Shown in pieces: positions 1-64,000 of a stretch of DNA of 64,000 bases. The stretch is from the NCBI GenBank assembly GCA_965219385.1, contig CBDCNM010000002.1:4102305-4166304 (forward strand), in the 5' to 3' direction. The DNA is from Candidatus Latescibacterota bacterium. GTDB taxonomy: Bacteria; Latescibacterota; UBA2968; UBA8231. Numbering within the stretch: the stretch's first letter is position 1; each line of letters begins with the position of its first letter. The position numbers were made by a program, and so were the translations under genes. The notes beneath the pieces were generated by a model that did no database searches, was not told the DNA's origin, and saw only the letters and a program-made list of their open reading frames with translations.

Positions 1-1
1 T

Positions 2-1732
2 CGTCCCGATGTCATCATTGGTACAGGGGGGTACGTCAGTGCCCCTATCATGTTTGCTTTTGCCGTTTTGAGCAAAGCAGGACTGTCGCGGGCAAAGGTT
101 TTCGCCTATGAGCCCAATGTCCATCCAGGGATGCTGAATCAGGTGGTAGGAGGTCTGGCGCACCGCATTGGGGTGGCCTTTGAACAAGCGGGCCGCTGGT
201 TCGATATGAAGCGGATCTCCGTTGTGGGGTATCCGGTGCGGCGAGAACTGGAAAGACTGGATAGACAGGAGGCCCGGAGGCGTCTGGGAATTGACCCTGA
301 TAGGGTGGTGGTACTGGTTTTGGGTGGGTCGGGAGGAGCTCGGGTGATCAACGAAGGCGTGGTTGATGCCCTGCCCTTTTTGCAGCAGCGGCCCGAAGTG
401 CTGGTGCTGCACGTAACTGGTCGTTACGCCGGACCCGACTATAACGCCATCGAGCATACCCGGGCGCATCTGGCCCGGTTGTCGATTGAAGAGGATACCT
501 CTTTTTATCGACGCGTGGACTACATGGAGAATATCCAGGATGGGTATGCCGTTGCCGATATGGTAGTCTGTCGCGGGGGAGCCGGTACTTTGACCGAGAT
601 CTGCGTTTGCAGTTTGCCTGCCCTGATCGTGCCCCTGGCTGGCGCCCCGGATGATCACCAGTCGATCAATGCCCGCGAGTTGGAGGACCTGGGAGCCGCT
701 CGCGTGCTGTATCAGGAGGCCTGGTGGGACGCGGGTCAGATCCGCACCCGGGTGGAAGGGGAGCGTCTGGCCCGGCACGTTCTGGCCTTGGTCGACCATC
801 CGGATCAGAGGCACAAAATGGCCGAGACCGCCGGCAAAGTACCCCTCAGGAATAGTCTGGATATCATATTGCGGGAGATAGAGGGCTTGGTCGCGGGGCA
901 CAGGCCGGCAGCACTCAATCTAGAATTTCCACTGCAACCGAAAGGACTGCCCGGCAATCCCAATACGCTGCTGCGCTACGTCCAGAGGTATCTGGAGGAA
1001 GTAGGTGGGCCCCAGGCCCTGGACCCCCAGGAGCGGGCCTATTTACGCTACCAGGCCGATCGTCTGCTGGCATCCGAAGCCTGGTTTGAAATTCCGCTGG
1101 GACAGCGCAATGTTGGGATCAAATTGGTGGGACACCTCCAGTACGAGCAGCATCTGCCTCTACTTTTGGGGATCTTGCAGGATCGCAAGCAGGTTGGTAC
1201 CTGGCGCCGTCTCTTTGGTGGAGATTACCACCATGGGGGCATTTTGCGGCGCAATGTCATTGAGCACGGCATTCGGTTGTTGCGCATCGCCAGCGATGAG
1301 GTCAGGAGAGTCCTGCTGGAGGTTATGGATGGAGATCCTTACTTTGAGGTGCGCGCCACGGCAGCCCAGGTTCTGGGAGAGCTCTTTCACCCGGACGAGC
1401 TTATCGAAGAAGCGCTGGTGAAGGCCTTGGACGACCGCGCTTCCGCCGTAGTCATACAGGCCATACGAGCCCTGGGCTGCATTGCCCGGCAGCCGGATGT
1501 GCCGGCGTCACTCAAAAGATTCTACCTTCACTCCGACTGGCAGTTTCGCCAGGAAGTCGTGAAGACCCTTGCCCGTTTGCTCGAACGCGAGGTTGTGTGT
1601 CCCGCGGATCTGACAGCCGATCTGGACCAGATTCTGGCGACCTCGCCTTATTTCGAACCAGAATTTCCCCTCAAGGAGAGCCTGCGCGAACTGGCCGTAC
1701 GAGTCCACTGCGCTCCCAAAGAACAGGGATGA
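2..1732 (+). CDS. murG: MurG-like GlcNAc transferase (GT28) fused to a C-terminal HEAT-repeat domain; 5' end lies outside the window
   Basis: Frame is open from base 2 (RPDVIIGTGGYVS). Motifs YEPNVHPG, GYPVR, LGGSGGA, CRGGAGT and DHQSINA. Then ~270 extra aa with HEAT-like repeats (DPYFEVRATAAQVLG, DDRASAVVIQAIRALG, DWQFRQEVVKTL). Confidence 0.85.
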   Translation, partial: RPDVIIGTGGYVSAPIMFAFAVLSKAGLSRAKVFAYEPNVHPGMLNQVVGGLAHRIGVAFEQAGRWFDMKRISVVGYPVRRELERLDRQEARRRLGIDPDRVVVLVLGGSGGARVINEGVVDALPFLQQRPEVLVLHVTGRYAGPDYNAIEHTRAHLARLSIEEDTSFYRRVDYMENIQDGYAVADMVVCRGGAGTLTEICVCSLPALIVPLAGAPDDHQSINARELEDLGAARVLYQEAWWDAGQIRTRVEGERLARHVLALVDHPDQRHKMAETAGKVPLRNSLDIILREIEGLVAGHRPAALNLEFPLQPKGLPGNPNTLLRYVQRYLEEVGGPQALDPQERAYLRYQADRLLASEAWFEIPLGQRNVGIKLVGHLQYEQHLPLLLGILQDRKQVGTWRRLFGGDYHHGGILRRNVIEHGIRLLRIASDEVRRVLLEVMDGDPYFEVRATAAQVLGELFHPDELIEEALVKALDDRASAVVIQAIRALGCIARQPDVPASLKRFYLHSDWQFRQEVVKTLARLLEREVVCPADLTADLDQILATSPYFEPEFPLKESLRELAVRVHCAPKEQG

Positions 1733-1736
1733 GAAG

Positions 1737-2843
1737 ATGATCTATTACCTGGGAAAATACCTCCACGATACAGTCGAGGCCCTGTCTTTCCTGCGGCTGC
1801 TGGACTTTATCAGCTTCCGCGCCATTGCCGGCGCCATAACCGCGCTGCTCTTCACCATTCTTTGTGGGGACCGCATTATTCTGCATTTTTATCGCGCGGG
1901 GCAGCGGGACACTTCCCGGCGCTATGTCAATTTTCCCACCACCGGCAATCAGACCAAAACCTACGGCGGCGGACTGATCATAACGGCTATTCTATCCAGT
2001 GCCCTGTTGTGGTGTAACCTGCTATCCCCTTTTGTGCTTATTTGCCTGGGCGCTGTGATCTGGTTTGCCACGCTGGGCGCCGTGGACGATTATCTCAAGG
2101 TGCGTCATGGTAGCAGCGACCGAGGTCTCTCCGAAGCCGCCAAGTTGATATTGCAGCTTGCGTACGGGTTGTTTTTCGCCCTGATCTACGTTACCGAGGA
2201 GCTTTCTCCCCTGCCAGCGGGGCTGGCTACACAGCTCTACCTGCCCTTTTTCAAGAACCCGGTAGTGGATTTATACTGGGGTTACATCCCCTTTATTATT
2301 TTCACTGTAATAGCGGTTGCCAACTCCGTGAACATCGCCGATGGGATCGATGGGCTGGCCGTGGTGCCGGTTTCTTTTGCGGTGGCGGTTTACGGGGTGT
2401 TCGCCTATGTCTCCAGCCACTTCAAGATCTCGGGTTTTCTGATCTTTCCCTTTATGCCCGGGGTGGGCGAGGTGGCGATTATTTGTTCGATCGTTTTTGG
2501 GGCCTGTCTGGGGTTTCTATGGTTCAACTCTTATCCAGCCAATGTGATCATGGGGGATACCGGCTCCATGGCCCTGGGGGGTTTATTGGGCACGGTGGCG
2601 GTGCTGGTCAAGCAGGAATTCTTATTCCTGATTGTGGGCGGGGTTTTCGTCGGCGAGGCTTTTTCGGTATTGGTGCAGCAGAAGATCGGCATCAAATGGC
2701 TGGGGCGCCGTTTTTTCTACAGTGCTCCGGTGCATCATCATTTTCAAATGCGGGGCCTGGCCGATACCAAGATTGTCATCCGCTTTTGGATAGTAGCGGG
2801 CATCCTGGCGCTGTGTGGTCTGGCTACCCTTAAGATACGATAG
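1737..2843 (+). CDS. mraY: Phospho-N-acetylmuramoyl-pentapeptide transferase (MraY), divergent
   Basis: Polytopic membrane protein with GAVDDY, NSVNIADGIDG, MGDTGS and APVHHHF motifs. Confidence 0.9.
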   Translation: MIYYLGKYLHDTVEALSFLRLLDFISFRAIAGAITALLFTILCGDRIILHFYRAGQRDTSRRYVNFPTTGNQTKTYGGGLIITAILSSALLWCNLLSPFVLICLGAVIWFATLGAVDDYLKVRHGSSDRGLSEAAKLILQLAYGLFFALIYVTEELSPLPAGLATQLYLPFFKNPVVDLYWGYIPFIIFTVIAVANSVNIADGIDGLAVVPVSFAVAVYGVFAYVSSHFKISGFLIFPFMPGVGEVAIICSIVFGACLGFLWFNSYPANVIMGDTGSMALGGLLGTVAVLVKQEFLFLIVGGVFVGEAFSVLVQQKIGIKWLGRRFFYSAPVHHHFQMRGLADTKIVIRFWIVAGILALCGLATLKIR

Positions 2844-2852
2844 GAGGGGATG

Positions 2853-3335
2853 CTACAAAAGGCTGAGGCCGTAGAAGCAGATGAGGATGACGGTGATGCC
2901 GGTGGCCACGGTAAGCCCCAGGAGAATGCCCCCTTCGTCATCGCCGTTGTTTGATATTTCCCTGCTGTAGTGCCGGTACTCGCTGGACAAAAGGAAATGT
3001 CCCGAAACCAGGGCGATGATGATGGCAATCAGCGAAAAAACAAGACCCAGGATTTCGGGGGAAAGAGCCTGGATCATGCTGAGGGTATAAGAGGCCAGGT
3101 TTACCAGGAGGGGGTATTCGCGCGCCAGCACGCTGTAGATGACAATCCCCAGGCTAAAGGAACCAATCACCAGTGAAGGGAGAATTTGGAGCAGGGAAAA
3201 ACCGGCAAAGAAAAAAAGTAGGATAGTGCCGATAAACAGGTGGAACCACATGACTGAATAGGCATAGAAAAAACAAGGTCGTTCGAGAGATGTCTGGCCG
3301 ATCAGGTACTGAGAGAATGTGAGGTGACGCGCCAT
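2853..3335 (-). CDS. Hypothetical integral membrane protein
   Basis: 160-aa ORF with about 5 hydrophobic segments, convergent on mraY. Confidence 0.65.
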   Translation of the reverse strand: MARHLTFSQYLIGQTSLERPCFFYAYSVMWFHLFIGTILLFFFAGFSLLQILPSLVIGSFSLGIVIYSVLAREYPLLVNLASYTLSMIQALSPEILGLVFSLIAIIIALVSGHFLLSSEYRHYSREISNNGDDEGGILLGLTVATGITVILICFYGLSLL

Positions 3336-3542
3336 TAATCGTTGAAAGGGTAGAAGTTATGTAACGGGGTACTCGGAGAATGATTTAAAATAAGCGTATT
3401 GCGAGGGCGCGTCAAGCAGGGGCGGCAGTTAGATCGCGGAGGGAAACCAGTTTTTATATTTGATGCTAAGGGCGTGAGGGTAAATATTCATTGTTTCCCT
3501 CGAAGTGGTCCCCTGGGCTACGGTCAGCCGTGGTCTGGCGCC

Positions 3543-4472
3543 TCACCGGACAAACATCGCCTTGATCCGGCCCCAGGTCACGCTCTCCACCGCCGAATCT
3601 GGGAGCTCACCCCCAGGACCCACCAGCAGCCCCCGGGCGAAGGTGTCGGCGTTCGAGATACCGGGCCACTGGTCCTGGCCGCTAATAAAATGGTGCCCTC
3701 CCGCCAGATCGCCCTCCACGTCAAAATCAAGAATTGACAGGATAAACCCGATCAGGGTCCCACGCGACAACGACGACACCACACTCTCCTCCGGGCTGTT
3801 CCAAATCAACCGATCAAAGGGCGTCACGTAGAATTCCGTCACCGATAGTGTGGGCTGCTCGCCGAAAGAAGCCCCACCCCCCTCCGCATACGGCGGTCGC
3901 CGAAACCAATCTTCGTCTCCAATCTGATCCCACAAGCATACATGGGGGCCGCCGCCTAAGAGTTCACCCCGGACGCGGTAGTATTGAGCATGTTGATTCT
4001 CCAGCAACCGGCGTTCCTCGTCGTCTTTGATCTCGTTGGGACCGAAGGAGTATTTCCCGCCGCTGGCGTCGCCGTCCACCCTGAATCTTACCGAAGAATC
4101 CTGCCCTATCATCGAAAAACATGAGGAGCTCGCATCATCACCTGCATAAACATATATATCATCCGCGCGCTCGACCGCTACATAGAGGCGCTGGGTGGCC
4201 CCGTGCCAGGCCAGCCAGACGCGGTAATCCATATCGGCCGGATCATACGATGCCCCCCAAGAAGCGGCCTGAAAGTCCAGGGCGGTCAGAGTGGGTTCGC
4301 CCAGCAGGTTGACCCACTCGTCAATCGAGCCATCGGTCACGTCGATTTGGGCCAGGTCCGCGTCGGTCAACTCGACAAAGGGATAGAGCCTTTCGCTTTC
4401 CTGTGCCTCAGCGCCACCAAGCAGCCCCACCACCGGGCCGATAATGGGCAGGAAACGCTGTACTGTTTTCAT
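3543..4472 (-). CDS. Secreted TWGRIK-motif protein, array copy 1 (possible DOMON/CBM9-like fold)
   Basis: Start MKTVQRF chosen by alignment with paralogs. Signal peptide ends AEA|QE. DGSIDEW, LYVAVERADD and DGDASGG motifs. C-terminus SAVESVTWGRIKAMFVR. Confidence 0.85.
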   Translation of the reverse strand: MKTVQRFLPIIGPVVGLLGGAEAQESERLYPFVELTDADLAQIDVTDGSIDEWVNLLGEPTLTALDFQAASWGASYDPADMDYRVWLAWHGATQRLYVAVERADDIYVYAGDDASSSCFSMIGQDSSVRFRVDGDASGGKYSFGPNEIKDDEERRLLENQHAQYYRVRGELLGGGPHVCLWDQIGDEDWFRRPPYAEGGGASFGEQPTLSVTEFYVTPFDRLIWNSPEESVVSSLSRGTLIGFILSILDFDVEGDLAGGHHFISGQDQWPGISNADTFARGLLVGPGGELPDSAVESVTWGRIKAMFVR

Positions 4473-4513
4473 CGCGGCCTTCTCGTATGTTGCATGGCCC
4501 TCGATCTTGCGCT

Positions 4514-5443
4514 TCACCGGACAAAGGTCGCCTTGATCCGGCCCCAGGTGAGACTCTCCACCGCTGAGTCGGGGAGCTCGCCCCCAGGACCCACCAGCAG
4601 CCCCCGGGCGAAGGTGTCGGCGTTCCGTGGATCGGACCAATAGTCCTGGCCCACAATAGAATGGACGGCTTCCGCCCGGGGGCCTTCCTCGTCAAGATCT
4701 ACAATTTGCAGGATAAACCCGATCAGGGTCCCAGGCGACAACGTCGACACCACACTCTCCTCGGGGCTGTCCTGAATCAACCGATCAAAGGGCGTCACGT
4801 AGAATTCCGTCACCGATAAGGTGGGATGCTCGCCGAAAGAAGCCCCGCCCCCCTCCGCATACGGCGGCTGCCGGAACCAATCTTCGTCTCCACTTTGACT
4901 CCACAAGCAAATATGGGGACCGCTGCCGAAGATGTCACCTAGGGCGAAGTACTCTTGAGCGTGTTGACTTGTCAGCCACCGGACTTCATCCGGATCGTTG
5001 CGGTCCCGGAAGTGGTATCTCCCGCCGCTGGCGTCGCCGTCCACCCTGAATCTTACCGAAGAATCATGCCCTATCATCGAAGCACATGAGGAGCTCACAT
5101 CACCACTTTCATAATTATTGACATATATATCATCCGCGCGCTCGACCGCTACATAGAGGCGCTGGGTGGCCCCGTGCCAGGCCAGCCAGACGCGGTAATC
5201 CATATCGGCCGGATCATACGGTGCCCGACCGGGACGGGTCTGAAAGTCCAGGGCGGTCAGGGTGGGTTCGCCCAGCAGGTCCTTCCACTCGTCAATCGAG
5301 CCATCGGTCACATCGATCTGGGCCAGGTCCGCGTCGGTCAACTCGACGAAGGGATAGAGCCTTTCGCTTTCCTGCGCCTCGGCGCCACCAAGCAGCCCCA
5401 TAACCAGGCCGGTAAATTGTAGGAAACGCTTTCCTATTTTCAT
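4514..5443 (-). CDS. Secreted TWGRIK-motif protein, array copy 2
   Basis: 309 aa with the same scaffold and signal peptide. Confidence 0.85.
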   Translation of the reverse strand: MKIGKRFLQFTGLVMGLLGGAEAQESERLYPFVELTDADLAQIDVTDGSIDEWKDLLGEPTLTALDFQTRPGRAPYDPADMDYRVWLAWHGATQRLYVAVERADDIYVNNYESGDVSSSCASMIGHDSSVRFRVDGDASGGRYHFRDRNDPDEVRWLTSQHAQEYFALGDIFGSGPHICLWSQSGDEDWFRQPPYAEGGGASFGEHPTLSVTEFYVTPFDRLIQDSPEESVVSTLSPGTLIGFILQIVDLDEEGPRAEAVHSIVGQDYWSDPRNADTFARGLLVGPGGELPDSAVESLTWGRIKATFVR

Positions 5444-5500
5444 CGGGGTCTTCTCTTAGGTTGCATGGGCCTCAAGACGGTCGGCCACTAGTCTTGCACC

Positions 5501-6412
5501 TCACCGCACAAACGTCGCTTTGATGCGGCCCCAGGTCATGCTCTCCACCGCCGAGTCGGGGAGCTCACCCCCAGGGCCCACCAGCAGCCCCCGGGCGGGG
5601 TCATAGCCCGCAAGGAAATGCCAGCTTTCATGCCCGCCAACTCCAATGTCATAATCTGGAATTACCAGGTCAAACCCGATCAGGGCGCCACGCGACAACG
5701 CCGACACCACACTCTCCTCCGGGCTGTTCCAGATCAACCGATCAAAGGGCGTCACATAAAATTCAATCACCGAAATCGTGGGGTGGGCCCCGAAAGAGGT
5801 CCCTCCCCCCTCCGCATACGGCGGCCGCTGAAACCAATCTTCGTCGTCATATAGACTCTGATCGGGCAAGCATATATGCGAGCCGCCGCCGAAGAGTTCG
5901 GCCAGGACGTAGTACTTTTGAGCGTGTTGATTCGTCCGCAGCCGGCGTTCCTCCTTGGCGTCGATATCGTTGCCATGGAAGGCGTATTTCCCGCCGCTGC
6001 CATCGCCGTCTACCAGGAATTGTACCGAAGAATCATGCTGCATCATCAAAAAACATGTGGCGATCCTTCCACCGTATTCAAACTCATTGATATATATATC
6101 ATCCGAGCGCTCGACCGCCACATAGATACGCTGGGTGGCCTCGTGCCAGGCCAGCCAGACGCGGAAATCCATATCCGCCGGATCATACAGGCCCGGCTCG
6201 GGAGCGGTCTGAAAGTCCAGGGCGGTCAGGGTGGGTTCATCCAGCAGGTCCACCCACTCGTCGACGGACCCATCGGTCACGTCGATTTGGGCCAGGTCCG
6301 CGTCGGTCAACTCGACGAAGGGATAGAGCCTTTCGCTTTCCTGTGCCTCGGCGCCACCAAGCAGCCCCACCACCAGGCCGATAATGGGTAGGGACCTCTT
6401 TATTAGGTTCAT
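5501..6412 (-). CDS. Secreted TWGRIK-motif protein, array copy 3
   Basis: Start MNLIKRS by paralogy, AGGA RBS. Last variable loop is shortened. Confidence 0.85.
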   Translation of the reverse strand: MNLIKRSLPIIGLVVGLLGGAEAQESERLYPFVELTDADLAQIDVTDGSVDEWVDLLDEPTLTALDFQTAPEPGLYDPADMDFRVWLAWHEATQRIYVAVERSDDIYINEFEYGGRIATCFLMMQHDSSVQFLVDGDGSGGKYAFHGNDIDAKEERRLRTNQHAQKYYVLAELFGGGSHICLPDQSLYDDEDWFQRPPYAEGGGTSFGAHPTISVIEFYVTPFDRLIWNSPEESVVSALSRGALIGFDLVIPDYDIGVGGHESWHFLAGYDPARGLLVGPGGELPDSAVESMTWGRIKATFVR

Positions 6413-6483
6413 CCTGGTCCTTCCTTGGGCTGTATTTCCATTGAGGTGGTCCCCCAGGCCCCGGCCGGCCGCTGGCGGACGCC

Positions 6484-7422
6484 TCACAGGACAAACATCG
6501 CCTTGATCCGGCCCCAGGTGAGACTCTCCACTGCCGAGTCGGGGATCTCACCTCCAGGGCCCACCAGAAGGCCCCGGGCGAAGCCGTCGGCGTTCGAGAG
6601 ACCGGGCCACTCGTCCTGGCCGCTAGTAAAATGGTGCCCTCTCCACCGCTCGCCTTCCACGTCATAATCACGCATGGACAGGACAAACCCGATCAGGGTC
6701 CCAGGCGACAACGTCGACACCACACTCTCCTCCGGGCTGTTCCAAATCAACCGATCAAAGGGCGTCACGTAGAATTCCGTCACCGATAGCGTGGGCTGCT
6801 CGCCGAAAGAGGCCCCGCCCCCCTCCGCATACGGCGGTAGCAGAAACCAACCTTCCTTTGCTCTGGAAGACCCCAAGCATACATGGGGGCCGCCGCCGGA
6901 GATGTCACCCAAGGCGTTGTAGTTTTGAGCCTGTTGACCATTCAGCAACCAGCGTTCATCCCGGTCCTTGATCTCGGTGGGACCGAAGGAGTATTGCCCG
7001 CCGCTGGCGTCGCCGTCCACTCTGAAGTTTACCGAAGAATCATGCCCCCACATCGAATCACATTCAGGTCTCGCCGCATCACTCCCGTCATAGGTATTAA
7101 TATATATATCATCGGAGCGCTCGACCGCCACATAGAGGCGGTGGGTGGCCCCGTGCCAGGCCAGCCAGACGCGGTAATCCATATCGGCCGGATTATACGG
7201 TGCCCGATCGGGATCGGTCTGAAAGTCCAGGGGGGTCAGGGTGGGTTCGCCCAGCAGGTCGACCCACTCGTCGACGGACCCATCGGTCACGTCGATCTGG
7301 GCCAGGTCTGCGTCGGTCAACTCGACGAAGGGATAGAGCCTTTCGCTTTCCTGTGCCTCGGCGCCACAAAGCAGCCCCAAAACCAGGCCGATAATGGATA
7401 GGGACCTCTTTATTAGGTTCAT
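6484..7422 (-). CDS. Secreted TWGRIK-motif protein, array copy 4
   Basis: Start MNLIKRS (alternative ATG at 7446). Same scaffold. Confidence 0.85.
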   Translation of the reverse strand: MNLIKRSLSIIGLVLGLLCGAEAQESERLYPFVELTDADLAQIDVTDGSVDEWVDLLGEPTLTPLDFQTDPDRAPYNPADMDYRVWLAWHGATHRLYVAVERSDDIYINTYDGSDAARPECDSMWGHDSSVNFRVDGDASGGQYSFGPTEIKDRDERWLLNGQQAQNYNALGDISGGGPHVCLGSSRAKEGWFLLPPYAEGGGASFGEQPTLSVTEFYVTPFDRLIWNSPEESVVSTLSPGTLIGFVLSMRDYDVEGERWRGHHFTSGQDEWPGLSNADGFARGLLVGPGGEIPDSAVESLTWGRIKAMFVL

Positions 7423-7518
7423 CCTGGTCCTCTTTAATGTTTTCATCGTGGTCCTCCCTTATGCCGCATTTCCATTGAGGCGGTCGCCTTGGCCCCGGTC
7501 GGCCACTAGTCTTGCACC

Positions 7519-8450
7519 TCACCGGACAAAGGTCGCCTTGATCCGGCCCCAGGTGAGACTCTCCACCGCTGAGTCGGGGATCTCACCCCCAGGACCCACC
7601 AGAAGGCCCCGGGCGAAGCCGTCGGCGTTCAAGCTGTCGGACCAATAGTCCTGGCCCGTAATAGAATGGACAGTTTCCGCCCGCCAGGCGCCTTCCTCGT
7701 CAATATCTCCAATGTGCAGGACAAACCCGATCAGGGTCCCAGGCGACAACGTCGACACCACACTCTCCTCGGGGCTGTCCTGAATCAACCGATCAAAGGG
7801 CGTCACGTAGAATTCCGTCACCGATAGCGTGGGATGCTCGCCGAAAGAAGCCCCCCCCCCTCCGCATACGGCGGCTGCCGGAACCAATCTTCGTCTCCAA
7901 TCTGATCCCACAAGCATACATGGGGGCCGCCGCCGACGATGTCACCCAGGAGGATGTAGTTTTGAGCGTGTTGATTATTCAGCAACCGGAGTTCATCCGA
8001 GACGTTGCGACCAAGGAAGAGGTATTGCCCGCCGCTGGCGTCTCCGTCCACGATGAAGGTTGCCGAAGAATCATGCCCCGTCATCAAATTACATGAGGGG
8101 GGCGTTCCATCACCTTCATAATTATTGACATATATATCATCCGAGCGTTCGATCGCCACATAGAGGCGGTGGGTGGCCCCGTGCCAGGCCAGCCAGACGC
8201 GGTAATCCATATCCGACGGATCATACGATGCCCCATCGGGACGGATCTGAAAGTCCAGGGCGGTCAGGGTGGGTTCGCCCAGCAGGTCGACCCACTCGTC
8301 GACGGACCCATCGGTCACGTCGATTTGGGCCAGGTCCGCGTCGGTCAACTCGACGAAGGGATAGAGCCTTTCGCTTTCCTGTGCCTCGGCGCTACAGAGC
8401 AACCCCACCACCAGGCCGATAAGTTGTAGGAAACGCTTTCCTGTTTTCAT
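7519..8450 (-). pseudogene. TWGRIK-motif protein copy 5, frameshifted at a C10/G10 homopolymer (7851-7860)
   Basis: Split into ORFs 7818..8450 and 7519..7917. Intact paralogs have 11 nt here (e.g. CCCCGCCCCCC in copy 2); this copy has 10 uninterrupted C. Confidence 0.85.
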
Positions 8451-8506
8451 CGGGGTCTTCTCTTATGCGGCATGGCCTTCAAGGCGGTCAGCCATGGTCT
8501 TGCACC

Positions 8507-9445
8507 TCACCGGACAAAGGTCGCCTTGATCCGGCCCCAGGTGAGACTCTCCACCGCCGAATCGGGGAGCTCGCCCCCAGGGCCCACCAGAAGGCCCCGG
8601 GCGAAGTCGTCGGCGTTCGAGATACCGGGCCACTGGTCCTGGCCGCTAATAAAATGGTGCCCTCCCGCCAGCTCGCCCTCCACGTCAAAATCACGAATGG
8701 ACAGGATAAACCCGATCAGGGTCCCACGCGACAACGTCGACACCACACTCTCCTCCGGGCTGTTCCAAATCAACCGATCAAAGGGCGTCACGTAGAATTC
8801 CGTCACCGATAGCGTGGGATGAGCCCCGAAAGAGGCCCCACCCCCCTCCGCATACGGCGGTAGATTGTACCAACCTTCCTTTGCTCTGGAAGCCCCCAAG
8901 CATACATGGGGGCCGCCGCCGACGATGTCACCCAAGGCGTTGTAGCTTTGAGCGTGTTGATAATTCAGCAACTGGCGTTCCTCGTCGTCCTTGATCTCGT
9001 TGAGACTGAAGACGTATTTCCCGCCGCTGGCGTCGCCGTCCACTATGAAGTTTACCGAAGAATCATGCACCCTCATCCCAACACATTCAGGTCTCGCCGC
9101 ATCACTCCCGTCATAGTTATTAATGTATATATCATCGGAGCGCTCGACCGCCACATAGATTCGGTGGGTGGCCCCGTGCCAGGCCAGCCAGACGCGGTAA
9201 TCCATATCGGCCGGATCATACGGGGCCCGGTCGGGACGGGTCTGAAAGTCCAGGGCGGTCAGGGTGGGTTCGCCCAGCAGGTCGATCCACTCGTCAATCG
9301 AGCCATCGGTCACATCGATCTGGGCCAAGTCTGAGTCGGTCAACTCGACGAAGGGATAGATTCTTTCGCTTTCCTGCGCCTCGGCAACATGGAGTAGCCC
9401 CACCACCAAGCCGATAATGGGTAGGGGCCTCTTTACTAAGTTCAT
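8507..9445 (-). CDS. Secreted TWGRIK-motif protein, array copy 6
   Basis: 312 aa with AGGAGG RBS. Confidence 0.85.
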   Translation of the reverse strand: MNLVKRPLPIIGLVVGLLHVAEAQESERIYPFVELTDSDLAQIDVTDGSIDEWIDLLGEPTLTALDFQTRPDRAPYDPADMDYRVWLAWHGATHRIYVAVERSDDIYINNYDGSDAARPECVGMRVHDSSVNFIVDGDASGGKYVFSLNEIKDDEERQLLNYQHAQSYNALGDIVGGGPHVCLGASRAKEGWYNLPPYAEGGGASFGAHPTLSVTEFYVTPFDRLIWNSPEESVVSTLSRGTLIGFILSIRDFDVEGELAGGHHFISGQDQWPGISNADDFARGLLVGPGGELPDSAVESLTWGRIKATFVR

Positions 9446-9796
9446 CCTGGTCCTCCTTTATGTTGAATTTCCCTTGAGGCGGTCATATACCCATTGGGCC
9501 ACCATCAAGCCGGCGATCCAACGGACAGGTTCACACCGCTTCATCCAACCGCGCAAACTCGCTGCCTCAGTAATGGGTTAGCCGCCGGCCAGCACCGCAC
9601 CGGACAACCGTTGCCTTGATCCGGCCCCAGGTGATACGGGCACGGGTTCAGCGCGAGGGAAAACATTCGTTCTTTCAATCAAAGCCAACACGTTGCGTGG
9701 CGGTGCAAAAACCATCGTAACCTGTCGATCCTTCAAATAGATAGCGATTTTCCCCTCTACTGAACCCGTGCCACCATGTATAACGGCGTAGCTTAA
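9446..9796. repeat. Duplicated upstream region, copy A (matches 14034-14406 and resumes at 10705-10721 after the IS5)
   Basis: Colinear blocks shared with 14034-14423, e.g. ACGGACAGGTTCAC, AACTCGCTGCCTCAGTAATGG and AACGGCGTAGCTTAAG. Confidence 0.9.
9639..9772. mobile_element. 134-bp MITE-like element with GGCACGGGTTCAG terminal inverted repeats
   Basis: 13-bp perfect IR extending imperfectly to ~25 bp. No TSD found. Second copy at 14249-14382. Confidence 0.6.
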
Positions 9797-10701
9797 GAGG
9801 CCCTAACAAAACTCTTTGAGGTACTTCCAACAGATGAGAATACATCCGATGTCGAGAAAGGCTTCATGGAGATCACCTCGTCGCTCCCAGCGGACTCGAA
9901 GCCGACGGAATTGGTGCAACCATGCCAACGTTCGTTCCACCACCCACCGATAGACGCCCAAGCCGCTGCCGTGGGCTTGCCCTCGCCGAGCCAACACCGA
10001 GCCGATGCCCCGCTTACGCAAGGCGCGCCGATGGGCTTGCGAATCATAGGCCCGATCCCCTTGCACCCGATCCGGCCGACGACGCGGGCGGCCGACCCGA
10101 CCGGCCACCGGGGGTATGCGATCCACCAACGGCAACAGCTGCGTCACATCATGCCGATGGGCCCCCGTCACCCCCGCCGCCAACGGCACCCCTTGGGCAT
10201 CGGTGATTACATGGTGTTTGCTACCGGGTTTGCCGCGGTCCGTCGGATTGGGACCGGTGTGCGCCCCCCCCCAACCGCCCGCACCGAGGCACTATCGACC
10301 ACCGCACGAGACCAATCAATCCGGTCGGCGGCCCTCAGTCGGTTCAACAGGATATGATGGACTCTTTTCCAGACCCCGGCTTGTTGCCAAGCGTGCAGGC
10401 GACGCCAACAGGTCATCCCCGAACCGCACCCCATCTCTTGAGGCAAATACTCCCAAGGGATACCCGTCTTGAGCACAAAGAGAATGCCGGTCAGCACCCT
10501 ACGGTTATCCAGCCGAGGCCGCCCCCCTTGGGGGCCAACGGTTACGGGGGGCAAAACCGGTTCAATCAAGGCCCATAACCCATCGTCGAGTAACGGCTTG
10601 GCCATCAAAAACACCTCCATATCAAGACGGTAGAAGCAATACCGAAGAGGATAAGAATATAATGAAGCCTATACGCGATTCCAAGGTTTTGTTAGAGACT
10701 C
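9797..10701 (-). mobile_element. IS5-family element (IS427-like, two ORFs with frameshift), 905 bp
   Basis: TIRs GAGGCCCTAACAAAA / GAGTCTCTAACAAAA. TAA duplication at 9794-9796 and 10702-10704. The paralogous empty site has a single TAA at 14404-14406. Confidence 0.95.
9803..10620 (-). CDS. IS5-family transposase (orfA 10207..10620 plus orfB frame, joined by a frameshift near the G9 run at 10264-10272)
   Basis: GILFVLKTGIPWEYLP, VDSASVRA, GDRAYDS and RWVVERTLAWLHQFRRL motifs. Confidence 0.9.
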
Positions 10702-10711
10702 TAAGTACCGA

Positions 10712-10829
10712 GCCGCTCAAGACTGTGAGTCTTTATATCTTGAGGGCTTTGTTGCATGGAAGACGATAACTTATTGGGACACAACAAGTCGAGTTACAGA
10801 TATTCGTGCAACAAAGCCTATCTTGAGCG
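10712..10829 (-). terminator. Hairpin CGCTCAAGA...TCTTGAGCG downstream of the peptide gene, interrupted by the 74-bp MITE
   Basis: Inverted repeat directly 3' of the stop codon, restored when the MITE is removed. No clear U-tract. Confidence 0.4.
10745..10818. mobile_element. 74-bp MITE with IS903-like TIR (GGCTTTGTTGCA) and 9-bp TSD
   Basis: Perfect 12-bp IR, flanked by TATCTTGAG at 10736-10744 and 10819-10827. Confidence 0.85.
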
Positions 10830-11117
10830 TCAATAGCAATAGCAAACATCGTCGTCATGCACGGAACACATGTACCTGTCGCATTTTTTATCGTTGTCGC
10901 AAATATCGCCACAGTACTCCTCTTTCTTATGACAGTCCTTAAGAGGTGTGGGGCCCTTCTTACAAGTGCGTGCCTCGGCCGGGTCGGGTGCCAGCACCAC
11001 GGCGGCTGCCAGCAGAAGGCCCACCACCCAGGCTACCGGCAGACCCGTCCTCGGCGACACATAGCCGCTCTCGCTCGTGACAAACTCGGTCAATGTTCTA
11101 CGCAAATGAAGCAGCAT
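10830..11117 (-). CDS. Secreted 8-cysteine peptide precursor (defensin/scorpion-toxin-like spacing)
   Basis: AAGGA RBS, leader with FVTSESG, hydrophobic stretch and AEA cleavage site. The 46-aa core has C-x9-C-x6-C-x3-C-x5-C-x4-C-x7-C-x-C. Confidence 0.8.
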   Translation of the reverse strand: MLLHLRRTLTEFVTSESGYVSPRTGLPVAWVVGLLLAAAVVLAPDPAEARTCKKGPTPLKDCHKKEEYCGDICDNDKKCDRYMCSVHDDDVCYCY

Positions 11118-11251
11118 AACAGGTTCCTTTCGTTAATTAGAAAAAAACAAGGGCAAAATACGGTCCTCCCCACCCCATTGGTGCACTCAAACCATGCTCT
11201 CACCTCCTTTCAGGCAAGCTCGACAGGTCCAGGGAAGTCCGTCGAGGGGCA

Positions 11252-11827
11252 TCAGGGCCCCCGCGGCTTGAGGACATCGGCTACCAACTGCTGCACCAGT
11301 TCAAGCCCGCCCGGCACCCCAACGGCAGAATCTTTGATCTGACCTTCTCCATCGAGCAGGTAGGTCGTTGGCACCGACAGGGCTTTATAGGCTGCCGATA
11401 CGCCCCCCGTAGTGTCCTGCAATACCGGAAACAGGCCCGCGACTTGGCCTTCGAGCACCTGTACCTCAGCAGAAAGTTCCTCCCGTTGCTTGCTACCTCG
11501 GCTGATAAACACCAGACGATGGTGCAGATCCGGTAACCCCTCGTCGATCAGGCTTTGCTTCAACTCTTTGCAGTACGGGCAAGTAGGGGTCACAAACATT
11601 AGCACCGAGGAAGCGCCCCTGAGATCTTGCAGGGCCATGCCTTCGCCCTGAACACCGGGCAGGTGAAAGTCCGGCGCGGCGGTGCCCCGCGGTAGCCGAC
11701 TCTTGCCCTTAACCACGAGGCGCTGCAACAGCGAGGATTCCGGCGCTTCGGCCACCCGTAGCGCCCCGACCAGGGCCACGGCCAGCACGCCACCAACGAT
11801 ACCCGGTTGGTAGGTTTTTAGGTCCAT
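11252..11827 (-). CDS. Membrane-anchored TlpA/MauD-like thioredoxin-fold protein (CPYC)
   Basis: N-terminal TM, GTAAPDFHL, TPTCPYC and SVPTTYLLD. TGATG coupling to the upstream gene. Confidence 0.85.
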   Translation of the reverse strand: MDLKTYQPGIVGGVLAVALVGALRVAEAPESSLLQRLVVKGKSRLPRGTAAPDFHLPGVQGEGMALQDLRGASSVLMFVTPTCPYCKELKQSLIDEGLPDLHHRLVFISRGSKQREELSAEVQVLEGQVAGLFPVLQDTTGGVSAAYKALSVPTTYLLDGEGQIKDSAVGVPGGLELVQQLVADVLKPRGP

Positions 11828-12372
11828 CAAATGCCTCCTGATTTAGGCTCATTCCAGGCGAGAATCTGCTCGACACTCTTACTCCCTGTAGCCGCCTGAC
11901 GCACGATGCCCTCCGGGTCAATCAACAAAACGCTGGGAAGAGTCCTGACCCGGTACAATTGCTGCACCGTGTGCAAACTATCATATCCCACCGCCACCGC
12001 CACCTTGCCCCATCGAGCGGCTAATTGCTGCCGATCGCCCACCCCAACCACCACCACCGGCAGTCGTTCCGCCGCTTGCTGAAGCGACGGATAGGCCGCC
12101 TGGCAAGCCCCACAGGCCGAATCGGTAAAAAACAACAGCCAGGCCGTAGCCCCAGGGGCACTCTGCAGGGAAACGACTCCCCCAGTGACCCCCTCCATCT
12201 CGAAGGGGGGGGCCGAATGCCCCAATAAATGCGCGAAGGGGAGGGGCCGAATGCCCGGCGGAGCCCCCGTTTCCAAGCGCACCCCCAGGCCGATACACAG
12301 CGCCAGCAACACCCCTACAACCCCTGACAGCGGCAAGACTAGAGGATTCAACGCGTCTCCAGAGGTTGCCAT
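11827..12372 (-). CDS. Membrane-anchored TlpA/MauD-like thioredoxin-fold protein (CGAC)
   Basis: AAGGAGG RBS, TM segment, GHSAPPF, SACGAC and TLPSVLLIDPEG. Confidence 0.85.
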   Translation of the reverse strand: MATSGDALNPLVLPLSGVVGVLLALCIGLGVRLETGAPPGIRPLPFAHLLGHSAPPFEMEGVTGGVVSLQSAPGATAWLLFFTDSACGACQAAYPSLQQAAERLPVVVVGVGDRQQLAARWGKVAVAVGYDSLHTVQQLYRVRTLPSVLLIDPEGIVRQAATGSKSVEQILAWNEPKSGGI

Positions 12373-12388
12373 CGCCTTTGCCTCCTTT

Positions 12389-12967
12389 CTATCCATCAAT
12401 CCAGGCCCCTAAGCCGGCAAGCTGCCCCAGCAGGGCGCGCACCGTAAGCGTTGCCCCGGTCAGCCCGTCCACCTCCGGACCCAACCGCAACGAATCGCGC
12501 ACCGAACGCCCCACCAACTGGGCCAGGAACCCCGCTGGGTCAACCGGCCCGCTCGCCGTTTCCCAACCCGCCAGCGGCACTATCCCGGCCATGTGCGGCG
12601 TATCTGGGGCCAGAAAGACCGCCACCAGCAAATCCTTGCAGGTGGTGCAGGCAATATCGTGCCGCACCACCGCCAGCCTATAGATGGGCTGATGGTCCTC
12701 GTGTACCTGATAGACCTGGACCACGCCGGAACGCGGTGCCGGTTGGGGGCTGTAGATCACCTGGAGGCGAGGCGCGACCAGTTCTGGGTTAAACTGTCGG
12801 GTTATAGTGCGTAAATGCGGTTCGGAAGGAAGCGCGGGCAGGGCTGGCTCAGCGGGCCGGTCGGCAGCGTCGGGGGAGAGGTGCAACAGGACGAGCACCC
12901 CTGACCCCAGCACGAGGATCAGGCCCAGCAGGAGGTAGACGGCAGGATCGCGTACGGACCAGGACAT
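12389..12967 (-). CDS. Membrane-anchored FMN-binding (RnfG/NqrC-type flavinylation motif) protein with CxxC
   Basis: Start MSWSVRD with GGGAG RBS, N-terminal TM, HDIACTTC and C-terminal VDGLTGATLT. Confidence 0.75.
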   Translation of the reverse strand: MSWSVRDPAVYLLLGLILVLGSGVLVLLHLSPDAADRPAEPALPALPSEPHLRTITRQFNPELVAPRLQVIYSPQPAPRSGVVQVYQVHEDHQPIYRLAVVRHDIACTTCKDLLVAVFLAPDTPHMAGIVPLAGWETASGPVDPAGFLAQLVGRSVRDSLRLGPEVDGLTGATLTVRALLGQLAGLGAWIDG

Positions 12968-13094
12968 CGGCCGACTCCCGACTCCCGGTTGGCAGGCACA
13001 TCTAAGCATAAATATAATCGAGTCGAGGGGCCCATGCAAGCCCGGGCAAGCCAGGGCGTTGGGGGGGGGCCATACGACGGCCCGGCCTTTGTGC

Positions 13095-14033
13095 TTAGGG
13101 GATAAAGGTCGCCTTGATCCGGCCCCAGGTGAGACTCTCCACCGCTGGGTCGGGGAGCTCACCCCCGGGGCCCACCAGCAGCCCCCGGGCGAAGAAGTCG
13201 TCCAGGGTCTTCTCAATAAAATGCCAGGCTTCTGGCCGCCAGGCGCCTTCCTCGTCAAAATCTGCAATTGCCAGGTAAAACCCGATCAGGGTCCCAGGCG
13301 ACAACACTGACACCACACTCTCCGCCGGGCTGTTCCAAATCAACCGATCAAAGGGTGTCACGTAGAATTCCGTCACCGATAGCGTGGGATGAGCCCCGAA
13401 AGAGGCCCCACCTCCCTCCGCATACGGCGGCAGATTGAACCAATCTTCGTCGTTATATACACTCTGATCGGCCAAGCATACATGGGGGCCGCCGCCGACG
13501 ATGTCACCCAGGACGTAGTAGTCTTGAGCGTGTTGATTTATCCGCAGCCGGAGTTCCTCATCGAACCCGGGGCCTATATTGACACTGCCCTCCGAGAAGC
13601 GGCGGTGTTCCCCGCCGCTGGCGTCGCCGTCCACCCTGAAGAATACCGAAGAATCATGCCTCTCCATCCAAATACATGAACGGATCGTTCCATCATATTC
13701 ATACTTATTGATATATATATCATCGGCGCGCTCGACCGCCACATAGATACGCTGGGTGGCCCCGTGCCAGGCCAGCCAGACGCGGTAATCCATATCCACC
13801 GGATCATACGAGACCCCATCGGGACCGGTCTGAAAGTCCAGGGGGATCAGGGTGGGTTCACCCAGCAGGTCGACCCACTCGTCGACGGACCCATCGGTCA
13901 CGTCGATCTGGGCCAGATCCGCGTCGGTCAACTCGACGAAGGGATAGAGCCTTTCGCTTTCCTGTGCCTCGGCGCCATGGAGCAGCCCCACCACCAGGCC
14001 GATAATGGGTAGGGAACGCTTTACTAGGTTCAT
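13095..14033 (-). CDS. Secreted TWGRIK-motif protein, array copy 7
   Basis: 312 aa with the same scaffold. Confidence 0.85.
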   Translation of the reverse strand: MNLVKRSLPIIGLVVGLLHGAEAQESERLYPFVELTDADLAQIDVTDGSVDEWVDLLGEPTLIPLDFQTGPDGVSYDPVDMDYRVWLAWHGATQRIYVAVERADDIYINKYEYDGTIRSCIWMERHDSSVFFRVDGDASGGEHRRFSEGSVNIGPGFDEELRLRINQHAQDYYVLGDIVGGGPHVCLADQSVYNDEDWFNLPPYAEGGGASFGAHPTLSVTEFYVTPFDRLIWNSPAESVVSVLSPGTLIGFYLAIADFDEEGAWRPEAWHFIEKTLDDFFARGLLVGPGGELPDPAVESLTWGRIKATFIP

Positions 14034-14423
14034 CGTGGTCCTTCCTTAGGTTGAATTTCCCTTGATGTGGTCATATACCCGTTGGGCCGCCATAAAGCCG
14101 GCGGTCCAACGGACAGGTTCACGCCATTGGCCTCCGAGCACTCCGTGCGCTTCATCCAACCGCGCGAACTCGCTGCCTCAGTAATGGTTAGCCGCCGGCC
14201 AGCGCCTCACCGGTCAACCGTCGGGTTTATCCGGCCCCAGGTGCTACAGGCACGGGTTCAGCACGAGGGGAAACATTCGTTATTTCAATCAAAATCAACA
14301 CGTTGTGCGGCTATGCAAAAACCACCATAACCCGTCGATCCTTCAGATAGATAGCGATTCTCTCCTCTGCTGAACCCGTGCCACCATGTACAACGGCGTA
14401 GCTTAAGTAGCAAGCCGCTCAAG
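14034..14423. repeat. Duplicated upstream region, copy B, containing the 134-bp MITE (14249-14382) and the empty IS5 site
   Basis: Matches 9446-9796 plus 10705-10721. Confidence 0.9.
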
Positions 14424-14505
14424 TTTATCCAAACGCGCATGGCAGGAGGCCGGTATTCTCCGTACTGTTGATGGTCTCACCACATCGACAGCCCAGGAGA
14501 AAACA

Positions 14506-14715
14506 ATGAGCCCCCTGCCGAAAGAAATAATAACGATTTTGTCGTCCTTTGCCCCCCAGGGTCGCCTCGTCCTGGGCCTGGATGAGACCCTCGAGCGGTG
14601 CCGGGGTGCGCAGATTGGGGCCCAAGGCATTTGCCGGGATCCAGTCCGCTCGAGGGGGCACCACCTCGTCAAGGCCAGCGGCTTGCGCTGGCTGTTGTTG
14701 ATGCTGGTAGCGCCC
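14506..14715 (+). pseudogene. IS701-like transposase fragment
   Basis: LVLGLDETLERCRG...GICRDPVRSRGHHLVKASGLRWL, internally deleted. Confidence 0.65.
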
Positions 14716-14881
14716 TGTAGTGGACCCCGAAAACTGGACCACTGATTAAGACAAGATTATCTTACCAGTGGAGATTGTCATGAATCGAAAAAACTACGGT
14801 CCTGAATTTAAGGCCCGCGTAGCGCTGGAAGCGCTCAAAGGGCTGAAAACGCTCAATCAATCCAAGCAAAATTCGAGATGA
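14716..14881 (+). mobile_element. IS3-family left end with truncated orfA
   Basis: TG-initiated end TGTAGTGGACCCC. ATG at 14780 gives MNRKNYGPEFKARVALEALKG. Confidence 0.7.
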
Positions 14882-16920
14882 TGGGCACAGATAACCTCGA
14901 CATCCCTATGGAAAAGGTAAAAGGAGTAGGTGCCAAGAGGGGAGCCGTGCTCAAGGAAGCAGGCATCCACACGGTGAGGGATTTATTTTTTTATTTGCCT
15001 CGACGCTATCTGGATCGCAGCCAGATTATACCGATCAGCCGGACTCCGTCCGGCCGGGAAGTGACCTTGATCGGCCAGGTAAGACAGATGCGGTTTGTGC
15101 CCGGTGCTCGGCCGCGTTTCACCCTGGTGGTAGAAGACGAAACCGAAGATATCACCTGCGTGTGGTTTCAGGGGGGGCACTACATGCAGCGCAACTTCAA
15201 GGAAGGGGATGTTCTGGCTCTCAGCGGCAAGGTAGAAATCTTCCAGGGGCGGCCCCAGATGGTGCATCCGGAATACGAGTTTATTGCCGTTCCAGGTGCT
15301 CCGAGTCTGCTTCATACCGGGGGGATTGTACCGCTCTATACCGCCAGTGCGGATATGAAGGAACGGGGCCTGCGCAGCCGGGGGTTCCGCCGCATGGTGC
15401 ATGGAGCCCTGGAGGCATTCAAGGAGGAAATACACGACGAAATGCCCGCGGATATCAGGGGACGCCTGGGTTTGATCGGTCGGCGGGAAAGCTTCCAGCT
15501 GGTGCATTTTCCACAGACCATGGAAGATGTGCAGCAGGCTCGGCGACGGCTTGCTTTTGACGAGCTTTTCGCCTTTCAGCTGCGCCTCGCCCGCCTGCGT
15601 CGCAAGCGGCTCCAGCAGGACGACGGGATTGAATTTGTCCCTGTAGATAAGCTGGCGAGGGCTTTGCGCGCATCTTTGCAATTCGAGTTGACCGGGGCCC
15701 AAGAGCGAGTTATCGGGGAGATCCGGGCGGATATGGCCCGGCCCTTTCCCATGAACCGGCTGCTGCAAGGGGATGTGGGATCGGGAAAAACCCTCGTAGC
15801 GCTGAGCGCCATGCTGAACGCGGTGGAAAACGGGTACCAGAGCGCCCTGATGGCGCCCACCGAGATCCTGGCGGAGCAGCACTTCCTGAACATCCAAGCC
15901 CTGGCAGAGCCCCTGGGGACGAAGGTGATCCTGCTGGTAGGCGGGCAGAAGGTGGCCCTGAGAAGAGAACATCTCCAGGCAATTGCAAGCGGCGGCGCAG
16001 ATATTGTCGTAGGGACGCACGCCCTGATTCAGGACGAGGTCAACTTTCACAAGCTCGGCCTGGTGGTGGTGGACGAGCAGCATCGCTTTGGGGTCGTGCA
16101 GCGATCCACGCTCTACGGCAAAGGGCCCAGGTGCGATGTGCTGGTCATGACGGCCACGCCGATTCCCCGGACCCTGACCCTGACCCTGTACGGCGACCAG
16201 GAGGTGTCGTTGATTGACGAACTTCCCCCCGGGCGAAAAGCCGTGCACACAGTCATGCGCACCCAGGAGCGCCGGGAACTCATCTTCGAATTTGCCGCCG
16301 ACCAGATCCGCGCCGGACGCCAGGTGTGCGTGGTGTATCCGCTGATCGAGGAGGCAGAAAAAATGGACCTCCGAGCCGCTATCGAAGGCTTTGAGGAGTT
16401 GCGGAACGGACTGCTGGCGGAATTCCGGGTGGGGCTACTGCACGGTCGTCTGGCAGCCGAGGAAAAGGCCGGGATCATGGAATCCTTCAAACGGGGGGAG
16501 ATCCAGGTCCTGGTTAGCACCACGGTGATCGAGGTGGGGGTGGACGTGCCCAATGCGACGGTGATGATCATCGAACACGCCGAGCGTTTTGGTCTGGCCC
16601 AGTTGCACCAGCTCAGGGGAAGGGTGGGCCGTGGCCCGGAGCAGTCCTACTGTATTCTGATTGCCTATTCGGGGTCCGAGGGCTCCGATTCAATCGAGCG
16701 GTTGCGCACTTTGTGTGCCACCCAGGATGGTTTTGAGATCGCTCAGAAAGACCTGGAGCTTCGGGGGCCGGGTGAAATCTTCGGCACTCGCCAGGCAGGT
16801 TTGCCCGAGTTCGTGGTTGCGGACCTGGTAGAGGATGGCGAGTTGCTGGAACTGGCCCGGAGGGAAGCCGTGCGGGTGGTTGATGAGGAAGAACGCCGGG
16901 CATTTCAAGAAAGCTGCTGA
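14878..16920 (+). CDS. recG: ATP-dependent DNA helicase RecG
   Basis: LQGDVGSGKT, DEQHRFG, MTATPIPRT, QLRGRVGRG and DLELRGPGE motifs. Confidence 0.97.
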   Translation: MMGTDNLDIPMEKVKGVGAKRGAVLKEAGIHTVRDLFFYLPRRYLDRSQIIPISRTPSGREVTLIGQVRQMRFVPGARPRFTLVVEDETEDITCVWFQGGHYMQRNFKEGDVLALSGKVEIFQGRPQMVHPEYEFIAVPGAPSLLHTGGIVPLYTASADMKERGLRSRGFRRMVHGALEAFKEEIHDEMPADIRGRLGLIGRRESFQLVHFPQTMEDVQQARRRLAFDELFAFQLRLARLRRKRLQQDDGIEFVPVDKLARALRASLQFELTGAQERVIGEIRADMARPFPMNRLLQGDVGSGKTLVALSAMLNAVENGYQSALMAPTEILAEQHFLNIQALAEPLGTKVILLVGGQKVALRREHLQAIASGGADIVVGTHALIQDEVNFHKLGLVVVDEQHRFGVVQRSTLYGKGPRCDVLVMTATPIPRTLTLTLYGDQEVSLIDELPPGRKAVHTVMRTQERRELIFEFAADQIRAGRQVCVVYPLIEEAEKMDLRAAIEGFEELRNGLLAEFRVGLLHGRLAAEEKAGIMESFKRGEIQVLVSTTVIEVGVDVPNATVMIIEHAERFGLAQLHQLRGRVGRGPEQSYCILIAYSGSEGSDSIERLRTLCATQDGFEIAQKDLELRGPGEIFGTRQAGLPEFVVADLVEDGELLELARREAVRVVDEEERRAFQESC

Positions 16921-16940
16921 AAAATCAAAAACGAGGCCCC

Positions 16941-18068
16941 ATGTACACCGCACCCCTGCTAGCGCCCGACGCCTTCGTCGGCCTGGAAGGCGTGACCCAT
17001 CTGTGCACCGGCGGAGAATCGCCCTGGCTCAAAAGCCAGGAAGGAGTGTACGCGGAATTCGCCCGTTTGAAAAGCGGGGGGGATGCTGGGCGCCGGGAGA
17101 TCTACGCCCGGGGAGAAGCTTGTCGCCAGAAAATGGGCCGGTTGTGGGAGGTGCCGGCCGAGCGCATCGGTTTTGTGCAAGCCGCTAACGAAGGCATGAA
17201 CTGGCTGGCCCGTGGGTTGGATTGGCGGCTGGGTGACAATATCGTCACCACCAATCTGGAGTTTCCCTCAGTGGCCTATGCGTGGAAGAATCTGCGGGCC
17301 CAGGGGGTGGAGGTGCGTTTGGTGTCGCACCAGGACTGGGTGGTGCGCGAAGAGGATCTGCTGGACGCGGCAGATAACCGCACCCGGGTGCTGGCCGTGA
17401 GCCAAGTGAGTTTTTACACCGGGCAGAATCTGGACCTGGAAAGCCTGACAAAGGTACGTCAGCGGGGCGTCCTCCTGGCCGTGGATACGACCCATGCCTC
17501 GGGCGTGTTGCAGGTGCCGGCTGCCCTGACGGATCTGTGTGTCAGTAGCGCCTACAAGTGGTTGCTGGCCACCCACGGCACAGCCCCGTGTTATCTGAGC
17601 GGGCAAGCCGAAGCGCAGACAGCTGCAACCAGCTTTGGCTGGCACAACCTAGCGGTGTGGCCCGTCCAGCAGGCCGAGCGCCACCCCGAAGTAGAAACCC
17701 AGCCTATGCCCCAGAAACTGGAACCGGGCAATCCGGCCATGGTGGTGGTGATGTTTCTGGAACGTGCGCTGGACATTCTGCTAGAAATAGGAAAAGAACA
17801 GATTGAAAACCACGCCCGGGACCTGTCCGAACAAATCAGCGCCGGGCTGCAAGGGCTGGGTTGTACGGTGATATCGCCTCGGGAACGCCGGGTCCGGTCG
17901 GGCAACACCTGTTTCCTGGCCCAGGACGCCAGGGGGCTCCAGGAGCGCCTGGCGCACCAAAAGGTGCTGACCTGGGGGGATTGCGGGCGCCTGCGGGTCT
18001 CGGGGCATCTCTACAACAGCAGTGGGGATGTCGAACGCTTTTTACAGGTTTTAGCCGAGGTAGATTGA
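16941..18068 (+). CDS. Class V PLP-dependent aminotransferase (cysteine desulfurase-like)
   Basis: LEFPS, VDTTHASG, SSAYKWLL and RVSGHLYN motifs. Confidence 0.85.
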   Translation: MYTAPLLAPDAFVGLEGVTHLCTGGESPWLKSQEGVYAEFARLKSGGDAGRREIYARGEACRQKMGRLWEVPAERIGFVQAANEGMNWLARGLDWRLGDNIVTTNLEFPSVAYAWKNLRAQGVEVRLVSHQDWVVREEDLLDAADNRTRVLAVSQVSFYTGQNLDLESLTKVRQRGVLLAVDTTHASGVLQVPAALTDLCVSSAYKWLLATHGTAPCYLSGQAEAQTAATSFGWHNLAVWPVQQAERHPEVETQPMPQKLEPGNPAMVVVMFLERALDILLEIGKEQIENHARDLSEQISAGLQGLGCTVISPRERRVRSGNTCFLAQDARGLQERLAHQKVLTWGDCGRLRVSGHLYNSSGDVERFLQVLAEVD

Positions 18069-18176
18069 CCAGGGGAGGCGGAAATGATATTTGTCTAAAA
18101 CCAAGACAATCCGTAAGTTTAAAAGTCTATCTCTAAAATGCAAGAAATGAGTTGAATCCGGGAGGATATACCTGGT

Positions 18177-19145
18177 ATGAAAGCAAATCGTTTCCACCAG
18201 CATGGCGGCCCCGAAGTACTGGTGTACGAAGAAGTTGCCGAACCAAAGGCAGGGACGGGCCAGGCCCTGGTCAAAATCGAGGCCATCGGCCTGAACTACA
18301 TCGATACCTACCACCGGGAAGGGCTTTATCCGGTGGACCTGCCCTGTATCCCGGGCATGGAGGCGGCCGGTACGGTCACCTGCGTGGGCGACGGGGCGAG
18401 CCTGGTCGAGGTAGGAGATCGGGTGGCCTATGCCGGTATTCTGGGTTCCTACGCCGAAATACAGGCAGTCGAGGCCGAGCGGCTGGTGCCGCTGCCGGAC
18501 AGGGTGGATTTCGAGACCGGAGCCGCGGCCATGTTGCAGGGCATGACCGCTCACTACCTGGTACATGGCACCTACGAGCTTGGACAGGGCGATACCGCCC
18601 TGATCCACGCTGCTGCCGGTGGGGTGGGGTTGTTGCTGGTGCAGATGGCCAAGCGTCTGGGAGCGCGGGTAATCGCCACGGTCTCCACCGCAGAGAAGGA
18701 AGAGCTGGCGCGCGGGACCGGGGCCGATGAGGTGATTCGCTATACAGAGCAGGACTTCGAAGAGGAAACCCAGCGTCTGACCGACGGCAAGGGGGTGGAC
18801 GTGGTCTACGATTCGGTTGGTAAGACCACCTTTGACAAGGGGCTGAATGTGCTGCGGCCCCGGGGCTACATGGTGCTCTTCGGGCAATCCAGCGGACCGG
18901 TGGATCCGGTCGATCCGGGGATTCTGAATACCAAAGGATCTTTGTTTCTCACCCGGCCGACCATGGCGCACTATAGTGCCACGCGCGAGGACCTGCTGGC
19001 CCGGGCGGGAGATGTGCTCAACTGGATCGGCGGCGGCGAACTAGATCTGCGCATCGGGGACCGCTTCGAACTGGTGGCAGCCGCGGATGCGCATCGGGCG
19101 TTGCAGGGGCGCAAGACGACCGGGAAAGTGCTTATACTACCTTAG
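18177..19145 (+). CDS. qor: NADPH:quinone oxidoreductase (zeta-crystallin family)
   Basis: GGPEVL, GLNYID, HAAAGGVG, VVYDSVG and RKTTGK motifs. Confidence 0.9.
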   Translation: MKANRFHQHGGPEVLVYEEVAEPKAGTGQALVKIEAIGLNYIDTYHREGLYPVDLPCIPGMEAAGTVTCVGDGASLVEVGDRVAYAGILGSYAEIQAVEAERLVPLPDRVDFETGAAAMLQGMTAHYLVHGTYELGQGDTALIHAAAGGVGLLLVQMAKRLGARVIATVSTAEKEELARGTGADEVIRYTEQDFEEETQRLTDGKGVDVVYDSVGKTTFDKGLNVLRPRGYMVLFGQSSGPVDPVDPGILNTKGSLFLTRPTMAHYSATREDLLARAGDVLNWIGGGELDLRIGDRFELVAAADAHRALQGRKTTGKVLILP

Positions 19146-19204
19146 TTGGGATTGTAGGTCTGCTTGCGATACGGCAGACCTTGCGGTCAAAAAGGAGTTG
19201 TAAA

Positions 19205-20641
19205 ATGGTTGAGGGGTCGGATTCTCAGGCAGGAGATCTCAAGGAAAACGAAGTGGTTGAAGAGAATGGTGAGACCACAAGCGAGCAAACAGCCCAGGAT
19301 GAGGCAGCAGCAAGTGGCACACCGGAGGTCGTAGACGTCCCGGAGCCGGCGCCTCAAGCCGGGGAGGAGGTAGGGGGCGCCGAGGTGGAGGTCTCCGCGG
19401 ATGCTGAATCGCCCGAGGCCCCATCCGCACCGGAAGAACGAGAAGGTCGCGAGGATTTCGCCAGCATGATCGAGGAAAGCAAGGTCGAAGAGCACAGCCG
19501 GGATATAAAGATCGGCGACAAAGTCAGCGGGGTCCTGGTAAAGATTGGACCGGAGAACAGTTTTGTGGACTTTGGGGGGCGCAGCGAGGGGGTTATCAAG
19601 ACCAGTGAACTGCAAGACGGCGGAGCGGCAAAAAAAGGAGAGATGCTCTTTTCCGAGGGCGACCCCTTCGAGGCCTATGTGATGGCCGATCGGGAAGAGA
19701 TGTTGTTGAGCCGATTCCTGCGCCAGGAAGACCGCAATGCCGATTTTCTCTATCAAGCCTTCAAGGCTGGGATTCCGGTAGAGGGCAAGATCAACGCGGT
19801 CAACAAGTGGGGCCTCGGAGTCGATATTCAGGGGGTTCGGGCCTTCTGTCCGATTTCCCAGATTGACACGCGCTATGTGGAAGATACGGCGGAGTATCGC
19901 GGCCAGACCTTCAGTTTCAAGATCACCGAATTCCGGGATCGCGGTCGCAATATCGTGGTTTCGCGCCGGGCTCTCCTCGAAGCAGAACAGAACAAACAGG
20001 CCGACGAGATTCGCACCGGCATCGTCAAGGGGGCCGTGCTGGAAGGCGAGGTAACCCGTCTTGAGCCCTTTGGGGCCTTTGTCGACCTGGGGGGCGGGGT
20101 CGAAGGTCTGGTGCACGTTTCCGAAATAAGCCACCAGCGGGTGGAGCATCCCCAGGAAGTACTCCAGGAAGGTGAGAAAATAAAGGTGGCCGTGGTCCGC
20201 GTAAAGAGCCTGGGAAACAAGAGGAGGGAGCGAATCTCACTCTCTCTCAAGGCCCTGGAGGAGGATCCCTGGGAGGTGATCAGCCGGCAGTATAAGCCCG
20301 GGACCGTGGTCCAAGGCAAGGTGGATGTCCTCGAAGACTATGGCGCTTTCGTGGAACTGGGGCCCGATGTGCGGGGTCTGGTGCACGTGTCGGAGATGGC
20401 CGACAAGCGCATCGGGCACCCGCGCGAGGTGGTCTCGGTGGGAGAGGAAGTAACGGTTGCGGTGCTGGAACTAGACCGGCGGCGCCGGCGGTTGCGCCTG
20501 TCCATGAAACGGGTCGAATCCATGGAGGATGCCACCCACCTGAAGGAGTTCCAGGCGCGCCGGAAAAAGGAGAAAGAGGAGCCCCAGCAGGGCGGCAATG
20601 CCCTTACGGACGCCCTCAAACGCGCCCGGCTGATCGACTGA
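19205..20641 (+). CDS. S1 RNA-binding-domain protein (short RpsA-like, about 4 S1 domains) with an acidic N-terminal extension
   Basis: AAGGAG RBS. FGAFVDLGGGVEGLVHVSEI and YGAFVELGPDVRGLVHVSEM repeats. Confidence 0.85.
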   Translation: MVEGSDSQAGDLKENEVVEENGETTSEQTAQDEAAASGTPEVVDVPEPAPQAGEEVGGAEVEVSADAESPEAPSAPEEREGREDFASMIEESKVEEHSRDIKIGDKVSGVLVKIGPENSFVDFGGRSEGVIKTSELQDGGAAKKGEMLFSEGDPFEAYVMADREEMLLSRFLRQEDRNADFLYQAFKAGIPVEGKINAVNKWGLGVDIQGVRAFCPISQIDTRYVEDTAEYRGQTFSFKITEFRDRGRNIVVSRRALLEAEQNKQADEIRTGIVKGAVLEGEVTRLEPFGAFVDLGGGVEGLVHVSEISHQRVEHPQEVLQEGEKIKVAVVRVKSLGNKRRERISLSLKALEEDPWEVISRQYKPGTVVQGKVDVLEDYGAFVELGPDVRGLVHVSEMADKRIGHPREVVSVGEEVTVAVLELDRRRRRLRLSMKRVESMEDATHLKEFQARRKKEKEEPQQGGNALTDALKRARLID

Positions 20642-20645
20642 TAAG

Positions 20646-21890
20646 ATGCAAAACCAACTTTTTGAGTTTGATCGCCAAGGGTATTACGGCTCCTACGGAG
20701 GGGCTTTTGTCCCGGAGATCCTGCGGGCTACCCTGGACGAGTTGATCGCCGCTTTCAAAGAGGCGAGCAACGATCCAGGTTTCTGGGAAGAATTCCTCCA
20801 GGTCATGCAGACCTATTCCTGTCGGCCGACGCCCCTCACCTTCCTCGAAAATCTCAGCGCTGAACTGGGCGGGGCGCGGATATTCCTCAAACGCGAGGAC
20901 CTGAATCACACCGGGGCCCACAAGGCCAACAATGTCATGGGCCAGGGTCTGCTGGTCAAGCGCATGGGCAAGAAGAGGGTCATCGCCGAAACCGGGGCCG
21001 GTCAGCACGGGGTGGCCACGGCGACCATGGCGGCCCGCTTTGACCTGGACTGTACCATCTACATGGGGGCGGTGGATGTGGAGCGCCAGCGCCCCAATGT
21101 ATTCTGGATGGAGCAGCTGGGAGCCAAGGTGGTTTCGGTGGAAGATGGTTCGGCCACGCTCAAGGATGCCATCAATGAGTGCCTGCGCGACTGGGCCTTC
21201 TCCATGGAGGACACCCACTATGTGCTGGGCACCGCTTGTGGGCCCCATCCATTTCCCCAGATAGTGGCGTACTTCCAGCGGGTGATCGGCCAGGAAAGCC
21301 GCGAGCAGATCCTGGCTCAGGCCGGCAGGTTGCCGGACAGGGTCTACGCCTGTGTGGGCGGGGGCTCCAATGCCACCGGCATGTTTCTGGGTTTCCTGGA
21401 CGACGAAGAGGTGGAGCTGGTGGGTATCGAAGCTGGGGGCGAAGGACTGGAAAGCGGCAAACACGCCTCCCGCCTGGCCGGCCGGGTGGGCTCTCCAGGC
21501 GTAGCCCAGGGGTATAAGACCTTCTTTTTTCAGGACGGGGAAGGCCAGATGCACCATACCCACTCGGTGGCTGCCGGCCTCGACTATATCGGCGTCAGTC
21601 CGATCCTTACCCATCTGCACGAAACTGGACGGGTGCGGGTCGATGCAGCCACGGATCAGGAGGTGATCGCTGCCCTCCGGAGGCTCATGCGGACCGAGGG
21701 CGTCATCGGCGCCCTGGAGAGTGCTCACGCCGTGGCCGGCGCCCTGCGCGAGGTGGGAGATATGGGCAGGGATCAGGTGGCGCTGATCAACCTGTCGGGA
21801 CGGGGGGACAAGGATATTTTCACGATTGCCGAGGCTCTGGGCGACGAGGCCTGGCGGCAGTTCCTCAAGGACAAGGTGGCCGGATTGTGA
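20646..21890 (+). CDS. trpB: Tryptophan synthase beta chain
   Basis: KREDLNHTGAHK, AETGAGQHG, CVGGGSNA and NLSGRGDKD motifs. Confidence 0.97.
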   Translation: MQNQLFEFDRQGYYGSYGGAFVPEILRATLDELIAAFKEASNDPGFWEEFLQVMQTYSCRPTPLTFLENLSAELGGARIFLKREDLNHTGAHKANNVMGQGLLVKRMGKKRVIAETGAGQHGVATATMAARFDLDCTIYMGAVDVERQRPNVFWMEQLGAKVVSVEDGSATLKDAINECLRDWAFSMEDTHYVLGTACGPHPFPQIVAYFQRVIGQESREQILAQAGRLPDRVYACVGGGSNATGMFLGFLDDEEVELVGIEAGGEGLESGKHASRLAGRVGSPGVAQGYKTFFFQDGEGQMHHTHSVAAGLDYIGVSPILTHLHETGRVRVDAATDQEVIAALRRLMRTEGVIGALESAHAVAGALREVGDMGRDQVALINLSGRGDKDIFTIAEALGDEAWRQFLKDKVAGL

Positions 21891-22663
21891 ATCTGACGTC
21901 CTATATCAGCGAGCGTCTCGAATCCCGAAAAATCCTCTTGATGACCCATGTGATCGTGGGTTATCCCTCCCTGGAATTCAACTGGCAGATGCTGGAGAAG
22001 ATGCAGGAGGTCGGGGTGGACATGGTGGAGTTGCAGATGCCCTTCAGCGAGCCGATTGCCGATGGCCCTTCCTTTGCCCGCGCCAACCAGCTCGCCCTGG
22101 AGCAGGGGATGCGCCTGGACCCGTACTTCGAGTTTATGCAGCGATCCACGGCGAGCTTCGATTTTCCGCACCTGATGATGGGGTACTACAACACGGTTTT
22201 CCGCCTGGGACACGGGGAGTTCTGCCGGCGTTTGCAGGCGCATGGGGCCCGGGGCTTCATCGTGCCGGATTTGCCGTTCGAAGAGTACGACGATCTGCTG
22301 GACAGCAGTCGGGCCCACGAGCTGAATCCGATTCTGCTGATGACGCCCACCAACACCCAGGAGCGACTGGCTGAGATCGGCAGGTACTCCAGGGGCTTTG
22401 TGTACGCGGTGGCACGCCGGGGCGTGACCGGGCGCAGGACCGAACTGGACCAGAGCCTGGACGGTTTTATCGAGCGCTGCCGGCAGGCCACGGATCTGCC
22501 TCTGGCGCTGGGCTTCGGGTTGCGGAACGGCGACGATTTGCGGCGCTTGCAGGGCAGAGTGGAGATGGCGATTGTGGGCTCGGCCCTGCTGGACCGCTGG
22601 GAAAAGGATGGGGCGGCCGGGTACGGGGCGTTTCTGGAAGATTTGAGCCAGGGGCGAAATTAG
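21887..22663 (+). CDS. trpA: Tryptophan synthase alpha chain
   Basis: ELQMPFSEPIADGP, MGYYN, IVPDLP, GVTG and LGFG motifs. GTGA overlap with trpB. Confidence 0.93.
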   Translation: MNLTSYISERLESRKILLMTHVIVGYPSLEFNWQMLEKMQEVGVDMVELQMPFSEPIADGPSFARANQLALEQGMRLDPYFEFMQRSTASFDFPHLMMGYYNTVFRLGHGEFCRRLQAHGARGFIVPDLPFEEYDDLLDSSRAHELNPILLMTPTNTQERLAEIGRYSRGFVYAVARRGVTGRRTELDQSLDGFIERCRQATDLPLALGFGLRNGDDLRRLQGRVEMAIVGSALLDRWEKDGAAGYGAFLEDLSQGRN

Positions 22664-22869
22664 GGCCTATTCCGGTTTGCTCTGGACCAGGATGTGTTCC
22701 AGGTAGGTGCGGTAATCGCACTCGGGTAAAGCTTCGATAAGGCCCAGGCCTCCTGCAGCTAAAAGGGGTGTCGGTATCGAGCCAGGCAATGCCCCGTCCC
22801 AGACGATCTACCCAGATTGATCTCATCTGGTTGTTCTCGTGTTGACGCAAAAGCGAAAGGGTCGTTCCC

Positions 22870-24141
22870 ATGGTGCCCAACGCGCTGGCCCAGGAGTTGT
22901 TCGAGGAAATAAGCAAAATCCCCTGCATCAATTCCCACTCCCATATCCAGCCGGAGGCCGTTCGTCTGGCCGAACCGGAGGATGCGCTCCAATTCTTCAA
23001 ACACGCCTACCCGAACTCGGATCTGGTTGCGGCCGGCATGTCCGATGAAGAGCGGGAAAAGGCCCTGTCGCCGGGGCTGCCCATGGGTGAGCGCTGGGCG
23101 ATCTTCGAACCCTACTGGCGGTGGATCCGCCCGACGGGGTTTTCCCAGGCCATCCTGGAAGGGTTCCGGGATCTATTCGGCTTCGAGGACTTGACCGCGG
23201 CAACGGTCGAGCCTATCTCGGAGGCCATCCGTCAGCTTTGCAAGCCGGGGTTTTACCACGAGGTGCTCAAAGGGAGGTGCAATCTCAAAGCATCGGTGGT
23301 CAATATGGAAGATCTCATCGAGGTGGATCGCGAGTTGTTTTTGCCCCTGCCGCGTTTGAACCGTTTCAGTATGCTGGGCTCGGCCACCCAGATCGGGAAC
23401 ATCGAAAAGGATTACAATGTCAGCATCGCCAGTCTGGACCAGCACATCGAGGTCATCCGCCAGGTGTGCCAGCACTGGAAAAAAGAAAAAGTCGCCGGGG
23501 TCAAGATGTCTCAGTCCTACCACCGGCGCATGGATTTTACCCAGCGCAAAAAAGAGGATGCTTCCAGGATCTTCGATGGTTTGATGCGAGGGGATTACGC
23601 TGGTCTGAATTCGGCTGAAGGGTTGGTGCTGGAAGACTACATTGTCTTCGAGTGCTGTCGGGCGGCCTGCGAGGCGGATCTGACCGTCCAGTTTCACCAA
23701 GGGATAAGGGCGGGGAATTTTGGTAGCATGGAAGGTTGCAGTCCGGCGCCTCTGGCCGAGTTGATGAAGACATTCAAGGAAGTGCGTTTCGACCTTTCGC
23801 ACTCAGGGTATCCCTACCTGCGGGAGGGCGCCGTGCTCGGCAAGGGATTCAGCAATGTCTACCTGAACATGTCCTGGATCCACATCATTTCCCCGGTCGG
23901 TTCGCGCCAGGATTTGCAGGAATGGCTGCGCATGGTGCCCTACAACAAGATCATCGCCTTTGGCGATGACCTGTACCACGTCGAAGCCGTGTACGGTCAC
24001 CTCAAAATGGCGCGCCAGAATTTCGCCTGGGTGCTGGCTGCAATGATCGAGGAAGGGTGCATCTCGGAGTCCATTGCCCTCGATATTGCCCAGGCGGCTT
24101 TTCACGACAATCCGGCCAGGGTCTATGGGGTGGAGGCTTAG
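22870..24141 (+). CDS. Amidohydrolase-superfamily protein
   Basis: NSHSH metal motif, VQFHQG, DLSHSGYPY, FGDD and DNPARVY. Confidence 0.8.
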   Translation: MVPNALAQELFEEISKIPCINSHSHIQPEAVRLAEPEDALQFFKHAYPNSDLVAAGMSDEEREKALSPGLPMGERWAIFEPYWRWIRPTGFSQAILEGFRDLFGFEDLTAATVEPISEAIRQLCKPGFYHEVLKGRCNLKASVVNMEDLIEVDRELFLPLPRLNRFSMLGSATQIGNIEKDYNVSIASLDQHIEVIRQVCQHWKKEKVAGVKMSQSYHRRMDFTQRKKEDASRIFDGLMRGDYAGLNSAEGLVLEDYIVFECCRAACEADLTVQFHQGIRAGNFGSMEGCSPAPLAELMKTFKEVRFDLSHSGYPYLREGAVLGKGFSNVYLNMSWIHIISPVGSRQDLQEWLRMVPYNKIIAFGDDLYHVEAVYGHLKMARQNFAWVLAAMIEEGCISESIALDIAQAAFHDNPARVYGVEA

Positions 24142-24241
24142 TGGTCTTTCAATTAAAATACCTGATTTAATCAACGCCTCTTCGTAGACTCACTTCAAAA
24201 AGGCGTGAGCGGTGAACTCTTCGACCAAATATCAGGGGTGG

Positions 24242-25999
24242 TCAGGGAGCCACGGGCGCACCTTTCGCCGCTCTTGCCTCGATGCGCTCGCGGATATCCG
24301 TCGCGACCTCAAGGACTTCCACAGGTGCGCGAACCGCTTCGCCGGTATGCTGGCGGAGAGCGACGATGAGGGGTGCCAACGTGCCGGATTTCGCCTTGTC
24401 GCTCGACAGGATCTCGACAAGGTCATGCGCCGAGGCGCCAGATACGATCAAGTCGGGCACAATCCTTTGCATCTCGTACATCATCATTTCGTTGCCGGGC
24501 AGGAACGCGGCATACGCTGAGCGGAACGCGTCCATGGCGGCCTGGCGTTTTTCCTGGACCATCAGCGCCAGCGCCCGCACACACATTGCTCGCCATTCAA
24601 ACCAAGTTTTCCCGTCTCCTGCAGGAAAGGTTCCGAGTCTTCGTTCGAGTTCTTCGCAGGCCTGCAGAGCTTCTTCTGCACGACCGGTCTCGGCTTGTCT
24701 CATACCTTTGTAGCTCAAGGCGATGGCGACCTTCGTCGACTCCGCCGCACCGCTGTCACCGAAGCGTTCGACCACCTCCGGCGACTCCGCCGCCTCCGAA
24801 GTCAGCTTGCCGGACATCTGGTACAATTCGCCTATCCCGTAGAACACCACCATGAAATGGATCAAGTTTGCCACAACCGCTGACTCGTCGCGTTCGCGCC
24901 GCAGCTTGTAGTAGATACTGTAGAGACGTTCCGCTGCGGCGTACAGCCGCTTCTTGCCGCGCCCCTCCACGATGACCGCACCCCGGATGGCGAGCCGCCC
25001 GAGCAGGGTCGATACGGTTCGGACGTCCATGCGCGCCCGCGCCGCGATCTCGCCCGTGCTCGACGGTTGCCAAAGGTCAATCACCGCGAGATACACGCGG
25101 CGTTCGCCCTTGGGCAAGACCTCCAGATGACCACGGAAATACTCGGTATGGTCGTCGATCAGCGTCACCAGTTCTTCCATCAACTGGCGCAGCGACCGGT
25201 GCCGTGCGAACTCGGCGACTATGACCAGAAGGCGAGGGCTGCCGCCGGTCAGGATTTCGAGCGGCCTGATGCGCCGGCTCACCGCGTCCCCGTTGACGAC
25301 CTGCCACAGGCGACGGCATTCTTCGGTGGAGAGCGGTTCCAAAGCGACGATTCGGAACAGCTCGAAGAACGGCTGCTCCGCGTCGTCCAGACCCTCAAAG
25401 CGACTCGTGGCGGTGGCAAGCAGCATGATCTGGGGCTCCGATTGCAACGTGCCGCGCAACTTCCAGCCGAAATCTTTGTCCACGTTTCCGCAGAGCGTCT
25501 GTAGGTTCTCGACCATGAGGACGAGTTTTTTGCCCAGCCGATCCGCCGCCTCCAGGACAAGGGCACGGACGCGATCAGCGAGCGTTTCCTCGCGCCACCG
25601 ATTAGTCAGGTCGGCGTGCGTCTCTCGCAATTCTCCAGCGAGTGCGGGATCGTGCGTCGCGCTCTCCCGCGCAAGGTGGAACAAGGTGTCGAGCCAGAAG
25701 TCGGCGAGATTGAATATCTCGTGACTCTCTTCCATGAACCGGACCGGCAAAAGACACTCGGAGAGTTCGTGGTCGGTGTTCAGCTCCGCCGCAACCCGAG
25801 CCAGCAGCATGGTCTTTCCCCGACCGCGAGGCGCGACGACCAGAACGTGCTGGCACGATGGTGAATCGAGGTTCCCGCGGAGGACCTCAAGCACGATGTC
25901 GAGTTCGTGTTTCCTGACCACGAACTGCTCTATCACCTCCTCGGCGGACTGGAACGTCCCCGGATTGAACTTGCGGATCGGCCGGTCGGACTTGTTCAT
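24242..25999 (-). CDS. AAA+/STAND-like ATPase with winged helix and degenerate TPR tail
   Basis: APRGRGKT Walker A, MVENL Walker B variant, LTGGSPR, HTH-like STGEIAARARMDVRTVS and TPR-like AIALSYKG. Confidence 0.75.
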   Translation of the reverse strand: MNKSDRPIRKFNPGTFQSAEEVIEQFVVRKHELDIVLEVLRGNLDSPSCQHVLVVAPRGRGKTMLLARVAAELNTDHELSECLLPVRFMEESHEIFNLADFWLDTLFHLARESATHDPALAGELRETHADLTNRWREETLADRVRALVLEAADRLGKKLVLMVENLQTLCGNVDKDFGWKLRGTLQSEPQIMLLATATSRFEGLDDAEQPFFELFRIVALEPLSTEECRRLWQVVNGDAVSRRIRPLEILTGGSPRLLVIVAEFARHRSLRQLMEELVTLIDDHTEYFRGHLEVLPKGERRVYLAVIDLWQPSSTGEIAARARMDVRTVSTLLGRLAIRGAVIVEGRGKKRLYAAAERLYSIYYKLRRERDESAVVANLIHFMVVFYGIGELYQMSGKLTSEAAESPEVVERFGDSGAAESTKVAIALSYKGMRQAETGRAEEALQACEELERRLGTFPAGDGKTWFEWRAMCVRALALMVQEKRQAAMDAFRSAYAAFLPGNEMMMYEMQRIVPDLIVSGASAHDLVEILSSDKAKSGTLAPLIVALRQHTGEAVRAPVEVLEVATDIRERIEARAAKGAPVAP

Positions 26000-27240
26000 T
26001 GCACGTCTCCCGGTGATTCGTCTTCAGAACGGCGGCCTTCGAGGGGTTTGTGGTGGTCGCGGAAGCGCGCCGACCACCAGTCCTTCAGCAAGCGCGACGG
26101 GAAGCGATGGCCATCGTCGCCGGCTTCGAGATAGCCGTCGTGCATCAGGATTTCGAGTGTATCCGCGATGAGCCCCGGGGCATCGTCAACCACCTTGGCG
26201 TACAGCCGTTCGAGGCAGCGATTCGCGCTTGGCGTGAACACCTCCTGGGTGGCTGCCTCGGCGAGGATCTCCATGGCGATGGTGTGGCTCTCATCTTCCA
26301 ACCCCTCATTGAGGCGCGTCTCGTAGTGTACGAGATCGTTCTGCCCCGAAGGCCCGAGGAGCTCCGTGCGATAGACCTCCCCGACGTCTTTCATCGTCAC
26401 TTGGTCCCGCCCCTGCATGGTGGCGTGGTCCCGCAAACGTGCGAAGAAGGACTGCACATGGTGGGGAATGCCGACGCCGAGCGCGTCGTACACCGCGTTT
26501 GCCACCCCGTCCTCGACCCGTAACTCGTGACTCTCCGCGAGACGAGTGAAACACTCGACACTGGTGTCACGATCCCACGGCCCCAGGCGAAAAGGATCGA
26601 GATGATTGATGCGGTCGGGTATGCCCAGCCGCTTTACGAGAGGTGCGAGCCCAATGCTGCCGGATACGATGAGGACCGGGGAGCCGTCTCCGAGAGCCTG
26701 AAGCACGCCGCGCAACCAGCTCAGAAACTCGTCGACCAGTCGTGCACCATCGTCGCCGTGAAGCATTCGCTTGAGGAATATCGGCAACTCGTCAATGACG
26801 AGGAGAACCGGCTTGTCCTGCGCGGCGCATGCACGGAGCAATTGCTCCCCGTAACGGCGCCAGCTTCCGGCATCCAGCCCGGCGCGGATCTTGACGCGAA
26901 AATCGAGCGCGCTGACCTCTTCGATGTTGTCGCTGAGCCAGCGCTTCATCCCGGTGGCAAAACGCGACGCGATCGAGCGAACCGGATGCACGGCCTGTGC
27001 GATGTCCGCGATCGCGTCCTCCGCGCAGATCGCTCCCTCGACATCGGCGAAAAGGAAGACCCAACCCTTAGCCTCGAGCCGTCGCCCGAGCTCTCGGACG
27101 ACGCTGGTCTTGCCCATGCGCCGCTGTCCAGTCAACAATACGTGGTTGCCGTCCCGGACCCGCGTTTCCAGTATCCGTAGCTCGCGCTCGCGATCAAAAA
27201 AGTCGCCGCCGCTTACCCAGCGGCCGGTCGATGATCTCAT
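25996..27240 (-). CDS. P-loop ATPase (archaeal-ATPase/STAND-like)
   Basis: FFDREREL, GQRRMGKTS, LVIDELP and SGSIG motifs. ATGA coupling to the next gene. Confidence 0.8.
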   Translation of the reverse strand: MRSSTGRWVSGGDFFDRERELRILETRVRDGNHVLLTGQRRMGKTSVVRELGRRLEAKGWVFLFADVEGAICAEDAIADIAQAVHPVRSIASRFATGMKRWLSDNIEEVSALDFRVKIRAGLDAGSWRRYGEQLLRACAAQDKPVLLVIDELPIFLKRMLHGDDGARLVDEFLSWLRGVLQALGDGSPVLIVSGSIGLAPLVKRLGIPDRINHLDPFRLGPWDRDTSVECFTRLAESHELRVEDGVANAVYDALGVGIPHHVQSFFARLRDHATMQGRDQVTMKDVGEVYRTELLGPSGQNDLVHYETRLNEGLEDESHTIAMEILAEAATQEVFTPSANRCLERLYAKVVDDAPGLIADTLEILMHDGYLEAGDDGHRFPSRLLKDWWSARFRDHHKPLEGRRSEDESPGDVQ

Positions 27241-27250
27241 GGCCCCTCCC

Positions 27251-27314
27251 TTATTCAACAAAACTGTTGAATAAATATAATATTCAACAAAACTGTTGTC
27301 AACGAATTTGTTGA
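27251..27314. promoter_or_regulatory. Three tandem operator-like palindromes (TCAACA-N4-TGTTGA consensus)
   Basis: Perfect TTATTCAACA-AAAC-TGTTGAATAA at 27251-27274, a repeat at 27281-27298 and a degenerate copy at 27299-27314. Confidence 0.65.
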
Positions 27315-27499
27315 GAAAACCAAAGGGCGATGTGAATTGATCGCGGGCACTGTTGCAACGTGACCGCCTTCTGGGGCGAGGAAAGCGTTTCCCTATCCGT
27401 CTGGGACTCCTAAGAGGACCTTCCTAAGAGGACCTAAGGGAATCGGGAAGGCAGGTTCAATCGGCACCTCACGCGCGTGAGCGTGACTTGTTGCAGGCG

Positions 27500-27900
27500 G
27501 GGTTGCCGCCCTTTTCGGCATAGGCCATGAAAAGGCGGTCGGCGAGCGCGGCCACGGCGCAGAAATGCGTAAAGTACCCAGGTCGGCACGCTGATGACCA
27601 TCGCATAGACCGCAATCGCCGCGGGGCCAAGCAGGCCTGCGAACAGAGACGACACCGCAGCTACAAGCGCCAGCACGGCAAGCGGCAGCCACGCATAAAG
27701 CTCCACTGTCCATGCCACGGAACGAGGCTACAAGGAAACCGCCGACAATCGTCACATCGGTTTCGCGCAGCATCCGGGCAAGATCGTAGGTCTTGAGGAT
27801 CACGTCGCCCGGACAACACACCGAGCAGAAAAAGCCAATCAGCCTTCTATCGAGGATGCCGAGGTGGCCCCCAGTGTCAGCGCAACGCCGCAACGCCGCC
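27500..27900 (-). pseudogene. DprA-like relic interrupted by an unrelated membrane-protein fragment
   Basis: IGFFCSVCCPGDVILKTYDLARMLRETDVTIVGGF and ALADRLFMAYAEKGG match 29061..29723. Confidence 0.75.
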
Positions 27901-28079
27901 GGAGTGTCCGGTGTCCCCGGTTCGTGCGGCCGGCGTTGGGCAAAACCACACCCATTTCGGCGCTTTGTAGATCCAGCCGATTTGTGCAACCAGTGGTTGC
28001 ACTTGCTACCGGTCGGCATAAGGGTCGGCGGCGTCTCTCATGCCATCGCCGACCGCGTTTTTATGACACATTCTTGGCA

Positions 28080-29003
28080 TTACGGAAATTTTTCATCAGC
28101 TTCAGCCAGAAACACAATAGCTGATGCCGTCATGTGCAACATGTACGCAACAAGGTGATCTGGCACGGATACCGGAGTTGTACCTTGACCATGACCGCTC
28201 AACTTGTTGCGTCCAGTAGGTACGCTACTCTCCAAAAGACTTCTCAGGGACGAATAATGCGATTGCCAAAACGATGGAATCAGCCCGTTATCAAAACAAG
28301 CCTGGATCAAGGGCTTTGATGTTGCATTGTTACTATAACCCCAGCCTCTCTTATCGCAAATCGCTTTCATTACGCTCTCGAACGCTTTTAGACACTCGCT
28401 GAGAGCTTCTTTGGCGTTTCCCTTTCGGTAGTGGTCGTGCGCTTTCAAGAACTCCTGTTGTGCTCCAGCATAGTGCTGTTGGCCGAGCAGCTTGAGCGCA
28501 GGCTTAACAACTTCAGCGTGAATGAACTCGGAGTCGATGCGGACAATCTGCCCGTTTGTGAATTGATAGCCAACGCCATGCTCCTTGAATCTGTTATTCA
28601 ATTCTTCTATTGCGTCATCGGCTCTTTCTGAAGCGTCATATCGTTCTAGGTAATTGTAAGATCTTGTCCTGCTGTCTATAACCTGAAACGACAACTCTAC
28701 TACATCAAGAGCCTTTTCGACATTTTCTTCATTAAGGAAGAAATTTACAAGTTCCATAACAGCATTTTCATTTTCACGATGTAGCTGAAAAACACCATAT
28801 TCACGATGTAGGGTATTAACTATGGATATATAAGCATTTCTTGCTTGGTCTCTGAGGTATGGATCCTGACCGGCAATAGTATCAGACCAAATTTGAACAA
28901 TCTGTACTCTGAGAGGATTGGGCAAGTCGTCATAAACATAGACGTCAGGCATCTCCCCTCGAAGTTTCTTTTGGCGTTTCGAGTATATGTCAAATATCGG
29001 CAA
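28080..29003 (-). CDS. AbiJ-like / STM4504-CBY_0614-like abortive-infection family protein
   Basis: TTG start with AGGAGG. IFDIYSKRQK, LRVQIVQI, KAFESVMK and HEPN-like RNKLSGHGQG. AT-rich. Confidence 0.7.
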   Translation of the reverse strand: MPIFDIYSKRQKKLRGEMPDVYVYDDLPNPLRVQIVQIWSDTIAGQDPYLRDQARNAYISIVNTLHREYGVFQLHRENENAVMELVNFFLNEENVEKALDVVELSFQVIDSRTRSYNYLERYDASERADDAIEELNNRFKEHGVGYQFTNGQIVRIDSEFIHAEVVKPALKLLGQQHYAGAQQEFLKAHDHYRKGNAKEALSECLKAFESVMKAICDKRGWGYSNNATSKPLIQACFDNGLIPSFWQSHYSSLRSLLESSVPTGRNKLSGHGQGTTPVSVPDHLVAYMLHMTASAIVFLAEADEKFP

Positions 29004-29060
29004 GATTGATTCCTCCTAAATACTATAACGTTAAGGCGGGTACTACGCCAAGTTCCGCAT

Positions 29061-29723
29061 TCACTTCTTCGCAACCAAAGGCGCAAAGTCTTCAGCTCGG
29101 ACCGGCACAACGCCAAGTTTTACGAGATGCGCGTTATCCGGGGAGTCTATGGCAAACATTGGTTTTCCGTCGATGAGCGCTTCCTTGCACAATGCCTCGG
29201 TCTTGCCGCCCTTTTCGGCATGGGCAATAAGGATGCGGTCGGCGAGCGCGGCGATATGGGCATTGCGCTTGACCGCAAGATCGGCTGTGGGGCGGAGAAT
29301 GCTGTCGTCAAAAAAGGACAGAATCAGCAAGCGCCCTTCGGCCAGCGGTTCCTTCCAGCCTTTCGGAATCCGCATCCGGCCAAGCCCCCGAGCCGGAGAG
29401 ACCACGACGGACGCTGAACCTCGCAACAGCAAGTCCAAGCACTCCTTCTCCATCGGCGACTGAAAACCGCCGACAATCGTCACGTTGGTTTCGCGCAGCA
29501 TCCGCGCAAGATCGTAGGTCTTGAGGATCACGTCGCCCGGGCAATGCACCGAGCAAAAGAAGCCAATCCGGGTGCTGTCGAGTACGCTGAGGCGGCCTTG
29601 GGAAGTAACTACGGGTAACTGCCCATCAGCGAAACGGTGCTGCAAGGCCGCTGGGTAGTCGGGCGCGTCGGACAGGAAGCGACGAAGAATAAAATCGGCA
29701 GCCTTCCCACCTTCATGTATCAT
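29061..29723 (-). CDS. DprA/Smf-like (SLOG) protein
   Basis: IVGGFQSPMEKECL, AVKRNAHIAALAD and HAEKGGKT motifs. Confidence 0.75.
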   Translation of the reverse strand: MIHEGGKAADFILRRFLSDAPDYPAALQHRFADGQLPVVTSQGRLSVLDSTRIGFFCSVHCPGDVILKTYDLARMLRETNVTIVGGFQSPMEKECLDLLLRGSASVVVSPARGLGRMRIPKGWKEPLAEGRLLILSFFDDSILRPTADLAVKRNAHIAALADRILIAHAEKGGKTEALCKEALIDGKPMFAIDSPDNAHLVKLGVVPVRAEDFAPLVAKK

Positions 29724-29753
29724 TCTCAGGACCCTCCTTCCCCATACGGTATC

Positions 29754-30284
29754 TCATTCATCCTTCCCCATTGGTAGGACACCTAGATCTACCAGACACT
29801 GGATAAGGTCGTTGTTCAGTTTACCTACTTCAGCGCAGAGCTTCCTGATGGAACTATGGCTGACGTCCTGGACAGCATCGAACTCACCTGAACGTTTTAA
29901 GTTAATCATATTAACTGGCCCTTCCTCGATTGGGAACATCCATGAGCCATGAGTGAACTTATTGCGGCGAGATACGGCTGACTCCATGGACCTTCGCCAA
30001 TTCCTAATTCTCGACGCAAACTCATCAGGTAAGAGCTGTTCTGCCATCATCTGAACGAGCTTCATTTTCCGCTGCATGTCGAGTTGCGAGACGATGATCT
30101 GTCCCAGAATGTCCGCGGTCTTCACCTCTTTTGTGACAGTCCTAAATAGGCATGAGACCGCCATGTTGGTGAGGAGCTCAGTATTTGCGAACAGCAAGGT
30201 CATCTCACCAAGTGCCTTTATGAGTTCAGATTGCCTAGCTCCGGCATTCCTCAGCTTTGTTTCAAATCTCTCTGAGTCACTCAT
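29754..30284 (-). CDS. Hypothetical protein, possibly HEPN-like
   Basis: 176 aa with RRNKFTHG (RxxxxH). Confidence 0.55.
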   Translation of the reverse strand: MSDSERFETKLRNAGARQSELIKALGEMTLLFANTELLTNMAVSCLFRTVTKEVKTADILGQIIVSQLDMQRKMKLVQMMAEQLLPDEFASRIRNWRRSMESAVSRRNKFTHGSWMFPIEEGPVNMINLKRSGEFDAVQDVSHSSIRKLCAEVGKLNNDLIQCLVDLGVLPMGKDE

Positions 30285-30381
30285 GCACTACTCCTTTTCC
30301 ATCGGCGACTGGAAACCGCCGACAATCGTCACGGCGGATTGCACTTTTGGCAGATCGCGGCAGGAACGAGTGATTTGGCGG

Positions 30382-30582
30382 TTAAGCCGTCTCGAATTCC
30401 AAGGTGGAGAGATTCAGATTGGACGAGCGTTTCGAGAGATAGAGCAATTCCACGCTCACCACTTCGTTTGATTCGTTGTAATCGAGTACCACTCCCGGCG
30501 AGACCTCTTCGGACTCGACGATGGCAGAATCATCGAGGCGCAGGTAGAGCGCGTCGGCTTTCTTATTGACATGCAGTTTCAT
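30382..30582 (-). CDS. DUF2283-family protein (orphan antitoxin-like)
   Basis: ADALYLRL...ESEEVSPGVVLDY...VELL. Confidence 0.75.
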   Translation of the reverse strand: MKLHVNKKADALYLRLDDSAIVESEEVSPGVVLDYNESNEVVSVELLYLSKRSSNLNLSTLEFETA

Positions 30583-30601
30583 AGTTTCCCTTTGTTCCTC
30601 T

Positions 30602-33600
30602 TCATCTCTCAGACTCCCGTCCCATGCGATACTTGATGTCGTAGTTGATGATAAAGTCCAATTCCTCGTCAGTGAAGCCATAGTGCCATGCGAGCACTCG
30701 GTCGATTTCGTCAATGATGAGCTTGCTATATTTAGGAAAAACGCATTGTACCTTGAGTGTATCGTGCGAGAACTTCATTTGCCGTTCCTCTGAGTTTCGG
30801 TCCAAATCTTCCATTAGCTCCTCTGCGAGCCTAACAAGGTGTTCCGATCGCTCGTGTTTTGCAAGTCGATCCACATCTATCGGAAAGGCATCGATTTCTC
30901 GCTTGTTCACATTACGACAGTCCGAGCACACCGTAAAGAACCAATAGAATAGATTTGAGTTGAGGCAACATAGTGCCAACTTGGCGTGTGCCTCTGATCC
31001 GAAACGTAGTACTTTTAATTCTGATGGTGAACGTCGGTTACCGGCTCCGTTTAGGATTAGAGGTTCAAAGTCAAGAAATTGTAAAAAGTATCCGACTTTG
31101 CGGGTATAATAGATATGATTGCGCGTGTTCTTGACATAGAAACTCGCTAACGTCTTTCTCTCATTTTTAAGCTTCTGCGATATTTCATATTCAAGTTCTG
31201 AGCATAACTTTGGCAAGGTATGAGCTAGCAGCCCCTTATAGCTCTTCTCATAGCATAGGCTGTGAAAGATGCTCGGTCGTTCTATCGAAGTCCACTTATT
31301 GTACCGTGTCGAGTACATCGTTGCTGACGGGTCGCTGGGTGCTATGAGGTGGATTGTCAGCCTGATGTGTTGAAGTCCATCAAATAGTCTTGAAGGTCGA
31401 TCATCAAACGAACTGTAGTGCAACAAGTGTTGTGACAGTTTATTCTGCAAGCTGATGTAGCGGTCGGTTGAAACCGAGGAGACTGGAACGATAAAACCTT
31501 GTCGCCCGAGCCGATGACATAATGTTAATGATCGCTCCAAAATGACCGCATAGAGATTACCTGCTCCTATGCATTCATAATCTTTGAGTCTGTATTGATC
31601 TACTACTTTTAACTCAATGTACGGCGGATTTCCTATGATCACATCAAATCCGCCACCGCTCATAATCTCGTAAAACTCGACGAACCAATGGAATGGCTGG
31701 TGACTATTCCGCCATTGTTCATAAGCCGTCTCGTCGTCAACTTTCACTCCATAGTCCCAGGCCAAGTAGCTGTTCAATTCCGTCTGAAGGTCATCCAGAC
31801 GTTTTCGCAAGTCAGTTTTAGCTCTGGTGAATTCACCCGCGTCCATACCTTGCTCGGTTTGCATTTCGCGGAACTTGCTAAAAGCGCGAGCGGCTATCTC
31901 GGCGCGTTCCTCAATGGCGGGAAGGGACAACTGCTTGATAAAGTCGCCCTCCACAGCCCGTTTCACTTCATCCAGCGAAGCGAAGCCGACGAGCGTGTTG
32001 CCGGCGCGGACGTTGAAGTCGACGTCGGGTAGCGGCTCGATCTGCTCGTAGCTCTCCAACTGTGCAACGAGCTTCAAGAAGAGCCGCAGTTTGCAGATCT
32101 CCACGGCCTCTTCCATAATGTCCACACCGTAGAGGTTATCGACGATGATAGATTTGAGAATGAAGTAGCGTTCGCTGGCGTGGCTGGCGACGTGTTCCAG
32201 CACCTTGCGGAAGTCACTCAGTTTCTCCGGGCGGTGCTTGCGTTCTGAACGACCCAAGTCGTCGAGGAATCCCTGCATGGCCTCCAGGCAGGCAGTATAT
32301 ATCGGCTCCAGGATGTTGAGCGCGGCAAATAGGAACGCGCCAGAGCCGCAGGTCGGATCGAGGATGGAGACCTGGCTAATCGCCCTCCAGAAGGCGCGAA
32401 TGAGTTCAGGCCCCTCGCTTCCCGCGATTACATCCTGGGCGAATTTCTCGATGTCCAGGTTGTAGGTGATGAGGTCGTTGATTGACGTGACTTCGCCGGC
32501 GGTGAGCTTGCTGCGGATTTCCTCGTAGTGCCGGCGCCGGGCGATGTGCTCACGCCAGGTTTCGGTGGGCAGGGCATAGTCGGGAGGGGCTGCGTTGTTC
32601 CAATCTCTCCGTTTGGATACGTCTTTCAGGCCAGCGGCTATCTCGGGCGGCAGCTCCCGCCTTCCCGCAAATGCTTCTTTTTTATGGATGTCGTAGGTGA
32701 TGCCGTGGCGGACCGCCTCGTAAAAATAGCGGTCAGGATCCTCCGACAGGAGTCGCCACACGCCCCCGTCGGGCTTGAAGGCAATGGAGCATTCCTTTTT
32801 CGCCCGGTCGAACAGGAAGGGAATGACGGTGTTGCGGCTGATGTAGCCGGTAATGTCCTCCTTGGTGTAGTAGGCTCCCATCTGCTTCTGGTTGATGTAT
32901 TTCTCGAAGATGTAGCCCAAGACATCGGGGTTGATCTCGTTATCCTTGCGAAGCGGCCGGTCGTCGAGATGCCACTGGTAGGTGTCGAAGAAATCGAATA
33001 TCTGCTGAAATGCCTCGTCCGGGATATGGATGTCTTCGTTATCGCGTTCCAGATCGTGGACGTCGAACAAGCCGCCGTTGAGATACGGAACCTCGCCGAG
33101 CAACGCCGCCAATTCAGGATCGCGGTCGGCCTCTGGCTGCCCCAGCCCCTCGTGAAACAGCCGCAGAAGAAACAGTCGGTAGAAGCCGAGGAAGTTTCCG
33201 TTACCCTGCTGCTCCTGCACTTTTCGCAGGCGATTGCGCAGATAGTTCATATCGCCGTCGAGGAAGCTCCGCTTCTGAATGAAGTAAATGAACATCATCC
33301 GGTTGAGCATCAGCGAGGCGTACCATTCGCGGTCGGCTACGTTCTCGATTCCTTCGATGAATCGAAGAAAAATGTCGTGCTCTTTTTTGAAGCGGTCGTA
33401 GAACCGCTTGGTCACCTGCTCGACATTGAAGGCCGCACGTACCCGCCCCGATACATCGACGATGGTCAGGTCGGCTTCCTCGTCCAGGGTGAAGACGATT
33501 TGCTCCAACTTCTGAATCAGCGCTTCTCCAGCCTGCCCCCTTTGGTAAATATGCGAGCGCGAGCGGTCGGGCTGGCCGGGTTCACGCTTCACCCATTGCC

Positions 33601-33907
33601 AATGGTGCGTGCCCCTGTCGGATGAGGCGTACACGATGATGTGTTCGCGGACGGTCTTGGCGACGGCTTTCTCGATCTTCTGTCGGGTGGGATGGTCGGG
33701 GAAGGCGTCGTCTTCGTCGGCTACGTACTGGTAAACAACCATGCCGCGCTTGTGGGCAATGGCCTGGAGGGCGTAGGTATGGTCCTTGACCATGACTTCC
33801 GTGTCCTCTCCGCCGTGGTCCCAGCCAAGCTCCTCAATGAACAAGGATCGGAGGTCGCAGTTCTCTAGATATTCTCTGATTCTCGTGCGGTCGAGGTGTG
33901 TCGGCAT
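30602..33907 (-). CDS. Large N6-adenine DNA methyltransferase with TRD (Eco57I/type IIG-like)
   Basis: YLNGGLF, GAYYT, LDPTCGSGAF and IIGNPPY motifs. AT-rich TRD segment. Confidence 0.9.
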   Translation of the reverse strand: MPTHLDRTRIREYLENCDLRSLFIEELGWDHGGEDTEVMVKDHTYALQAIAHKRGMVVYQYVADEDDAFPDHPTRQKIEKAVAKTVREHIIVYASSDRGTHHWQWVKREPGQPDRSRSHIYQRGQAGEALIQKLEQIVFTLDEEADLTIVDVSGRVRAAFNVEQVTKRFYDRFKKEHDIFLRFIEGIENVADREWYASLMLNRMMFIYFIQKRSFLDGDMNYLRNRLRKVQEQQGNGNFLGFYRLFLLRLFHEGLGQPEADRDPELAALLGEVPYLNGGLFDVHDLERDNEDIHIPDEAFQQIFDFFDTYQWHLDDRPLRKDNEINPDVLGYIFEKYINQKQMGAYYTKEDITGYISRNTVIPFLFDRAKKECSIAFKPDGGVWRLLSEDPDRYFYEAVRHGITYDIHKKEAFAGRRELPPEIAAGLKDVSKRRDWNNAAPPDYALPTETWREHIARRRHYEEIRSKLTAGEVTSINDLITYNLDIEKFAQDVIAGSEGPELIRAFWRAISQVSILDPTCGSGAFLFAALNILEPIYTACLEAMQGFLDDLGRSERKHRPEKLSDFRKVLEHVASHASERYFILKSIIVDNLYGVDIMEEAVEICKLRLFLKLVAQLESYEQIEPLPDVDFNVRAGNTLVGFASLDEVKRAVEGDFIKQLSLPAIEERAEIAARAFSKFREMQTEQGMDAGEFTRAKTDLRKRLDDLQTELNSYLAWDYGVKVDDETAYEQWRNSHQPFHWFVEFYEIMSGGGFDVIIGNPPYIELKVVDQYRLKDYECIGAGNLYAVILERSLTLCHRLGRQGFIVPVSSVSTDRYISLQNKLSQHLLHYSSFDDRPSRLFDGLQHIRLTIHLIAPSDPSATMYSTRYNKWTSIERPSIFHSLCYEKSYKGLLAHTLPKLCSELEYEISQKLKNERKTLASFYVKNTRNHIYYTRKVGYFLQFLDFEPLILNGAGNRRSPSELKVLRFGSEAHAKLALCCLNSNLFYWFFTVCSDCRNVNKREIDAFPIDVDRLAKHERSEHLVRLAEELMEDLDRNSEERQMKFSHDTLKVQCVFPKYSKLIIDEIDRVLAWHYGFTDEELDFIINYDIKYRMGRESER

Positions 33908-34067
33908 TGGAATGTCCCGGATTAGCTGTTCGTTTTTAGCACCTTAGAGTCGGGTAATGTATCGCACCCACAATAATTTTCTGTATAAAATTTAGTTGAC
34001 AGTGCCCAAATTAACCATACCAATCATGAATAACGCACTTGACAAAATTCTCTAAAAATGCGAATTT

Positions 34068-34895
34068 ATGAACATGAAGTATACTTCTTCCTCAGATAAT
34101 TCACTGCCCATCGGCCGGCGGAAGCTCGCAGCCGTAATACGGGCCGCCAACGATATCATCGCAATTGACGATGTCGCGGCGATACTTGCCATCGGCAGAC
34201 TCGAAGCCTCCAAGCTGTTGTCCCGATGGGCAGGCCAAGGCTGGTTGCGTCGTGTCGGTCGAGGGGCATATATCCCCGTACCTCTGGATTCGCTCGACAG
34301 CCAACATGTGCTCGAAGATCCTTGGGTGCTTGTTCCTGCCCTTTTCACTCCGGCCTATATCGGGGGCTGGACGGCTGCTGAGCACTGGGACCTTACTGAG
34401 CAGTTGTTCCGCGACATCATCATCATGACGGCGCAGACAGTACGCGAAAAGCGTCAGGTCCGTCACGGAGCGCACTTTACGCTGTACCACGTTCAAGAGC
34501 GCAAAATCTTCGGCACGAGGCCCGTTTGGCGCGGTCGTTCCAAAGTTTTACTGTCGGATGTTCACCGGACCGTGATCGACATGCTGGACAATCCCGCCCT
34601 CGGAGGAGGGATTCAACACGTGTCCGATTGCCTCAGTGCCTACCTGAAACGCTCCGATCGCAGCGATGATACGCTCACTACCTATGCCGAGAAGCTTGGC
34701 AATGGAGCAGTATTCAAGCGCCTCGGCTTTTTGGCCGACCAACATTCCGACACTTCCCATATCACCGATGTCTGCCGGGCGCGTCTGACAGCAGGCAACG
34801 CTAGGCTCGATACCACCCTCAGATGCTCCCGCCTGATTTCCAAATGGCACCTCTGGGTCCCACCAACCTGGGCGGGAGGAATCCTCCATGATTGA
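34068..34895 (+). CDS. Type IV TA antitoxin AbiEi-like
   Basis: N-terminal wHTH (LRRVGRGAY), YIGGWTAAEHWDLTEQ and KRLGFL. Confidence 0.8.
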   Translation: MNMKYTSSSDNSLPIGRRKLAAVIRAANDIIAIDDVAAILAIGRLEASKLLSRWAGQGWLRRVGRGAYIPVPLDSLDSQHVLEDPWVLVPALFTPAYIGGWTAAEHWDLTEQLFRDIIIMTAQTVREKRQVRHGAHFTLYHVQERKIFGTRPVWRGRSKVLLSDVHRTVIDMLDNPALGGGIQHVSDCLSAYLKRSDRSDDTLTTYAEKLGNGAVFKRLGFLADQHSDTSHITDVCRARLTAGNARLDTTLRCSRLISKWHLWVPPTWAGGILHD

Positions 34896-36282
34896 TAAAC
34901 GCGAGATTATCGATGCCGCAACAGCGCTTAGTCTCAATCCTCATATAACTGAGAAGGACTACGTCCTCGGTTGGATCCTCTGGGGCATCTACGGTCACGA
35001 CAAGTTAGCCGAGAGCTGGATATTCAAAGGCGGCACCTGTCTGAAGAAGTGCTTCTTTGAAACCTACCGATTTTCGGAAGACCTGGATTTTACGCTCACC
35101 GATTCTTCGCATATAAATACCGCGTTTCTGGAAACAGTATTTGCCGAGATCGGTGGACGCATATACGAGGAAACGGGTATAGAGTTACCGATAGACTTTC
35201 AGCAATTCAAAATCTACGCCAATCCGCGTGGTCGGAAATCCTGCCAAGGCCGAATCGGCTATAAGGGGCCTATATCGCCACGCGGCAAGAGTACGCCACG
35301 TATCAAACTTGACCTGACTGCAGATGAATGCGTCGTCTTGCCTCCGGTTCAGGTGCCTGTCTTTCATCCATACAGTGATGTTCCAGATGGCGGGATCGTC
35401 GTACAGTCCTATGCTTACGTGGAGGCCTTCGCCGAGAAAACCCGCGCCTTTGCCGAACGAACGCGTCCCCGCGACCTGTACGATGTGATCAACCTGTTCC
35501 GGAATGCTGATGCACGCCCCACCGCTTCTGTCCTTCTCAATGTGCTTCGCCAAAAATGCGACTTCAAGGGCATCGCCCTCCCCGATCTTAAAGCACTTGA
35601 GCAGCACAAGTCCGATTTGGAAGGTGCCTGGGGCGCGATGCTCAAACACCAACTTCCCGCTCTTCCTCCTGTCCAGGGATTTTGGAAGCAGTTGCTGGAA
35701 TTCTTTGAGTGGCTGTATGGCAGGGCAACACCGACAATTCCTGCCCCCTATACGAGAGCTGTCGGCGAAGAACTTATCCGGGAACGTGTTTTACGCCTTC
35801 CGGTCTCAGAGGCCGTCCGATCCTATCTGGAAATCATCCGATTCGCCGCTTCCAACCGGCTTTGCGTTGAACTTGACTACCAGAGTTCAACGAGAATGAT
35901 AGAACCATATTCGCTACGCCGCTCCAGAGCGGACCATATTATTCTTCATGCGCATAATGTGGATAAAAATGAGCACAGAAGCTATCGCGTAGATCGCATT
36001 CAGGGGGTCCGAGTGACTGACAGGACCTTTATCCCACGTTTCGAGATTGAATTAACACCAACTGACCCGGTTGTCATAAAGCCAACAGCCACACGTGTGA
36101 CCTCAGGCCCCACACGCCGCACCAGATCGTCTCCGAGCGGCCCAACCTACGTTTATGAGTGTTCGCTCTGCGGAAAGCACTTTAAGCGGAGAAAGCAGAC
36201 GACAGCCCTCAACCCACACAATGACAAGAGTGGCTATCCCTGTCAGGGCAGATATGCCCAATGGATAGATACAGAGTACTGA
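34888..36282 (+). CDS. AbiEii nucleotidyltransferase toxin fused to WYL and Zn-finger-like domains
   Basis: EKDY, FKGGTCL, RFSEDLDF and RPRDLYD, then RMIEPYSL...RSYRVDRI (WYL) and CSLC...H...C. Confidence 0.85.
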   Translation: MIDKREIIDAATALSLNPHITEKDYVLGWILWGIYGHDKLAESWIFKGGTCLKKCFFETYRFSEDLDFTLTDSSHINTAFLETVFAEIGGRIYEETGIELPIDFQQFKIYANPRGRKSCQGRIGYKGPISPRGKSTPRIKLDLTADECVVLPPVQVPVFHPYSDVPDGGIVVQSYAYVEAFAEKTRAFAERTRPRDLYDVINLFRNADARPTASVLLNVLRQKCDFKGIALPDLKALEQHKSDLEGAWGAMLKHQLPALPPVQGFWKQLLEFFEWLYGRATPTIPAPYTRAVGEELIRERVLRLPVSEAVRSYLEIIRFAASNRLCVELDYQSSTRMIEPYSLRRSRADHIILHAHNVDKNEHRSYRVDRIQGVRVTDRTFIPRFEIELTPTDPVVIKPTATRVTSGPTRRTRSSPSGPTYVYECSLCGKHFKRRKQTTALNPHNDKSGYPCQGRYAQWIDTEY

Positions 36283-36291
36283 GCAATTATT

Positions 36292-39200
36292 TCAGCTCCC
36301 ATCCTGTTTAATAAGGCCCAGCGAGCAGATAATGCTCGGTTCCTGGCGTTCGTCTTCTTCGTGGACGATGCAGAGCCGGTCTTCATTCCTGAGCGCGATG
36401 ACCAATTCGGCAAGTGCCTCATCGGAAACCCCGCTGCGCAACTGCCGGTTCAGCGCATCCAGCGCAGTCTGACGCAAGGGATAGCGATAGATGTCGTCAA
36501 TTGTCCGACGTAGGGACTCCGTATCGAATAGCGTGCCCTCGACCCGTTCGACATGGTTCTTGAGCCGCTCGTAGGTGCGGAACCGGGCTCCAGAGGGGCG
36601 ACCGAGTTGCCCGCCGACCTGTTGTTCTTTACGGGCAATATACTCTGCGGCTTTACTCACCAGACCGTGATGGGTCTCATGGCGCGGCAGAGCCGGTGTA
36701 TCGGGCGAGCATTCGGCAGTCCGCAGAATCTCGAATTGACTCTCGGTAATGCTCCTACCATCGCGGTCAAGCCAAGCCAATGCGTCGTGCCCCTGTGCGG
36801 TACGCATATAAACGAGAACCCCTTCCGGTCGCTCCGGTCGTTCATGGTAGGATTTCGAGGAATACACCACGGACGGCAAGTCCTCGATCTTCTTTTTGAG
36901 CGGCGGGTCGGCCTCCGTTGCGTTTTTCCAGATTTGGTAGGCGTAGGATGAGAAATCGACTTCCGTATCGTCGTCGCCATCGAGAATGCCGGCCTTCTCG
37001 TTATAGAGATCGAGCACAGTCTGTTCGTTCTCGCCCTCGAAAAACGCCTCATCCGTTCCCACCACCTCGGCGTTCTGGTCGAGGCGCCTCCGCACGCGCT
37101 CCCGCAGCCGGATCAGGCGTTCGATTCCATCAGCCGGGAGAAAGGAATAGCACAGGATGTCATGCGCCTGTTGGCCAATGCGGTCAACCCGGCCAGCCCG
37201 TTGAATCAGGCGGATAATCGCCCACGGCAGGTCGTAATTCACGACAATGGCGCAATCCTGCAAATTTTGTCCTTCGCTCAGCACATCGGTAGCGACCAGT
37301 ACGCGAAGCTCATCGCCGGGCATTACGCGATCTTCCTTTTCGTTACTCCTCGGGCTGAAGCGCCATGCCAGCGCTGTTGGGTCCGGCGTGTCCCCGGTCA
37401 CCGCGGCCATTTTCGACATACCGCGTGCTGTAAGCTGGCTCTCCAGGTAGAGCACCGTATCGGCGAATTGGGTAAAGACCAGAACTTTGCGGTCCGCATG
37501 TTCACCCCTCAGCAATTCTTCCAGTGCGCTCAGCTTGGCGTCTTTGGCCGCTTGCCACTCGCCGAATTGGACCAGGAGGTCAAGAAGCGTCGTGGCGTCG
37601 GCCTTGAGGGCGCTGCCGAGGTCTGCGACAAAGTGGTGTGGCGACAGCCAGCGAAACCGCCTCTTATAGCGCTCAGTATAGAGCGCATATATCTCGGCGG
37701 CTCGCTGGCGGAAATCGGCCTCGGTCCTCAGCGCGGTTGCTCCGCCGGACTCCTCCCTCTCGTCCTCATCTTCCGCATCGAAAAAGTCTCCGACGCTCTC
37801 ATCGGCATCTTTGTCGAAGGATTGCGTATCGAGAAGTCCGGCATCGGTCGTTCCGATGGGGAGCGGCAGGTCATTATCAATGGCGTGGAGAAAAATGAAA
37901 TTGCGGAGCACGTGCCGTTCGACCGACAGCAGGAAGGCATGGCCGCTGCTCTCCAGGCGTTTGAACAGGTTGGTCCGGCAAAAGCCCATCAGGCGCTTGC
38001 CGGCACGCGACAAGTCGTCCAGGACCTTTGTCTCGGTATCGGTGGGTGGCGTGGGCGGCGATGGTTCGACGTAATTGCCCAGACCGTAGCGCGGGAGTTC
38101 CAAGCCGTTTATGGCCTCAACGACGTTGTCTGCGAACAGCCGAGCGTATTGCTCGTCTATATCAAACCGAAGCGTCTTTGGGACTCGCGTTGGGAAATAG
38201 GAGCGCGTGCCGTCTTCAAAGGTCAGATATTTTCGCCCATTGGTCTCGTCTGTGGCAGCATAGTTGTCCTGGATGAAGCTGCGAGTCCGGCGCACGAGAT
38301 ACAGGCGCATTAGCTCCCGCCAGTCGTCGGCATGTTCAGATTTTTCAAATGCCGCTAAGGATCGAACCGGGGCTTGGTGCTGGCGCACGAACTCGGTCTC
38401 ACCCATCTTCCTAAGCAAGCGTTCCGGGCGAATGCGGAGATCTTCATCCTCGGCTACAAATAGGCGAAGCTGGCTGGATAAGTCCAGATAGGTCTTGTTG
38501 TACGGGGTCGCCGACAGCAGGATGCACTTGCTGTCGTTTTCCTTGATGTATTCCTGGATAGCGCGATATCGCTTGCCTTCGCGGTTTCTCAGATTGTGGC
38601 TCTCGTCGATCAGCACCAGCCGATAGCGGCGCATGTTGGGCAATTCGTTAATCGTGCGGCTGATCGACAGTACGCGAGCCCGCATACGGTACTGCCCGCG
38701 ATAATCCTCCCACATTGGAACGAGGTTCTTCGGGCAAATGATTAAGGTCTCAAGTCCGTGGTCGTCTTCAAACACGCGCGCCAGGGCAGTCGCCATAAGC
38801 GTCTTGCCCAGCCCGACGACATCGCCGATGATGACGCCGCCACGTTTGTTCAGGTGATGCGCCGCTACTTTCACCGCGGCTGTCTGGAAGTCGAGCAGCT
38901 TGTTGCCGAAGTCTGTGGGGATGCGAAACTCGTTCAGGCCAGCCCGTGCTTCCTGTGATAGGTGATAGGCCATCTTAACGTAGATATGGTACGGCGGGAT
39001 CGGTTCCTCTCGCGCCCAACTCTCATTAATAATTTCGACCAGCTCTTTCGAGATATCGACGCACCAACGGTCATTCCACCGCTCTTCAAACCATTTGGCG
39101 AGCTTCTCACAGGCGTCATGCTCCAGCACGTCAATATTGAGTTCGCCCTGACCAGATAGCCCCGCTTGGGTGAGATTGCTGCTGCCCAAATATCCGACGG

Positions 39201-39660
39201 TCGGATTGATCGGATCGGACCGAAACAAGAGGTAGAGCTTGGCATGAAGCGGGTGCTTGAGGAAAAGCTTGACCACAACCTTCTTTGCTTCGAGCTGCCG
39301 CGCTAGTCTGCGAAGGCCCGCCTCGTCTTCATTGGTGGGAGCGCCGATCGTCAACTGCTCTCGAAACTCTTTCGCCAGCTTGCGCTTCAATCGCAACGCC
39401 GTCTGGTTGTCCAGTTGCTTCTCATTCGCCGAGAGATTTCTCGCAATACGAAGTTCTTCATGGGGCAATCGCTGCATGCCGACCAGTAGGCGGCAGCAAT
39501 GATCGTCTCCGCCATCCCATTTTTCGACGTATTCGTCGATTGACCGCCATCCGCGCAAGTTGAAGTATCCCACGCAGAAGTCCGCCCGGTCGGAAACCTC
39601 CATGGTTTCGGCCAGTGTGGGGCGGAGATGCTGTTCGATGTTGTCGAAAATGCGTGGCAT
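36292..39660 (-). CDS. PLD-nuclease domain plus SNF2-like SF2 helicase
   Basis: LHAKLY...GSSNLT (PLD-like), [17 protein letters not shown] and [10 protein letters not shown]. Confidence 0.9.
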
Positions 39661-39956
39661 TAATCGCTTTTCTCTTCTCCCGGTGAATGTCTGTTCCAGC
39701 CCGAACAGTTCGGAAACGCCACCCGGAGATGCTCCGCTGTGGGCTCGCCGGTAAGCAGCCGCACAAGAACGGACGTATCAATCCCGAAGTGCCGGGTCAT
39801 GGGGCTGATAGAGGAAGGATTCGAGATCGAAAGGCCCATGTCCGCGCCGAAGCTTGCCGCGCAACGGCGCAAGGCGGGAAGGGTCGATTCGCCGGGGACG
39901 CAAGGTGAAGCCGGCGGGAAGGTGACCTGACGCTTTGAGGTAATTTTGACGATCAT
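39660..39956 (-). pseudogene. Decayed AbrB/VapB-VapC(PIN) TA relic
   Basis: MIVKITSKRQVTFP followed by [16 protein letters not shown], both truncated. Confidence 0.7.
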
Positions 39957-40320
39957 GGCGTATCTCCTTGCTCATACATGTTAATTCGGTAAGGCAACAG
40001 AGTCAATCATGGGGCGGCCGGCCCTTCTGTTGGGCTGTTGTGAGATAAGCGGTTCCATAGAGGTTGGGCGGCATTTCAGCTACCATTCCGCCTTTGAAAA
40101 CCCAGTTTTCGACCAATCCCCGATGCGCGAAGATAGCCGTTAGAGCTACGTTGACTTGCGTGAGGGCTTTTTTCAGCGTATGTATAAGCATGGTGCAGCT
40201 CCCGTATTTGGGGGTTTAGTTACAATCTTGGCTGATTACAAATAAACCTAACTCGCGGCTGCACTGCAAGTTAGCTCACTGCCGTGTACTTGAGAAGGCT
40301 TCTTAAACAAAGGAGACATC

Positions 40321-41451
40321 ATGCGGATATACGCGACTTATACCGAACTCCTCGAGCGGGTGGAACAAAGCGGGCGCTCCATGCGGGTGTTGGGGCACAC
40401 CCTGGACGGGGCGCCCATGGTAGCGGTCCGCACAGGGGGCGAGAAGGAGCCGGCCATCTTCATCACCGCGGGAAGTCACTCCACCGAACAGGCCGGGGTG
40501 AGCGCAGCCGTCGAGCTGATCGAGCAGCTCGATACCGCGCACCAGGTCTACGTGGTCCCCACCCGCGATCCCATCGGACTCAATGGCTTTGCCTATGCCC
40601 TGAGCCTGGGCCTGGGGGAAAAGCCGGGGGAATTGAATTCCTTCGAGCAGGTGGAGGCCATCCTGCGCAGCGCGGGCGAGGTGCTCTTCGACGAGAACGA
40701 TATGGTCCTGTCGCTGATCGGCGAGTACGGCTATGCCAGCAGCCGGCCCGCCCCGGAGCGGATCTGTCCGCAGTGGTTTTTTTACCGCCGGTTGCGGGAA
40801 CTGGAAAAAGCACAGCCCGAGGTGGTGGCGCCTTTGCAAGGGCGGCGGATCTACATGACGCCTGGCCAGGAAGAGGTCCAAGGCAGCGGGAATTTCGGCC
40901 GTGCCTATACCCTGATCGTCAGTCCGGACGGCGAGGTACTGCACCTGAACCGCTTCCACGACACGGCCTGGGCGCCGGTCGAAGCCCGCTGCGCCCGGCA
41001 ACTCATGGCCGAGATCAGGCCGGCCATCAGCTTCGATGTGCACGAATCCCAGATGATGGAGGACCGCTACTGGTTGTCGGCGCGCCACCAGCAGGACGCG
41101 GAAAACGAGGCGTGGGCCCAGCGGATTGCCCGGACCACCATCCAGGCGATTGCGGATGGCGGCGGGAAGCTGGCCGCGGATCAAGATGTCGTGGTGCTGT
41201 CCACGCCCTGGGGCGTGGAGGGACGGGCGACTCTGGAGGATACCTGGTTCCGGCGTTCGGAGAAGGGGGTGTACTGGCTGGATGCCGGCATCCGGGGAGA
41301 GGGCCTGAACCTGGCCGATTTTGCCGCCAGGTTCTACGGGCTGGCCTTTGGCACGGAAATGGGGATGTACGGCAGCTTTGAGCACCGGGTTGCAATGGGC
41401 ATGCTGACGGTGCAGAGTGCGGTGGCGGTGTTTGAGGAAAGGTACAAGTAA
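40321..41451 (+). CDS. M14-like zinc carboxypeptidase/deacylase
   Basis: AGSHSTE, LNRF, FDVHE and FGTE motifs. AAGGAG RBS. Confidence 0.7.
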   Translation: MRIYATYTELLERVEQSGRSMRVLGHTLDGAPMVAVRTGGEKEPAIFITAGSHSTEQAGVSAAVELIEQLDTAHQVYVVPTRDPIGLNGFAYALSLGLGEKPGELNSFEQVEAILRSAGEVLFDENDMVLSLIGEYGYASSRPAPERICPQWFFYRRLRELEKAQPEVVAPLQGRRIYMTPGQEEVQGSGNFGRAYTLIVSPDGEVLHLNRFHDTAWAPVEARCARQLMAEIRPAISFDVHESQMMEDRYWLSARHQQDAENEAWAQRIARTTIQAIADGGGKLAADQDVVVLSTPWGVEGRATLEDTWFRRSEKGVYWLDAGIRGEGLNLADFAARFYGLAFGTEMGMYGSFEHRVAMGMLTVQSAVAVFEERYK

Positions 41452-41643
41452 TGGCTGTTTGGCAAGGAGTGATCCGCGCCAGCGTCTCGGATGCCCAAGG
41501 AGGGCAACGCCGATCCACGACCGGCGCCCGCGCGCGCAGCCAGGCACTTTCGCATAGATAGGCTTCTGAACGGAAACGCGGACGGATCGGGGCCAGAGAA
41601 GGTCTCCAGGAATGTCCAGGAATGAATTGAAGAGATCGAAGAC

Positions 41644-43584
41644 ATGAAGCTTCGTCGAACTTCGGGGGTTACGCTGCGCGCGGTGCTGACCGGTGCGGTG
41701 TTGTTGGGAGCGATCTGTCTGCTCAGTCCCTGGGCGATTTTGATGGTCAAGGGATCGCAGCTGACCAACACCTCCATCCCCATCATTGCGGTACTGTTCC
41801 TCTTCGGCCTGACCGCCGTGGCCGTACCTGTGCTGGGGGCGATCAACCGGCGGCTGGCCTTTTCCCGCTCCGAGGTGGTCACGATCTACGCCATGATGCT
41901 GGTGGGTTCGGGGATCATTACCGCTTTCACCGGCCACTTCCTCTCGGTCATCAGTGGCGCCATGTACTACGCCAGCCCCGAGAACAACTGGAAAACCCTG
42001 TTTGTGGAGTACCAGCATCCCTGGGTGGCGCCGACGGATTGGAAAGCGGTGCGCTTTCTGTACGAAGGCCTTCCCCAAGACATGGCCATTCCCTGGTCCG
42101 CCTGGATGGTGCCGCTTGCGGTCTGGATGCCCTTCATGTTGATCCTCTACTGGGTCGTCTTTTGCCTGGGGATATTGCTGCGCGGCCAGTGGATAGAGAA
42201 CGAGCGGCTGCTCTTTCCGTTGACGCGCTTGCCGCTGGCCCTGATTCAGGATGTGGAAAAATCCCCGACCCTTTTCAGTCCGCTGTTGAAAAACCGGCTG
42301 ATGTGGCTGGGGTTTGCCCTGCCTTTGTTGCTGCACTCGTGGAACTCGCTCCACGCCTACCACGACGGCTTTCAGCCGCTGGCCCTCACCGGTTCGATCA
42401 GCCTGCTGCAGGGACAGGTGGGGGTGCCCTTTCGCCTCAACCTTCCGATTATCGGGGTGGGGTTTTTGATGTCGCTGGGGGTCTCCTTCAGCGTGTGGTT
42501 CTTCTTTGTGATGGGAGTGGTCCAGCGCTGGATCTTTACCCGCGTCGGCCTGGATATCGGCAGCGGGGATGTATGGAACTCGGGAGGCGGCCCCCCGGCC
42601 ATCATGCACCAGCAGGCCGGGGCTCTGGTGGTGCTGGTTGGGTTTGTATTGTGGACGGCGCGCTGGCACCTGCGCGGGCTGGTGCGGCAAGCCCTGGACA
42701 ACAAGAGCAACGACGGTAGTGAGGTCATAGCGCCCCGCACCGCGGTTTTTGGTTTTCTGGCCGGGGTGGTTTTGCTGGTGGCGTGGTTGGCCCAGACCGG
42801 GCTCTCCCTGTACGTGGCCGTGCTTCTAGTGCTGGGGGCCTTGATTGTGTACATTGGGGTGTCGCGCGTCGTCTGCGAGGCCGGCCTGCCCGGCGTCCAG
42901 ACCCCCATGGTGCCCCAGGCCTATATCACGCGCGGCTTCGGGCCGGAGGTGCTGGGCTTGCGGAACATGACGGGGCTGGGTTTGAGCACCGTGTGGGTAG
43001 GTGGGGGGGGGATAACCACCATGATAAGCGCGATGTTGCATACCCTCAAGTTGAAATCCACCGAAGAGCGGCCGGACCAGCGCCTGCCCTGGGCCTTCCT
43101 GCTGGCCATTGTGATCGGCATGGCCGGGTCCATCTGGGTTACCATGAGTCTGGCCCATACCTACGGGGGGATCAATATGCACCGGTGGTTCTTCGAGGGA
43201 GCGCCCAAGTGGCCCCTTACCTACATGGCCTCGGTGTACAACGACCCGGAACCTACCTTTGCGCCGCGGCTGCTGTTCACCGGCGTCGGGGGCGGTTTCA
43301 TGGCCCTGCTGCTGTTTTTGCGCCAGCGCTTTGTCTGGTGGCCGCTGCACCCCATCGGCTTTCCCATTGCCACCACCTACCCCATTTCCTCCTACGACTG
43401 GCTTGCCCTCTTCATGGCCTGGACCTTCAAAGGGCTGATCCTGCGCTACGGCGGGGTGCGGGCCTACCGCTTCACGGTGCCCTTTTTCCTGGGGCTGATC
43501 CTGGGTGAGTTTTTCACTGCCTGTATGTGGGTTTTTATCGATGGTGCCTACGGAGTCGAAGGGAACATGATCTTTAATTTCTGA
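41644..43584 (+). CDS. DUF6785/DUF6784-type polytopic membrane protein (putative peptide transporter), copy 1
   Basis: YYASPENNW, QWIENERLLFPL, WWPLHPIGF and PFFLGLILGE motifs. Confidence 0.75.
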   Translation: MKLRRTSGVTLRAVLTGAVLLGAICLLSPWAILMVKGSQLTNTSIPIIAVLFLFGLTAVAVPVLGAINRRLAFSRSEVVTIYAMMLVGSGIITAFTGHFLSVISGAMYYASPENNWKTLFVEYQHPWVAPTDWKAVRFLYEGLPQDMAIPWSAWMVPLAVWMPFMLILYWVVFCLGILLRGQWIENERLLFPLTRLPLALIQDVEKSPTLFSPLLKNRLMWLGFALPLLLHSWNSLHAYHDGFQPLALTGSISLLQGQVGVPFRLNLPIIGVGFLMSLGVSFSVWFFFVMGVVQRWIFTRVGLDIGSGDVWNSGGGPPAIMHQQAGALVVLVGFVLWTARWHLRGLVRQALDNKSNDGSEVIAPRTAVFGFLAGVVLLVAWLAQTGLSLYVAVLLVLGALIVYIGVSRVVCEAGLPGVQTPMVPQAYITRGFGPEVLGLRNMTGLGLSTVWVGGGGITTMISAMLHTLKLKSTEERPDQRLPWAFLLAIVIGMAGSIWVTMSLAHTYGGINMHRWFFEGAPKWPLTYMASVYNDPEPTFAPRLLFTGVGGGFMALLLFLRQRFVWWPLHPIGFPIATTYPISSYDWLALFMAWTFKGLILRYGGVRAYRFTVPFFLGLILGEFFTACMWVFIDGAYGVEGNMIFNF

Positions 43585-43612
43585 ACGAAAACCAGGATGG
43601 ATCGAGGTCGTA

Positions 43613-45616
43613 ATGTCCAGGAATATTAAAAAGATCCCTTTGTTCTTCCAGGAGCGAATTGAAGAGCTTGAGGAAACGAAACCGCGCCGCGCTTCGGGGG
43701 TTACGCTGCGCGCGGTGCTGACCGGTGCGGTACTGGTAGGGGTGATCAGCGTACTCAGTCCCTGGGCGATCCTGTACGTCAAAGGATCGCAGTTGACCAG
43801 TTCGTCGATTCCCATCATCTCGGTGCTGTTCCTCCTGATTTTGACCGGCGTGGTCGTGCCCACGCTGGGGTCGATCAGCCGGCGGCTGGCCTTTTCCCGC
43901 TCCGAGGTGATCACGGTCTTCTCGATGATGCTGATATGTGCGGGGATCACCGTCAGTTTCACCGGTCAGTTTCTCGCGATCCTGACCGGCGCCATGTACT
44001 ACGCCACGCCCGAAAACAACTGGGATGAGTTGTTCGTGGGGTTTCAGCACTCCTGGCTGGTGCCCACGGACTGGGACGCGGTGCGCTATTTTTACGAAGG
44101 CCTGCCCAAGGGTATGGCCATTCCCTGGTCCGCCTGGGTGGTGCCGCTTGCGTCGTGGATGCTGCTCATGTTGATCATCTACTGGGTCGTCTTCTGCATG
44201 GGGGTGTTGATGCGCGGCCAGTGGGTGGAGAACGAGCGCCTGCTCTTTCCGCTGATGCGCCTGCCGATGGAGCTGATCCAGGACGGGGAAAATTCCCGCA
44301 CCTTTTTCAGCCCGCTGCTGCGCAACTGGCTGATGTGGTTGGGTTTTGCCCTGCCTTTGTTGCTGCACTCGTGGAACTCGCTCAACGCCTACCACGCCGC
44401 CTTTCAGCGGCTGCCGCTGACCGGCTCGATCAGTCTGTTGCAGGGGCAGGTGGGGGTGCCCTTCCGCCTGAACTTTCCGATCATCGGACTGGGTTTTCTG
44501 ATGCCGATGAACATCTCCTTCAGCGTCTGGTTCTTCTTTGTGCTGGGGGTGGTCCAGCGGTGGATTTTTACCCGCATCGGCCTGGATATCGGTGGTCCGG
44601 ACATATGGAACTCGGGAGGCGGGCTCCCGGCCATCATGCACCAGCAGGCCGGGGGCATGGTGGTGCTGAGTTTGTTCGTATTGTGGACGGCGCGCGGGCA
44701 TTTGCGCGGCCTGGTGCGAAAGGCCCTCAACGGCAACCAGGGAGGGCGCAATGAGCTCATATCGCCCCGGACAGCGGTTTTTGGTTTTCTGGCCGGGGTG
44801 TTCCTGATCATGGTGTGGCTGACCCAGACCGGGCTCTCCCTGTACGTGGTCGTGCTCCTGGTACTGGGGGCGCTGATTGTGTACCTTGGGGTGGCGCGCA
44901 TCGTCAGCGAAGCCGGCCTGCCCGGCGTCGGCTCGCCCATGGTGCCCCAGGCCTTTATCATCCGCGGCTTCGGACCGGACGTGCTGGGCCTGCAGAACCT
45001 GACGGGGCTGGGCTTGACCACAACATGGATGGGTGGGGGCGGGGTGACTAAAGTGATGGTTGCGATGTTGCACACCCTCAAGTTGAAGGCCACCGAAGGG
45101 CGGCCGGACCGGCGCCTGCCGCTGGTCTTCCTGATAGCCATTGCGGTGGGCATGGCCGGGTCCATCTGGTATACCATGAGCATATCCTATACCCACGGCG
45201 GCATCAACATGCACCGGTGGTTCTTCGAGGGGGCGCCCAAGTGGCCCTTTACCTACATGGAGTCGGTGATCAACGCCCCGGAACCTTCGTTTGCGCCGCG
45301 GCTGTTGTTCACCAGCATCGGGGGCAGCTTCATGGCCTTGATGCTGTTTTTGCGCCAGCGCTTTGTCTGGTGGCCGCTGCACCCCATCGGCTTTCCCATC
45401 GCCACCACCTACACCATTGTCGCCTACGAATGGTTTGCCCTCTTCATGGCCTGGGTTCTCAAGGGAGTGATCCTGCGCTACGGCGGGGTGCGGGCCTACC
45501 GCTTCATTTTGCCCTTTTTCCTGGGGCTGATTCTGGGCGAATTCTTCACCGCCTGTATGTGGGTTTTTATCGACGGGGCCTACGGGGTGGAAGGGAACAT
45601 GATCTTCAATTTTTGA
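43613..45616 (+). CDS. DUF6785/DUF6784-type polytopic membrane protein, copy 2
   Basis: Colinear tandem paralog of copy 1. Confidence 0.75.
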   Translation: MSRNIKKIPLFFQERIEELEETKPRRASGVTLRAVLTGAVLVGVISVLSPWAILYVKGSQLTSSSIPIISVLFLLILTGVVVPTLGSISRRLAFSRSEVITVFSMMLICAGITVSFTGQFLAILTGAMYYATPENNWDELFVGFQHSWLVPTDWDAVRYFYEGLPKGMAIPWSAWVVPLASWMLLMLIIYWVVFCMGVLMRGQWVENERLLFPLMRLPMELIQDGENSRTFFSPLLRNWLMWLGFALPLLLHSWNSLNAYHAAFQRLPLTGSISLLQGQVGVPFRLNFPIIGLGFLMPMNISFSVWFFFVLGVVQRWIFTRIGLDIGGPDIWNSGGGLPAIMHQQAGGMVVLSLFVLWTARGHLRGLVRKALNGNQGGRNELISPRTAVFGFLAGVFLIMVWLTQTGLSLYVVVLLVLGALIVYLGVARIVSEAGLPGVGSPMVPQAFIIRGFGPDVLGLQNLTGLGLTTTWMGGGGVTKVMVAMLHTLKLKATEGRPDRRLPLVFLIAIAVGMAGSIWYTMSISYTHGGINMHRWFFEGAPKWPFTYMESVINAPEPSFAPRLLFTSIGGSFMALMLFLRQRFVWWPLHPIGFPIATTYTIVAYEWFALFMAWVLKGVILRYGGVRAYRFILPFFLGLILGEFFTACMWVFIDGAYGVEGNMIFNF

Positions 45617-45811
45617 ACGGAAATGCGGCTGAAATGAGAGCGGAACGTCCAGGCGGTGGCAGGCGTTTACGAGCACCTGGCTCGTTTTAGAGGATACTCT
45701 AAATTATTGAGTTGGGGCAAGGGAATTGGATTTCCTCGGCCAAAAAATCTGTTACAGCCCTTTTCCGTACAATCCCATCTTTCCCCATGGACAACCAGGA
45801 AGGAAACTGGT

Positions 45812-47026
45812 ATGAAAATCATCGATGTAGAAGCAATCCAGATCAATCCGCGGCTCGCCGCGCGCAATGCCGACCAGAAACCGCGCTTCAGCGGCATCGA
45901 CACCCAGACCGTCTGGAAGGTCACGGCCGATAACGGCATTGTCGGGTACGGCGACAGCCGTGGACACAGCACGGTTGCGGAAGCGCAGAAGGCGGCCCTG
46001 GTCAACCGCACCCCCTTCGACTTTATCAATGCCCCGCTCGGCACCGGTCTGATGGGCGCCCTCTACGATTTGATGGGCAAGTACCTGGAGATTCCGGCCT
46101 ACAAGCTCATGGGGCAAAAGGTGCGCGACCGGGTACCGGTGGCGGCCTGGACTCGGCCCGCCTCTCCCGAGGATCTGGCCCAAGAGGTCCAGCGGGCCGT
46201 GGCCGAGGGGTACATGATTTTCAAGATTCACACCTGTGCCTACTACGATGTCCTGGAGCAGACCCGGGCAGTCGAGGAAGTCGCCCCGGAGGGATTCCGC
46301 ATGCACTACGATTTCAATCACAACCGCACCGCCAACGCGGTTTTGCGCCTGGTGCAGGAGCTGGAAAAATCCCGGGTGGTGGGCTTTTTGGAGGATCCGC
46401 TCAATTGGCGCGATATCGAGGGCTGGCGCCGGTTGCGGGAGATGAGCCACATCCCCATCCTCATGCACGTTCCCCAGCTGGGCGGCGGGCCCGAGATCAT
46501 GAACGGCTGTGCCGATCTGTACATGATCGGCGAGCACGGCATCGCCTTGTCCATAGCGCGCGGTTGGGCCTGTGCCGAAGCCAATGTTTCCACCGTCATC
46601 CAGCTCACCGGCGGCACCCTGTGCAAGGCGATGGCCCTGCACCTGGCAGCGGTCGTTCCCAATGTCTCGCACAGCGTCAACCTGGACGACCAGTACGAGG
46701 AAGACGTCACCGGCGGCCGGATCGAGGTCGCCGCAGGCAGTTCACCGGTGCCCCAAGGCCCTGGATTGGGGGTGGAGGTGGACGAGGAGGAGCTGGCCCG
46801 GATCGCGCAAAACCCCGCCACTGAAATTCCGCGCCACATCGGCGCTCTGCATCTGCCGGGCGGACGCACCTGGTACACCAGAGGGTTTCCGGGCGTGGAG
46901 CGACTCACTGGTTTTCCCGAAGGCAATATCCGGGGTATTCGTCTGGAGGTTCTGGAAGACGACGGCAGCGAGGAATTCGCCCGGCGCTACGCAAAACTCG
47001 AAAAGGAAGGCCCCAGCTTCGAGTGA
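45812..47026 (+). CDS. Mandelate racemase/muconate-lactonizing (enolase superfamily) enzyme
   Basis: Start MKIIDVE with AAGGA RBS. YDLMGK, FKIH, YDFN, LEDP and GPGLGVEVDE motifs. Confidence 0.85.
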   Translation: MKIIDVEAIQINPRLAARNADQKPRFSGIDTQTVWKVTADNGIVGYGDSRGHSTVAEAQKAALVNRTPFDFINAPLGTGLMGALYDLMGKYLEIPAYKLMGQKVRDRVPVAAWTRPASPEDLAQEVQRAVAEGYMIFKIHTCAYYDVLEQTRAVEEVAPEGFRMHYDFNHNRTANAVLRLVQELEKSRVVGFLEDPLNWRDIEGWRRLREMSHIPILMHVPQLGGGPEIMNGCADLYMIGEHGIALSIARGWACAEANVSTVIQLTGGTLCKAMALHLAAVVPNVSHSVNLDDQYEEDVTGGRIEVAAGSSPVPQGPGLGVEVDEEELARIAQNPATEIPRHIGALHLPGGRTWYTRGFPGVERLTGFPEGNIRGIRLEVLEDDGSEEFARRYAKLEKEGPSFE

Positions 47027-47099
47027 AGCGAAGAAGAGCAGTAGCATCACAGCTGCCGCCGACCCACTAAAACCACGGTAACAAAAGAAAGGAACGCCC

Positions 47100-48227
47100 A
47101 TGGCACACCCACCCACAGCCAAATTGACGATAAAAGGGAGGCCTTATGAAAGGGGTTGTCAGCACGGCTCGCAGGCCCGGGAAATGGTCCACAGCGGCGT
47201 AGCTTTCTACAGCCGGATGTGGGAAGAGAACGTCGGCAGAAGCAGAGAAGACCTGCTGGACCTGGCGGCCGAGTTCGAGCCGGTGGTCGGCAACTACGAT
47301 GCCGAAATCCTCGAGGAAATGGAGGGGGTCGCCACCGGCGCCGGGTTGAGCCTGGCCGAGGTCATGGTGGTCAACGCGCGCTACGAGTTGATGCTGGCGA
47401 CGCTGTTCAACGACGAGAAGGCAGCCCCGCCGGGGGAGTGCACGGCGCTGGCGGCCGGCCCCCAAGCCACCGCCGACGGCCATACCCTCATAGCCCAGAA
47501 CTGGGACTGGGTGCCGGAGATAAGGTCGCGTTCTTTTCTTCTGGAAATCCAGCAGGAAGATCGCCCGGACATCCTCACCCACGTAGAGGCAGGTTTCATG
47601 GGCCACAAGGGCCTGAACTCGGAGGGGCTGGGGCTGTGCGCCAATGCCATGTCCTCCAAGATCGACCGTTTTGCCGCGGCCGTGCCGGTTTGGGTCCTGG
47701 CGCGCAGCGCCCTCAACTGCAGCAGTCTGAGCGAGGTCCAGGCGGAAATGGAGCGCGCCGAGCGCACGGCTTCGGTCAATTTCATGGTCGCCTCGCGCGA
47801 GGGCCAGATCGCCGCGGTGGAGATGAGCCCGATCGATGTGAAAGCCGTGGGCGCGGCCGAGAGCCGGCTTGCTCACGGCAATGTCTTTGCCGACCTGAGT
47901 CCGGAGCGCGGTCTCGAAGACCGCCTGGCCGGGCTTTATCCCCAGTTTTGCGACCGGGCCGAGCGGGCCGGCGGCCTGATGGCCGAGGGCCCGATCGACG
48001 TGGAGCGCCTGAAGGCGGTGCTCTCCGACCACGGCAATCGCCCCGAATCCATCTGTCGGCACCCCGAAGACCAGCCCGAGGAGGCGCCGGCGGCCATCAT
48101 TCTGGGGACGGTTGTTTCAGTGGTCATGGATCTGACCGAGGGAGCGCTCTATATCACCGGGGGGCCGCCTTGCCGGAATCCCTACGCCGAGCACCGGCTG
48201 ACGCGCTCCGAGTACGCCGGGGCGTGA
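47100..48227 (+). CDS. C45-family autoproteolytic acyltransferase/hydrolase
   Basis: ERGCQHG, GECTALA, AQNWDW, GLNSEG and ICRH motifs. Confidence 0.85.
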   Translation: MAHPPTAKLTIKGRPYERGCQHGSQAREMVHSGVAFYSRMWEENVGRSREDLLDLAAEFEPVVGNYDAEILEEMEGVATGAGLSLAEVMVVNARYELMLATLFNDEKAAPPGECTALAAGPQATADGHTLIAQNWDWVPEIRSRSFLLEIQQEDRPDILTHVEAGFMGHKGLNSEGLGLCANAMSSKIDRFAAAVPVWVLARSALNCSSLSEVQAEMERAERTASVNFMVASREGQIAAVEMSPIDVKAVGAAESRLAHGNVFADLSPERGLEDRLAGLYPQFCDRAERAGGLMAEGPIDVERLKAVLSDHGNRPESICRHPEDQPEEAPAAIILGTVVSVVMDLTEGALYITGGPPCRNPYAEHRLTRSEYAGA

Positions 48228-48268
48228 TGCTGCCAGCCGCAAGACACAATCAGAGGGAGACTGCATAG

Positions 48269-49372
48269 ATGGCACGACTGGAAATCCTGGGACACAGCAC
48301 GGTTTACCGCAATCCCCATCCCAATCTCGTCAGCGAGTACGTGGCCTTTCCAGCGATCCAGGCCGTGCCGGACAATGTCTTGCTGTGCATGTGTCGCCAC
48401 GGGTCGGCGCGCGAGAGTGCCGCAGGGGTGGTGAAAATTTACCGCTCGACCGACGGGGGGGATACCTGGCAGGAGACCGGCCCCCTGCCCGAGATAGAGG
48501 CTGTGGGCGAGGGCATTCACCTGCCGGGCGGATTCGGTGTATCCCCCCAGGGCGATGTCCTGGCCTGGGTGCGCTACCCGCTGGGGAGCCAGGGCGAGTC
48601 CGGCCAGCTGGTATCGCGGTCGGCCGACGGCGGCCTCACCTGGTCGGAGTTCAGCCGCGTCGACGTCGCCCCCTTTGGCCGCATCGGGGTGGGAGGTAAT
48701 CTGGTGACCCTGGCCGACGGCCGGATGGTGTCGGTCTCGGAATGGGGCGAGAAGGTGAGCGGGGATGAAAAACCGGACTGGGCTTCCCTGATCACTCTTT
48801 CGTCCGATGGCGGCCGGACCTGGGAGGCGTGGCGCCGGGTACACGGGCCACGGGCCGGGATCTATTTTTTCGATATGCGCATCACCGGGCTGGCGGACGG
48901 CCGTCTGCTGGCGGCCTACTGGACCCACGACATGGAGAAAGACCAGGGGCTCAATGTGCACACCTCGTGGTCGTCCGACGGCGGGGCGACCTGGTCGGCG
49001 CCGCAGGACGCGGGCTTCTGGGGGCAGGTGACGGATGTGGCCGGTCTGCACAGCGGCCGGGTCATCGCCGTCACCAACCACCGCCGCCAACCCCTGGGCA
49101 TCCGCGCCGTGCTGTCGGAGGACGGCGGCGCCCGCTTTGCCGGGGAGCACCACGTCGAAATCTGGGGCATTGAGCCGGCCCGGGTGCGTAGCGCGCCGGT
49201 GCTTTCCAAGCGCCGCGACCTGGTCGAAAACCTGCTGGATTCCTACCACTTCTTTACCTTTGGGACGCCGTCGGTAACCCAGCTGGCGGACGGCACCATT
49301 GCCGTGGCCTTCTACGTGACCGAGGAGCACGTGACCTACGTGCGCTGTTGCCGGATGAAGGAGATGGACTGA
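48269..49372 (+). CDS. Sialidase-like BNR/Asp-box beta-propeller protein
   Basis: Five SxDGGxTW-type Asp boxes. Confidence 0.8.
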
Positions 49373-49435
49373 ACCCCTGTTTCGCGCCACCAGATCGGGA
49401 TCAAATGCTCGATTATATCCCCGATGAAATCCAAC
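49262..49435 (+). repeat. 174-bp direct repeat, copy 1 (copy 2 at 52563-52736)
   Basis: Identical by eye. Covers the 3' end of the sialidase-like gene, the spacer and the first 12 nt of hsdM. Confidence 0.95.
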
Positions 49436-49665
49436 TTCTGACCCCTGGCCGCTACGTCGGTGCGGAACCTCAAGAGGACGACGGCGAGCCCTTCGAGGAG
49501 AAGATGGCGCGGCTCACTAAACAATGGCGCGAGCAGCAGGCCGAGGCCGCACGGCTGGACGCGGCTATTGACGCGAATCTGAAGGCATTGGGGTTTGGAG
49601 ACAATCAATGAGCTACACCGACCAAGAGCCCGTGCCCAACACCTGGGGTGAGACAGTTGGGTAGG
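49424..49665 (+). pseudogene. hsdM relic (first codons joined to the last ~175 nt) followed by a possible hsdS 5' stub
   Basis: ATGAAATCCAAC joined to [26 protein letters not shown]...ANLKALGFG, then [15 protein letters not shown]. Confidence 0.8.
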
Positions 49666-49689
49666 GCACGGGGACAACTAGGAGCGCCC

Positions 49690-50091
49690 GTGAACCTGAA
49701 ATCCGCCATACCGGTCCTGCCGGTCACCGACATGGAGGAGGGAGTCCGGTTCTACCGGGACGTCCTCGGGTTCGCCGTCGCCCACCAGGATGCCGGCTAC
49801 GCGGTCCTGGCCCGCGACCGGGTGGAGGTGCACCTGTGGCTGGCCGACGACGAAAGCTGGCGCACCCGCAAGGAGGGAGACCCGGTGCAGTCGGGGGCAG
49901 AGTCCTTCCTGGCGGGGACCCATAGCTGCCGCATTTCGGTCGAGGGGGTGGACCAACTCCACCGGGAGCTGGAACCGAAGGGGATCCTGCATCCGAACGC
50001 GCCGCTGGCCGTCAAGCCCTGGGGCGCCCGGGAGTTCGGGGTGCTTGACCCGTACGGGAACCTCGTCAATTTCTTCGAGTGGCCGCGGTAG
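49690..50091 (+). CDS. VOC / bleomycin-resistance family protein
   Basis: GTG start with AGGAG RBS. PVLPVTD...FYRDVLGF and PWGAREFGVLDPYGN. Confidence 0.85.
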   Translation: MNLKSAIPVLPVTDMEEGVRFYRDVLGFAVAHQDAGYAVLARDRVEVHLWLADDESWRTRKEGDPVQSGAESFLAGTHSCRISVEGVDQLHRELEPKGILHPNAPLAVKPWGAREFGVLDPYGNLVNFFEWPR

Positions 50092-50327
50092 CCGGCGCTT
50101 GCAAAAACTCGCCTGGCGTACCGCAGCCCGCCGCTAACGGATCAGTACCATACGTTTCATTGCCCAGGTACGGTTGTAATCCCGCAGCCGGTAGACATAG
50201 ACCCCACTGCCCCCGAGTGTCTTGACAAGGTCGATAAAGGGCCTTATCGTTCCTATCCGTTCGATAAACGGTGCTTGTTATGCCTATCCGTTAAGCCAAA
50301 TGGGCACGTTCCCGGGAGGAGACGACA

Positions 50328-52091
50328 GTGATGAAGCTTGACCGTTCTCAGCTCGAATTCTGCCGCTCGGACGCGGACCACATCCGGCTGTTGGCGCCCG
50401 CAGGGTGCGGCAAAACGTTTGCACTGTTGCGTCGGTGCCGTGAGCTAGCCGGCCGGGCGCGCCGCGCCGAACGATTTCTGGTCGTCACGTTTACCAAATC
50501 GGCGACCACGGAGCTCGAGCTGCGACTCGCGCGCGATCGGGATTTTGATTCGATCCGGGAACAGGTGACCATCAGCACGCTGAACGCGTACGGTTTCCGT
50601 CGGATGCGCAGTGAATTGCGAAGTACGAAGTTACTGGCGTCCAGAAATGACCGACATTTCGCGCTCCGCAATCAGCTGCAGCCGCTTTGGAGCGATAAGC
50701 CACATCTGGAAGGCGCAATCGTCCGTCGGGGAAACGGCGCGCGGCAGCTGATGACTGTGATGGACAGCCTGAAGGCGCTCGGTTTCGATCACACCAGGGA
50801 CACCAACTTCGATAGGTTCAGCGAACGTCTGCAGCGACTACGGGGTCAAGGCTTGGACGCGCAAATCGACGCTCAGTTTGACGTACTGACGAGCCTGAAG
50901 GTGTTGGAGAGCAAGGCCCGCAATGGCGAAGAAGGGCCGGCAGACAGCCCGCGGCAAATGTACAACCGGTTCTTCACCTTCTGGCGCGAGGCGGTCTCGC
51001 GCCTGCACGAGGAGTCAACCTTTACCTTCGAGGACCAGAAGTACTGGTGTTGGCTCGACCTCCGGTCCCCGGACAACGCGGGCAAACCGAAGCCCCCGGT
51101 GACGGGAGTAGCCCGTTTCGACCACATCCTGATCGACGAGTTTCAAGACATTAACCCACTCGACCTGGAACTGATTCGGACGCTGGCGGACCGACACCGC
51201 GCGAGCATCACGATCACCGGTGACGACGACCAGGCCATCTTCGAGTGGCGCGGAGCTACGCCTCCGATGGCGGACCTGTGCAGATGGCGACTGACCTGGA
51301 TGTCTTCGCGAGCACGGCTTTTGACGGTCTCCTCCACCTGCTCAAAATCTGGGACCGACGCGACGACCGACGGCGTCCTCGAAAGGTGATTGATGACGCC
51401 GTCGACGTGTTCAATACCATCCGTCGTGCGCCCTTCAGCAAAAAGAATGATCGCGAGGTCCGCACCTTTCTCAAGGGTCTGGATGTGCGCACCTGTGCGG
51501 ACGCTATCGAGTCGATGGCCGACTACGACGGGCCTAGGTTGTCCGGCAAAACTCACGAAAACCTCGCCAGCGCGGGCAGCAATTTTATTTGCACAGGTGA
51601 AGTGTGGGAAGCGATCAACGCGATCGCCGATGGATTCGACGGCCTGCGATTCGATTTTGAGAAGGCTGAAGACGACGTGTGGTTCACTGACCCGCCACTC
51701 AAGCAGTTGGCCGATATAGCCCACGAGCAGCAAATGAATGTGGACGACCTGATCGACCGCCTGAAGCAAGCTCGCGATCAGCTGCAGCACTATCAGGGAT
51801 TCGAGGACGATTCGGACGATGGGGGGCGACGACGCTGAGCGTCCGCTGCACCTGATGACGGCAACCCGGGCGAAGGGCAAAGAGTTCGACACCGTCATCA
51901 TGCTCGACACGGTCGAGAAAATCTGGCCGCACAAGCGCGCACGCTCCGTCCGAGAAATCGAGGCCGAGCGACGGCTCTTCTACGTCGCCTTCACACGGGC
52001 GCGCCAGCGCGTGATCATGGCTCACGGCCGAGGGCGCACCGACCAGCCGCTTCGTCATGGAGCTGGGGCTCTAAAAAGTTTCCGGTATTGA
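50328..52091 (+). pseudogene. UvrD/PcrA-like SF1 helicase, internally deleted and frameshifted
   Basis: [13 protein letters not shown] and [13 protein letters not shown] in one frame; RAKGKEFD and EAERRLFYVAFTRA in another frame. Confidence 0.8.
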
Positions 52092-52173
52092 CAACACACC
52101 CGGGGTCAGCGGCGGAGAACCTTGCATTGTTCGCAGCCGCATTCCGGTCTGGGTTTTGGTGCAGGCCAGCAAA

Positions 52174-52477
52174 TTAGGCATGGATGAAGCGGACCTTTTG
52201 CGCGCCTACCCCACCTTGAAGGCGGAGGACTTGGCCAATGCCCGGGCCTATTACCGGTCGCACCGGGCGGAGATCGAACAGCAGATCGCCGACAACGAGT
52301 CGGCCTGAGAACGTGGCGCGCCTGTACTCCAATGAGAATTTCCCCTTGCCGGTGGTGGAGGCGCTTTGCCGGCTGGGCTACGACGTGTTGACCATTCAGG
52401 AAACAGGCAAAGGGAGTCAAAGCATCGAGGACGAGAAGGTTCTGGAATTTGCCTGTGACGACGACCGGATACTTCTC
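52174..52477 (+). pseudogene. DUF433 + DUF5615(PIN-like) TA relic
   Basis: LLRAYPTLKAEDLANARAYY, stop at 52308. GTG at 52313 gives ARLYSNENFP...DEKVLEFA...RILL, truncated. Confidence 0.7.
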
Positions 52478-52724
52478 GCCCTGAAGGTCGAGGACGATGT
52501 CGGCGAGACAGTCGGCGATTGCCTCGAACATGCGCTCCCCTTTTTCCGCCGAGCCGTAGGTGGGGACGCCGTCGGTAACCCAGCTGGCGGACGGCACCAT
52601 TGCCGTGGCCTTCTACGTGACCGAGGAGCACGTGACCTACGTGCGCTGTTGCCGGATGAAGGAGATGGACTGAACCCCTGTTTCGCGCCACCAGATCGGG
52701 ATCAAATGCTCGATTATATCCCCG

Positions 52725-54298
<1,574 letters not shown>

Positions 54299-54302
<4 letters not shown>

Positions 54303-56052
54303 TGCGTATGGACACAGACGATATCAAACGCCAACTGGATTCAGGTGAGGATAGCTACTGGGAGTTCAAGCAGGTCGAGTTTCGCGCCGACCGTCCGACG
54401 GCGCCAAAACGAAACGACTTGGCAGATGAAATAGCGGCTTTTGCCAATGCCGGCGGCGGTGTGCTGCTCTGTGGTGTCACCGACGCCGGTGAAGTACAGG
54501 GCATGTCGCGAGAACAAATGAACGCTTTGGAACGCATGGTCGTCGAGCTGTGTTCTCACTCGATCAAGCCACCGCTCTTCGACGTAGCCATTACCCGCCA
54601 CAAACTCGACGACAAAGCACTGTTGGCCGTCTCAGTAGCCAAAGGCACCGCGCAGTACGACAGTCCGGGTGGCAGTTTCCGGCGCGTCGGTAGTTCCAAA
54701 CGCCAGATGGCCAGCGACGAGCGAATGCGATTGGCTCAACAGCGCGGCCAGGCGTGTTATCGCTGGTTCGACGAGCAGCCCGTGCCGAATACCGGGTTCC
54801 GCACGCTGGACGAAACACTTTGGAAGCCGCTGCTCAGCGCGAGCGGACGGGCCGGTCCCGAAACGGCACTGGAAAAACTCGCGCTGTTGGGCAGGGATGA
54901 GAACGGCGCAATGCGAGCCACGGTGGCGGGGATTCTCCTGTGTACCCACGCCCCCGAGCAGTGGCTTCCCAACGCTTGCGTTACCGCGACCCACTATCGT
55001 GGGAAGGACCGGGCATCCGGCCAACTGGATGCCCGGATCATCACGGGTCCGATCAACCAGCAGGTGGCGGACGCAATGGCCTTTGTGATGCGCAACATGC
55101 GCGTTGGGGCGTACAAGAAACCTACCCGCATGGACCTTCCTCAGTACAGTGCCGAAGCACTTTTCGAGGCGATGGTGAATGCCGTCGCTCATCGGGACTA
55201 TTCGATCCGCGGCAGCCGAATTCGAATGTCCATGTTTGCAGACCGCATAGAAATCAATTCGCCGGGTGGACTGGCGAACAATCTCACCATCGACAGCATG
55301 GCAGCTCGGCAAGCGACGCGCAACGAAACCATCGCATCCGCGCTCGGACGAATGCCCGTTGGCGACATTCCCGGGTCCGAAAAGCGTCAATTCTTCATGG
55401 AGCGTCGCGGCGATGGCGTTCCCATTATCCTGCTATCCTGCGCGAGACCGAGGCGTTATGCGGGGAACCCCCCAAGTATTGGATTCTTGCTGAGTCAGAC
55501 CTCTTCCTGACGCTTCCCGCCGCGGCCACGAATGCCACGCCAGCCACTGTCGCGGTGACGGTTCGTCGAGACGGTCACCCGGTCGCGGGAGCCGATTTGC
55601 TGGCGCTGTTTCCCGACAACACTTGGAAACGAGCCATGACAGACGCGAACGGAGAAGCGGCGATGGACTTGTACGCGACGAACCTTCCCATGACGGTGTA
55701 CGTCGCCGCCAAGGGCTTTGCCGCACACCTTGAACGTGGGTGGGTCCCGGGGGATGGTGCGCTGGCCGTGGAACTCAAACCCCTTTCCGGCGGCGGCGCG
55801 GTGATTCTTCCCGAGGCAACCGGTGACATTCCCGGGCTCAAGGGGCGTCTGAATCCTAAACGAGACACCCTCGACCAGACCTATCTCTACGCCTCGAACA
55901 TCGCCATCAACCAGGGCCAGCAGCAGCCGGTGCATTTTGCACTTGGGGAAGACCTGAGGCTCACCGATGTCAATGGCGTCGAGATGACCGCGCGGATCGT
56001 GGAAATCGTGGGACGGTCGGCACTGGTCGAGTACCGGCCATTCAAGCCGTGA
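54299..56052 (+). pseudogene. Schlafen/AlbA_2 + HATPase-like (RecG-C-like) protein, frameshifted by an 8-bp duplication
   Basis: GEDSYWEFK, AFANAGGG, NAVAHRDY and SPGG motifs. TATCCTGC is duplicated at 55426-55441. Confidence 0.8.
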
Positions 56053-56091
56053 TTAATGGCTGGAAAGACCACTTTATCAGGAGACCGTCCG

Positions 56092-56400
56092 ATGATACCT
56101 ATTGTCGAGAAACGGGTCGGCGAACTGGAACAGCTTTGCGTCCGCTACAACGTGTCGCGGCTGGACCTGTTCGGCTCGGCTGTTACCGGCGAACACCGCC
56201 CGGAGGAGAGCGACCTGGACTTCGTGGTCGAGTTTCAGCCGGAGGCTTTCGAAGCTTATGCCGACGCTTACTTCGGATTGCTGGAGTCACTGGAGCGGCT
56301 TTTCGGACGGCCCGTGGATCTGGTGGTCGGCTCGGCCATCAAAAACCCTTACTTCCTGCAATCAGTGGAGCAGACGAGGACTCCCGTCTATGCGGCTTGA
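56092..56400 (+). CDS. MNT (minimal nucleotidyltransferase) antitoxin; its HEPN/DUF86 partner appears reduced to a stub
   Basis: LFGSA...SDLDF motif. Overlapping ATG at 56390 gives MRLEAS then a stop. Confidence 0.8.
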   Translation: MIPIVEKRVGELEQLCVRYNVSRLDLFGSAVTGEHRPEESDLDFVVEFQPEAFEAYADAYFGLLESLERLFGRPVDLVVGSAIKNPYFLQSVEQTRTPVYAA

Positions 56401-56412
56401 AGCCAGCTAGTT

Positions 56413-56604
56413 ATGCCCAAGGTTAGAGAAGCAATGGGATTGATTGAGCGGGACGGATGGCGGTTGGTTCGTACCAGAGGAAGCCACCGCCAATTCAAAC
56501 ATCCAGTCAAACCCGGCCGGGTAACCATTCCCGGCAAGCCAGGCGATGACCTGCCCCCAGGCACCTGGAACAGCATATTGAAACAATCCGGCCTGAAGGA
56601 GTAA
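56413..56604 (+). CDS. hicA: HicA toxin
   Basis: DGWRLVRTRGSHRQFKHP...VTIPG. Confidence 0.9.
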   Translation: MPKVREAMGLIERDGWRLVRTRGSHRQFKHPVKPGRVTIPGKPGDDLPPGTWNSILKQSGLKE

Positions 56605-56612
56605 ACCAGCCC

Positions 56613-56831
56613 ATGAAATACACCGTCGTAATCGAGAAGACCCCCAACAACTACGCCGCTTATGTGCCCGACCTGCCCGGTTGCGTGGCGACGGCGAGCA
56701 CCCGGGAAGAGTTGCTGGAAGAAATCCGCGAGGCCATCGGGTTCCATATCGAAGGTATGCGTGAAGATGGCGACCCCGTCCCGGAACCCCAAGCCACTTC
56801 CACAGTGGTGGAGGTGGCAGAGATAATGTAG
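56613..56831 (+). CDS. hicB: HicB antitoxin
   Basis: YAAYVPDLPGCVAT...EAIGFH. Confidence 0.9.
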   Translation: MKYTVVIEKTPNNYAAYVPDLPGCVATASTREELLEEIREAIGFHIEGMREDGDPVPEPQATSTVVEVAEIM

Positions 56832-57163
56832 GCCAGGGTGGATGACTGAGCGACTGGCGTTGAGGTGTGGGCTTACGGCAGCCGCGTCAATGGCCATAGT
56901 CAAGAGATTCGCGACCTGCACTTGGTCCTGAGGATTCCCATGTAAAGTTGTCCCCCGAGATTGAAGATGTCGAGAGTCATGTACCCAGCGGGGATGCGCA
57001 GCTCGATGGCAGTCTGGGCGTTGAATGGATTGGGCGCGTTCTGCCCCAGTATCGGCGCTGAAGGCCCGGTGGACCGGGGTGCGGCAACCGCCGTGGGGGT
57101 TTCTCCCAGGTCAGGATGACGAACAGTGATTCCGGTGGTTGCGGAGCGCAGCGGATGGCAGGC

Positions 57164-57197
57164 TTGACACCACGCAACAGGTAATTACTATAATTAC
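57164..57197 (+). promoter_or_regulatory. Promoter with overlapping operator palindrome for the mazEF-like pair
   Basis: TTGACA at 57164. GTAATTA-CTA-TAATTAC inverted repeat covers a TACTAT/TATAAT -10. Confidence 0.6.
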
Positions 57198-57227
57198 AAT
57201 TATTCTTTTCAGGAGAAGCTCCAAGCA

Positions 57228-57470
57228 ATGGCAACCAGAGCCGTCAAATTGATCTCCATCGGCAACTCAAAGGGCATCCGCATTCCCAAGGTCTTGCTGC
57301 AAAAATATGGTTGGGGAGACTCCCTCGTCCTCGAAGAAACCGAGGAGGGGATCTTCCTCTACAGCAACGAAAAGAACAAGCTCTCCTGGAAAGAAACCTA
57401 CCGCGCCATGGCGGCCGACCGCGAAGACTGGAGCGATCTCGACACCACGGTCGCTGATGGTCTCGATTGA
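57228..57470 (+). CDS. AbrB/MazE antitoxin
   Basis: KLISIGNSKGIRIPK. Confidence 0.85.
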   Translation: MATRAVKLISIGNSKGIRIPKVLLQKYGWGDSLVLEETEEGIFLYSNEKNKLSWKETYRAMAADREDWSDLDTTVADGLD

Positions 57471-57802
57471 TGGCGGCTTTTCCGCAGCGATACGCCATCT
57501 ACTTTGCCGATCTCAATCCCACCGTGGGAGGGGAAATCCGCAAGGTGCGTCCGGTGGTCGTGGTCAGTCAGAATGAGATGAATCAGTTTCTCGATACGGT
57601 GGTCGTCTGTCCTCTCACCTCCGCGTTGCATCCTCAGTGGCGGAGCCGGCTGCAAATCCGATGTGCGGGGAAGAAAGCTGAAATTGCCGTGGGCCAGATA
57701 CGCACAATCAGCAAGCAGCGACTGAGGGACCAGATCGACAGGTTGTCCGCCGAAGCAGCGGCTCAACTCCGACGCCTTATCACGGAGATGTACGGAGAAT
57801 AG
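57470..57802 (+). CDS. PemK/MazF toxin
   Basis: LNPTVGGEIRKVRPVVVVS, CPLTS and QIRTISKQRL. Confidence 0.9.
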   Translation: MAAFPQRYAIYFADLNPTVGGEIRKVRPVVVVSQNEMNQFLDTVVVCPLTSALHPQWRSRLQIRCAGKKAEIAVGQIRTISKQRLRDQIDRLSAEAAAQLRRLITEMYGE

Positions 57803-57976
57803 CGATCTGACCAAGTATGGAGGAGGCAGCACAATGATTCGTCCGATCGAGGTACGCCCGCGAGTTGCCAACAGGATCAACCGGTAGTGGCAGATCTGCT
57901 TTGCCTGGCCAGGCGGTCCGGGGCCAACTGGCGTCGAGATCGTGGACTACCATTAATCAGGAGGAGGGACGCTGGC

Positions 57977-58198
57977 ATGTTCAAACGCGCAGTTCATCCC
58001 GGTGAGGTTCTGAGAGACGAGTTGGCCGAGTTCGGCATAACCCCGACGGCATTCGCCCGCCAGATAGACGTGCCGCCCAATCGCGTCAGCCAGATCATCG
58101 CCGGCAAGCGCTTCCAGACGCAGTTCGATCTCGCCACAGCCGAGCAGCGGGCCGGCGCCGCCGTGCGGGAGTTTCCCACGGCCGCCGCGGGCCGGTAG
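57977..58198 (+). pseudogene. HigA antitoxin, internally deleted
   Basis: VHPGEVL...VSQIIAGKR joined directly to FQTQFDL. Confidence 0.7.
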
Positions 58199-58260
58199 CG
58201 CGCGGCCATAAAAGCTAATCTCAAGAGCCTGGGGTTTGGAGTAAGCATGGAGAGAAAGCA

Positions 58261-58503
58261 ATGATTCGTCCGACTGAAGTGGAAGCCGGCAAGGGATACA
58301 GGTTATGGCTCCGCTACTCTGATGGGACCGCCGGAGAGGTCGACCTGTCTCATCTTGCCGGATGCGGGGTCTTTGCCGCGTGGAAAGAACCAGGGTGCTT
58401 TGAAGAGGTCCACATCGCCCGCCATAGGGCTATCGCCTGGGCTGAAGACCTTGAGCCCTGCCCGGATGCGCTTTACATGCAGCTCACCGGCCAGTTTGAG
58501 TAA
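58261..58503 (+). CDS. DUF2442-family protein
   Basis: YRLWLRYSDG...IAW...PDALY. A 5' stub of the same family lies at 57834. Confidence 0.75.
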   Translation: MIRPTEVEAGKGYRLWLRYSDGTAGEVDLSHLAGCGVFAAWKEPGCFEEVHIARHRAIAWAEDLEPCPDALYMQLTGQFE

Positions 58504-58554
58504 CCAACCAATGAGATACACTGTCGTAATTGAAAAGACTCCCAAACTCGGGGA

Positions 58555-59305
58555 TTGAAAGCCATCGAAGACTCCGCGGAGCATTGCCACGTGAAAGACC
58601 CAAGGCTACAAGCATATGCCGATCGGATGAAGGAGATCGTAAGACGAAGTAACGTAATCGATGCCTTCATTACGAGAGAAATCACTGCACTATATTTGCC
58701 GACCACCGTTGAATCCATTTACCTGCAGTTTCGTTCCATCTTGGAATTGATTGCGACAGCCTCGCTGATCGTAAATGACAGACAGAGCGGTGCTCAAATT
58801 GAGCGAGAACGGGCGAAGGAAGTGGGCTGCCGGCGATATTCTTAAAGCTATTCAAGAAATAAACCCGAATTTCTACTACCCTAAGCCGATCCGTGCGAAT
58901 GAATCGAGAATTCCTGGAATTAAATACGACCATATGGAATTCAAAGGAGACTATCTGACAAGAGAACAGTTTGATACGTTATATGACGTCTGCAGCAAGG
59001 CCATTCACGTTCAAAATCCTTTTGACGAAAACTCACCTGTTAAAGACTATGAGAGATTGCTAAATGACGCGCTAAAGTGGCGACGGAGAATACGTGAGCT
59101 TCTAGTGCACCACGAATTTAGATTGATTGAGGACGACAACATGTACATTACTTTGGTCCGGGATGAACAGTACGGCGACCCAGTAGTTTGGACATTCTCC
59201 CCTGTCGACTCCGATCTCGGTGATGAAGGTAACTCAAAGAGCCCAGCTTTAGGAGTTAACACGCTTCGGAACAACGAGGAAGGCCATGGCCCTCGAACTG
59301 GATAG
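58555..59305 (+). pseudogene. Hypothetical AT-rich gene, apparently frameshifted at the GACAGACAGA repeat (~58777)
   Basis: Overlapping ORFs 58555..58845 and 58775..59305 join if one ACAG unit is removed. Confidence 0.55.
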
Positions 59306-59708
59306 CCTGCGAAACTCCATCAAGGCGCTCACAGACCTGCTGGCGGTCAGCGAGAATGAGGCTCGCATGGGGCAGTTGAGCGAGGTCGAGCGGAATGGTA
59401 TCCGCTCCGGCGTCATACAGAACTTCGAGGTTGCCTACGAGCTCTCCTGGAAGCTAATGGCGCGCTGGCTGAACACCTATGTCGGCCCTGGGGTTGCGGA
59501 TGGCGTTACCAGGCGTCAACTGTTCCGCCTCGCCGCTGAGAATCGTCTCATTCCCGACGTGGACCTGTGGATGCAGCACCACGAAGCAAGGAACACCACA
59601 TCCCACATCTACGACGAAGAGAAGGCCGTGCTGGTCTACAGAGCTACCAGGGAGTTCGCACACGACGCACGGCTGCTGCTGGAGGCCTTGGAAGCGCGCA
59701 ATGATTGA
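59286..59708 (+). CDS. HEPN toxin (HI0074-like nucleotidyltransferase substrate-binding family)
   Basis: IQNFEVAYELSWK and RNTTSHIY motifs. Confidence 0.85.
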   Translation: MALELDSLRNSIKALTDLLAVSENEARMGQLSEVERNGIRSGVIQNFEVAYELSWKLMARWLNTYVGPGVADGVTRRQLFRLAAENRLIPDVDLWMQHHEARNTTSHIYDEEKAVLVYRATREFAHDARLLLEALEARND

Positions 59709-61326
59709 CATGAACCCCAGTCACCTTGGAACGGTCAAGGCCATCCTCGCGGAGCACGTCCCGGAATGTGAGGTTCGGGCCTTCGGTTCCCGTGCGACGT
59801 GGACCGCCAAGGACTACTCCGATCTCGACTTGGCCGTCCTCGGTGAGGGGCCGTTGGACTGGAAGACGCTCAGCCGTCTGAAGGAAGCCTTTGAGGAGTC
59901 CGACCTGCCCATGCGGGTTGATGTGCTCGATTGGCATGCCATATCCGCGAGCTTCAGGGAAGTGATAGCGAGGGAATACGTGGTGTTGTGGGAGGGAGCC
60001 AAACAAATACCACCGGGTCAGTGGGCCGAGGTAAAGCTGGGGGATGTCTGTACGAAGATTGGCAGTGGTGCGACGCCCCGTGGAGGCAAGGAAGCCTACG
60101 TGCAAAACGGACCCTATGCCCTTATTAGGAGTCAAAACGTTTATAACACGGGATTTACCCGTGACGGCTTGGCTTTCCTAAGTGACGAGCAGGCTGAAGC
60201 CCTCCAAAACGTCGAAGTCTTACCCGAAGATGTGCTGCTGAACATCACCGGCGATTCTGTCGCCCGTGTGTGTCAGGTGGATCCTCTGGTTCTACCGGCT
60301 CGTGTAAACCAGCATGTAGCGATCATTCGCCCAGACCCCGACAAATTGGATCCGGCCTACTTGCGCTATTACCTCGCCGCTCCGGAAGTCCAAGCAATGC
60401 TCTTGTCGTGGGCAGGTTCGGGTGGCACCCGGAACGCACTTACGAAACAGATGATCGAATCGTTTGAAATCCAGGCTCCCTCAGATTTGACTGAGCAGCG
60501 CGCCATCGCCCACATCCTCGGAACACTGGACGACAAGATCAAGCTGAACCGACGCATGAACGAGACGCTGGAGGAGATGGCACGGGGGCTGTTCAAATCG
60601 TGGTTCATGGACTTTGAGCCGGTGCGCGCCAAAATGGAGGGCCGCTGGCATCGCGGCCAGTCGCTGCCCGGCCTGCCCGCAGAGTACTACGATCTCTTTC
60701 CCGGCTGGCTGGTGCCCTCGGAATTTGGAGAGATCCCGAAGGGGTGGGAGGTTGGAGTTCTGGACGATGTTATAGAAATTTTGAGCGGGGGAACTCCCAG
60801 CACATCGGTATCTGACTATTGGGATGGAGACATTCCTTGGTACACCGCGAAGGACGCTCCCGCCTTAAGCGACATCTTCGTGTTGACTACTGAAAGGGCA
60901 ATAAGCCAAGCAGGGGTTGACAATAGTTCAACAAAGGTTCTCCCCGCAGGAACAACCGTTATCACTGCCCGAGGTACGGTGGGTCGGCTGGCCTGTCTTG
61001 GAATCCCTATGGCCATGAATCAGACATGTTATGGAATCCGTGGTGTCCCAGGTTACCCAGATTACTTCACCTATTGGAACCTCAGACACACGGTAAGCGA
61101 ATTGCAGGCCAGAACACACGGCACTATATTCGACACCATCACTCGTGAGACTTTCAAAATCGCCGAAATAGTGCTGGCACCTACCTATGTGATGCGAGCG
61201 TTTGAATGTGTCGTGACCCCAAAAATGAAACGTATCCTTGGAAACCTTAACGAGTCCCGGTTGCTAGCAGCCCAACGTAGTGCCCTGCTGCCGAAGCTGG
61301 TTTCGGGGGAAGTGAGGGTGGAATAA
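59701..61326 (+). CDS. hsdS: MNT antitoxin domain fused in frame to the type I RM specificity subunit
   Basis: AFGSRA...SDLDLAV in the first ~100 aa, then WAEVKLG, SGATP, EQRAIAHILGTLDDKI, a second TRD and LLPKLVSGE. Confidence 0.88.
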   Translation: MIDMNPSHLGTVKAILAEHVPECEVRAFGSRATWTAKDYSDLDLAVLGEGPLDWKTLSRLKEAFEESDLPMRVDVLDWHAISASFREVIAREYVVLWEGAKQIPPGQWAEVKLGDVCTKIGSGATPRGGKEAYVQNGPYALIRSQNVYNTGFTRDGLAFLSDEQAEALQNVEVLPEDVLLNITGDSVARVCQVDPLVLPARVNQHVAIIRPDPDKLDPAYLRYYLAAPEVQAMLLSWAGSGGTRNALTKQMIESFEIQAPSDLTEQRAIAHILGTLDDKIKLNRRMNETLEEMARGLFKSWFMDFEPVRAKMEGRWHRGQSLPGLPAEYYDLFPGWLVPSEFGEIPKGWEVGVLDDVIEILSGGTPSTSVSDYWDGDIPWYTAKDAPALSDIFVLTTERAISQAGVDNSSTKVLPAGTTVITARGTVGRLACLGIPMAMNQTCYGIRGVPGYPDYFTYWNLRHTVSELQARTHGTIFDTITRETFKIAEIVLAPTYVMRAFECVVTPKMKRILGNLNESRLLAAQRSALLPKLVSGEVRVE

Positions 61327-61329
61327 AAG

Positions 61330-62586
61330 ATGCCAAAGACACATGACGAGAACCAATTAATTGCCGTAGAGAACACCGACATAGTTGAAATAGATGGCCA
61401 ATCTGTGCATGAGCCCGTCAATGTGATTTTTAGACTATTACCCTCTCCGGGTGTTGTGATCGAGGCGGATGAATTGCCAAACATTGTGCTAAAAAAGGAG
61501 CGTTTTGAGATTGCGTTGAGTAATGGTGCTCGACTTGAAGCTATGGTTCGGTCCTGGAACCCCGGGACGGGCAGGGACTCTTTGATTCCCTCTGTTCAAC
61601 CGGTCAATGTTGTCGACAAGAGGGTTCCTCTCAGGTCGGTTCAATTTAGCATTCTAAACTATCCAGAATTCTACAGCAATCAAATGAAGTGGTGTAGTGA
61701 CGAGGGAACTTCGCGTGCAATTCCACACACAAAGATAGAAGCGTCAGATTGGCGTGTAGAGATTACTGGAGTGATGGATATATTGACCGTAGTAGAGGCC
61801 ATAAAACGAGAAAGAGGCTATGGTATCACATACAACGGCGTCATCACACGCTTAGGCGAGGCCGATTTCACGGTCGAGGAAGTTGAGACACTACTCATGG
61901 CATTGCGAACCTTTTTGTCGTTTGCTCGTGGCACCTCTTGCAGCCTCGCTTTGGTAGAAGGTAAAGACCAATTCGGCCAACGATCGTGGGTCCGATGGGG
62001 GGCACACTACGTCGCACCTGGAAACAGCCGAAAATTATTGTTCGGGAGGCTTGACGGCGAGGATGATATTCACTCCGAGTTATTTCCGAGGTTTTGGTGT
62101 TTGTTTGAAAGTGAGGATGAATGGAAAAGGACCATCCTACGAACAATAGATTGGTATCTTCAAAGCAATGAAAGTTCACCATACGTCGGACTTATTCTCA
62201 CTTTGGCAGCCCTGGAACGATTGTCTTTCCAGGTACTTGGAAGAAGCAAGGAGAAGAAAGAACTCACAGGCGAATTCATCGAAAATGCCCTGAAGAAGTT
62301 GAACATAGAATCAGACCTTCCCAACAGTTGTAAAAAACTAAAGGAAGTCAAAAATTGGGAAAATGGTCCACATGCGTTGACTGAGGTCCGGAACGATTTG
62401 GTGCATCCCAAGGAAAAGCTTGGAAATTTGTCCCACTATGTTCATCATGAAGCATGGAATCTGGGACAGTGGTACATTGAAATGATGTTGCTGAATAAAC
62501 TTGGTTACGAAGGATCGTACGTAAATCGTCTATCGGATTGGAGTGAACAAGGTCAGGTGATTCAGCGTGTGCCGTGGGCTCAATAG
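61330..62586 (+). CDS. HEPN-like protein (ApeA/YopA-like)
   Basis: FLSFARG, IDWYLQSN, AALERL and RNDLVH motifs. AT-rich. Confidence 0.6.
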   Translation: MPKTHDENQLIAVENTDIVEIDGQSVHEPVNVIFRLLPSPGVVIEADELPNIVLKKERFEIALSNGARLEAMVRSWNPGTGRDSLIPSVQPVNVVDKRVPLRSVQFSILNYPEFYSNQMKWCSDEGTSRAIPHTKIEASDWRVEITGVMDILTVVEAIKRERGYGITYNGVITRLGEADFTVEEVETLLMALRTFLSFARGTSCSLALVEGKDQFGQRSWVRWGAHYVAPGNSRKLLFGRLDGEDDIHSELFPRFWCLFESEDEWKRTILRTIDWYLQSNESSPYVGLILTLAALERLSFQVLGRSKEKKELTGEFIENALKKLNIESDLPNSCKKLKEVKNWENGPHALTEVRNDLVHPKEKLGNLSHYVHHEAWNLGQWYIEMMLLNKLGYEGSYVNRLSDWSEQGQVIQRVPWAQ

Positions 62587-62719
62587 AGTCGAATCTATGA
62601 CACCGTCACAGAGGCTGATGTCGAAGCCTCGGCGATAGCCTGGCTTGAGGGCCCGGCCGGGGTAACGACTGAGAAATCCATAGATGAATCCCGACGATGA
62701 GCTACGATATGAATTTAAG

Positions 62720-62932
62720 ATGCATAAGTACGAGATTATCATCTACTGGAGCAATGAAGACAGCGCCTTTGTAGCCGAGGCCCCGGAGCTTCCCGGATGC
62801 GCGGCCCACGGCGATACTCAGGAGGCGGCACTGGAGCACATCAACCAGGCCGTGAAGCTGTGGATTGAAACGGCTCGGGAGTTCGGAGACCCCATTCCGG
62901 AACCCAAGGGCGAACGCCTGATGCTGGCGTAG
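62720..62932 (+). CDS. hicB: Orphan HicB antitoxin
   Basis: YEIIIYWS...PELPGCAAHGDT...IPEPKG. Confidence 0.85.
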   Translation: MHKYEIIIYWSNEDSAFVAEAPELPGCAAHGDTQEAALEHINQAVKLWIETAREFGDPIPEPKGERLMLA

Positions 62933-63060
62933 GACCCCTCAATGACCACCCTCACCGAAGCCGAAGTTGATGTTGAAGAAGCGGCCGTGGGCTGGCTGGA
63001 GGGCGTCGGCTGGGCGTATTGCCCTTGGCCCGGACATCGCCCCGGATTTCTCTTGCCAGC

Positions 63061-63095
63061 TTGCCTGACGGACAGTCATAGTCTATTATAGACTA
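63061..63095 (+). promoter_or_regulatory. Promoter/operator of the phd-vapC pair
   Basis: TTGCCT-N17-TATTAT, overlapped by the inverted repeat TAGTCTA-TTA-TAGACTA. Confidence 0.6.
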
Positions 63096-63123
63096 CATCA
63101 ATCTTTCTCAAGGGAGACCAACC

Positions 63124-63402
63124 ATGTTTGCCTCCGAACCCCGCCGCGTTTGGACGGTTGCCGAGGCCAAGGCTCGGCTATCCGAAATCCTGCGTCTTGC
63201 CGAAACGCAAGGACCTCAGCGCATCGGTACCCGGCGACCGTTCATCGTAGTCCCCGAGCAGGTATGGCAGGCTCGAGCGCCGGAGCCCATGCCCTTGGGC
63301 CAGTGGCTCGTTGAAAATACCCCACGCGGCACCAACCTTGAAATCCCGAGTTGCCGCAAGAGTAGCCGCAAAATCCCGTTTATTGACGAAGCAGACGAAT
63401 GA
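63124..63402 (+). CDS. Phd/YefM antitoxin
   Basis: WTVAEAKARLSEIL...GPQRI. Confidence 0.85.
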   Translation: MFASEPRRVWTVAEAKARLSEILRLAETQGPQRIGTRRPFIVVPEQVWQARAPEPMPLGQWLVENTPRGTNLEIPSCRKSSRKIPFIDEADE

Positions 63403-63818
63403 GCGGTTATCTCCTGGACACCAATGTGGTTTCGGAATTGACCAGGGAGAATCCGAACCCGGGTGTCATGGACTATCTGAACGCCCAGGAAAATCTGTGG
63501 CTGCCGGCCATCGTCGTTGAGGAGCTTGAATTCGGTCTGCAACTTCTCCCTGAGGGCCGCCGCCGCGATAGTTTGAGGGAATGGCTGTCTCTGCTTCTGG
63601 CGGACTTTGAGGGGCGAATATCGCCGATTGGGAGGCGGGAAGCCGAGTGGGCGGCTGTATTCCAGGCGCGCGTACATCGGAGTGGTGGAAAGTTAGAACT
63701 CGGCGACGCGCTTATCGCAGGAACCGCAATGGCCAACGGTATGGCGATAGTCACACGTAATGTGAGGGACTTCGAAAGCTTGAATGTCGAGCTCGTCAAC
63801 CCTTGGGACTCGCCATGA
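63399..63818 (+). CDS. vapC: VapC (PIN) toxin
   Basis: LLDTNVVSE, DALIAGTA and VTRNVRDF motifs. Confidence 0.9.
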   Translation: MSGYLLDTNVVSELTRENPNPGVMDYLNAQENLWLPAIVVEELEFGLQLLPEGRRRDSLREWLSLLLADFEGRISPIGRREAEWAAVFQARVHRSGGKLELGDALIAGTAMANGMAIVTRNVRDFESLNVELVNPWDSP

Positions 63819-64000
63819 CCCCCCTCACCGAAACCGACGTTGAAGAGGCCGCCCTGGCCTGGCTCTCCGACGTCGGCTGGCAAGTCGCACACGGACAGGA
63901 CATCGCCCCTGACACGCCCAACGCCGAGCGCGCCGACTATACGGTAGGACATCGCCCCTGACACGCCCAACGCCGAGCGCGCCGACTATACGGTCAGGTC
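63815..64000 (+). pseudogene. hsdR: 5' end of hsdR-like gene, disrupted by a 49-bp tandem duplication (63897-63945 / 63946-63994)
   Basis: MTPLTETDVEEAALAWL...GW...HGQDIAP...ER...Y is typical of HsdR N-termini. The duplication leads to an in-frame TGA. Confidence 0.7.

Follow-up and report, generated by a model that had tools for sequence, protein, structure and literature searches.

The window analyzed here, a stretch of 64,000 nucleotides from a Latescibacterota genome, contains an array of seven CBM9-like genes that have undergone mosaic recombination via their conserved framework blocks and whose variable segments display an excess of amino-acid change. Genes of this family stand in a recurring order with an operon for a small Cys-rich peptide, and their copy number rises where the peptide is present. 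Their repeated position right behind a variable peptide gene suggests that they are likely an antibody-like set of peptide-neutralizing binders. The explanation that we favor, tentatively, is that the array encodes recombining, predicted exported CBM9-like proteins which would neutralize defensin-like, likely antibacterial peptides such as the product of 10830-11117. By analogy with known strings of immunity genes, it is likely to be a repertoire of cognate plus orphan immunity or decoy proteins. In the interpretation offered by the initial annotation, the recombination, the fold, the clustering at a binding site and the differences between strains have stood, whereas the glycan ligand and the link between thioredoxins and the array's Cys pair have lost ground.

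Mosaic recombination in the array

The seven-copy array is real: all of its members are minus-strand CBM9-like paralogs, located at 3543-4472 (copy 1, with a predicted signal peptide and a TWGxIK tail), 4514-5443, 5501-6412, 6484-7422, 7519-8450, 8507-9445 (copies 2 to 6) and 13095-14033 (copy 7). Copy 5, however, is not an intact ORF, as its frame changes in a run of ten G (7851-7860). The frameshifted letters are matched by contigs of three runs, one flank being only 26 nt long, and an intact allele (P0141) exists in another assembly. Outside this genome, copy 2 has the near-identical counterpart P0122, and copy 7 the related P0038, which has the same N-terminal part and a different last variable segment. 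Every mature protein has the two Cys previously reported. The variable sites had been regarded as loops; loops are indeed included, but so are alternating beta-strand residues (mature positions 107/109/111, 144/146, 224/226/228 and 240/242).

The gap between copies 6 and 7 (9446-13094) is occupied by an IS5-type element, the Cys-rich peptide gene, two thioredoxin-like genes and a flavin-motif gene. The peptide gene at 10830-11117 was absent from the initial annotation. The IS5-type insertion (9798-10700, minus strand, ends approximate) has two ORFs (10207-10620 and 9803-10189) that match DUF4096 and DDE_Tnp_1, with about 70 tblastn matches per ORF in the genome. Beside it, at 9446-9797 on the minus strand, is a repeated upstream block with a 25-bp inverted repeat (arms 9639-9663 and 9748-9772) and a relic of the family's 3' end (about 9597-9634); a second copy of the block is located at 14034-14420 on the same strand. 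An invertible promoter in this block was considered and rejected, since all 7 copies in the genome have a single orientation; the block has no Rfam match, and a sigma-70 scan remained at chance level. Contigs from RNA runs overlap parts of the locus (shares 0.11-0.15), although contigs cannot show expression.

Diversification by recombination or gene conversion, which had been proposed from segments shared in conflicting pairings, is borne out by the PHI test, by clonal simulations and by identical tracts, and all six of the segments originally quoted were found in the copy pairs named. The PHI test gave p=0.0005 for 6 window genes, and also for 19 genes of the genome, with a z of -11, whereas 20 clonal simulations that used segment-specific rates ranged from -0.9 to +4.7. 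The mosaic pattern exceeds both chance and these simulations: in 11 of 15 segment pairs the correlation fell below that of 99% or more of 300 clonal simulations, and significant identical tracts occur in 41 of 231 gene pairs (e.g., 96 nt common to copies 1 and 6). Cross-segment trees were rejected by the AU test in 30 of 30 cases, but this test favors each segment's own tree by construction and we have therefore relied on the clonal simulations. The four-gamete test on allele classes gave a weak signal (3 quartets among 81 proteins), and PHI, applied to partial arrays in other genomes, reached significance in G070, G063 and G015 and not in G048 or G017. Recombination is in itself ordinary.

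An assembly chimera was rejected as the source of the mosaicism because contigs of other runs, which may include the source sample, match variable stretches (e.g., 6811-7026 and 5845-6135) without a difference, and because other assemblies have these alleles too. A constant scaffold with variable binding segments is also a feature of DGRs and of programmed antigenic variation (vlsE, pilE/pilS). As in vlsE and pilE/pilS, broken copies of the array family could donate sequence; unlike these systems, the array consists mostly of full genes, lacks a single expression site and has near-identical family copies that persist in another assembly. A DGR was rejected as the diversifier for want of both an adenine bias (the variable columns have A 56, C 59, G 70, T 50) and a linked reverse transcriptase; there is none among the listed ORFs of the window, and the sole RT-like motif match is on the other contig.

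The genome has 31 loci of the CBM9-like family, of which 19 are intact and 12 broken or partial, and 22 full-length binders compare with 7 peptide loci. The expectation that strains differ in repertoire was borne out by a related strain, which has segment alleles in common with this one, yet only 3 of 19 segment combinations. The gene family occurs in 56 of the 60 family genomes, most of them without the peptide, and it predates the peptide system. In the literature outside subscription journals no paper was found on either the CBM9-like family or the peptide operon, and PMC12993501 does not mention CBM9, DOMON or T9SS in its main text.

Variation at the predicted pocket

The CBM9/DOMON-like fold that had been suspected from sequence motifs agrees with structure prediction: the AF2 model (pLDDT 88) matches CBM9/DOMON-like beta-sandwiches in Foldseek (E 3e-8 to 1e-6) and compares with CBM9 at Z 16.9-17.8. 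PDB sequence searches with single copies or with the first alignment returned nothing useful. The nearest known CBM9 modules are TmCBM9-2 (PDB 1I82) and CkCBM9.3 (7NWN) (Krska et al. 2021, PMC8280721). The window proteins have the same predicted fold as these two (Z 17-18, rmsd about 3 A over 184-187 residues), with conserved Asp motifs at equivalent places and variable sites that map to the equivalent pocket. Unlike them, the window copies have only about 14% identity, some 80 extra residues and no match to PF06452 (above cut-off in none of 6 window copies and none of 89 members of the alignment; weak, below-cut-off matches in 3 of 29 distant proteins); moreover, they stand alone rather than being appended to a xylanase, their aromatic clamp is lost and their pocket is hypervariable.

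The variable sites are gathered, as had been anticipated, at one predicted binding site, the equivalent of the CBM9 sugar pocket, which was located by alignment mapping alone. The equivalent of Trp71 is mature position 102, the most variable of 289, and that of Trp175 is position 252, among the ten most variable. The aromatic clamp is present at both mapped sites in 7 of 7 low-copy relatives and in 0 of 19 intact copies, and its loss from all the latter makes the glycan ligand envisaged by the initial annotation doubtful. In the low-copy relatives the variable regions are conserved as much as the framework; in this genome the median identities are 0.50 and 0.91, respectively.

Omega was 2-3 in segments V2, V3 and V5, which were delimited after the data had been seen, and dN/dS at the pocket was about 2, as against 0.2-0.3 in the framework; in V4 omega was not above 1. 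When distant homologs served to define the variable columns independently, omega was 1.17 (95% CI 0.85-1.61), again not above 1. A comparison of pocket positions with the opposite strand face, both sets being post hoc, gave dN values of 0.99 and 0.05.

The peptide operon and its CBM9-like partners

The peptide precursor (10830-11117, minus strand) consists of a leader with an F..ESG motif, a hydrophobic segment, an AxA site and a 46-aa core with 8 Cys (CxxxC ... CxC). On the same strand are the genes of two thioredoxin-like proteins with N-terminal hydrophobic segments, one with a CPYC motif (11252-11830; AhpC-TSA/ResA/MauD-like, below NCBIfam cut-offs) and one with CGAC (11827-12399), and of an FMN-binding-like protein (12389-13042, start uncertain) with CTTC and DGLTGAT motifs and weak PF04205/RnfG-like matches. 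The complete operon set comprises the flavin-motif protein, the two thioredoxins, an A24 peptidase and the peptide, with a CBM9-like gene directly after it in three genera; in this genome the A24 peptidase gene is located elsewhere, outside the window operon. The linked A24 peptidase (PF01478) retains both invariant Asp motifs. Like class III (prepilin-type) signal peptides, the leader has a motif, F..(E/S)(S/E)G, that precedes the hydrophobic segment and is conserved among the peptides, and it comes with this peptidase. Unlike prepilins, it has polar residues after the Gly and a conserved AxA after the hydrophobic stretch, features that suit a released peptide rather than a pilin.

The peptide has no Pfam or NCBIfam match. 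Its core is predicted by AF2 to form a helix and two strands (CxxxC helix and CxC strand, pLDDT 73-83), a topology that would be defensin-like; the best Foldseek E is 2.0 (0.69, to an actinodefensin, for one relative), and 20 of the 34 weak rows are what we take to be CS-alpha-beta defensin-fold proteins. The CxxxC helix, the terminal CxC and the predicted helix plus two strands are shared with CS-alpha-beta defensins (plant defensins, actinodefensins). Unlike these, the peptide has no significant match, an unusual double leader with a linked A24 peptidase and, in many cases, an acidic core, typical defensins being cationic. It had been suggested that the adjacent thioredoxins could service the Cys pair of the array proteins. 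They are instead part of the peptide operon, none of 13 partners in other genera has the Cys at positions 98/159, and the thioredoxin/A24 operon is also found where an unrelated propeller gene follows the peptide. This context makes it likely that the thioredoxins mature the peptide.

All 7 peptide loci of the genome have a family gene or fragment within about 1.4 kb. Across 7 genomes of 3 genera, a family gene begins at most 406 bp after 14 of 21 close-type peptides, and a downstream family gene is absent for 3 of the 21; in other lineages different binding scaffolds, FG-GAP or PD40 propellers, take the same slot. In the window, copy 6 is the first gene downstream of the peptide gene, separated from it by the IS5-type element, and is likely its cognate partner; complex prediction with the 46-aa core (score 0.02, mark 0.32) counts neither way. 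The family has a median of 15 copies in 10 genomes with the peptide and of 2 (maximum 7) in 51 without it, and within genus g18 the counts are 13, 3, 12, 10 and 17 with the peptide versus 3, 3, 2, 1 and 7 without; given the relatedness of the genomes, this contrast does not amount to an independent statistical test, and both peptide and family genes may be missing from fragmented assemblies. Within genera, the similarity of peptides weakly tracks that of partner pockets (Mantel r=0.44, p=0.03, 16 pairs), and almost as well that of partner frameworks (r=0.37, p=0.055, 16 pairs), and genus g16 has no such signal; co-duplication thus explains this correlation equally. No charge complementarity between peptides and partners was detected (rho 0.04, in a set including one misaligned partner and one mis-trimmed peptide).

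Known counterparts and competing explanations

In the favored explanation, the A24 peptidase would cut the leader at F..ESG, signal peptidase would free the core, and the two thioredoxins with the flavin-motif protein would set its disulfides. The cognate antidote of a peptide would be encoded by the first CBM9-like gene behind it, and orphan antidotes against the peptides of competing strains by the remaining copies, while recombination and diversifying selection would renew the binder set over evolutionary time without a programmed switch. Garrett et al. (2022, PMC9484751) describe tandem immunity-gene strings, esaG of Staphylococcus aureus and streptococcal tipC, and orphan immunity strings that outnumber toxins. 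Like these, the array is composed of tandem non-identical paralogs whose conserved blocks support recombination as well as gain and loss, and it is tied to a polymorphic, here putative, toxin; a family gene lies directly behind 14 of 21 peptides, and in the window an IS intervenes. Unlike esaG, it lacks a T7SS, a 46-aa disulfide-rich peptide with an A24-type leader would be the toxin and the binder is predicted to be exported and CBM9-like, toxin and immunity roles alike being putative here.

The array could also be, in the sense of the initial annotation, a repertoire of lectins or adhesins for glycans or surface proteins of the sponge in which this bacterium likely dwells, or of other microbes, the peptide operon adjoining it only through co-regulation or shared recombination hot spots. 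The predicted fold speaks for this, as do the presence of CBM9_1 on 13-94% of the members of Atlas neighbors and the many family loci with no peptide nearby. So does the secretion of relatives: a T9SS-type C-terminal sorting domain is present on 7 of 8 long relatives and the genome encodes SprA and PorV; on the window copies themselves neither PF18962 nor PF13860 was found, and the TWGxIK-type tail ends 51 ORFs of the genome among 76 occurrences. We nevertheless consider it unlikely, given the missing clamp in 19 of 19 intact copies, the peptide-then-partner order in three genera, the unrelated scaffolds in the same slot elsewhere and a family expansion that tracks the peptide. Rather improbable is a carrier that would bind its cognate peptide in the periplasm and present it at the cell surface, perhaps toward the host, with the extra copies as leftovers of cassette duplication. 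Predicted export signals on both genes, and the one-to-one pairs of other lineages whose partners have FlgD/T9SS-type tails, would suit such a role; partners, however, far exceed peptides here and in G015, G042 and G048 (at least 38 versus 1-6), and orphan copies persist with a conserved framework and diversified pockets.

Neutral birth-and-death of a tandem family, with relaxed constraint on surface residues, homogenization by ordinary unequal crossing-over and no adaptive repertoire, would account for the 12 broken or partial loci among 31, the abundant IS elements and the omega near 1 under the independent column definition; the omega of 2-3 in three segments, the conserved strand face opposite the variable pocket (post hoc sets) and the independent expansions that coincide with the peptide in three genera make it distinctly improbable. 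By analogy with plant SCR/SP11 and SRK, peptide and binder might form a kin-identity pair, or the binders might neutralize host defensins. Their paired polymorphism, an 8-Cys peptide with a lectin-derived binder, is suggestive, but the binder has no transmembrane or signaling domain and no receptor gene was found in the loci compared, and we hold this to be very improbable.

Returning to peptide neutralization, the system may be pictured, with somewhat more reserve than the reading of the array itself, as a war waged by sponge-associated Latescibacterota with polymorphic defensins, matured by a dedicated prepilin-type peptidase and two thioredoxins, and a defense by an antibody-like antidote library in which the CBM9 sugar pocket would have become a recombining, positively selected paratope, FG-GAP or PD40 propellers filling the slot elsewhere. 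If true, this would be a peptide toxin-antidote system not described before, from an uncultured lineage associated with sponges, in which a carbohydrate-binding module has been repurposed as a peptide-binding scaffold, and it would offer many natural ligand-binder pairs whose specificity is testable with small recombinant proteins. Even with a glycan ligand, the array would be a combinatorial library of natural binders built on a single stable fold.

The array, its family and the adjacent peptide operon

The array at 3543-14033 is a real feature, consisting of seven paralogs, all on the minus strand and 303-312 aa long; six stand in tandem at a spacing of ~1 kb, and the seventh is 3.6 kb upstream. 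The shared segments quoted in the initial annotation were all found, in the copy pairs that it had stated, and the Cys pair that it had claimed for every mature protein was confirmed, with two Cys in each. Copy 5 has a frame change inside a G10 run (7851-7860); its frameshifted letters are matched by contigs of three runs (one flank being just 26 nt), and a counterpart with an intact frame, P0141, is present in another assembly. Frameshifts in the family sit at two slippery tracts, this G run and an AT repeat at 4176350-4178271 of the source genome's second contig (C2), and one of them appears to be common to a related strain; phase variation of some copies, or their retention as donors of sequence, is therefore possible. 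An element of 134 bp whose inverted arms are 25 bp long (9639-9772 and about 14249-14382) has seven copies on C2, all in the same orientation, which lie upstream of family genes only, beside a relic of the family 3' end; it may be a promoter, an RNA leader or a MITE.

The source genome (5.8 Mb, two contigs) holds 31 family loci at nine places, comprising 19 intact genes, 3 full-length frameshifted ones and 9 fragments. Homologs were present in all 24 genomes of the same GTDB family and in none of the 16 from other families of the class; the wider family forms 1090 clusters at 50% identity, its named relatives are mostly Candidatus Latescibacterota, and neither Pfam nor NCBIfam gave a match for the window copies. 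Near-identical sequence pieces from a sponge metatranscriptome run suggest a sponge association. Two rearranged genes were also observed: at L030:12275-13654 (G070, a related genome) the second half of a family gene is duplicated internally, likely by unequal crossing-over, and at L044:7891-8295 (C2 4175890-4176294) a family N-terminus is fused in frame to the C-terminal half of a peptide.

Copies 7 and 6 are separated by a gene with a flavin motif, two genes for thioredoxin-like proteins (CxxC), a gene for a 95-aa precursor whose core has 8 Cys (10830-11117), which the initial annotation had not mentioned, and then an IS5-type element. Of the seven peptide loci of the source genome, all beside family genes, three are complete, three are 5'-truncated and one lacks a clear start; the flavin-motif/thioredoxin/thioredoxin trio occurs three times, and there are four A24 peptidase genes of full length, each behind a family gene; both Asp motifs of the peptidase are kept in 10/10 aligned homologs. 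The peptide leaders are conserved (F..ESG or F..SSG, a hydrophobic stretch, AxA); the cores are diverse, with CxC at the end of nearly all. The window core is predicted to form a helix and two strands, for which Foldseek gave no significant match in 34 rows, 20 of which we take to be CS-alpha-beta proteins.

Elsewhere in the window, a MurG-like glycosyltransferase fused to HEAT repeats precedes an MraY-like gene (50-2843), with no obvious division cluster nearby, and a paralogous pair of membrane proteins of about 650 aa each stands in tandem at 41644-45616. Two stretches of lower GC (about 24200-40000 and 50300-62600), where translations resemble restriction-modification, helicase, ATPase and abortive-infection-like genes, are probably a defence island.

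Recombination and the predicted variable pocket

The initial annotation's proposal of recombination or conversion between copies is borne out by the PHI test, clonal simulations, identical tracts and a strain comparison. PHI gave p=0.0005 for the six intact window genes, for the 19 genome genes and for third codon positions alone, with a z of -11 as against -0.9 to +4.7 in 20 clonal runs simulated with segment-specific rates, and it was significant in 3/5 partial arrays from other genomes. The distance correlations of 11 of the 15 segment pairs were reached by at most 3/300 clonal simulations, from which the V2-V4, V3-F5, V3-V5 and F5-V5 pairs did not differ. Identical tracts exceeded the global permutation threshold in 41/231 pairs (e.g., 96 nt in copies 1 and 6), and the nearest relative of copy 1 changes from copy 2 (V2) to copy 5 (V4) to copy 6 (V5). 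Allele-class four-gamete quartets were few (three), and the variation has no adenine bias. The related strain, represented by an incomplete set from one 5.7-Mb contig (30 full-length proteins, recovered via 26 clusters), matched 3/20 source genes at >=95% and none at 97.5%; in each segment it shares 5-8 of the 12-15 allele classes with the source genome, yet only 3/19 four-segment combinations. Near-identical versions of 7/20 genes occur on short contigs in other assemblies, which may come from the same population, and the shuffling is therefore placed on an evolutionary time scale.

The CBM9-like fold suggested earlier is supported by an AF2 model of the mature protein (pLDDT 88) that matches the CBM9 modules 7NWN and 1I82 (Foldseek E 3e-8 to 1e-6; Z 16.9-17.8). 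The CBM9 sugar clamp is given, in an excerpt of PMC8280721, as Trp71 and Trp175. In a profile alignment with 1I82 (E 0.015) these fall at mature positions 102 (or 103, depending on where a one-residue insertion goes) and 252; of the 289 positions, 102 varies most and 252 ranks in the top ten, and further variable sites alternate along four strands. The Cys pair is kept in 80/82 clade proteins, and its positions have no Cys in 13/13 partners (genes directly behind a peptide) from other genera.

Linkage to the peptide across genomes

In other genera the gene order is (flavin-motif)-thioredoxin-thioredoxin-A24-peptide-CBM9-like. Among 21 peptides closely related to the window precursor, taken from loci fetched via thioredoxin, A24 or peptide matches, 14 are followed within 406 bp by a family gene (seven genomes, three genera); an IS intervenes in two others and a propeller gene in one, one runs out at an assembly gap, and three have no family gene. 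Such close-type peptides occur in 10/61 genomes, which have 3 to at least 38 family matches (median 15), as against a median of 2 and a maximum of 7 in the 51 without, a contrast limited by kinship and fragmentation. Behind 32 of 43 more distant peptides a ~700-aa protein comes next; the three that were tested are all FG-GAP proteins ending in a FlgD-type tail, and PD40 propellers make up three other neighbours tested. The CBM9-like family is tightly linked to a peptide-maturation operon, both being undescribed; our literature searches gave no account of the array/peptide system.

Long arrays of peptide and FG-GAP partner pairs were seen at L125-L129 and L132 (G072, G074, G046), with 6-7 peptides per about 30-40 kb in G072 and G074. 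At L084 and L085, from uncultured bacterium records, A24-linked Cys-rich peptides precede PD40 propellers, which suggests a wider spread.

Possible roles of the variable proteins

A repertoire of lectins or adhesins is rather unlikely: aromatic residues occupy both clamp sites in none of the 19 intact copies, and in all seven loci (six distinct sequences) of low-copy genomes without a close-type peptide. Among these loci, distinct sequences are as similar to one another in the variable regions (0.47-0.85) as in the framework (0.49-0.81); the corresponding medians of the source genome are 0.50 and 0.91. A neutral birth-and-death of the family seems very unlikely. Codon models gave omega 2-3 for V2, V3 and V5, segments picked post hoc from the same data (log-likelihood gains over omega 1 of 5.2, 8.7 and 10.5), ~1 for V4 and 0.2-0.3 for the framework. 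Omega was 2.3 (1.7-3.2) at seven ligand-equivalent sites, five of them placed by presumed residue numbers, and 1.17 (0.85-1.61) in the top third of columns defined via distant homologs. Two further explanations give the peptide itself a part: that the proteins carry or display it is improbable, and that peptide and binder form a recognition pair is highly doubtful.

A TWGxIK-type tail, which looks like a minimal sorting signal and for which no Pfam or NCBIfam model was found, ends 51 unrelated or paralogous ORFs of the source genome (76 occurrences in all); FlgD/T9SS-type tails are found in 7/8 long relatives, and SprA and PorV are both encoded. Export of the CBM9-like proteins beyond the periplasm is therefore plausible.

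We tentatively favor, with considerable reserve, the possibility that the peptide is a polymorphic antibacterial and the CBM9-like proteins its cognate and orphan antidotes or decoys, a scheme in which we infer binding, toxicity, cleavage and export. Pairwise covariation of peptide and partner was similar for the pocket (r 0.44) and the framework (r 0.37). The A24 peptidase, a signal peptidase and the redox trio would mature the peptide, which would then act as the antibacterial. The scheme would resemble the S. aureus esaG strings (PMC9484751) in how it works, with parts that are entirely different. Recombination itself is ordinary, and here it acts on an undescribed gene family; passing through the framework, homologous exchange would renew the antidote set, while selection would act at the pocket.

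Follow-up and report, generated by a model that had tools for sequence, protein, structure and literature searches.

To our knowledge, DsbB and VKOR are the only two protein families that generate disulfides in the bacterial cell envelope. Many lineages that have neither still export disulfide-rich proteins. A locus of an uncultured Candidatus Latescibacterota bacterium, which encodes a flavin-binding-type protein with a cysteine pair, two thioredoxins and a cysteine-rich peptide, raises the question of whether exported peptides can receive their disulfides by another route. The locus lies in a stretch of 64,000 nt (the window) of contig CBDCNM010000002.1, assembly GCA_965219385.1. A preliminary description of this DNA had proposed that the four genes form a dedicated oxidative-folding relay for the peptide.

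All four genes were found, co-oriented on the minus strand between positions 10830 and 12967, with the motifs that had been ascribed to them; the features of the window described below are all on this strand. Gene A (12389–12967) is an open reading frame (ORF) of 192 aa for a membrane-anchored RnfG/NqrC-like protein of the FMN_bind type. Genes B (11827–12372, 181 aa) and C (11252–11827, 191 aa) encode, by ORF and Pfam assignment, membrane-anchored TlpA/ResA-like thioredoxins with the cysteine pairs CGAC (Cys87/Cys90, 12103–12114) and CPYC (Cys83/Cys86, 11570–11581), respectively. Gene D (10830–11117) is an ORF for a 95-aa precursor with eight cysteines. The first three genes are tightly coupled, as had been reported, because 16 nt separate the A stop codon from the B ATG and the C ATG overlaps the B TGA by one base (TGATG), against a gap of 134 nt between C and D. 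The best start for B is the ATG at 12372, 8 nt past AAAGGAGG, which is preferred over a TTG at 12399. A promoter and terminator scan of 10600–13300 gave nothing convincing upstream of A on the minus strand, and an Rfam search of 3000–15000 gave no match. In two runs of a single study, RNA-library contigs extend over C and the D leader, and one contig spans C–D before entering a different core; DNA carry-over is possible in both cases. B and most of A are without such cover, and gaps of this kind in contigs are uninformative.

Both thioredoxins exceed the Pfam cut-off for AhpC-TSA/Redoxin (B, 42.2 bits; C, 47.9 bits). Residues C87 and C90 of B and P146 of its cis-Pro loop are invariant in eight orthologues, and B lies beside A at 14 of the 17 loci examined. 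C is more variable: the G039 and G033 loci lack it, and its CPYC reads CPYS in the G015 orthologues. The earlier label of MauD-type thioredoxins holds as a resemblance of fold only, as the NCBIfam MauD model (TIGR02661) gives 30.5 bits for B and 28.3 bits for C against a cut-off of 188.6, and the ResA model scores higher. Neither mauA nor mauE was recognized among the ORFs around the cluster. In some relatives thioredoxin and A are parts of one protein. P0125 consists of a transmembrane (TM) segment, a CxxC thioredoxin and an A domain, and P0152, P0171, L023 and L024 are Trx–Trx–A fusions. The ORFs listed around the L023 and L024 genes include neither a peptidase nor a leader peptide, and these two fusions therefore serve another context.

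A phylum survey covered 168 Latescibacterota genomes, 27 with A and 141 without. DsbB or VKOR is present in 0 of the 27 versus 40 of the 141 (Fisher p = 4e-4, a value that is overstated because related genomes are not independent). None of A, DsbB and VKOR was found in 101 of the 168, and the complementarity may therefore partly reflect lineage and gaps in the metagenome-assembled genomes. The source genome (94% complete) yielded neither DsbB nor VKOR. It carries a COX1 oxidase, so an oxic lifestyle is possible. Judged from gene content, the module likely forms the disulfides of D where a genome has yielded none of the usual disulfide-forming enzymes.

The same thioredoxins could instead act in the opposite or a neutral direction. 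B and C would then reduce or reshuffle the cysteines of D, as ResA, TlpA or DsbC do with their substrates, electrons would arrive via the flavin and CxxC of A or via DsbD/CcdA, and the first oxidation would be spontaneous or the work of another enzyme. B and C do match ResA-, StoA-, DsbE- and TlpA-type models best, and such thioredoxins are reductants, usually fed by DsbD/CcdA. One DsbD_TM gene is present in the genome, whereas no DsbD/CcdA gene stands at any module locus examined and the module holds no membrane partner for electron input into A. The CxxS form of C in G015 is typical of isomerase or reductase variants, and peptides with 8–21 cysteines need proofreading. The 0/27 count for DsbB and VKOR, however, fits the replacement of an oxidant rather than the addition of a reductant. 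MauD, a protein of the same fold, is required for disulfide formation. A reductive or isomerizing role is unlikely on balance, and the preferred reading remains that A would oxidize D by way of B and C.

In the AF2 model of A (pLDDT 80) an N-terminal hydrophobic helix (residues 8–29) is followed by a domain of beta-sheet and, from the predicted flavinylated Thr on, by a C-terminal helix, an arrangement that matches FMN_bind. The Pfam FMN_bind model (PF04205) gives 14.7 bits, below the cut-off of 22, over 17 residues around the motif, and a search of the genome with this family picked up two other genes and not A. A relative with 42% identity (L021) passes the same cut-off (25.4 versus 22 bits). 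Among the Foldseek rows listed for the A model, the best 15 are RnfG/NqrC chains, led by 7zc6_G (E 4.4e-4, probability 1.0), and hhalign of A with bona fide FMN_bind proteins gives a probability of 98.2 and E 3.7e-14 over 63 columns. A sequence-profile search of the PDB found nothing significant, with NqrC at E 2.6. By predicted fold and profile–profile match, A is a divergent FMN_bind protein of the RnfG/NqrC type. The motif [S/T]GA[S/T] is the ApbE flavinylation motif of FMN-bind domains. In A it is preceded by Asp-Gly, as DGLTGAT (residues 167–173, 12449–12469), and D167, G168, G171, A172 and T173 do not vary among the 22 relatives aligned. Equally invariant are R102, H103, D104, C107, C110 and D112. 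These belong to the stretch R-H-D-I-x-C-x-x-C-x-D, which contains the CTTC pair (Cys107/Cys110, 12638–12649); a similar motif occurs in 24 of 148 representatives, among those listed. The sequence W-E-T-A-S-G aligns with the flavin-binding E-T-P-G-L-G loop, and the CxxC lies 26–29 residues upstream, between two strands. Thr173 starts the modelled helix 171–191, as Thr229 of NqrC likewise stands at a helix start (PMC4348036), and is the predicted site of FMN attachment. Loop 6–7 of NqrC packs on the isoalloxazine ring of the flavin (PMC4348036); the CxxC of A maps by topology to this loop and would thus lie against the flavin. A complex prediction for A (45–192) with B (40–181) scored 0.00 and gave no support. 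The candidate flavinylating enzyme, which the preliminary description had not seen in the window, is encoded elsewhere in the genome by a single ApbE gene (283.6 bits). In G089, which belongs to another genus, the gene order is ApbE-A-B-C-P-D (P is the peptidase described below), and this second apbE is separated from the downstream A by 119 bp.

The invariant Arg-His-Asp...Cys-x-x-Cys could also be read as a site for a metal (Zn, Cu or Fe) or an Fe-S cluster, in which case the module would serve metal or redox sensing for exported proteins rather than disulfides. His103, Asp104, Cys107 and Cys110 make up a set typical of metal sites, and A does fall under the FMN_bind cut-off. Invariance extends, however, to the flavinylation motif and the E-T-x-G-like loop, the dedicated apbE adjoins A in G089, and A is fused to CxxC thioredoxins elsewhere. 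Foldseek lists IscU weakly for A, at E ~1, in rows that are not significant. A metal site is improbable, and a flavin-linked oxidant is the reading retained for A.

The four genes do not form the complete unit. The genome has three A-B-C-D copies, with DNA ~93–95% identical up to the junction of D leader and core, and the set recurs in relatives; its assembly is not due to chance. At that junction the window copy diverges from the other two (break at ~10990–10975). Those two go on with U, a secreted CBM9-like protein, and P, a prepilin-peptidase-type protease. In the window copy, where the other two run on from D into U and P, the three-copy comparison places an insertion sequence (IS) element (9803–10620), between D and an array of U genes, with two ORFs that match DUF4096 (94.8 bits) and then a DDE transposase (DDE_Tnp_1, 58.3 bits). 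The window copy is without P nearby, and the four copies of P lie outside the window; the earlier notion of a four-gene cluster had overlooked P and the U genes and gives way to a larger module. A, B and P, as well as Cys-rich ORFs with the leader, were found in five genera of Latescibacterota, the loci of high-GC relatives having been mapped by homology and not by longest ORF. Of the 17 A-bearing loci examined, 13 have a leader-bearing Cys-rich ORF within the flank retrieved, the exceptions being L012, L013, L015 and L021. The expected pattern of a conserved leader and a variable core beside A is borne out: among nine close D relatives the leaders are 87% identical and the cores 39%. P is present in 25 of the 27 A-bearing genomes versus 7 of the 141 others, and a P place lies within 5 kb for 32 of 47 A places, among those listed. 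A literature search found no description of the A-B-C-D/P module.

U itself suggests a further possibility. A 312-aa U is encoded upstream of A (13095–14033), six further paralogues form the array downstream of D (3549–9445), which includes a broken copy (7525–8450), and the genome as a whole has 19 full-length paralogues. U has no Pfam match; its ESM Atlas features reach 0.97 to clusters that partly carry CBM9_1. A role for U as a haem-binding, DOMON-type electron acceptor was considered and set aside, as Asp, Glu and Gly dominate its conserved columns and no Met is conserved. A, B and C might serve U, or general envelope thiol homeostasis, with D adjacent merely through a shared, repeated and recombining island. 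U flanks each copy in the genome, and P copies also occur in U arrays that are without A-B-C. The metagenomic protein P0087 even fuses an A domain to CBM9_1 (38.9 bits), but BLAST found no similarity between U and this tail. U has only 1–3 cysteines, and modules of other genera (e.g. L018–L020, L092 and L014) have leader-bearing Cys-rich ORFs and no U. This alternative is quite improbable, and D is kept as the putative substrate of A, B and C.

The D leader (residues 1–49, 10971–11117), delimited by an alignment of 15 sequences, has an n-region that is conserved, F12, S17 and G18 being invariant, and a hydrophobic helix (residues 25–42) followed by AEA. A leader HMM finds only four ORFs in the genome, all of the D family, and 14 in the loci of relatives, 12 of which have 8–21 cysteines. 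A reading of D as a RiPP, with a leader that guides a modifying enzyme, was rejected: maturase-type genes are missing from all the loci, and the leader is of the membrane-targeting type. The core (residues 50–95, 10830–10970 with the stop codon) has no Pfam family. Its cysteines stand at residues 52, 62, 69, 73, 79, 84, 92 and 94, and C62, C69xxxC73, C84 and C92xC94 follow the defensin-type framework C...CxxxC...C...CxC, with C52 and C79 as an extra pair. Close D relatives keep both the CxxxC and the CxC at the C-terminus. The model of D, of low confidence (pLDDT 57), is beta-alpha-beta-beta; its helix carries the CxxxC and its final strand the CxC. Foldseek with this model gave nothing at E ≤ 1; plant defensins, brazzein or scorpion toxins make up 15 of the 46 rows listed, none significant, and the top-ranked defensin among them is 7jn6 (E 1.9, TM 0.56 normalized by target). 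The same entry came up at E 2.2 in a sequence-profile search of the PDB, and an ESM Atlas search with the core gave no usable match. The core may be a CS-alpha/beta (defensin-like) knot. Most D cores are acidic, so classical cationic antimicrobial action is unlikely.

P is the candidate for removal of the leader. It matches Peptidase_A24 with 38 bits for the genome's four copies and 32.2–36.8 bits in relatives (cut-off 26.5); no other gene of the genome exceeds this threshold for A24. The catalytic Asp residues of T-D and G-D-A-K-L are invariant in nine sequences, and P carries an insertion of ~170 aa. The D leader shares with class III signal peptides an invariant Gly at -1 and the hydrophobic helix. 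At +5, where pilins have Glu, the lineages differ, with Arg, Lys, Glu or Trp, and in every lineage the helix is followed by an AxA signal-peptidase site; cleavage by P is therefore not demanded by the sequence. That D is a Flp-like pilin carrying a Cys-rich head on a fibre, with P its classical prepilin peptidase and A–C folding the head only, is scarcely credible: the leader is Flp-like (...E/S-S-G, ~6 residues, G-L, hydrophobic helix) and P is of the A24 type, but beside the AxA site and the missing Glu +5 the genome gave neither a T2SSE-family assembly ATPase above threshold nor a match to Flp pilins (Flp_Fap), and no pilus genes occur at the loci examined.

The favoured reading, to which a probability of about one half is assigned, is that A-B-C-D is one arm of a conserved module in which a flavin-linked relay makes the disulfides of exported peptides, possibly defensin-like ones, and P cuts their leader. 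The following sequence of events is proposed. (i) ApbE would attach FMN to A at Thr173, next to the invariant CxxC. (ii) A would likely feed oxidizing equivalents via the membrane-anchored B and C to the exported Cys-rich D. (iii) Electrons would pass from D thiols to B/C, to the CxxC of A, to FMN and finally to O2 or another acceptor, in a flavin–thiol logic akin to that of Erv, Ero1 or QSOX and set on an FMN_bind fold. (iv) P, a dedicated prepilin-peptidase-type enzyme, would likely cut the D leader after the invariant Ser-Gly. The relay of the preliminary description finds partial support in synteny, apbE, the fold of A, the Trx–A fusions and the missing DsbB and VKOR; the four-gene unit falls away, and the analogy with MauD is confined to the fold. 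A more far-reaching version can be put forward tentatively, and is rather doubtful: a third de novo route to envelope disulfides, in which a flavinylated CxxC FMN_bind sulfhydryl oxidase replaces DsbB/VKOR and serves hypervariable defensin-like peptides through dedicated thioredoxins, the peptides being matured by a prepilin-type peptidase in a cell without pili.

If true, an ApbE/FMN_bind-based flavin generator would fill part of the gap left by DsbB and VKOR, with 27 of 168 genomes having A instead, and would have evolved independently of its eukaryotic and viral counterparts Erv, Ero1 and QSOX. Prepilin-type peptidases would be tied to a non-pilin class of substrates, and the short list of bacterial defensin-like peptides would gain a phylum and a processing route. 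The three genes would also offer a compact tool for making multi-disulfide peptides in hosts or compartments without Dsb.

Comparison with known systems places each component in turn. Like RnfG and NqrC, A is anchored by an N-terminal TM segment and has its FMN_bind fold outside the cytoplasm, with D-G-x-[ST]-G-A-T, a Thr that starts the last helix and an E-T-x-G-like flavin loop. It differs in falling under the Pfam cut-off, in having no RNF/NQR partner genes nearby, and in its neighbours, which are thioredoxins, a leader peptidase and Cys-rich peptides; its invariant CxxC occupies the loop that holds Leu149/Trp150 in NqrC. In Erv/ALR, Ero1 and QSOX a CxxC beside a non-covalent FAD makes disulfides, which are passed to a thioredoxin-fold carrier. 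The proposed CxxC–flavin–thioredoxin logic would be the same, and the Trx–A fusions mimic the Trx–Erv fusion of QSOX; the fold of A is unrelated, the FMN is predicted to be covalent and the setting is the bacterial envelope. As with DsbA/DsbB and VKOR, oxidizing equivalents would be supplied to exported cysteines, and the distributions are complementary. Unlike DsbB or VKOR, the oxidant would not be a quinone-coupled polytopic membrane protein, and it appears to be dedicated to one leader-defined substrate family.

MauD and MauE mature the Cys-rich small subunit of methylamine dehydrogenase (MauA). The resemblance lies in a TM-anchored thioredoxin of TlpA fold encoded beside a Cys-rich small protein; B and C are far under the MauD cut-off, no mauA or mauE stands around the cluster, and the substrates are unrelated. 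P is like PilD, TadV/CpaA and FlaK in exceeding the A24 cut-off with both Asp motifs, and the D leader has the Gly before the helix. Unlike these A24/class III systems, P carries its large insertion, no pilus/T2SS ATPase exceeds the cut-off, and the substrates are Cys-rich, with AxA and without Glu at +5.

Two further systems are close in composition. A 'hybrid thioredoxin-like/flavinylation' cluster described in 2021 comprises an ApbE-flavinylated DUF3570 protein, one that is thioredoxin-like and a small secreted one with a terminal C-x-C, and was proposed to take electrons from DsbD (PMC8238504). As far as the main-text passages of that paper allow comparison, the module has the same three kinds of component, its extracytoplasmic protein being predicted to be flavinylated; the 2021 cluster has DUF3570 rather than a CxxC FMN_bind protein, and neither an A24 peptidase nor multi-Cys peptides with variable cores. 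Bacterial cis-defensins number 74 peptides in five classes, and in the passages of the report compared here none comes from Latescibacterota and thioredoxin is not mentioned (PMC11561630). Although D has two extra cysteines in another arrangement and most of its cores are acidic, it shares with the cis-defensins described in those passages the Cys framework C..CxxxC..C..CxC, predicted secretion and, in a low-confidence model, the beta-alpha-beta-beta order.

The module to which the four window genes belong is real, conserved and present in multiple copies. The four-gene cluster claimed in the preliminary description is confirmed in the open reading frames (ORFs) and sequence at 10830–12967, with its motifs, all on the minus strand. 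Gene A (12389–12967) encodes a protein of 192 aa with an N-terminal hydrophobic helix, a CTTC motif (Cys107 and Cys110) and DGLTGAT at residues 167–173. The first thioredoxin, B (181 aa, CGAC at residues 87–90), is best read from the ATG at 12372, which follows AAAGGAGG by 8 nt. Its TGA is overlapped by one base by the ATG of the second thioredoxin, C (11252–11827, 191 aa, CPYC at residues 83–86). A gap of 134 nt separates C from D (10830–11117), the precursor of a Cys-rich peptide, which has 95 aa and eight Cys, all within the last 44 residues. Pfam AhpC-TSA/Redoxin scores 42.2 bits on B and 47.9 bits on C, FMN_bind stays below threshold on A (14.7 bits versus 22), and D has no Pfam match. 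The label 'MauD-type' first given to the thioredoxins holds at the level of fold and not of family: NCBIfam models of ResA, StoA, DsbE and MauD align to both proteins, each far under its own cut-off, and the MauD model reaches 30.5 and 28.3 bits on B and C against 188.6.

The window's own genome, G000, measures 5.8 Mb in two contigs; among named records, only Latescibacterota metagenome-assembled genomes (MAGs) are closely related to it. A-B-C is present three times in G000 with a protein identity of 91–93%, and a D gene follows each copy. The three copies share approximately 93–95% DNA identity from a point just before A as far as approximately 10990. Beyond this point the window copy falls to approximately 0.5 identity with the other two, which are still approximately 98% alike; the break coincides with the junction of the D leader and core. 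The non-window copies run on as D-U-P, where U is a family of secreted proteins and P is a prepilin-peptidase-type protease. In the window, an IS element (9803–10620; by Pfam a DUF4096 ORF and then a DDE transposase, the two probably joined by frameshift) stands in this place, between D and the U array. Six U copies follow it, one broken, and P is absent from the window after D. P is a polytopic membrane protein of 357 aa (Peptidase_A24, 38 bits versus a cut-off of 26.5) that retains both catalytic Asp motifs and the C-terminal P-F-x-P and carries an insertion of approximately 170 residues. Four intact copies and one degraded copy occur in G000 outside the window, and every intact gene lies approximately 65 bp behind a U gene.

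The U protein (312 aa) has no Pfam match; its ESM Atlas features (0.97) indicate a CBM9-like protein. Its family comprises 19 full-length paralogues in G000, with tblastn identities to the window copy of 67–95%, arranged in tandem arrays (window 3549–9445 and 13095–14033; G000:C2 around 4173478–4179424 and 4197777–4203914). The copy at 7525–8450 is found by tblastn in two pieces, 7851–8450 and 7525–7848, and is probably a frameshifted pseudogene. Two U genes are preceded by a repeat of approximately 400 nt (9400–9797 and 13988–14407, 88% identity), which has no Rfam match and could serve U genes as a common promoter or 5′ leader. Contigs of RNA-library run X13 span 14283–14714. In a chimeric ORF at G000:C2:4175890–4176282, the N-terminal 97 residues of a U protein run into the C-terminal portion of a D core, and degraded D copies lie at C2:789107–789367 and C2:368209–368424; these sequences are signs of recombination among module parts.

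Flanking sequence was compared for 17 distinct A-bearing loci: three in G000, four in the relative G015 (one degraded), one each in G039, G033 and G027 (the last degraded), and L018, L019 (the same place as L093), L020, L021, L022, L092 (G089) and L094 (the second locus of G153). Fourteen of these have a B-type thioredoxin next to A. The expected synteny with a conserved-leader Cys peptide is found in the fetched flanks of 13, as an ORF that combines the D leader with five or more Cys. No such ORF is in the flanks of L012 (disrupted), L013 (degraded, with a leader ORF of 0 Cys), L015 and L021. Gene order varies and the gene set recurs: A-B-C-P-D-U-U in G015, D, D, ..., A-P-B-C in L018–L020, P-A-B-C-D at the second G153 locus, ApbE-A-B-C-P-D in G089 and P-D...A-B in G039. 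The original proposal of a dedicated oxidative-folding relay for the peptide is largely borne out at this genomic level, although it missed peptidase P and the wider module.

The best-supported mechanism is an export and folding line defined by the leader. (i) D-type precursors would insert in an N-in/C-out orientation. (ii) The n-region is likely to be cut off by P after Gly18. (iii) The core may be freed by signal peptidase at an AxA site. (iv) On the outer face, B and C are likely to engage in disulfide exchange with the core. (v) A, predicted to be flavinylated by ApbE, is likely to re-oxidize B and C via its CxxC. (vi) Electrons would then pass from this CxxC to FMN and on to an acceptor, possibly O2. 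The principal rival keeps the components and changes the redox direction, which would be reductive or that of an isomerase rather than oxidative. The distribution of A, P, DsbB and VKOR was surveyed in 168 Latescibacterota genomes (A family at E ≤ 1e-12, P-type peptidases at E ≤ 1e-25). The A family spans 27 genomes and 5 of the 49 genera; DsbB is present in 20 genomes and VKOR in 22. DsbB or VKOR occurs in 0 of the 27 A-bearing genomes versus 40 of the 141 others (Fisher p 4e-4, with kin not independent), and 101 of the 168 have neither these nor A. Within genus g13, A is found in 17 genomes and DsbB in four others. Neither DsbB nor VKOR was found in G000, which also holds one DsbD_TM gene and a haem-copper oxidase; apbE, sought elsewhere in this genome, is represented by one ApbE. 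Of the 32 genomes in which P-type peptidases occur, 25 belong to the A-bearing set of 27 and 7 to the other 141. Paired by eye, listed P places lie at most 5 kb from 32 of the 47 listed A places, many directly adjacent. No A24 peptidase other than P was found in G000.

By sequence and model, A falls within the ApbE-flavinylated FMN_bind fold as a divergent member, because three comparisons converge. The 15 best Foldseek matches listed for its AlphaFold model (pLDDT 80, pTM 0.71) are RnfG or NqrC chains (top 7zc6_G, E 4.4e-4, probability 1.0); hhalign against eight proteins over the Pfam FMN_bind cut-off gives a probability of 98.2 and E 3.7e-14 over 63 columns; and L021, a member of the A family, clears that cut-off with 25.4 bits. 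A profile of 22 A relatives has invariant R102, H103, D104, C107, C110, D112, W135, E136, G140, D167, G168, G171, A172 and T173. By hhalign, W-E-T-A-S-G of A aligns onto the NqrC loop E-T-P-G-L-G. In the NqrC crystal structure, as described in the available text (PMC4348036), the flavin ring is squeezed between this loop (8-E) and loop 6-7 (Leu149, Trp150), which is 27 residues upstream of it, and the flavinylated Thr starts the last helix. In the model of A, the Thr173 motif starts helix 171–191, and the CxxC lies 26–29 residues upstream of Glu136 in the loop joining strands 93–103 and 113–119. This topology suggests that the Cys pair replaces loop 6-7 and occupies its position, beside the flavin. 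A second rival has A harbouring a metal site; the folding line would instead use the pair for thiol exchange.

An exhaustive A profile search over 1.84 billion representatives gave 392 matches at E ≤ 1e-3, of which 20 reach E ≤ 1e-30. A stretch like R/K-H/K-D-I-x-C-x-x-C-x-D is present in 24 of 148 readable proteins among the matches listed. Among these, an A domain is joined in P0125 to a TM segment and a CxxC thioredoxin domain, and P0152 and P0171 are, like L023 and L024, Trx-Trx-A proteins from deltaproteobacterial MAGs. Because A domains are fused to thioredoxins, these proteins lend Rosetta-stone support to a direct A–thioredoxin partnership. A third rival, that A-B-C serve U, draws on one fusion: the metagenomic representative P0087, also one of the 24, joins an A-type domain (R-Y-D-I-E-C-E-D-C-R-D, G-I-S-G-A-T) to CBM9_1 (Pfam, 38.9 bits). 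Gene order aside, no other link between A and the U-like fold was found, and the fusion hints at a part for U beyond that of a bystander.

The substrate of the proposed folding line would be D. A D leader HMM finds 14 ORFs in the relatives' loci, 12 of them with 8–21 Cys, and in G000 four ORFs only, all of the D family. Among nine close relatives (36 pairs), mean identity is 87% for leaders, 39% for cores and 27% for cores outside Cys. The n-region is conserved, with F12, S17 and G18 invariant, and is followed by a hydrophobic helix, the AxA site and the core. It resembles Flp prepilin leaders but lacks the Glu at +5. A pilin role for D is the last rival; G000 has neither a T2SSE-family ATPase that clears the cut-off nor a match to Flp pilins, and yet has four prepilin-peptidase-type genes, all of P type. 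The leader is also found on 257–330-aa proteins of another Latescibacterota genus (L018:4941–5933, L018:5890–6846 and L019:6169–6942), in which repeated modules contain 15–21 Cys and the C-terminal domain is FlgD_ig / T9SS-like; FG-GAP proteins of 716–745 aa with the same tail adjoin them.

The framework of the D core (C62, C69xxxC73, C84, C92xC94, plus C52 and C79) is as in CS-alpha/beta defensins. An AlphaFold model of poor quality (pLDDT 57) gives the core the order beta-alpha-beta-beta and places CxxxC on the helix and CxC on the final strand. Foldseek returned nothing significant: plant defensins, brazzein or scorpion toxins make up 15 of the 46 matches listed, none significant, and the best defensin, 7jn6, is likewise non-significant (E 1.9, target-normalized TM 0.56, 29% identity). 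It is also the only PDB sequence match to the core (E 2.2). Net charge of the nine cores ranges from −9 to +5, and eight are negative. A defensin-like core is a lead at roughly even odds. The available text of a 2024 census of bacterial cis-defensins names three phyla, Latescibacterota not among them (PMC11561630).

Two RNA-library runs of one study ('sponge metagenome') hold contigs 90–97% like the module, covering C (11322–11867), the D leader (10972–11105) and a piece of A (12484–12733). One contig of 406 nt spans the end of C to the D leader and then enters a different core. An RNA-library contig from a relative diverges where the G000 copies do (10972). A 20-kb control stretch has sparse contigs only in these runs, some identical to the window. 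The contigs, which give neither strand nor level and may reflect DNA carry-over, are weak evidence that the module of a relative or paralogue is transcribed.

No account of the module came up in full-text literature searches on ApbE flavinylation, sulfhydryl oxidases, Latescibacter/prepilin peptidase or bacterial defensins. The closest system in print appears to be that of Meheust et al. (PMC8238504). The available text of a 2024 preprint (PMC10979944) is without thioredoxin, cysteine or CXXC and has 'disulfide' in its reference list only, and that of a 2025 ApbE review (PMC12052999) is without the words thioredoxin, disulfide or thiol. On this reading, the module would draw on known kinds of chemistry and processing: flavin-linked thiol oxidation, extracytoplasmic flavinylation and prepilin-type leader processing. 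The flavin/CxxC disulfide-relay logic proposed for A is that followed by Erv, Ero1 and QSOX, but the scaffold of A is unrelated to theirs.
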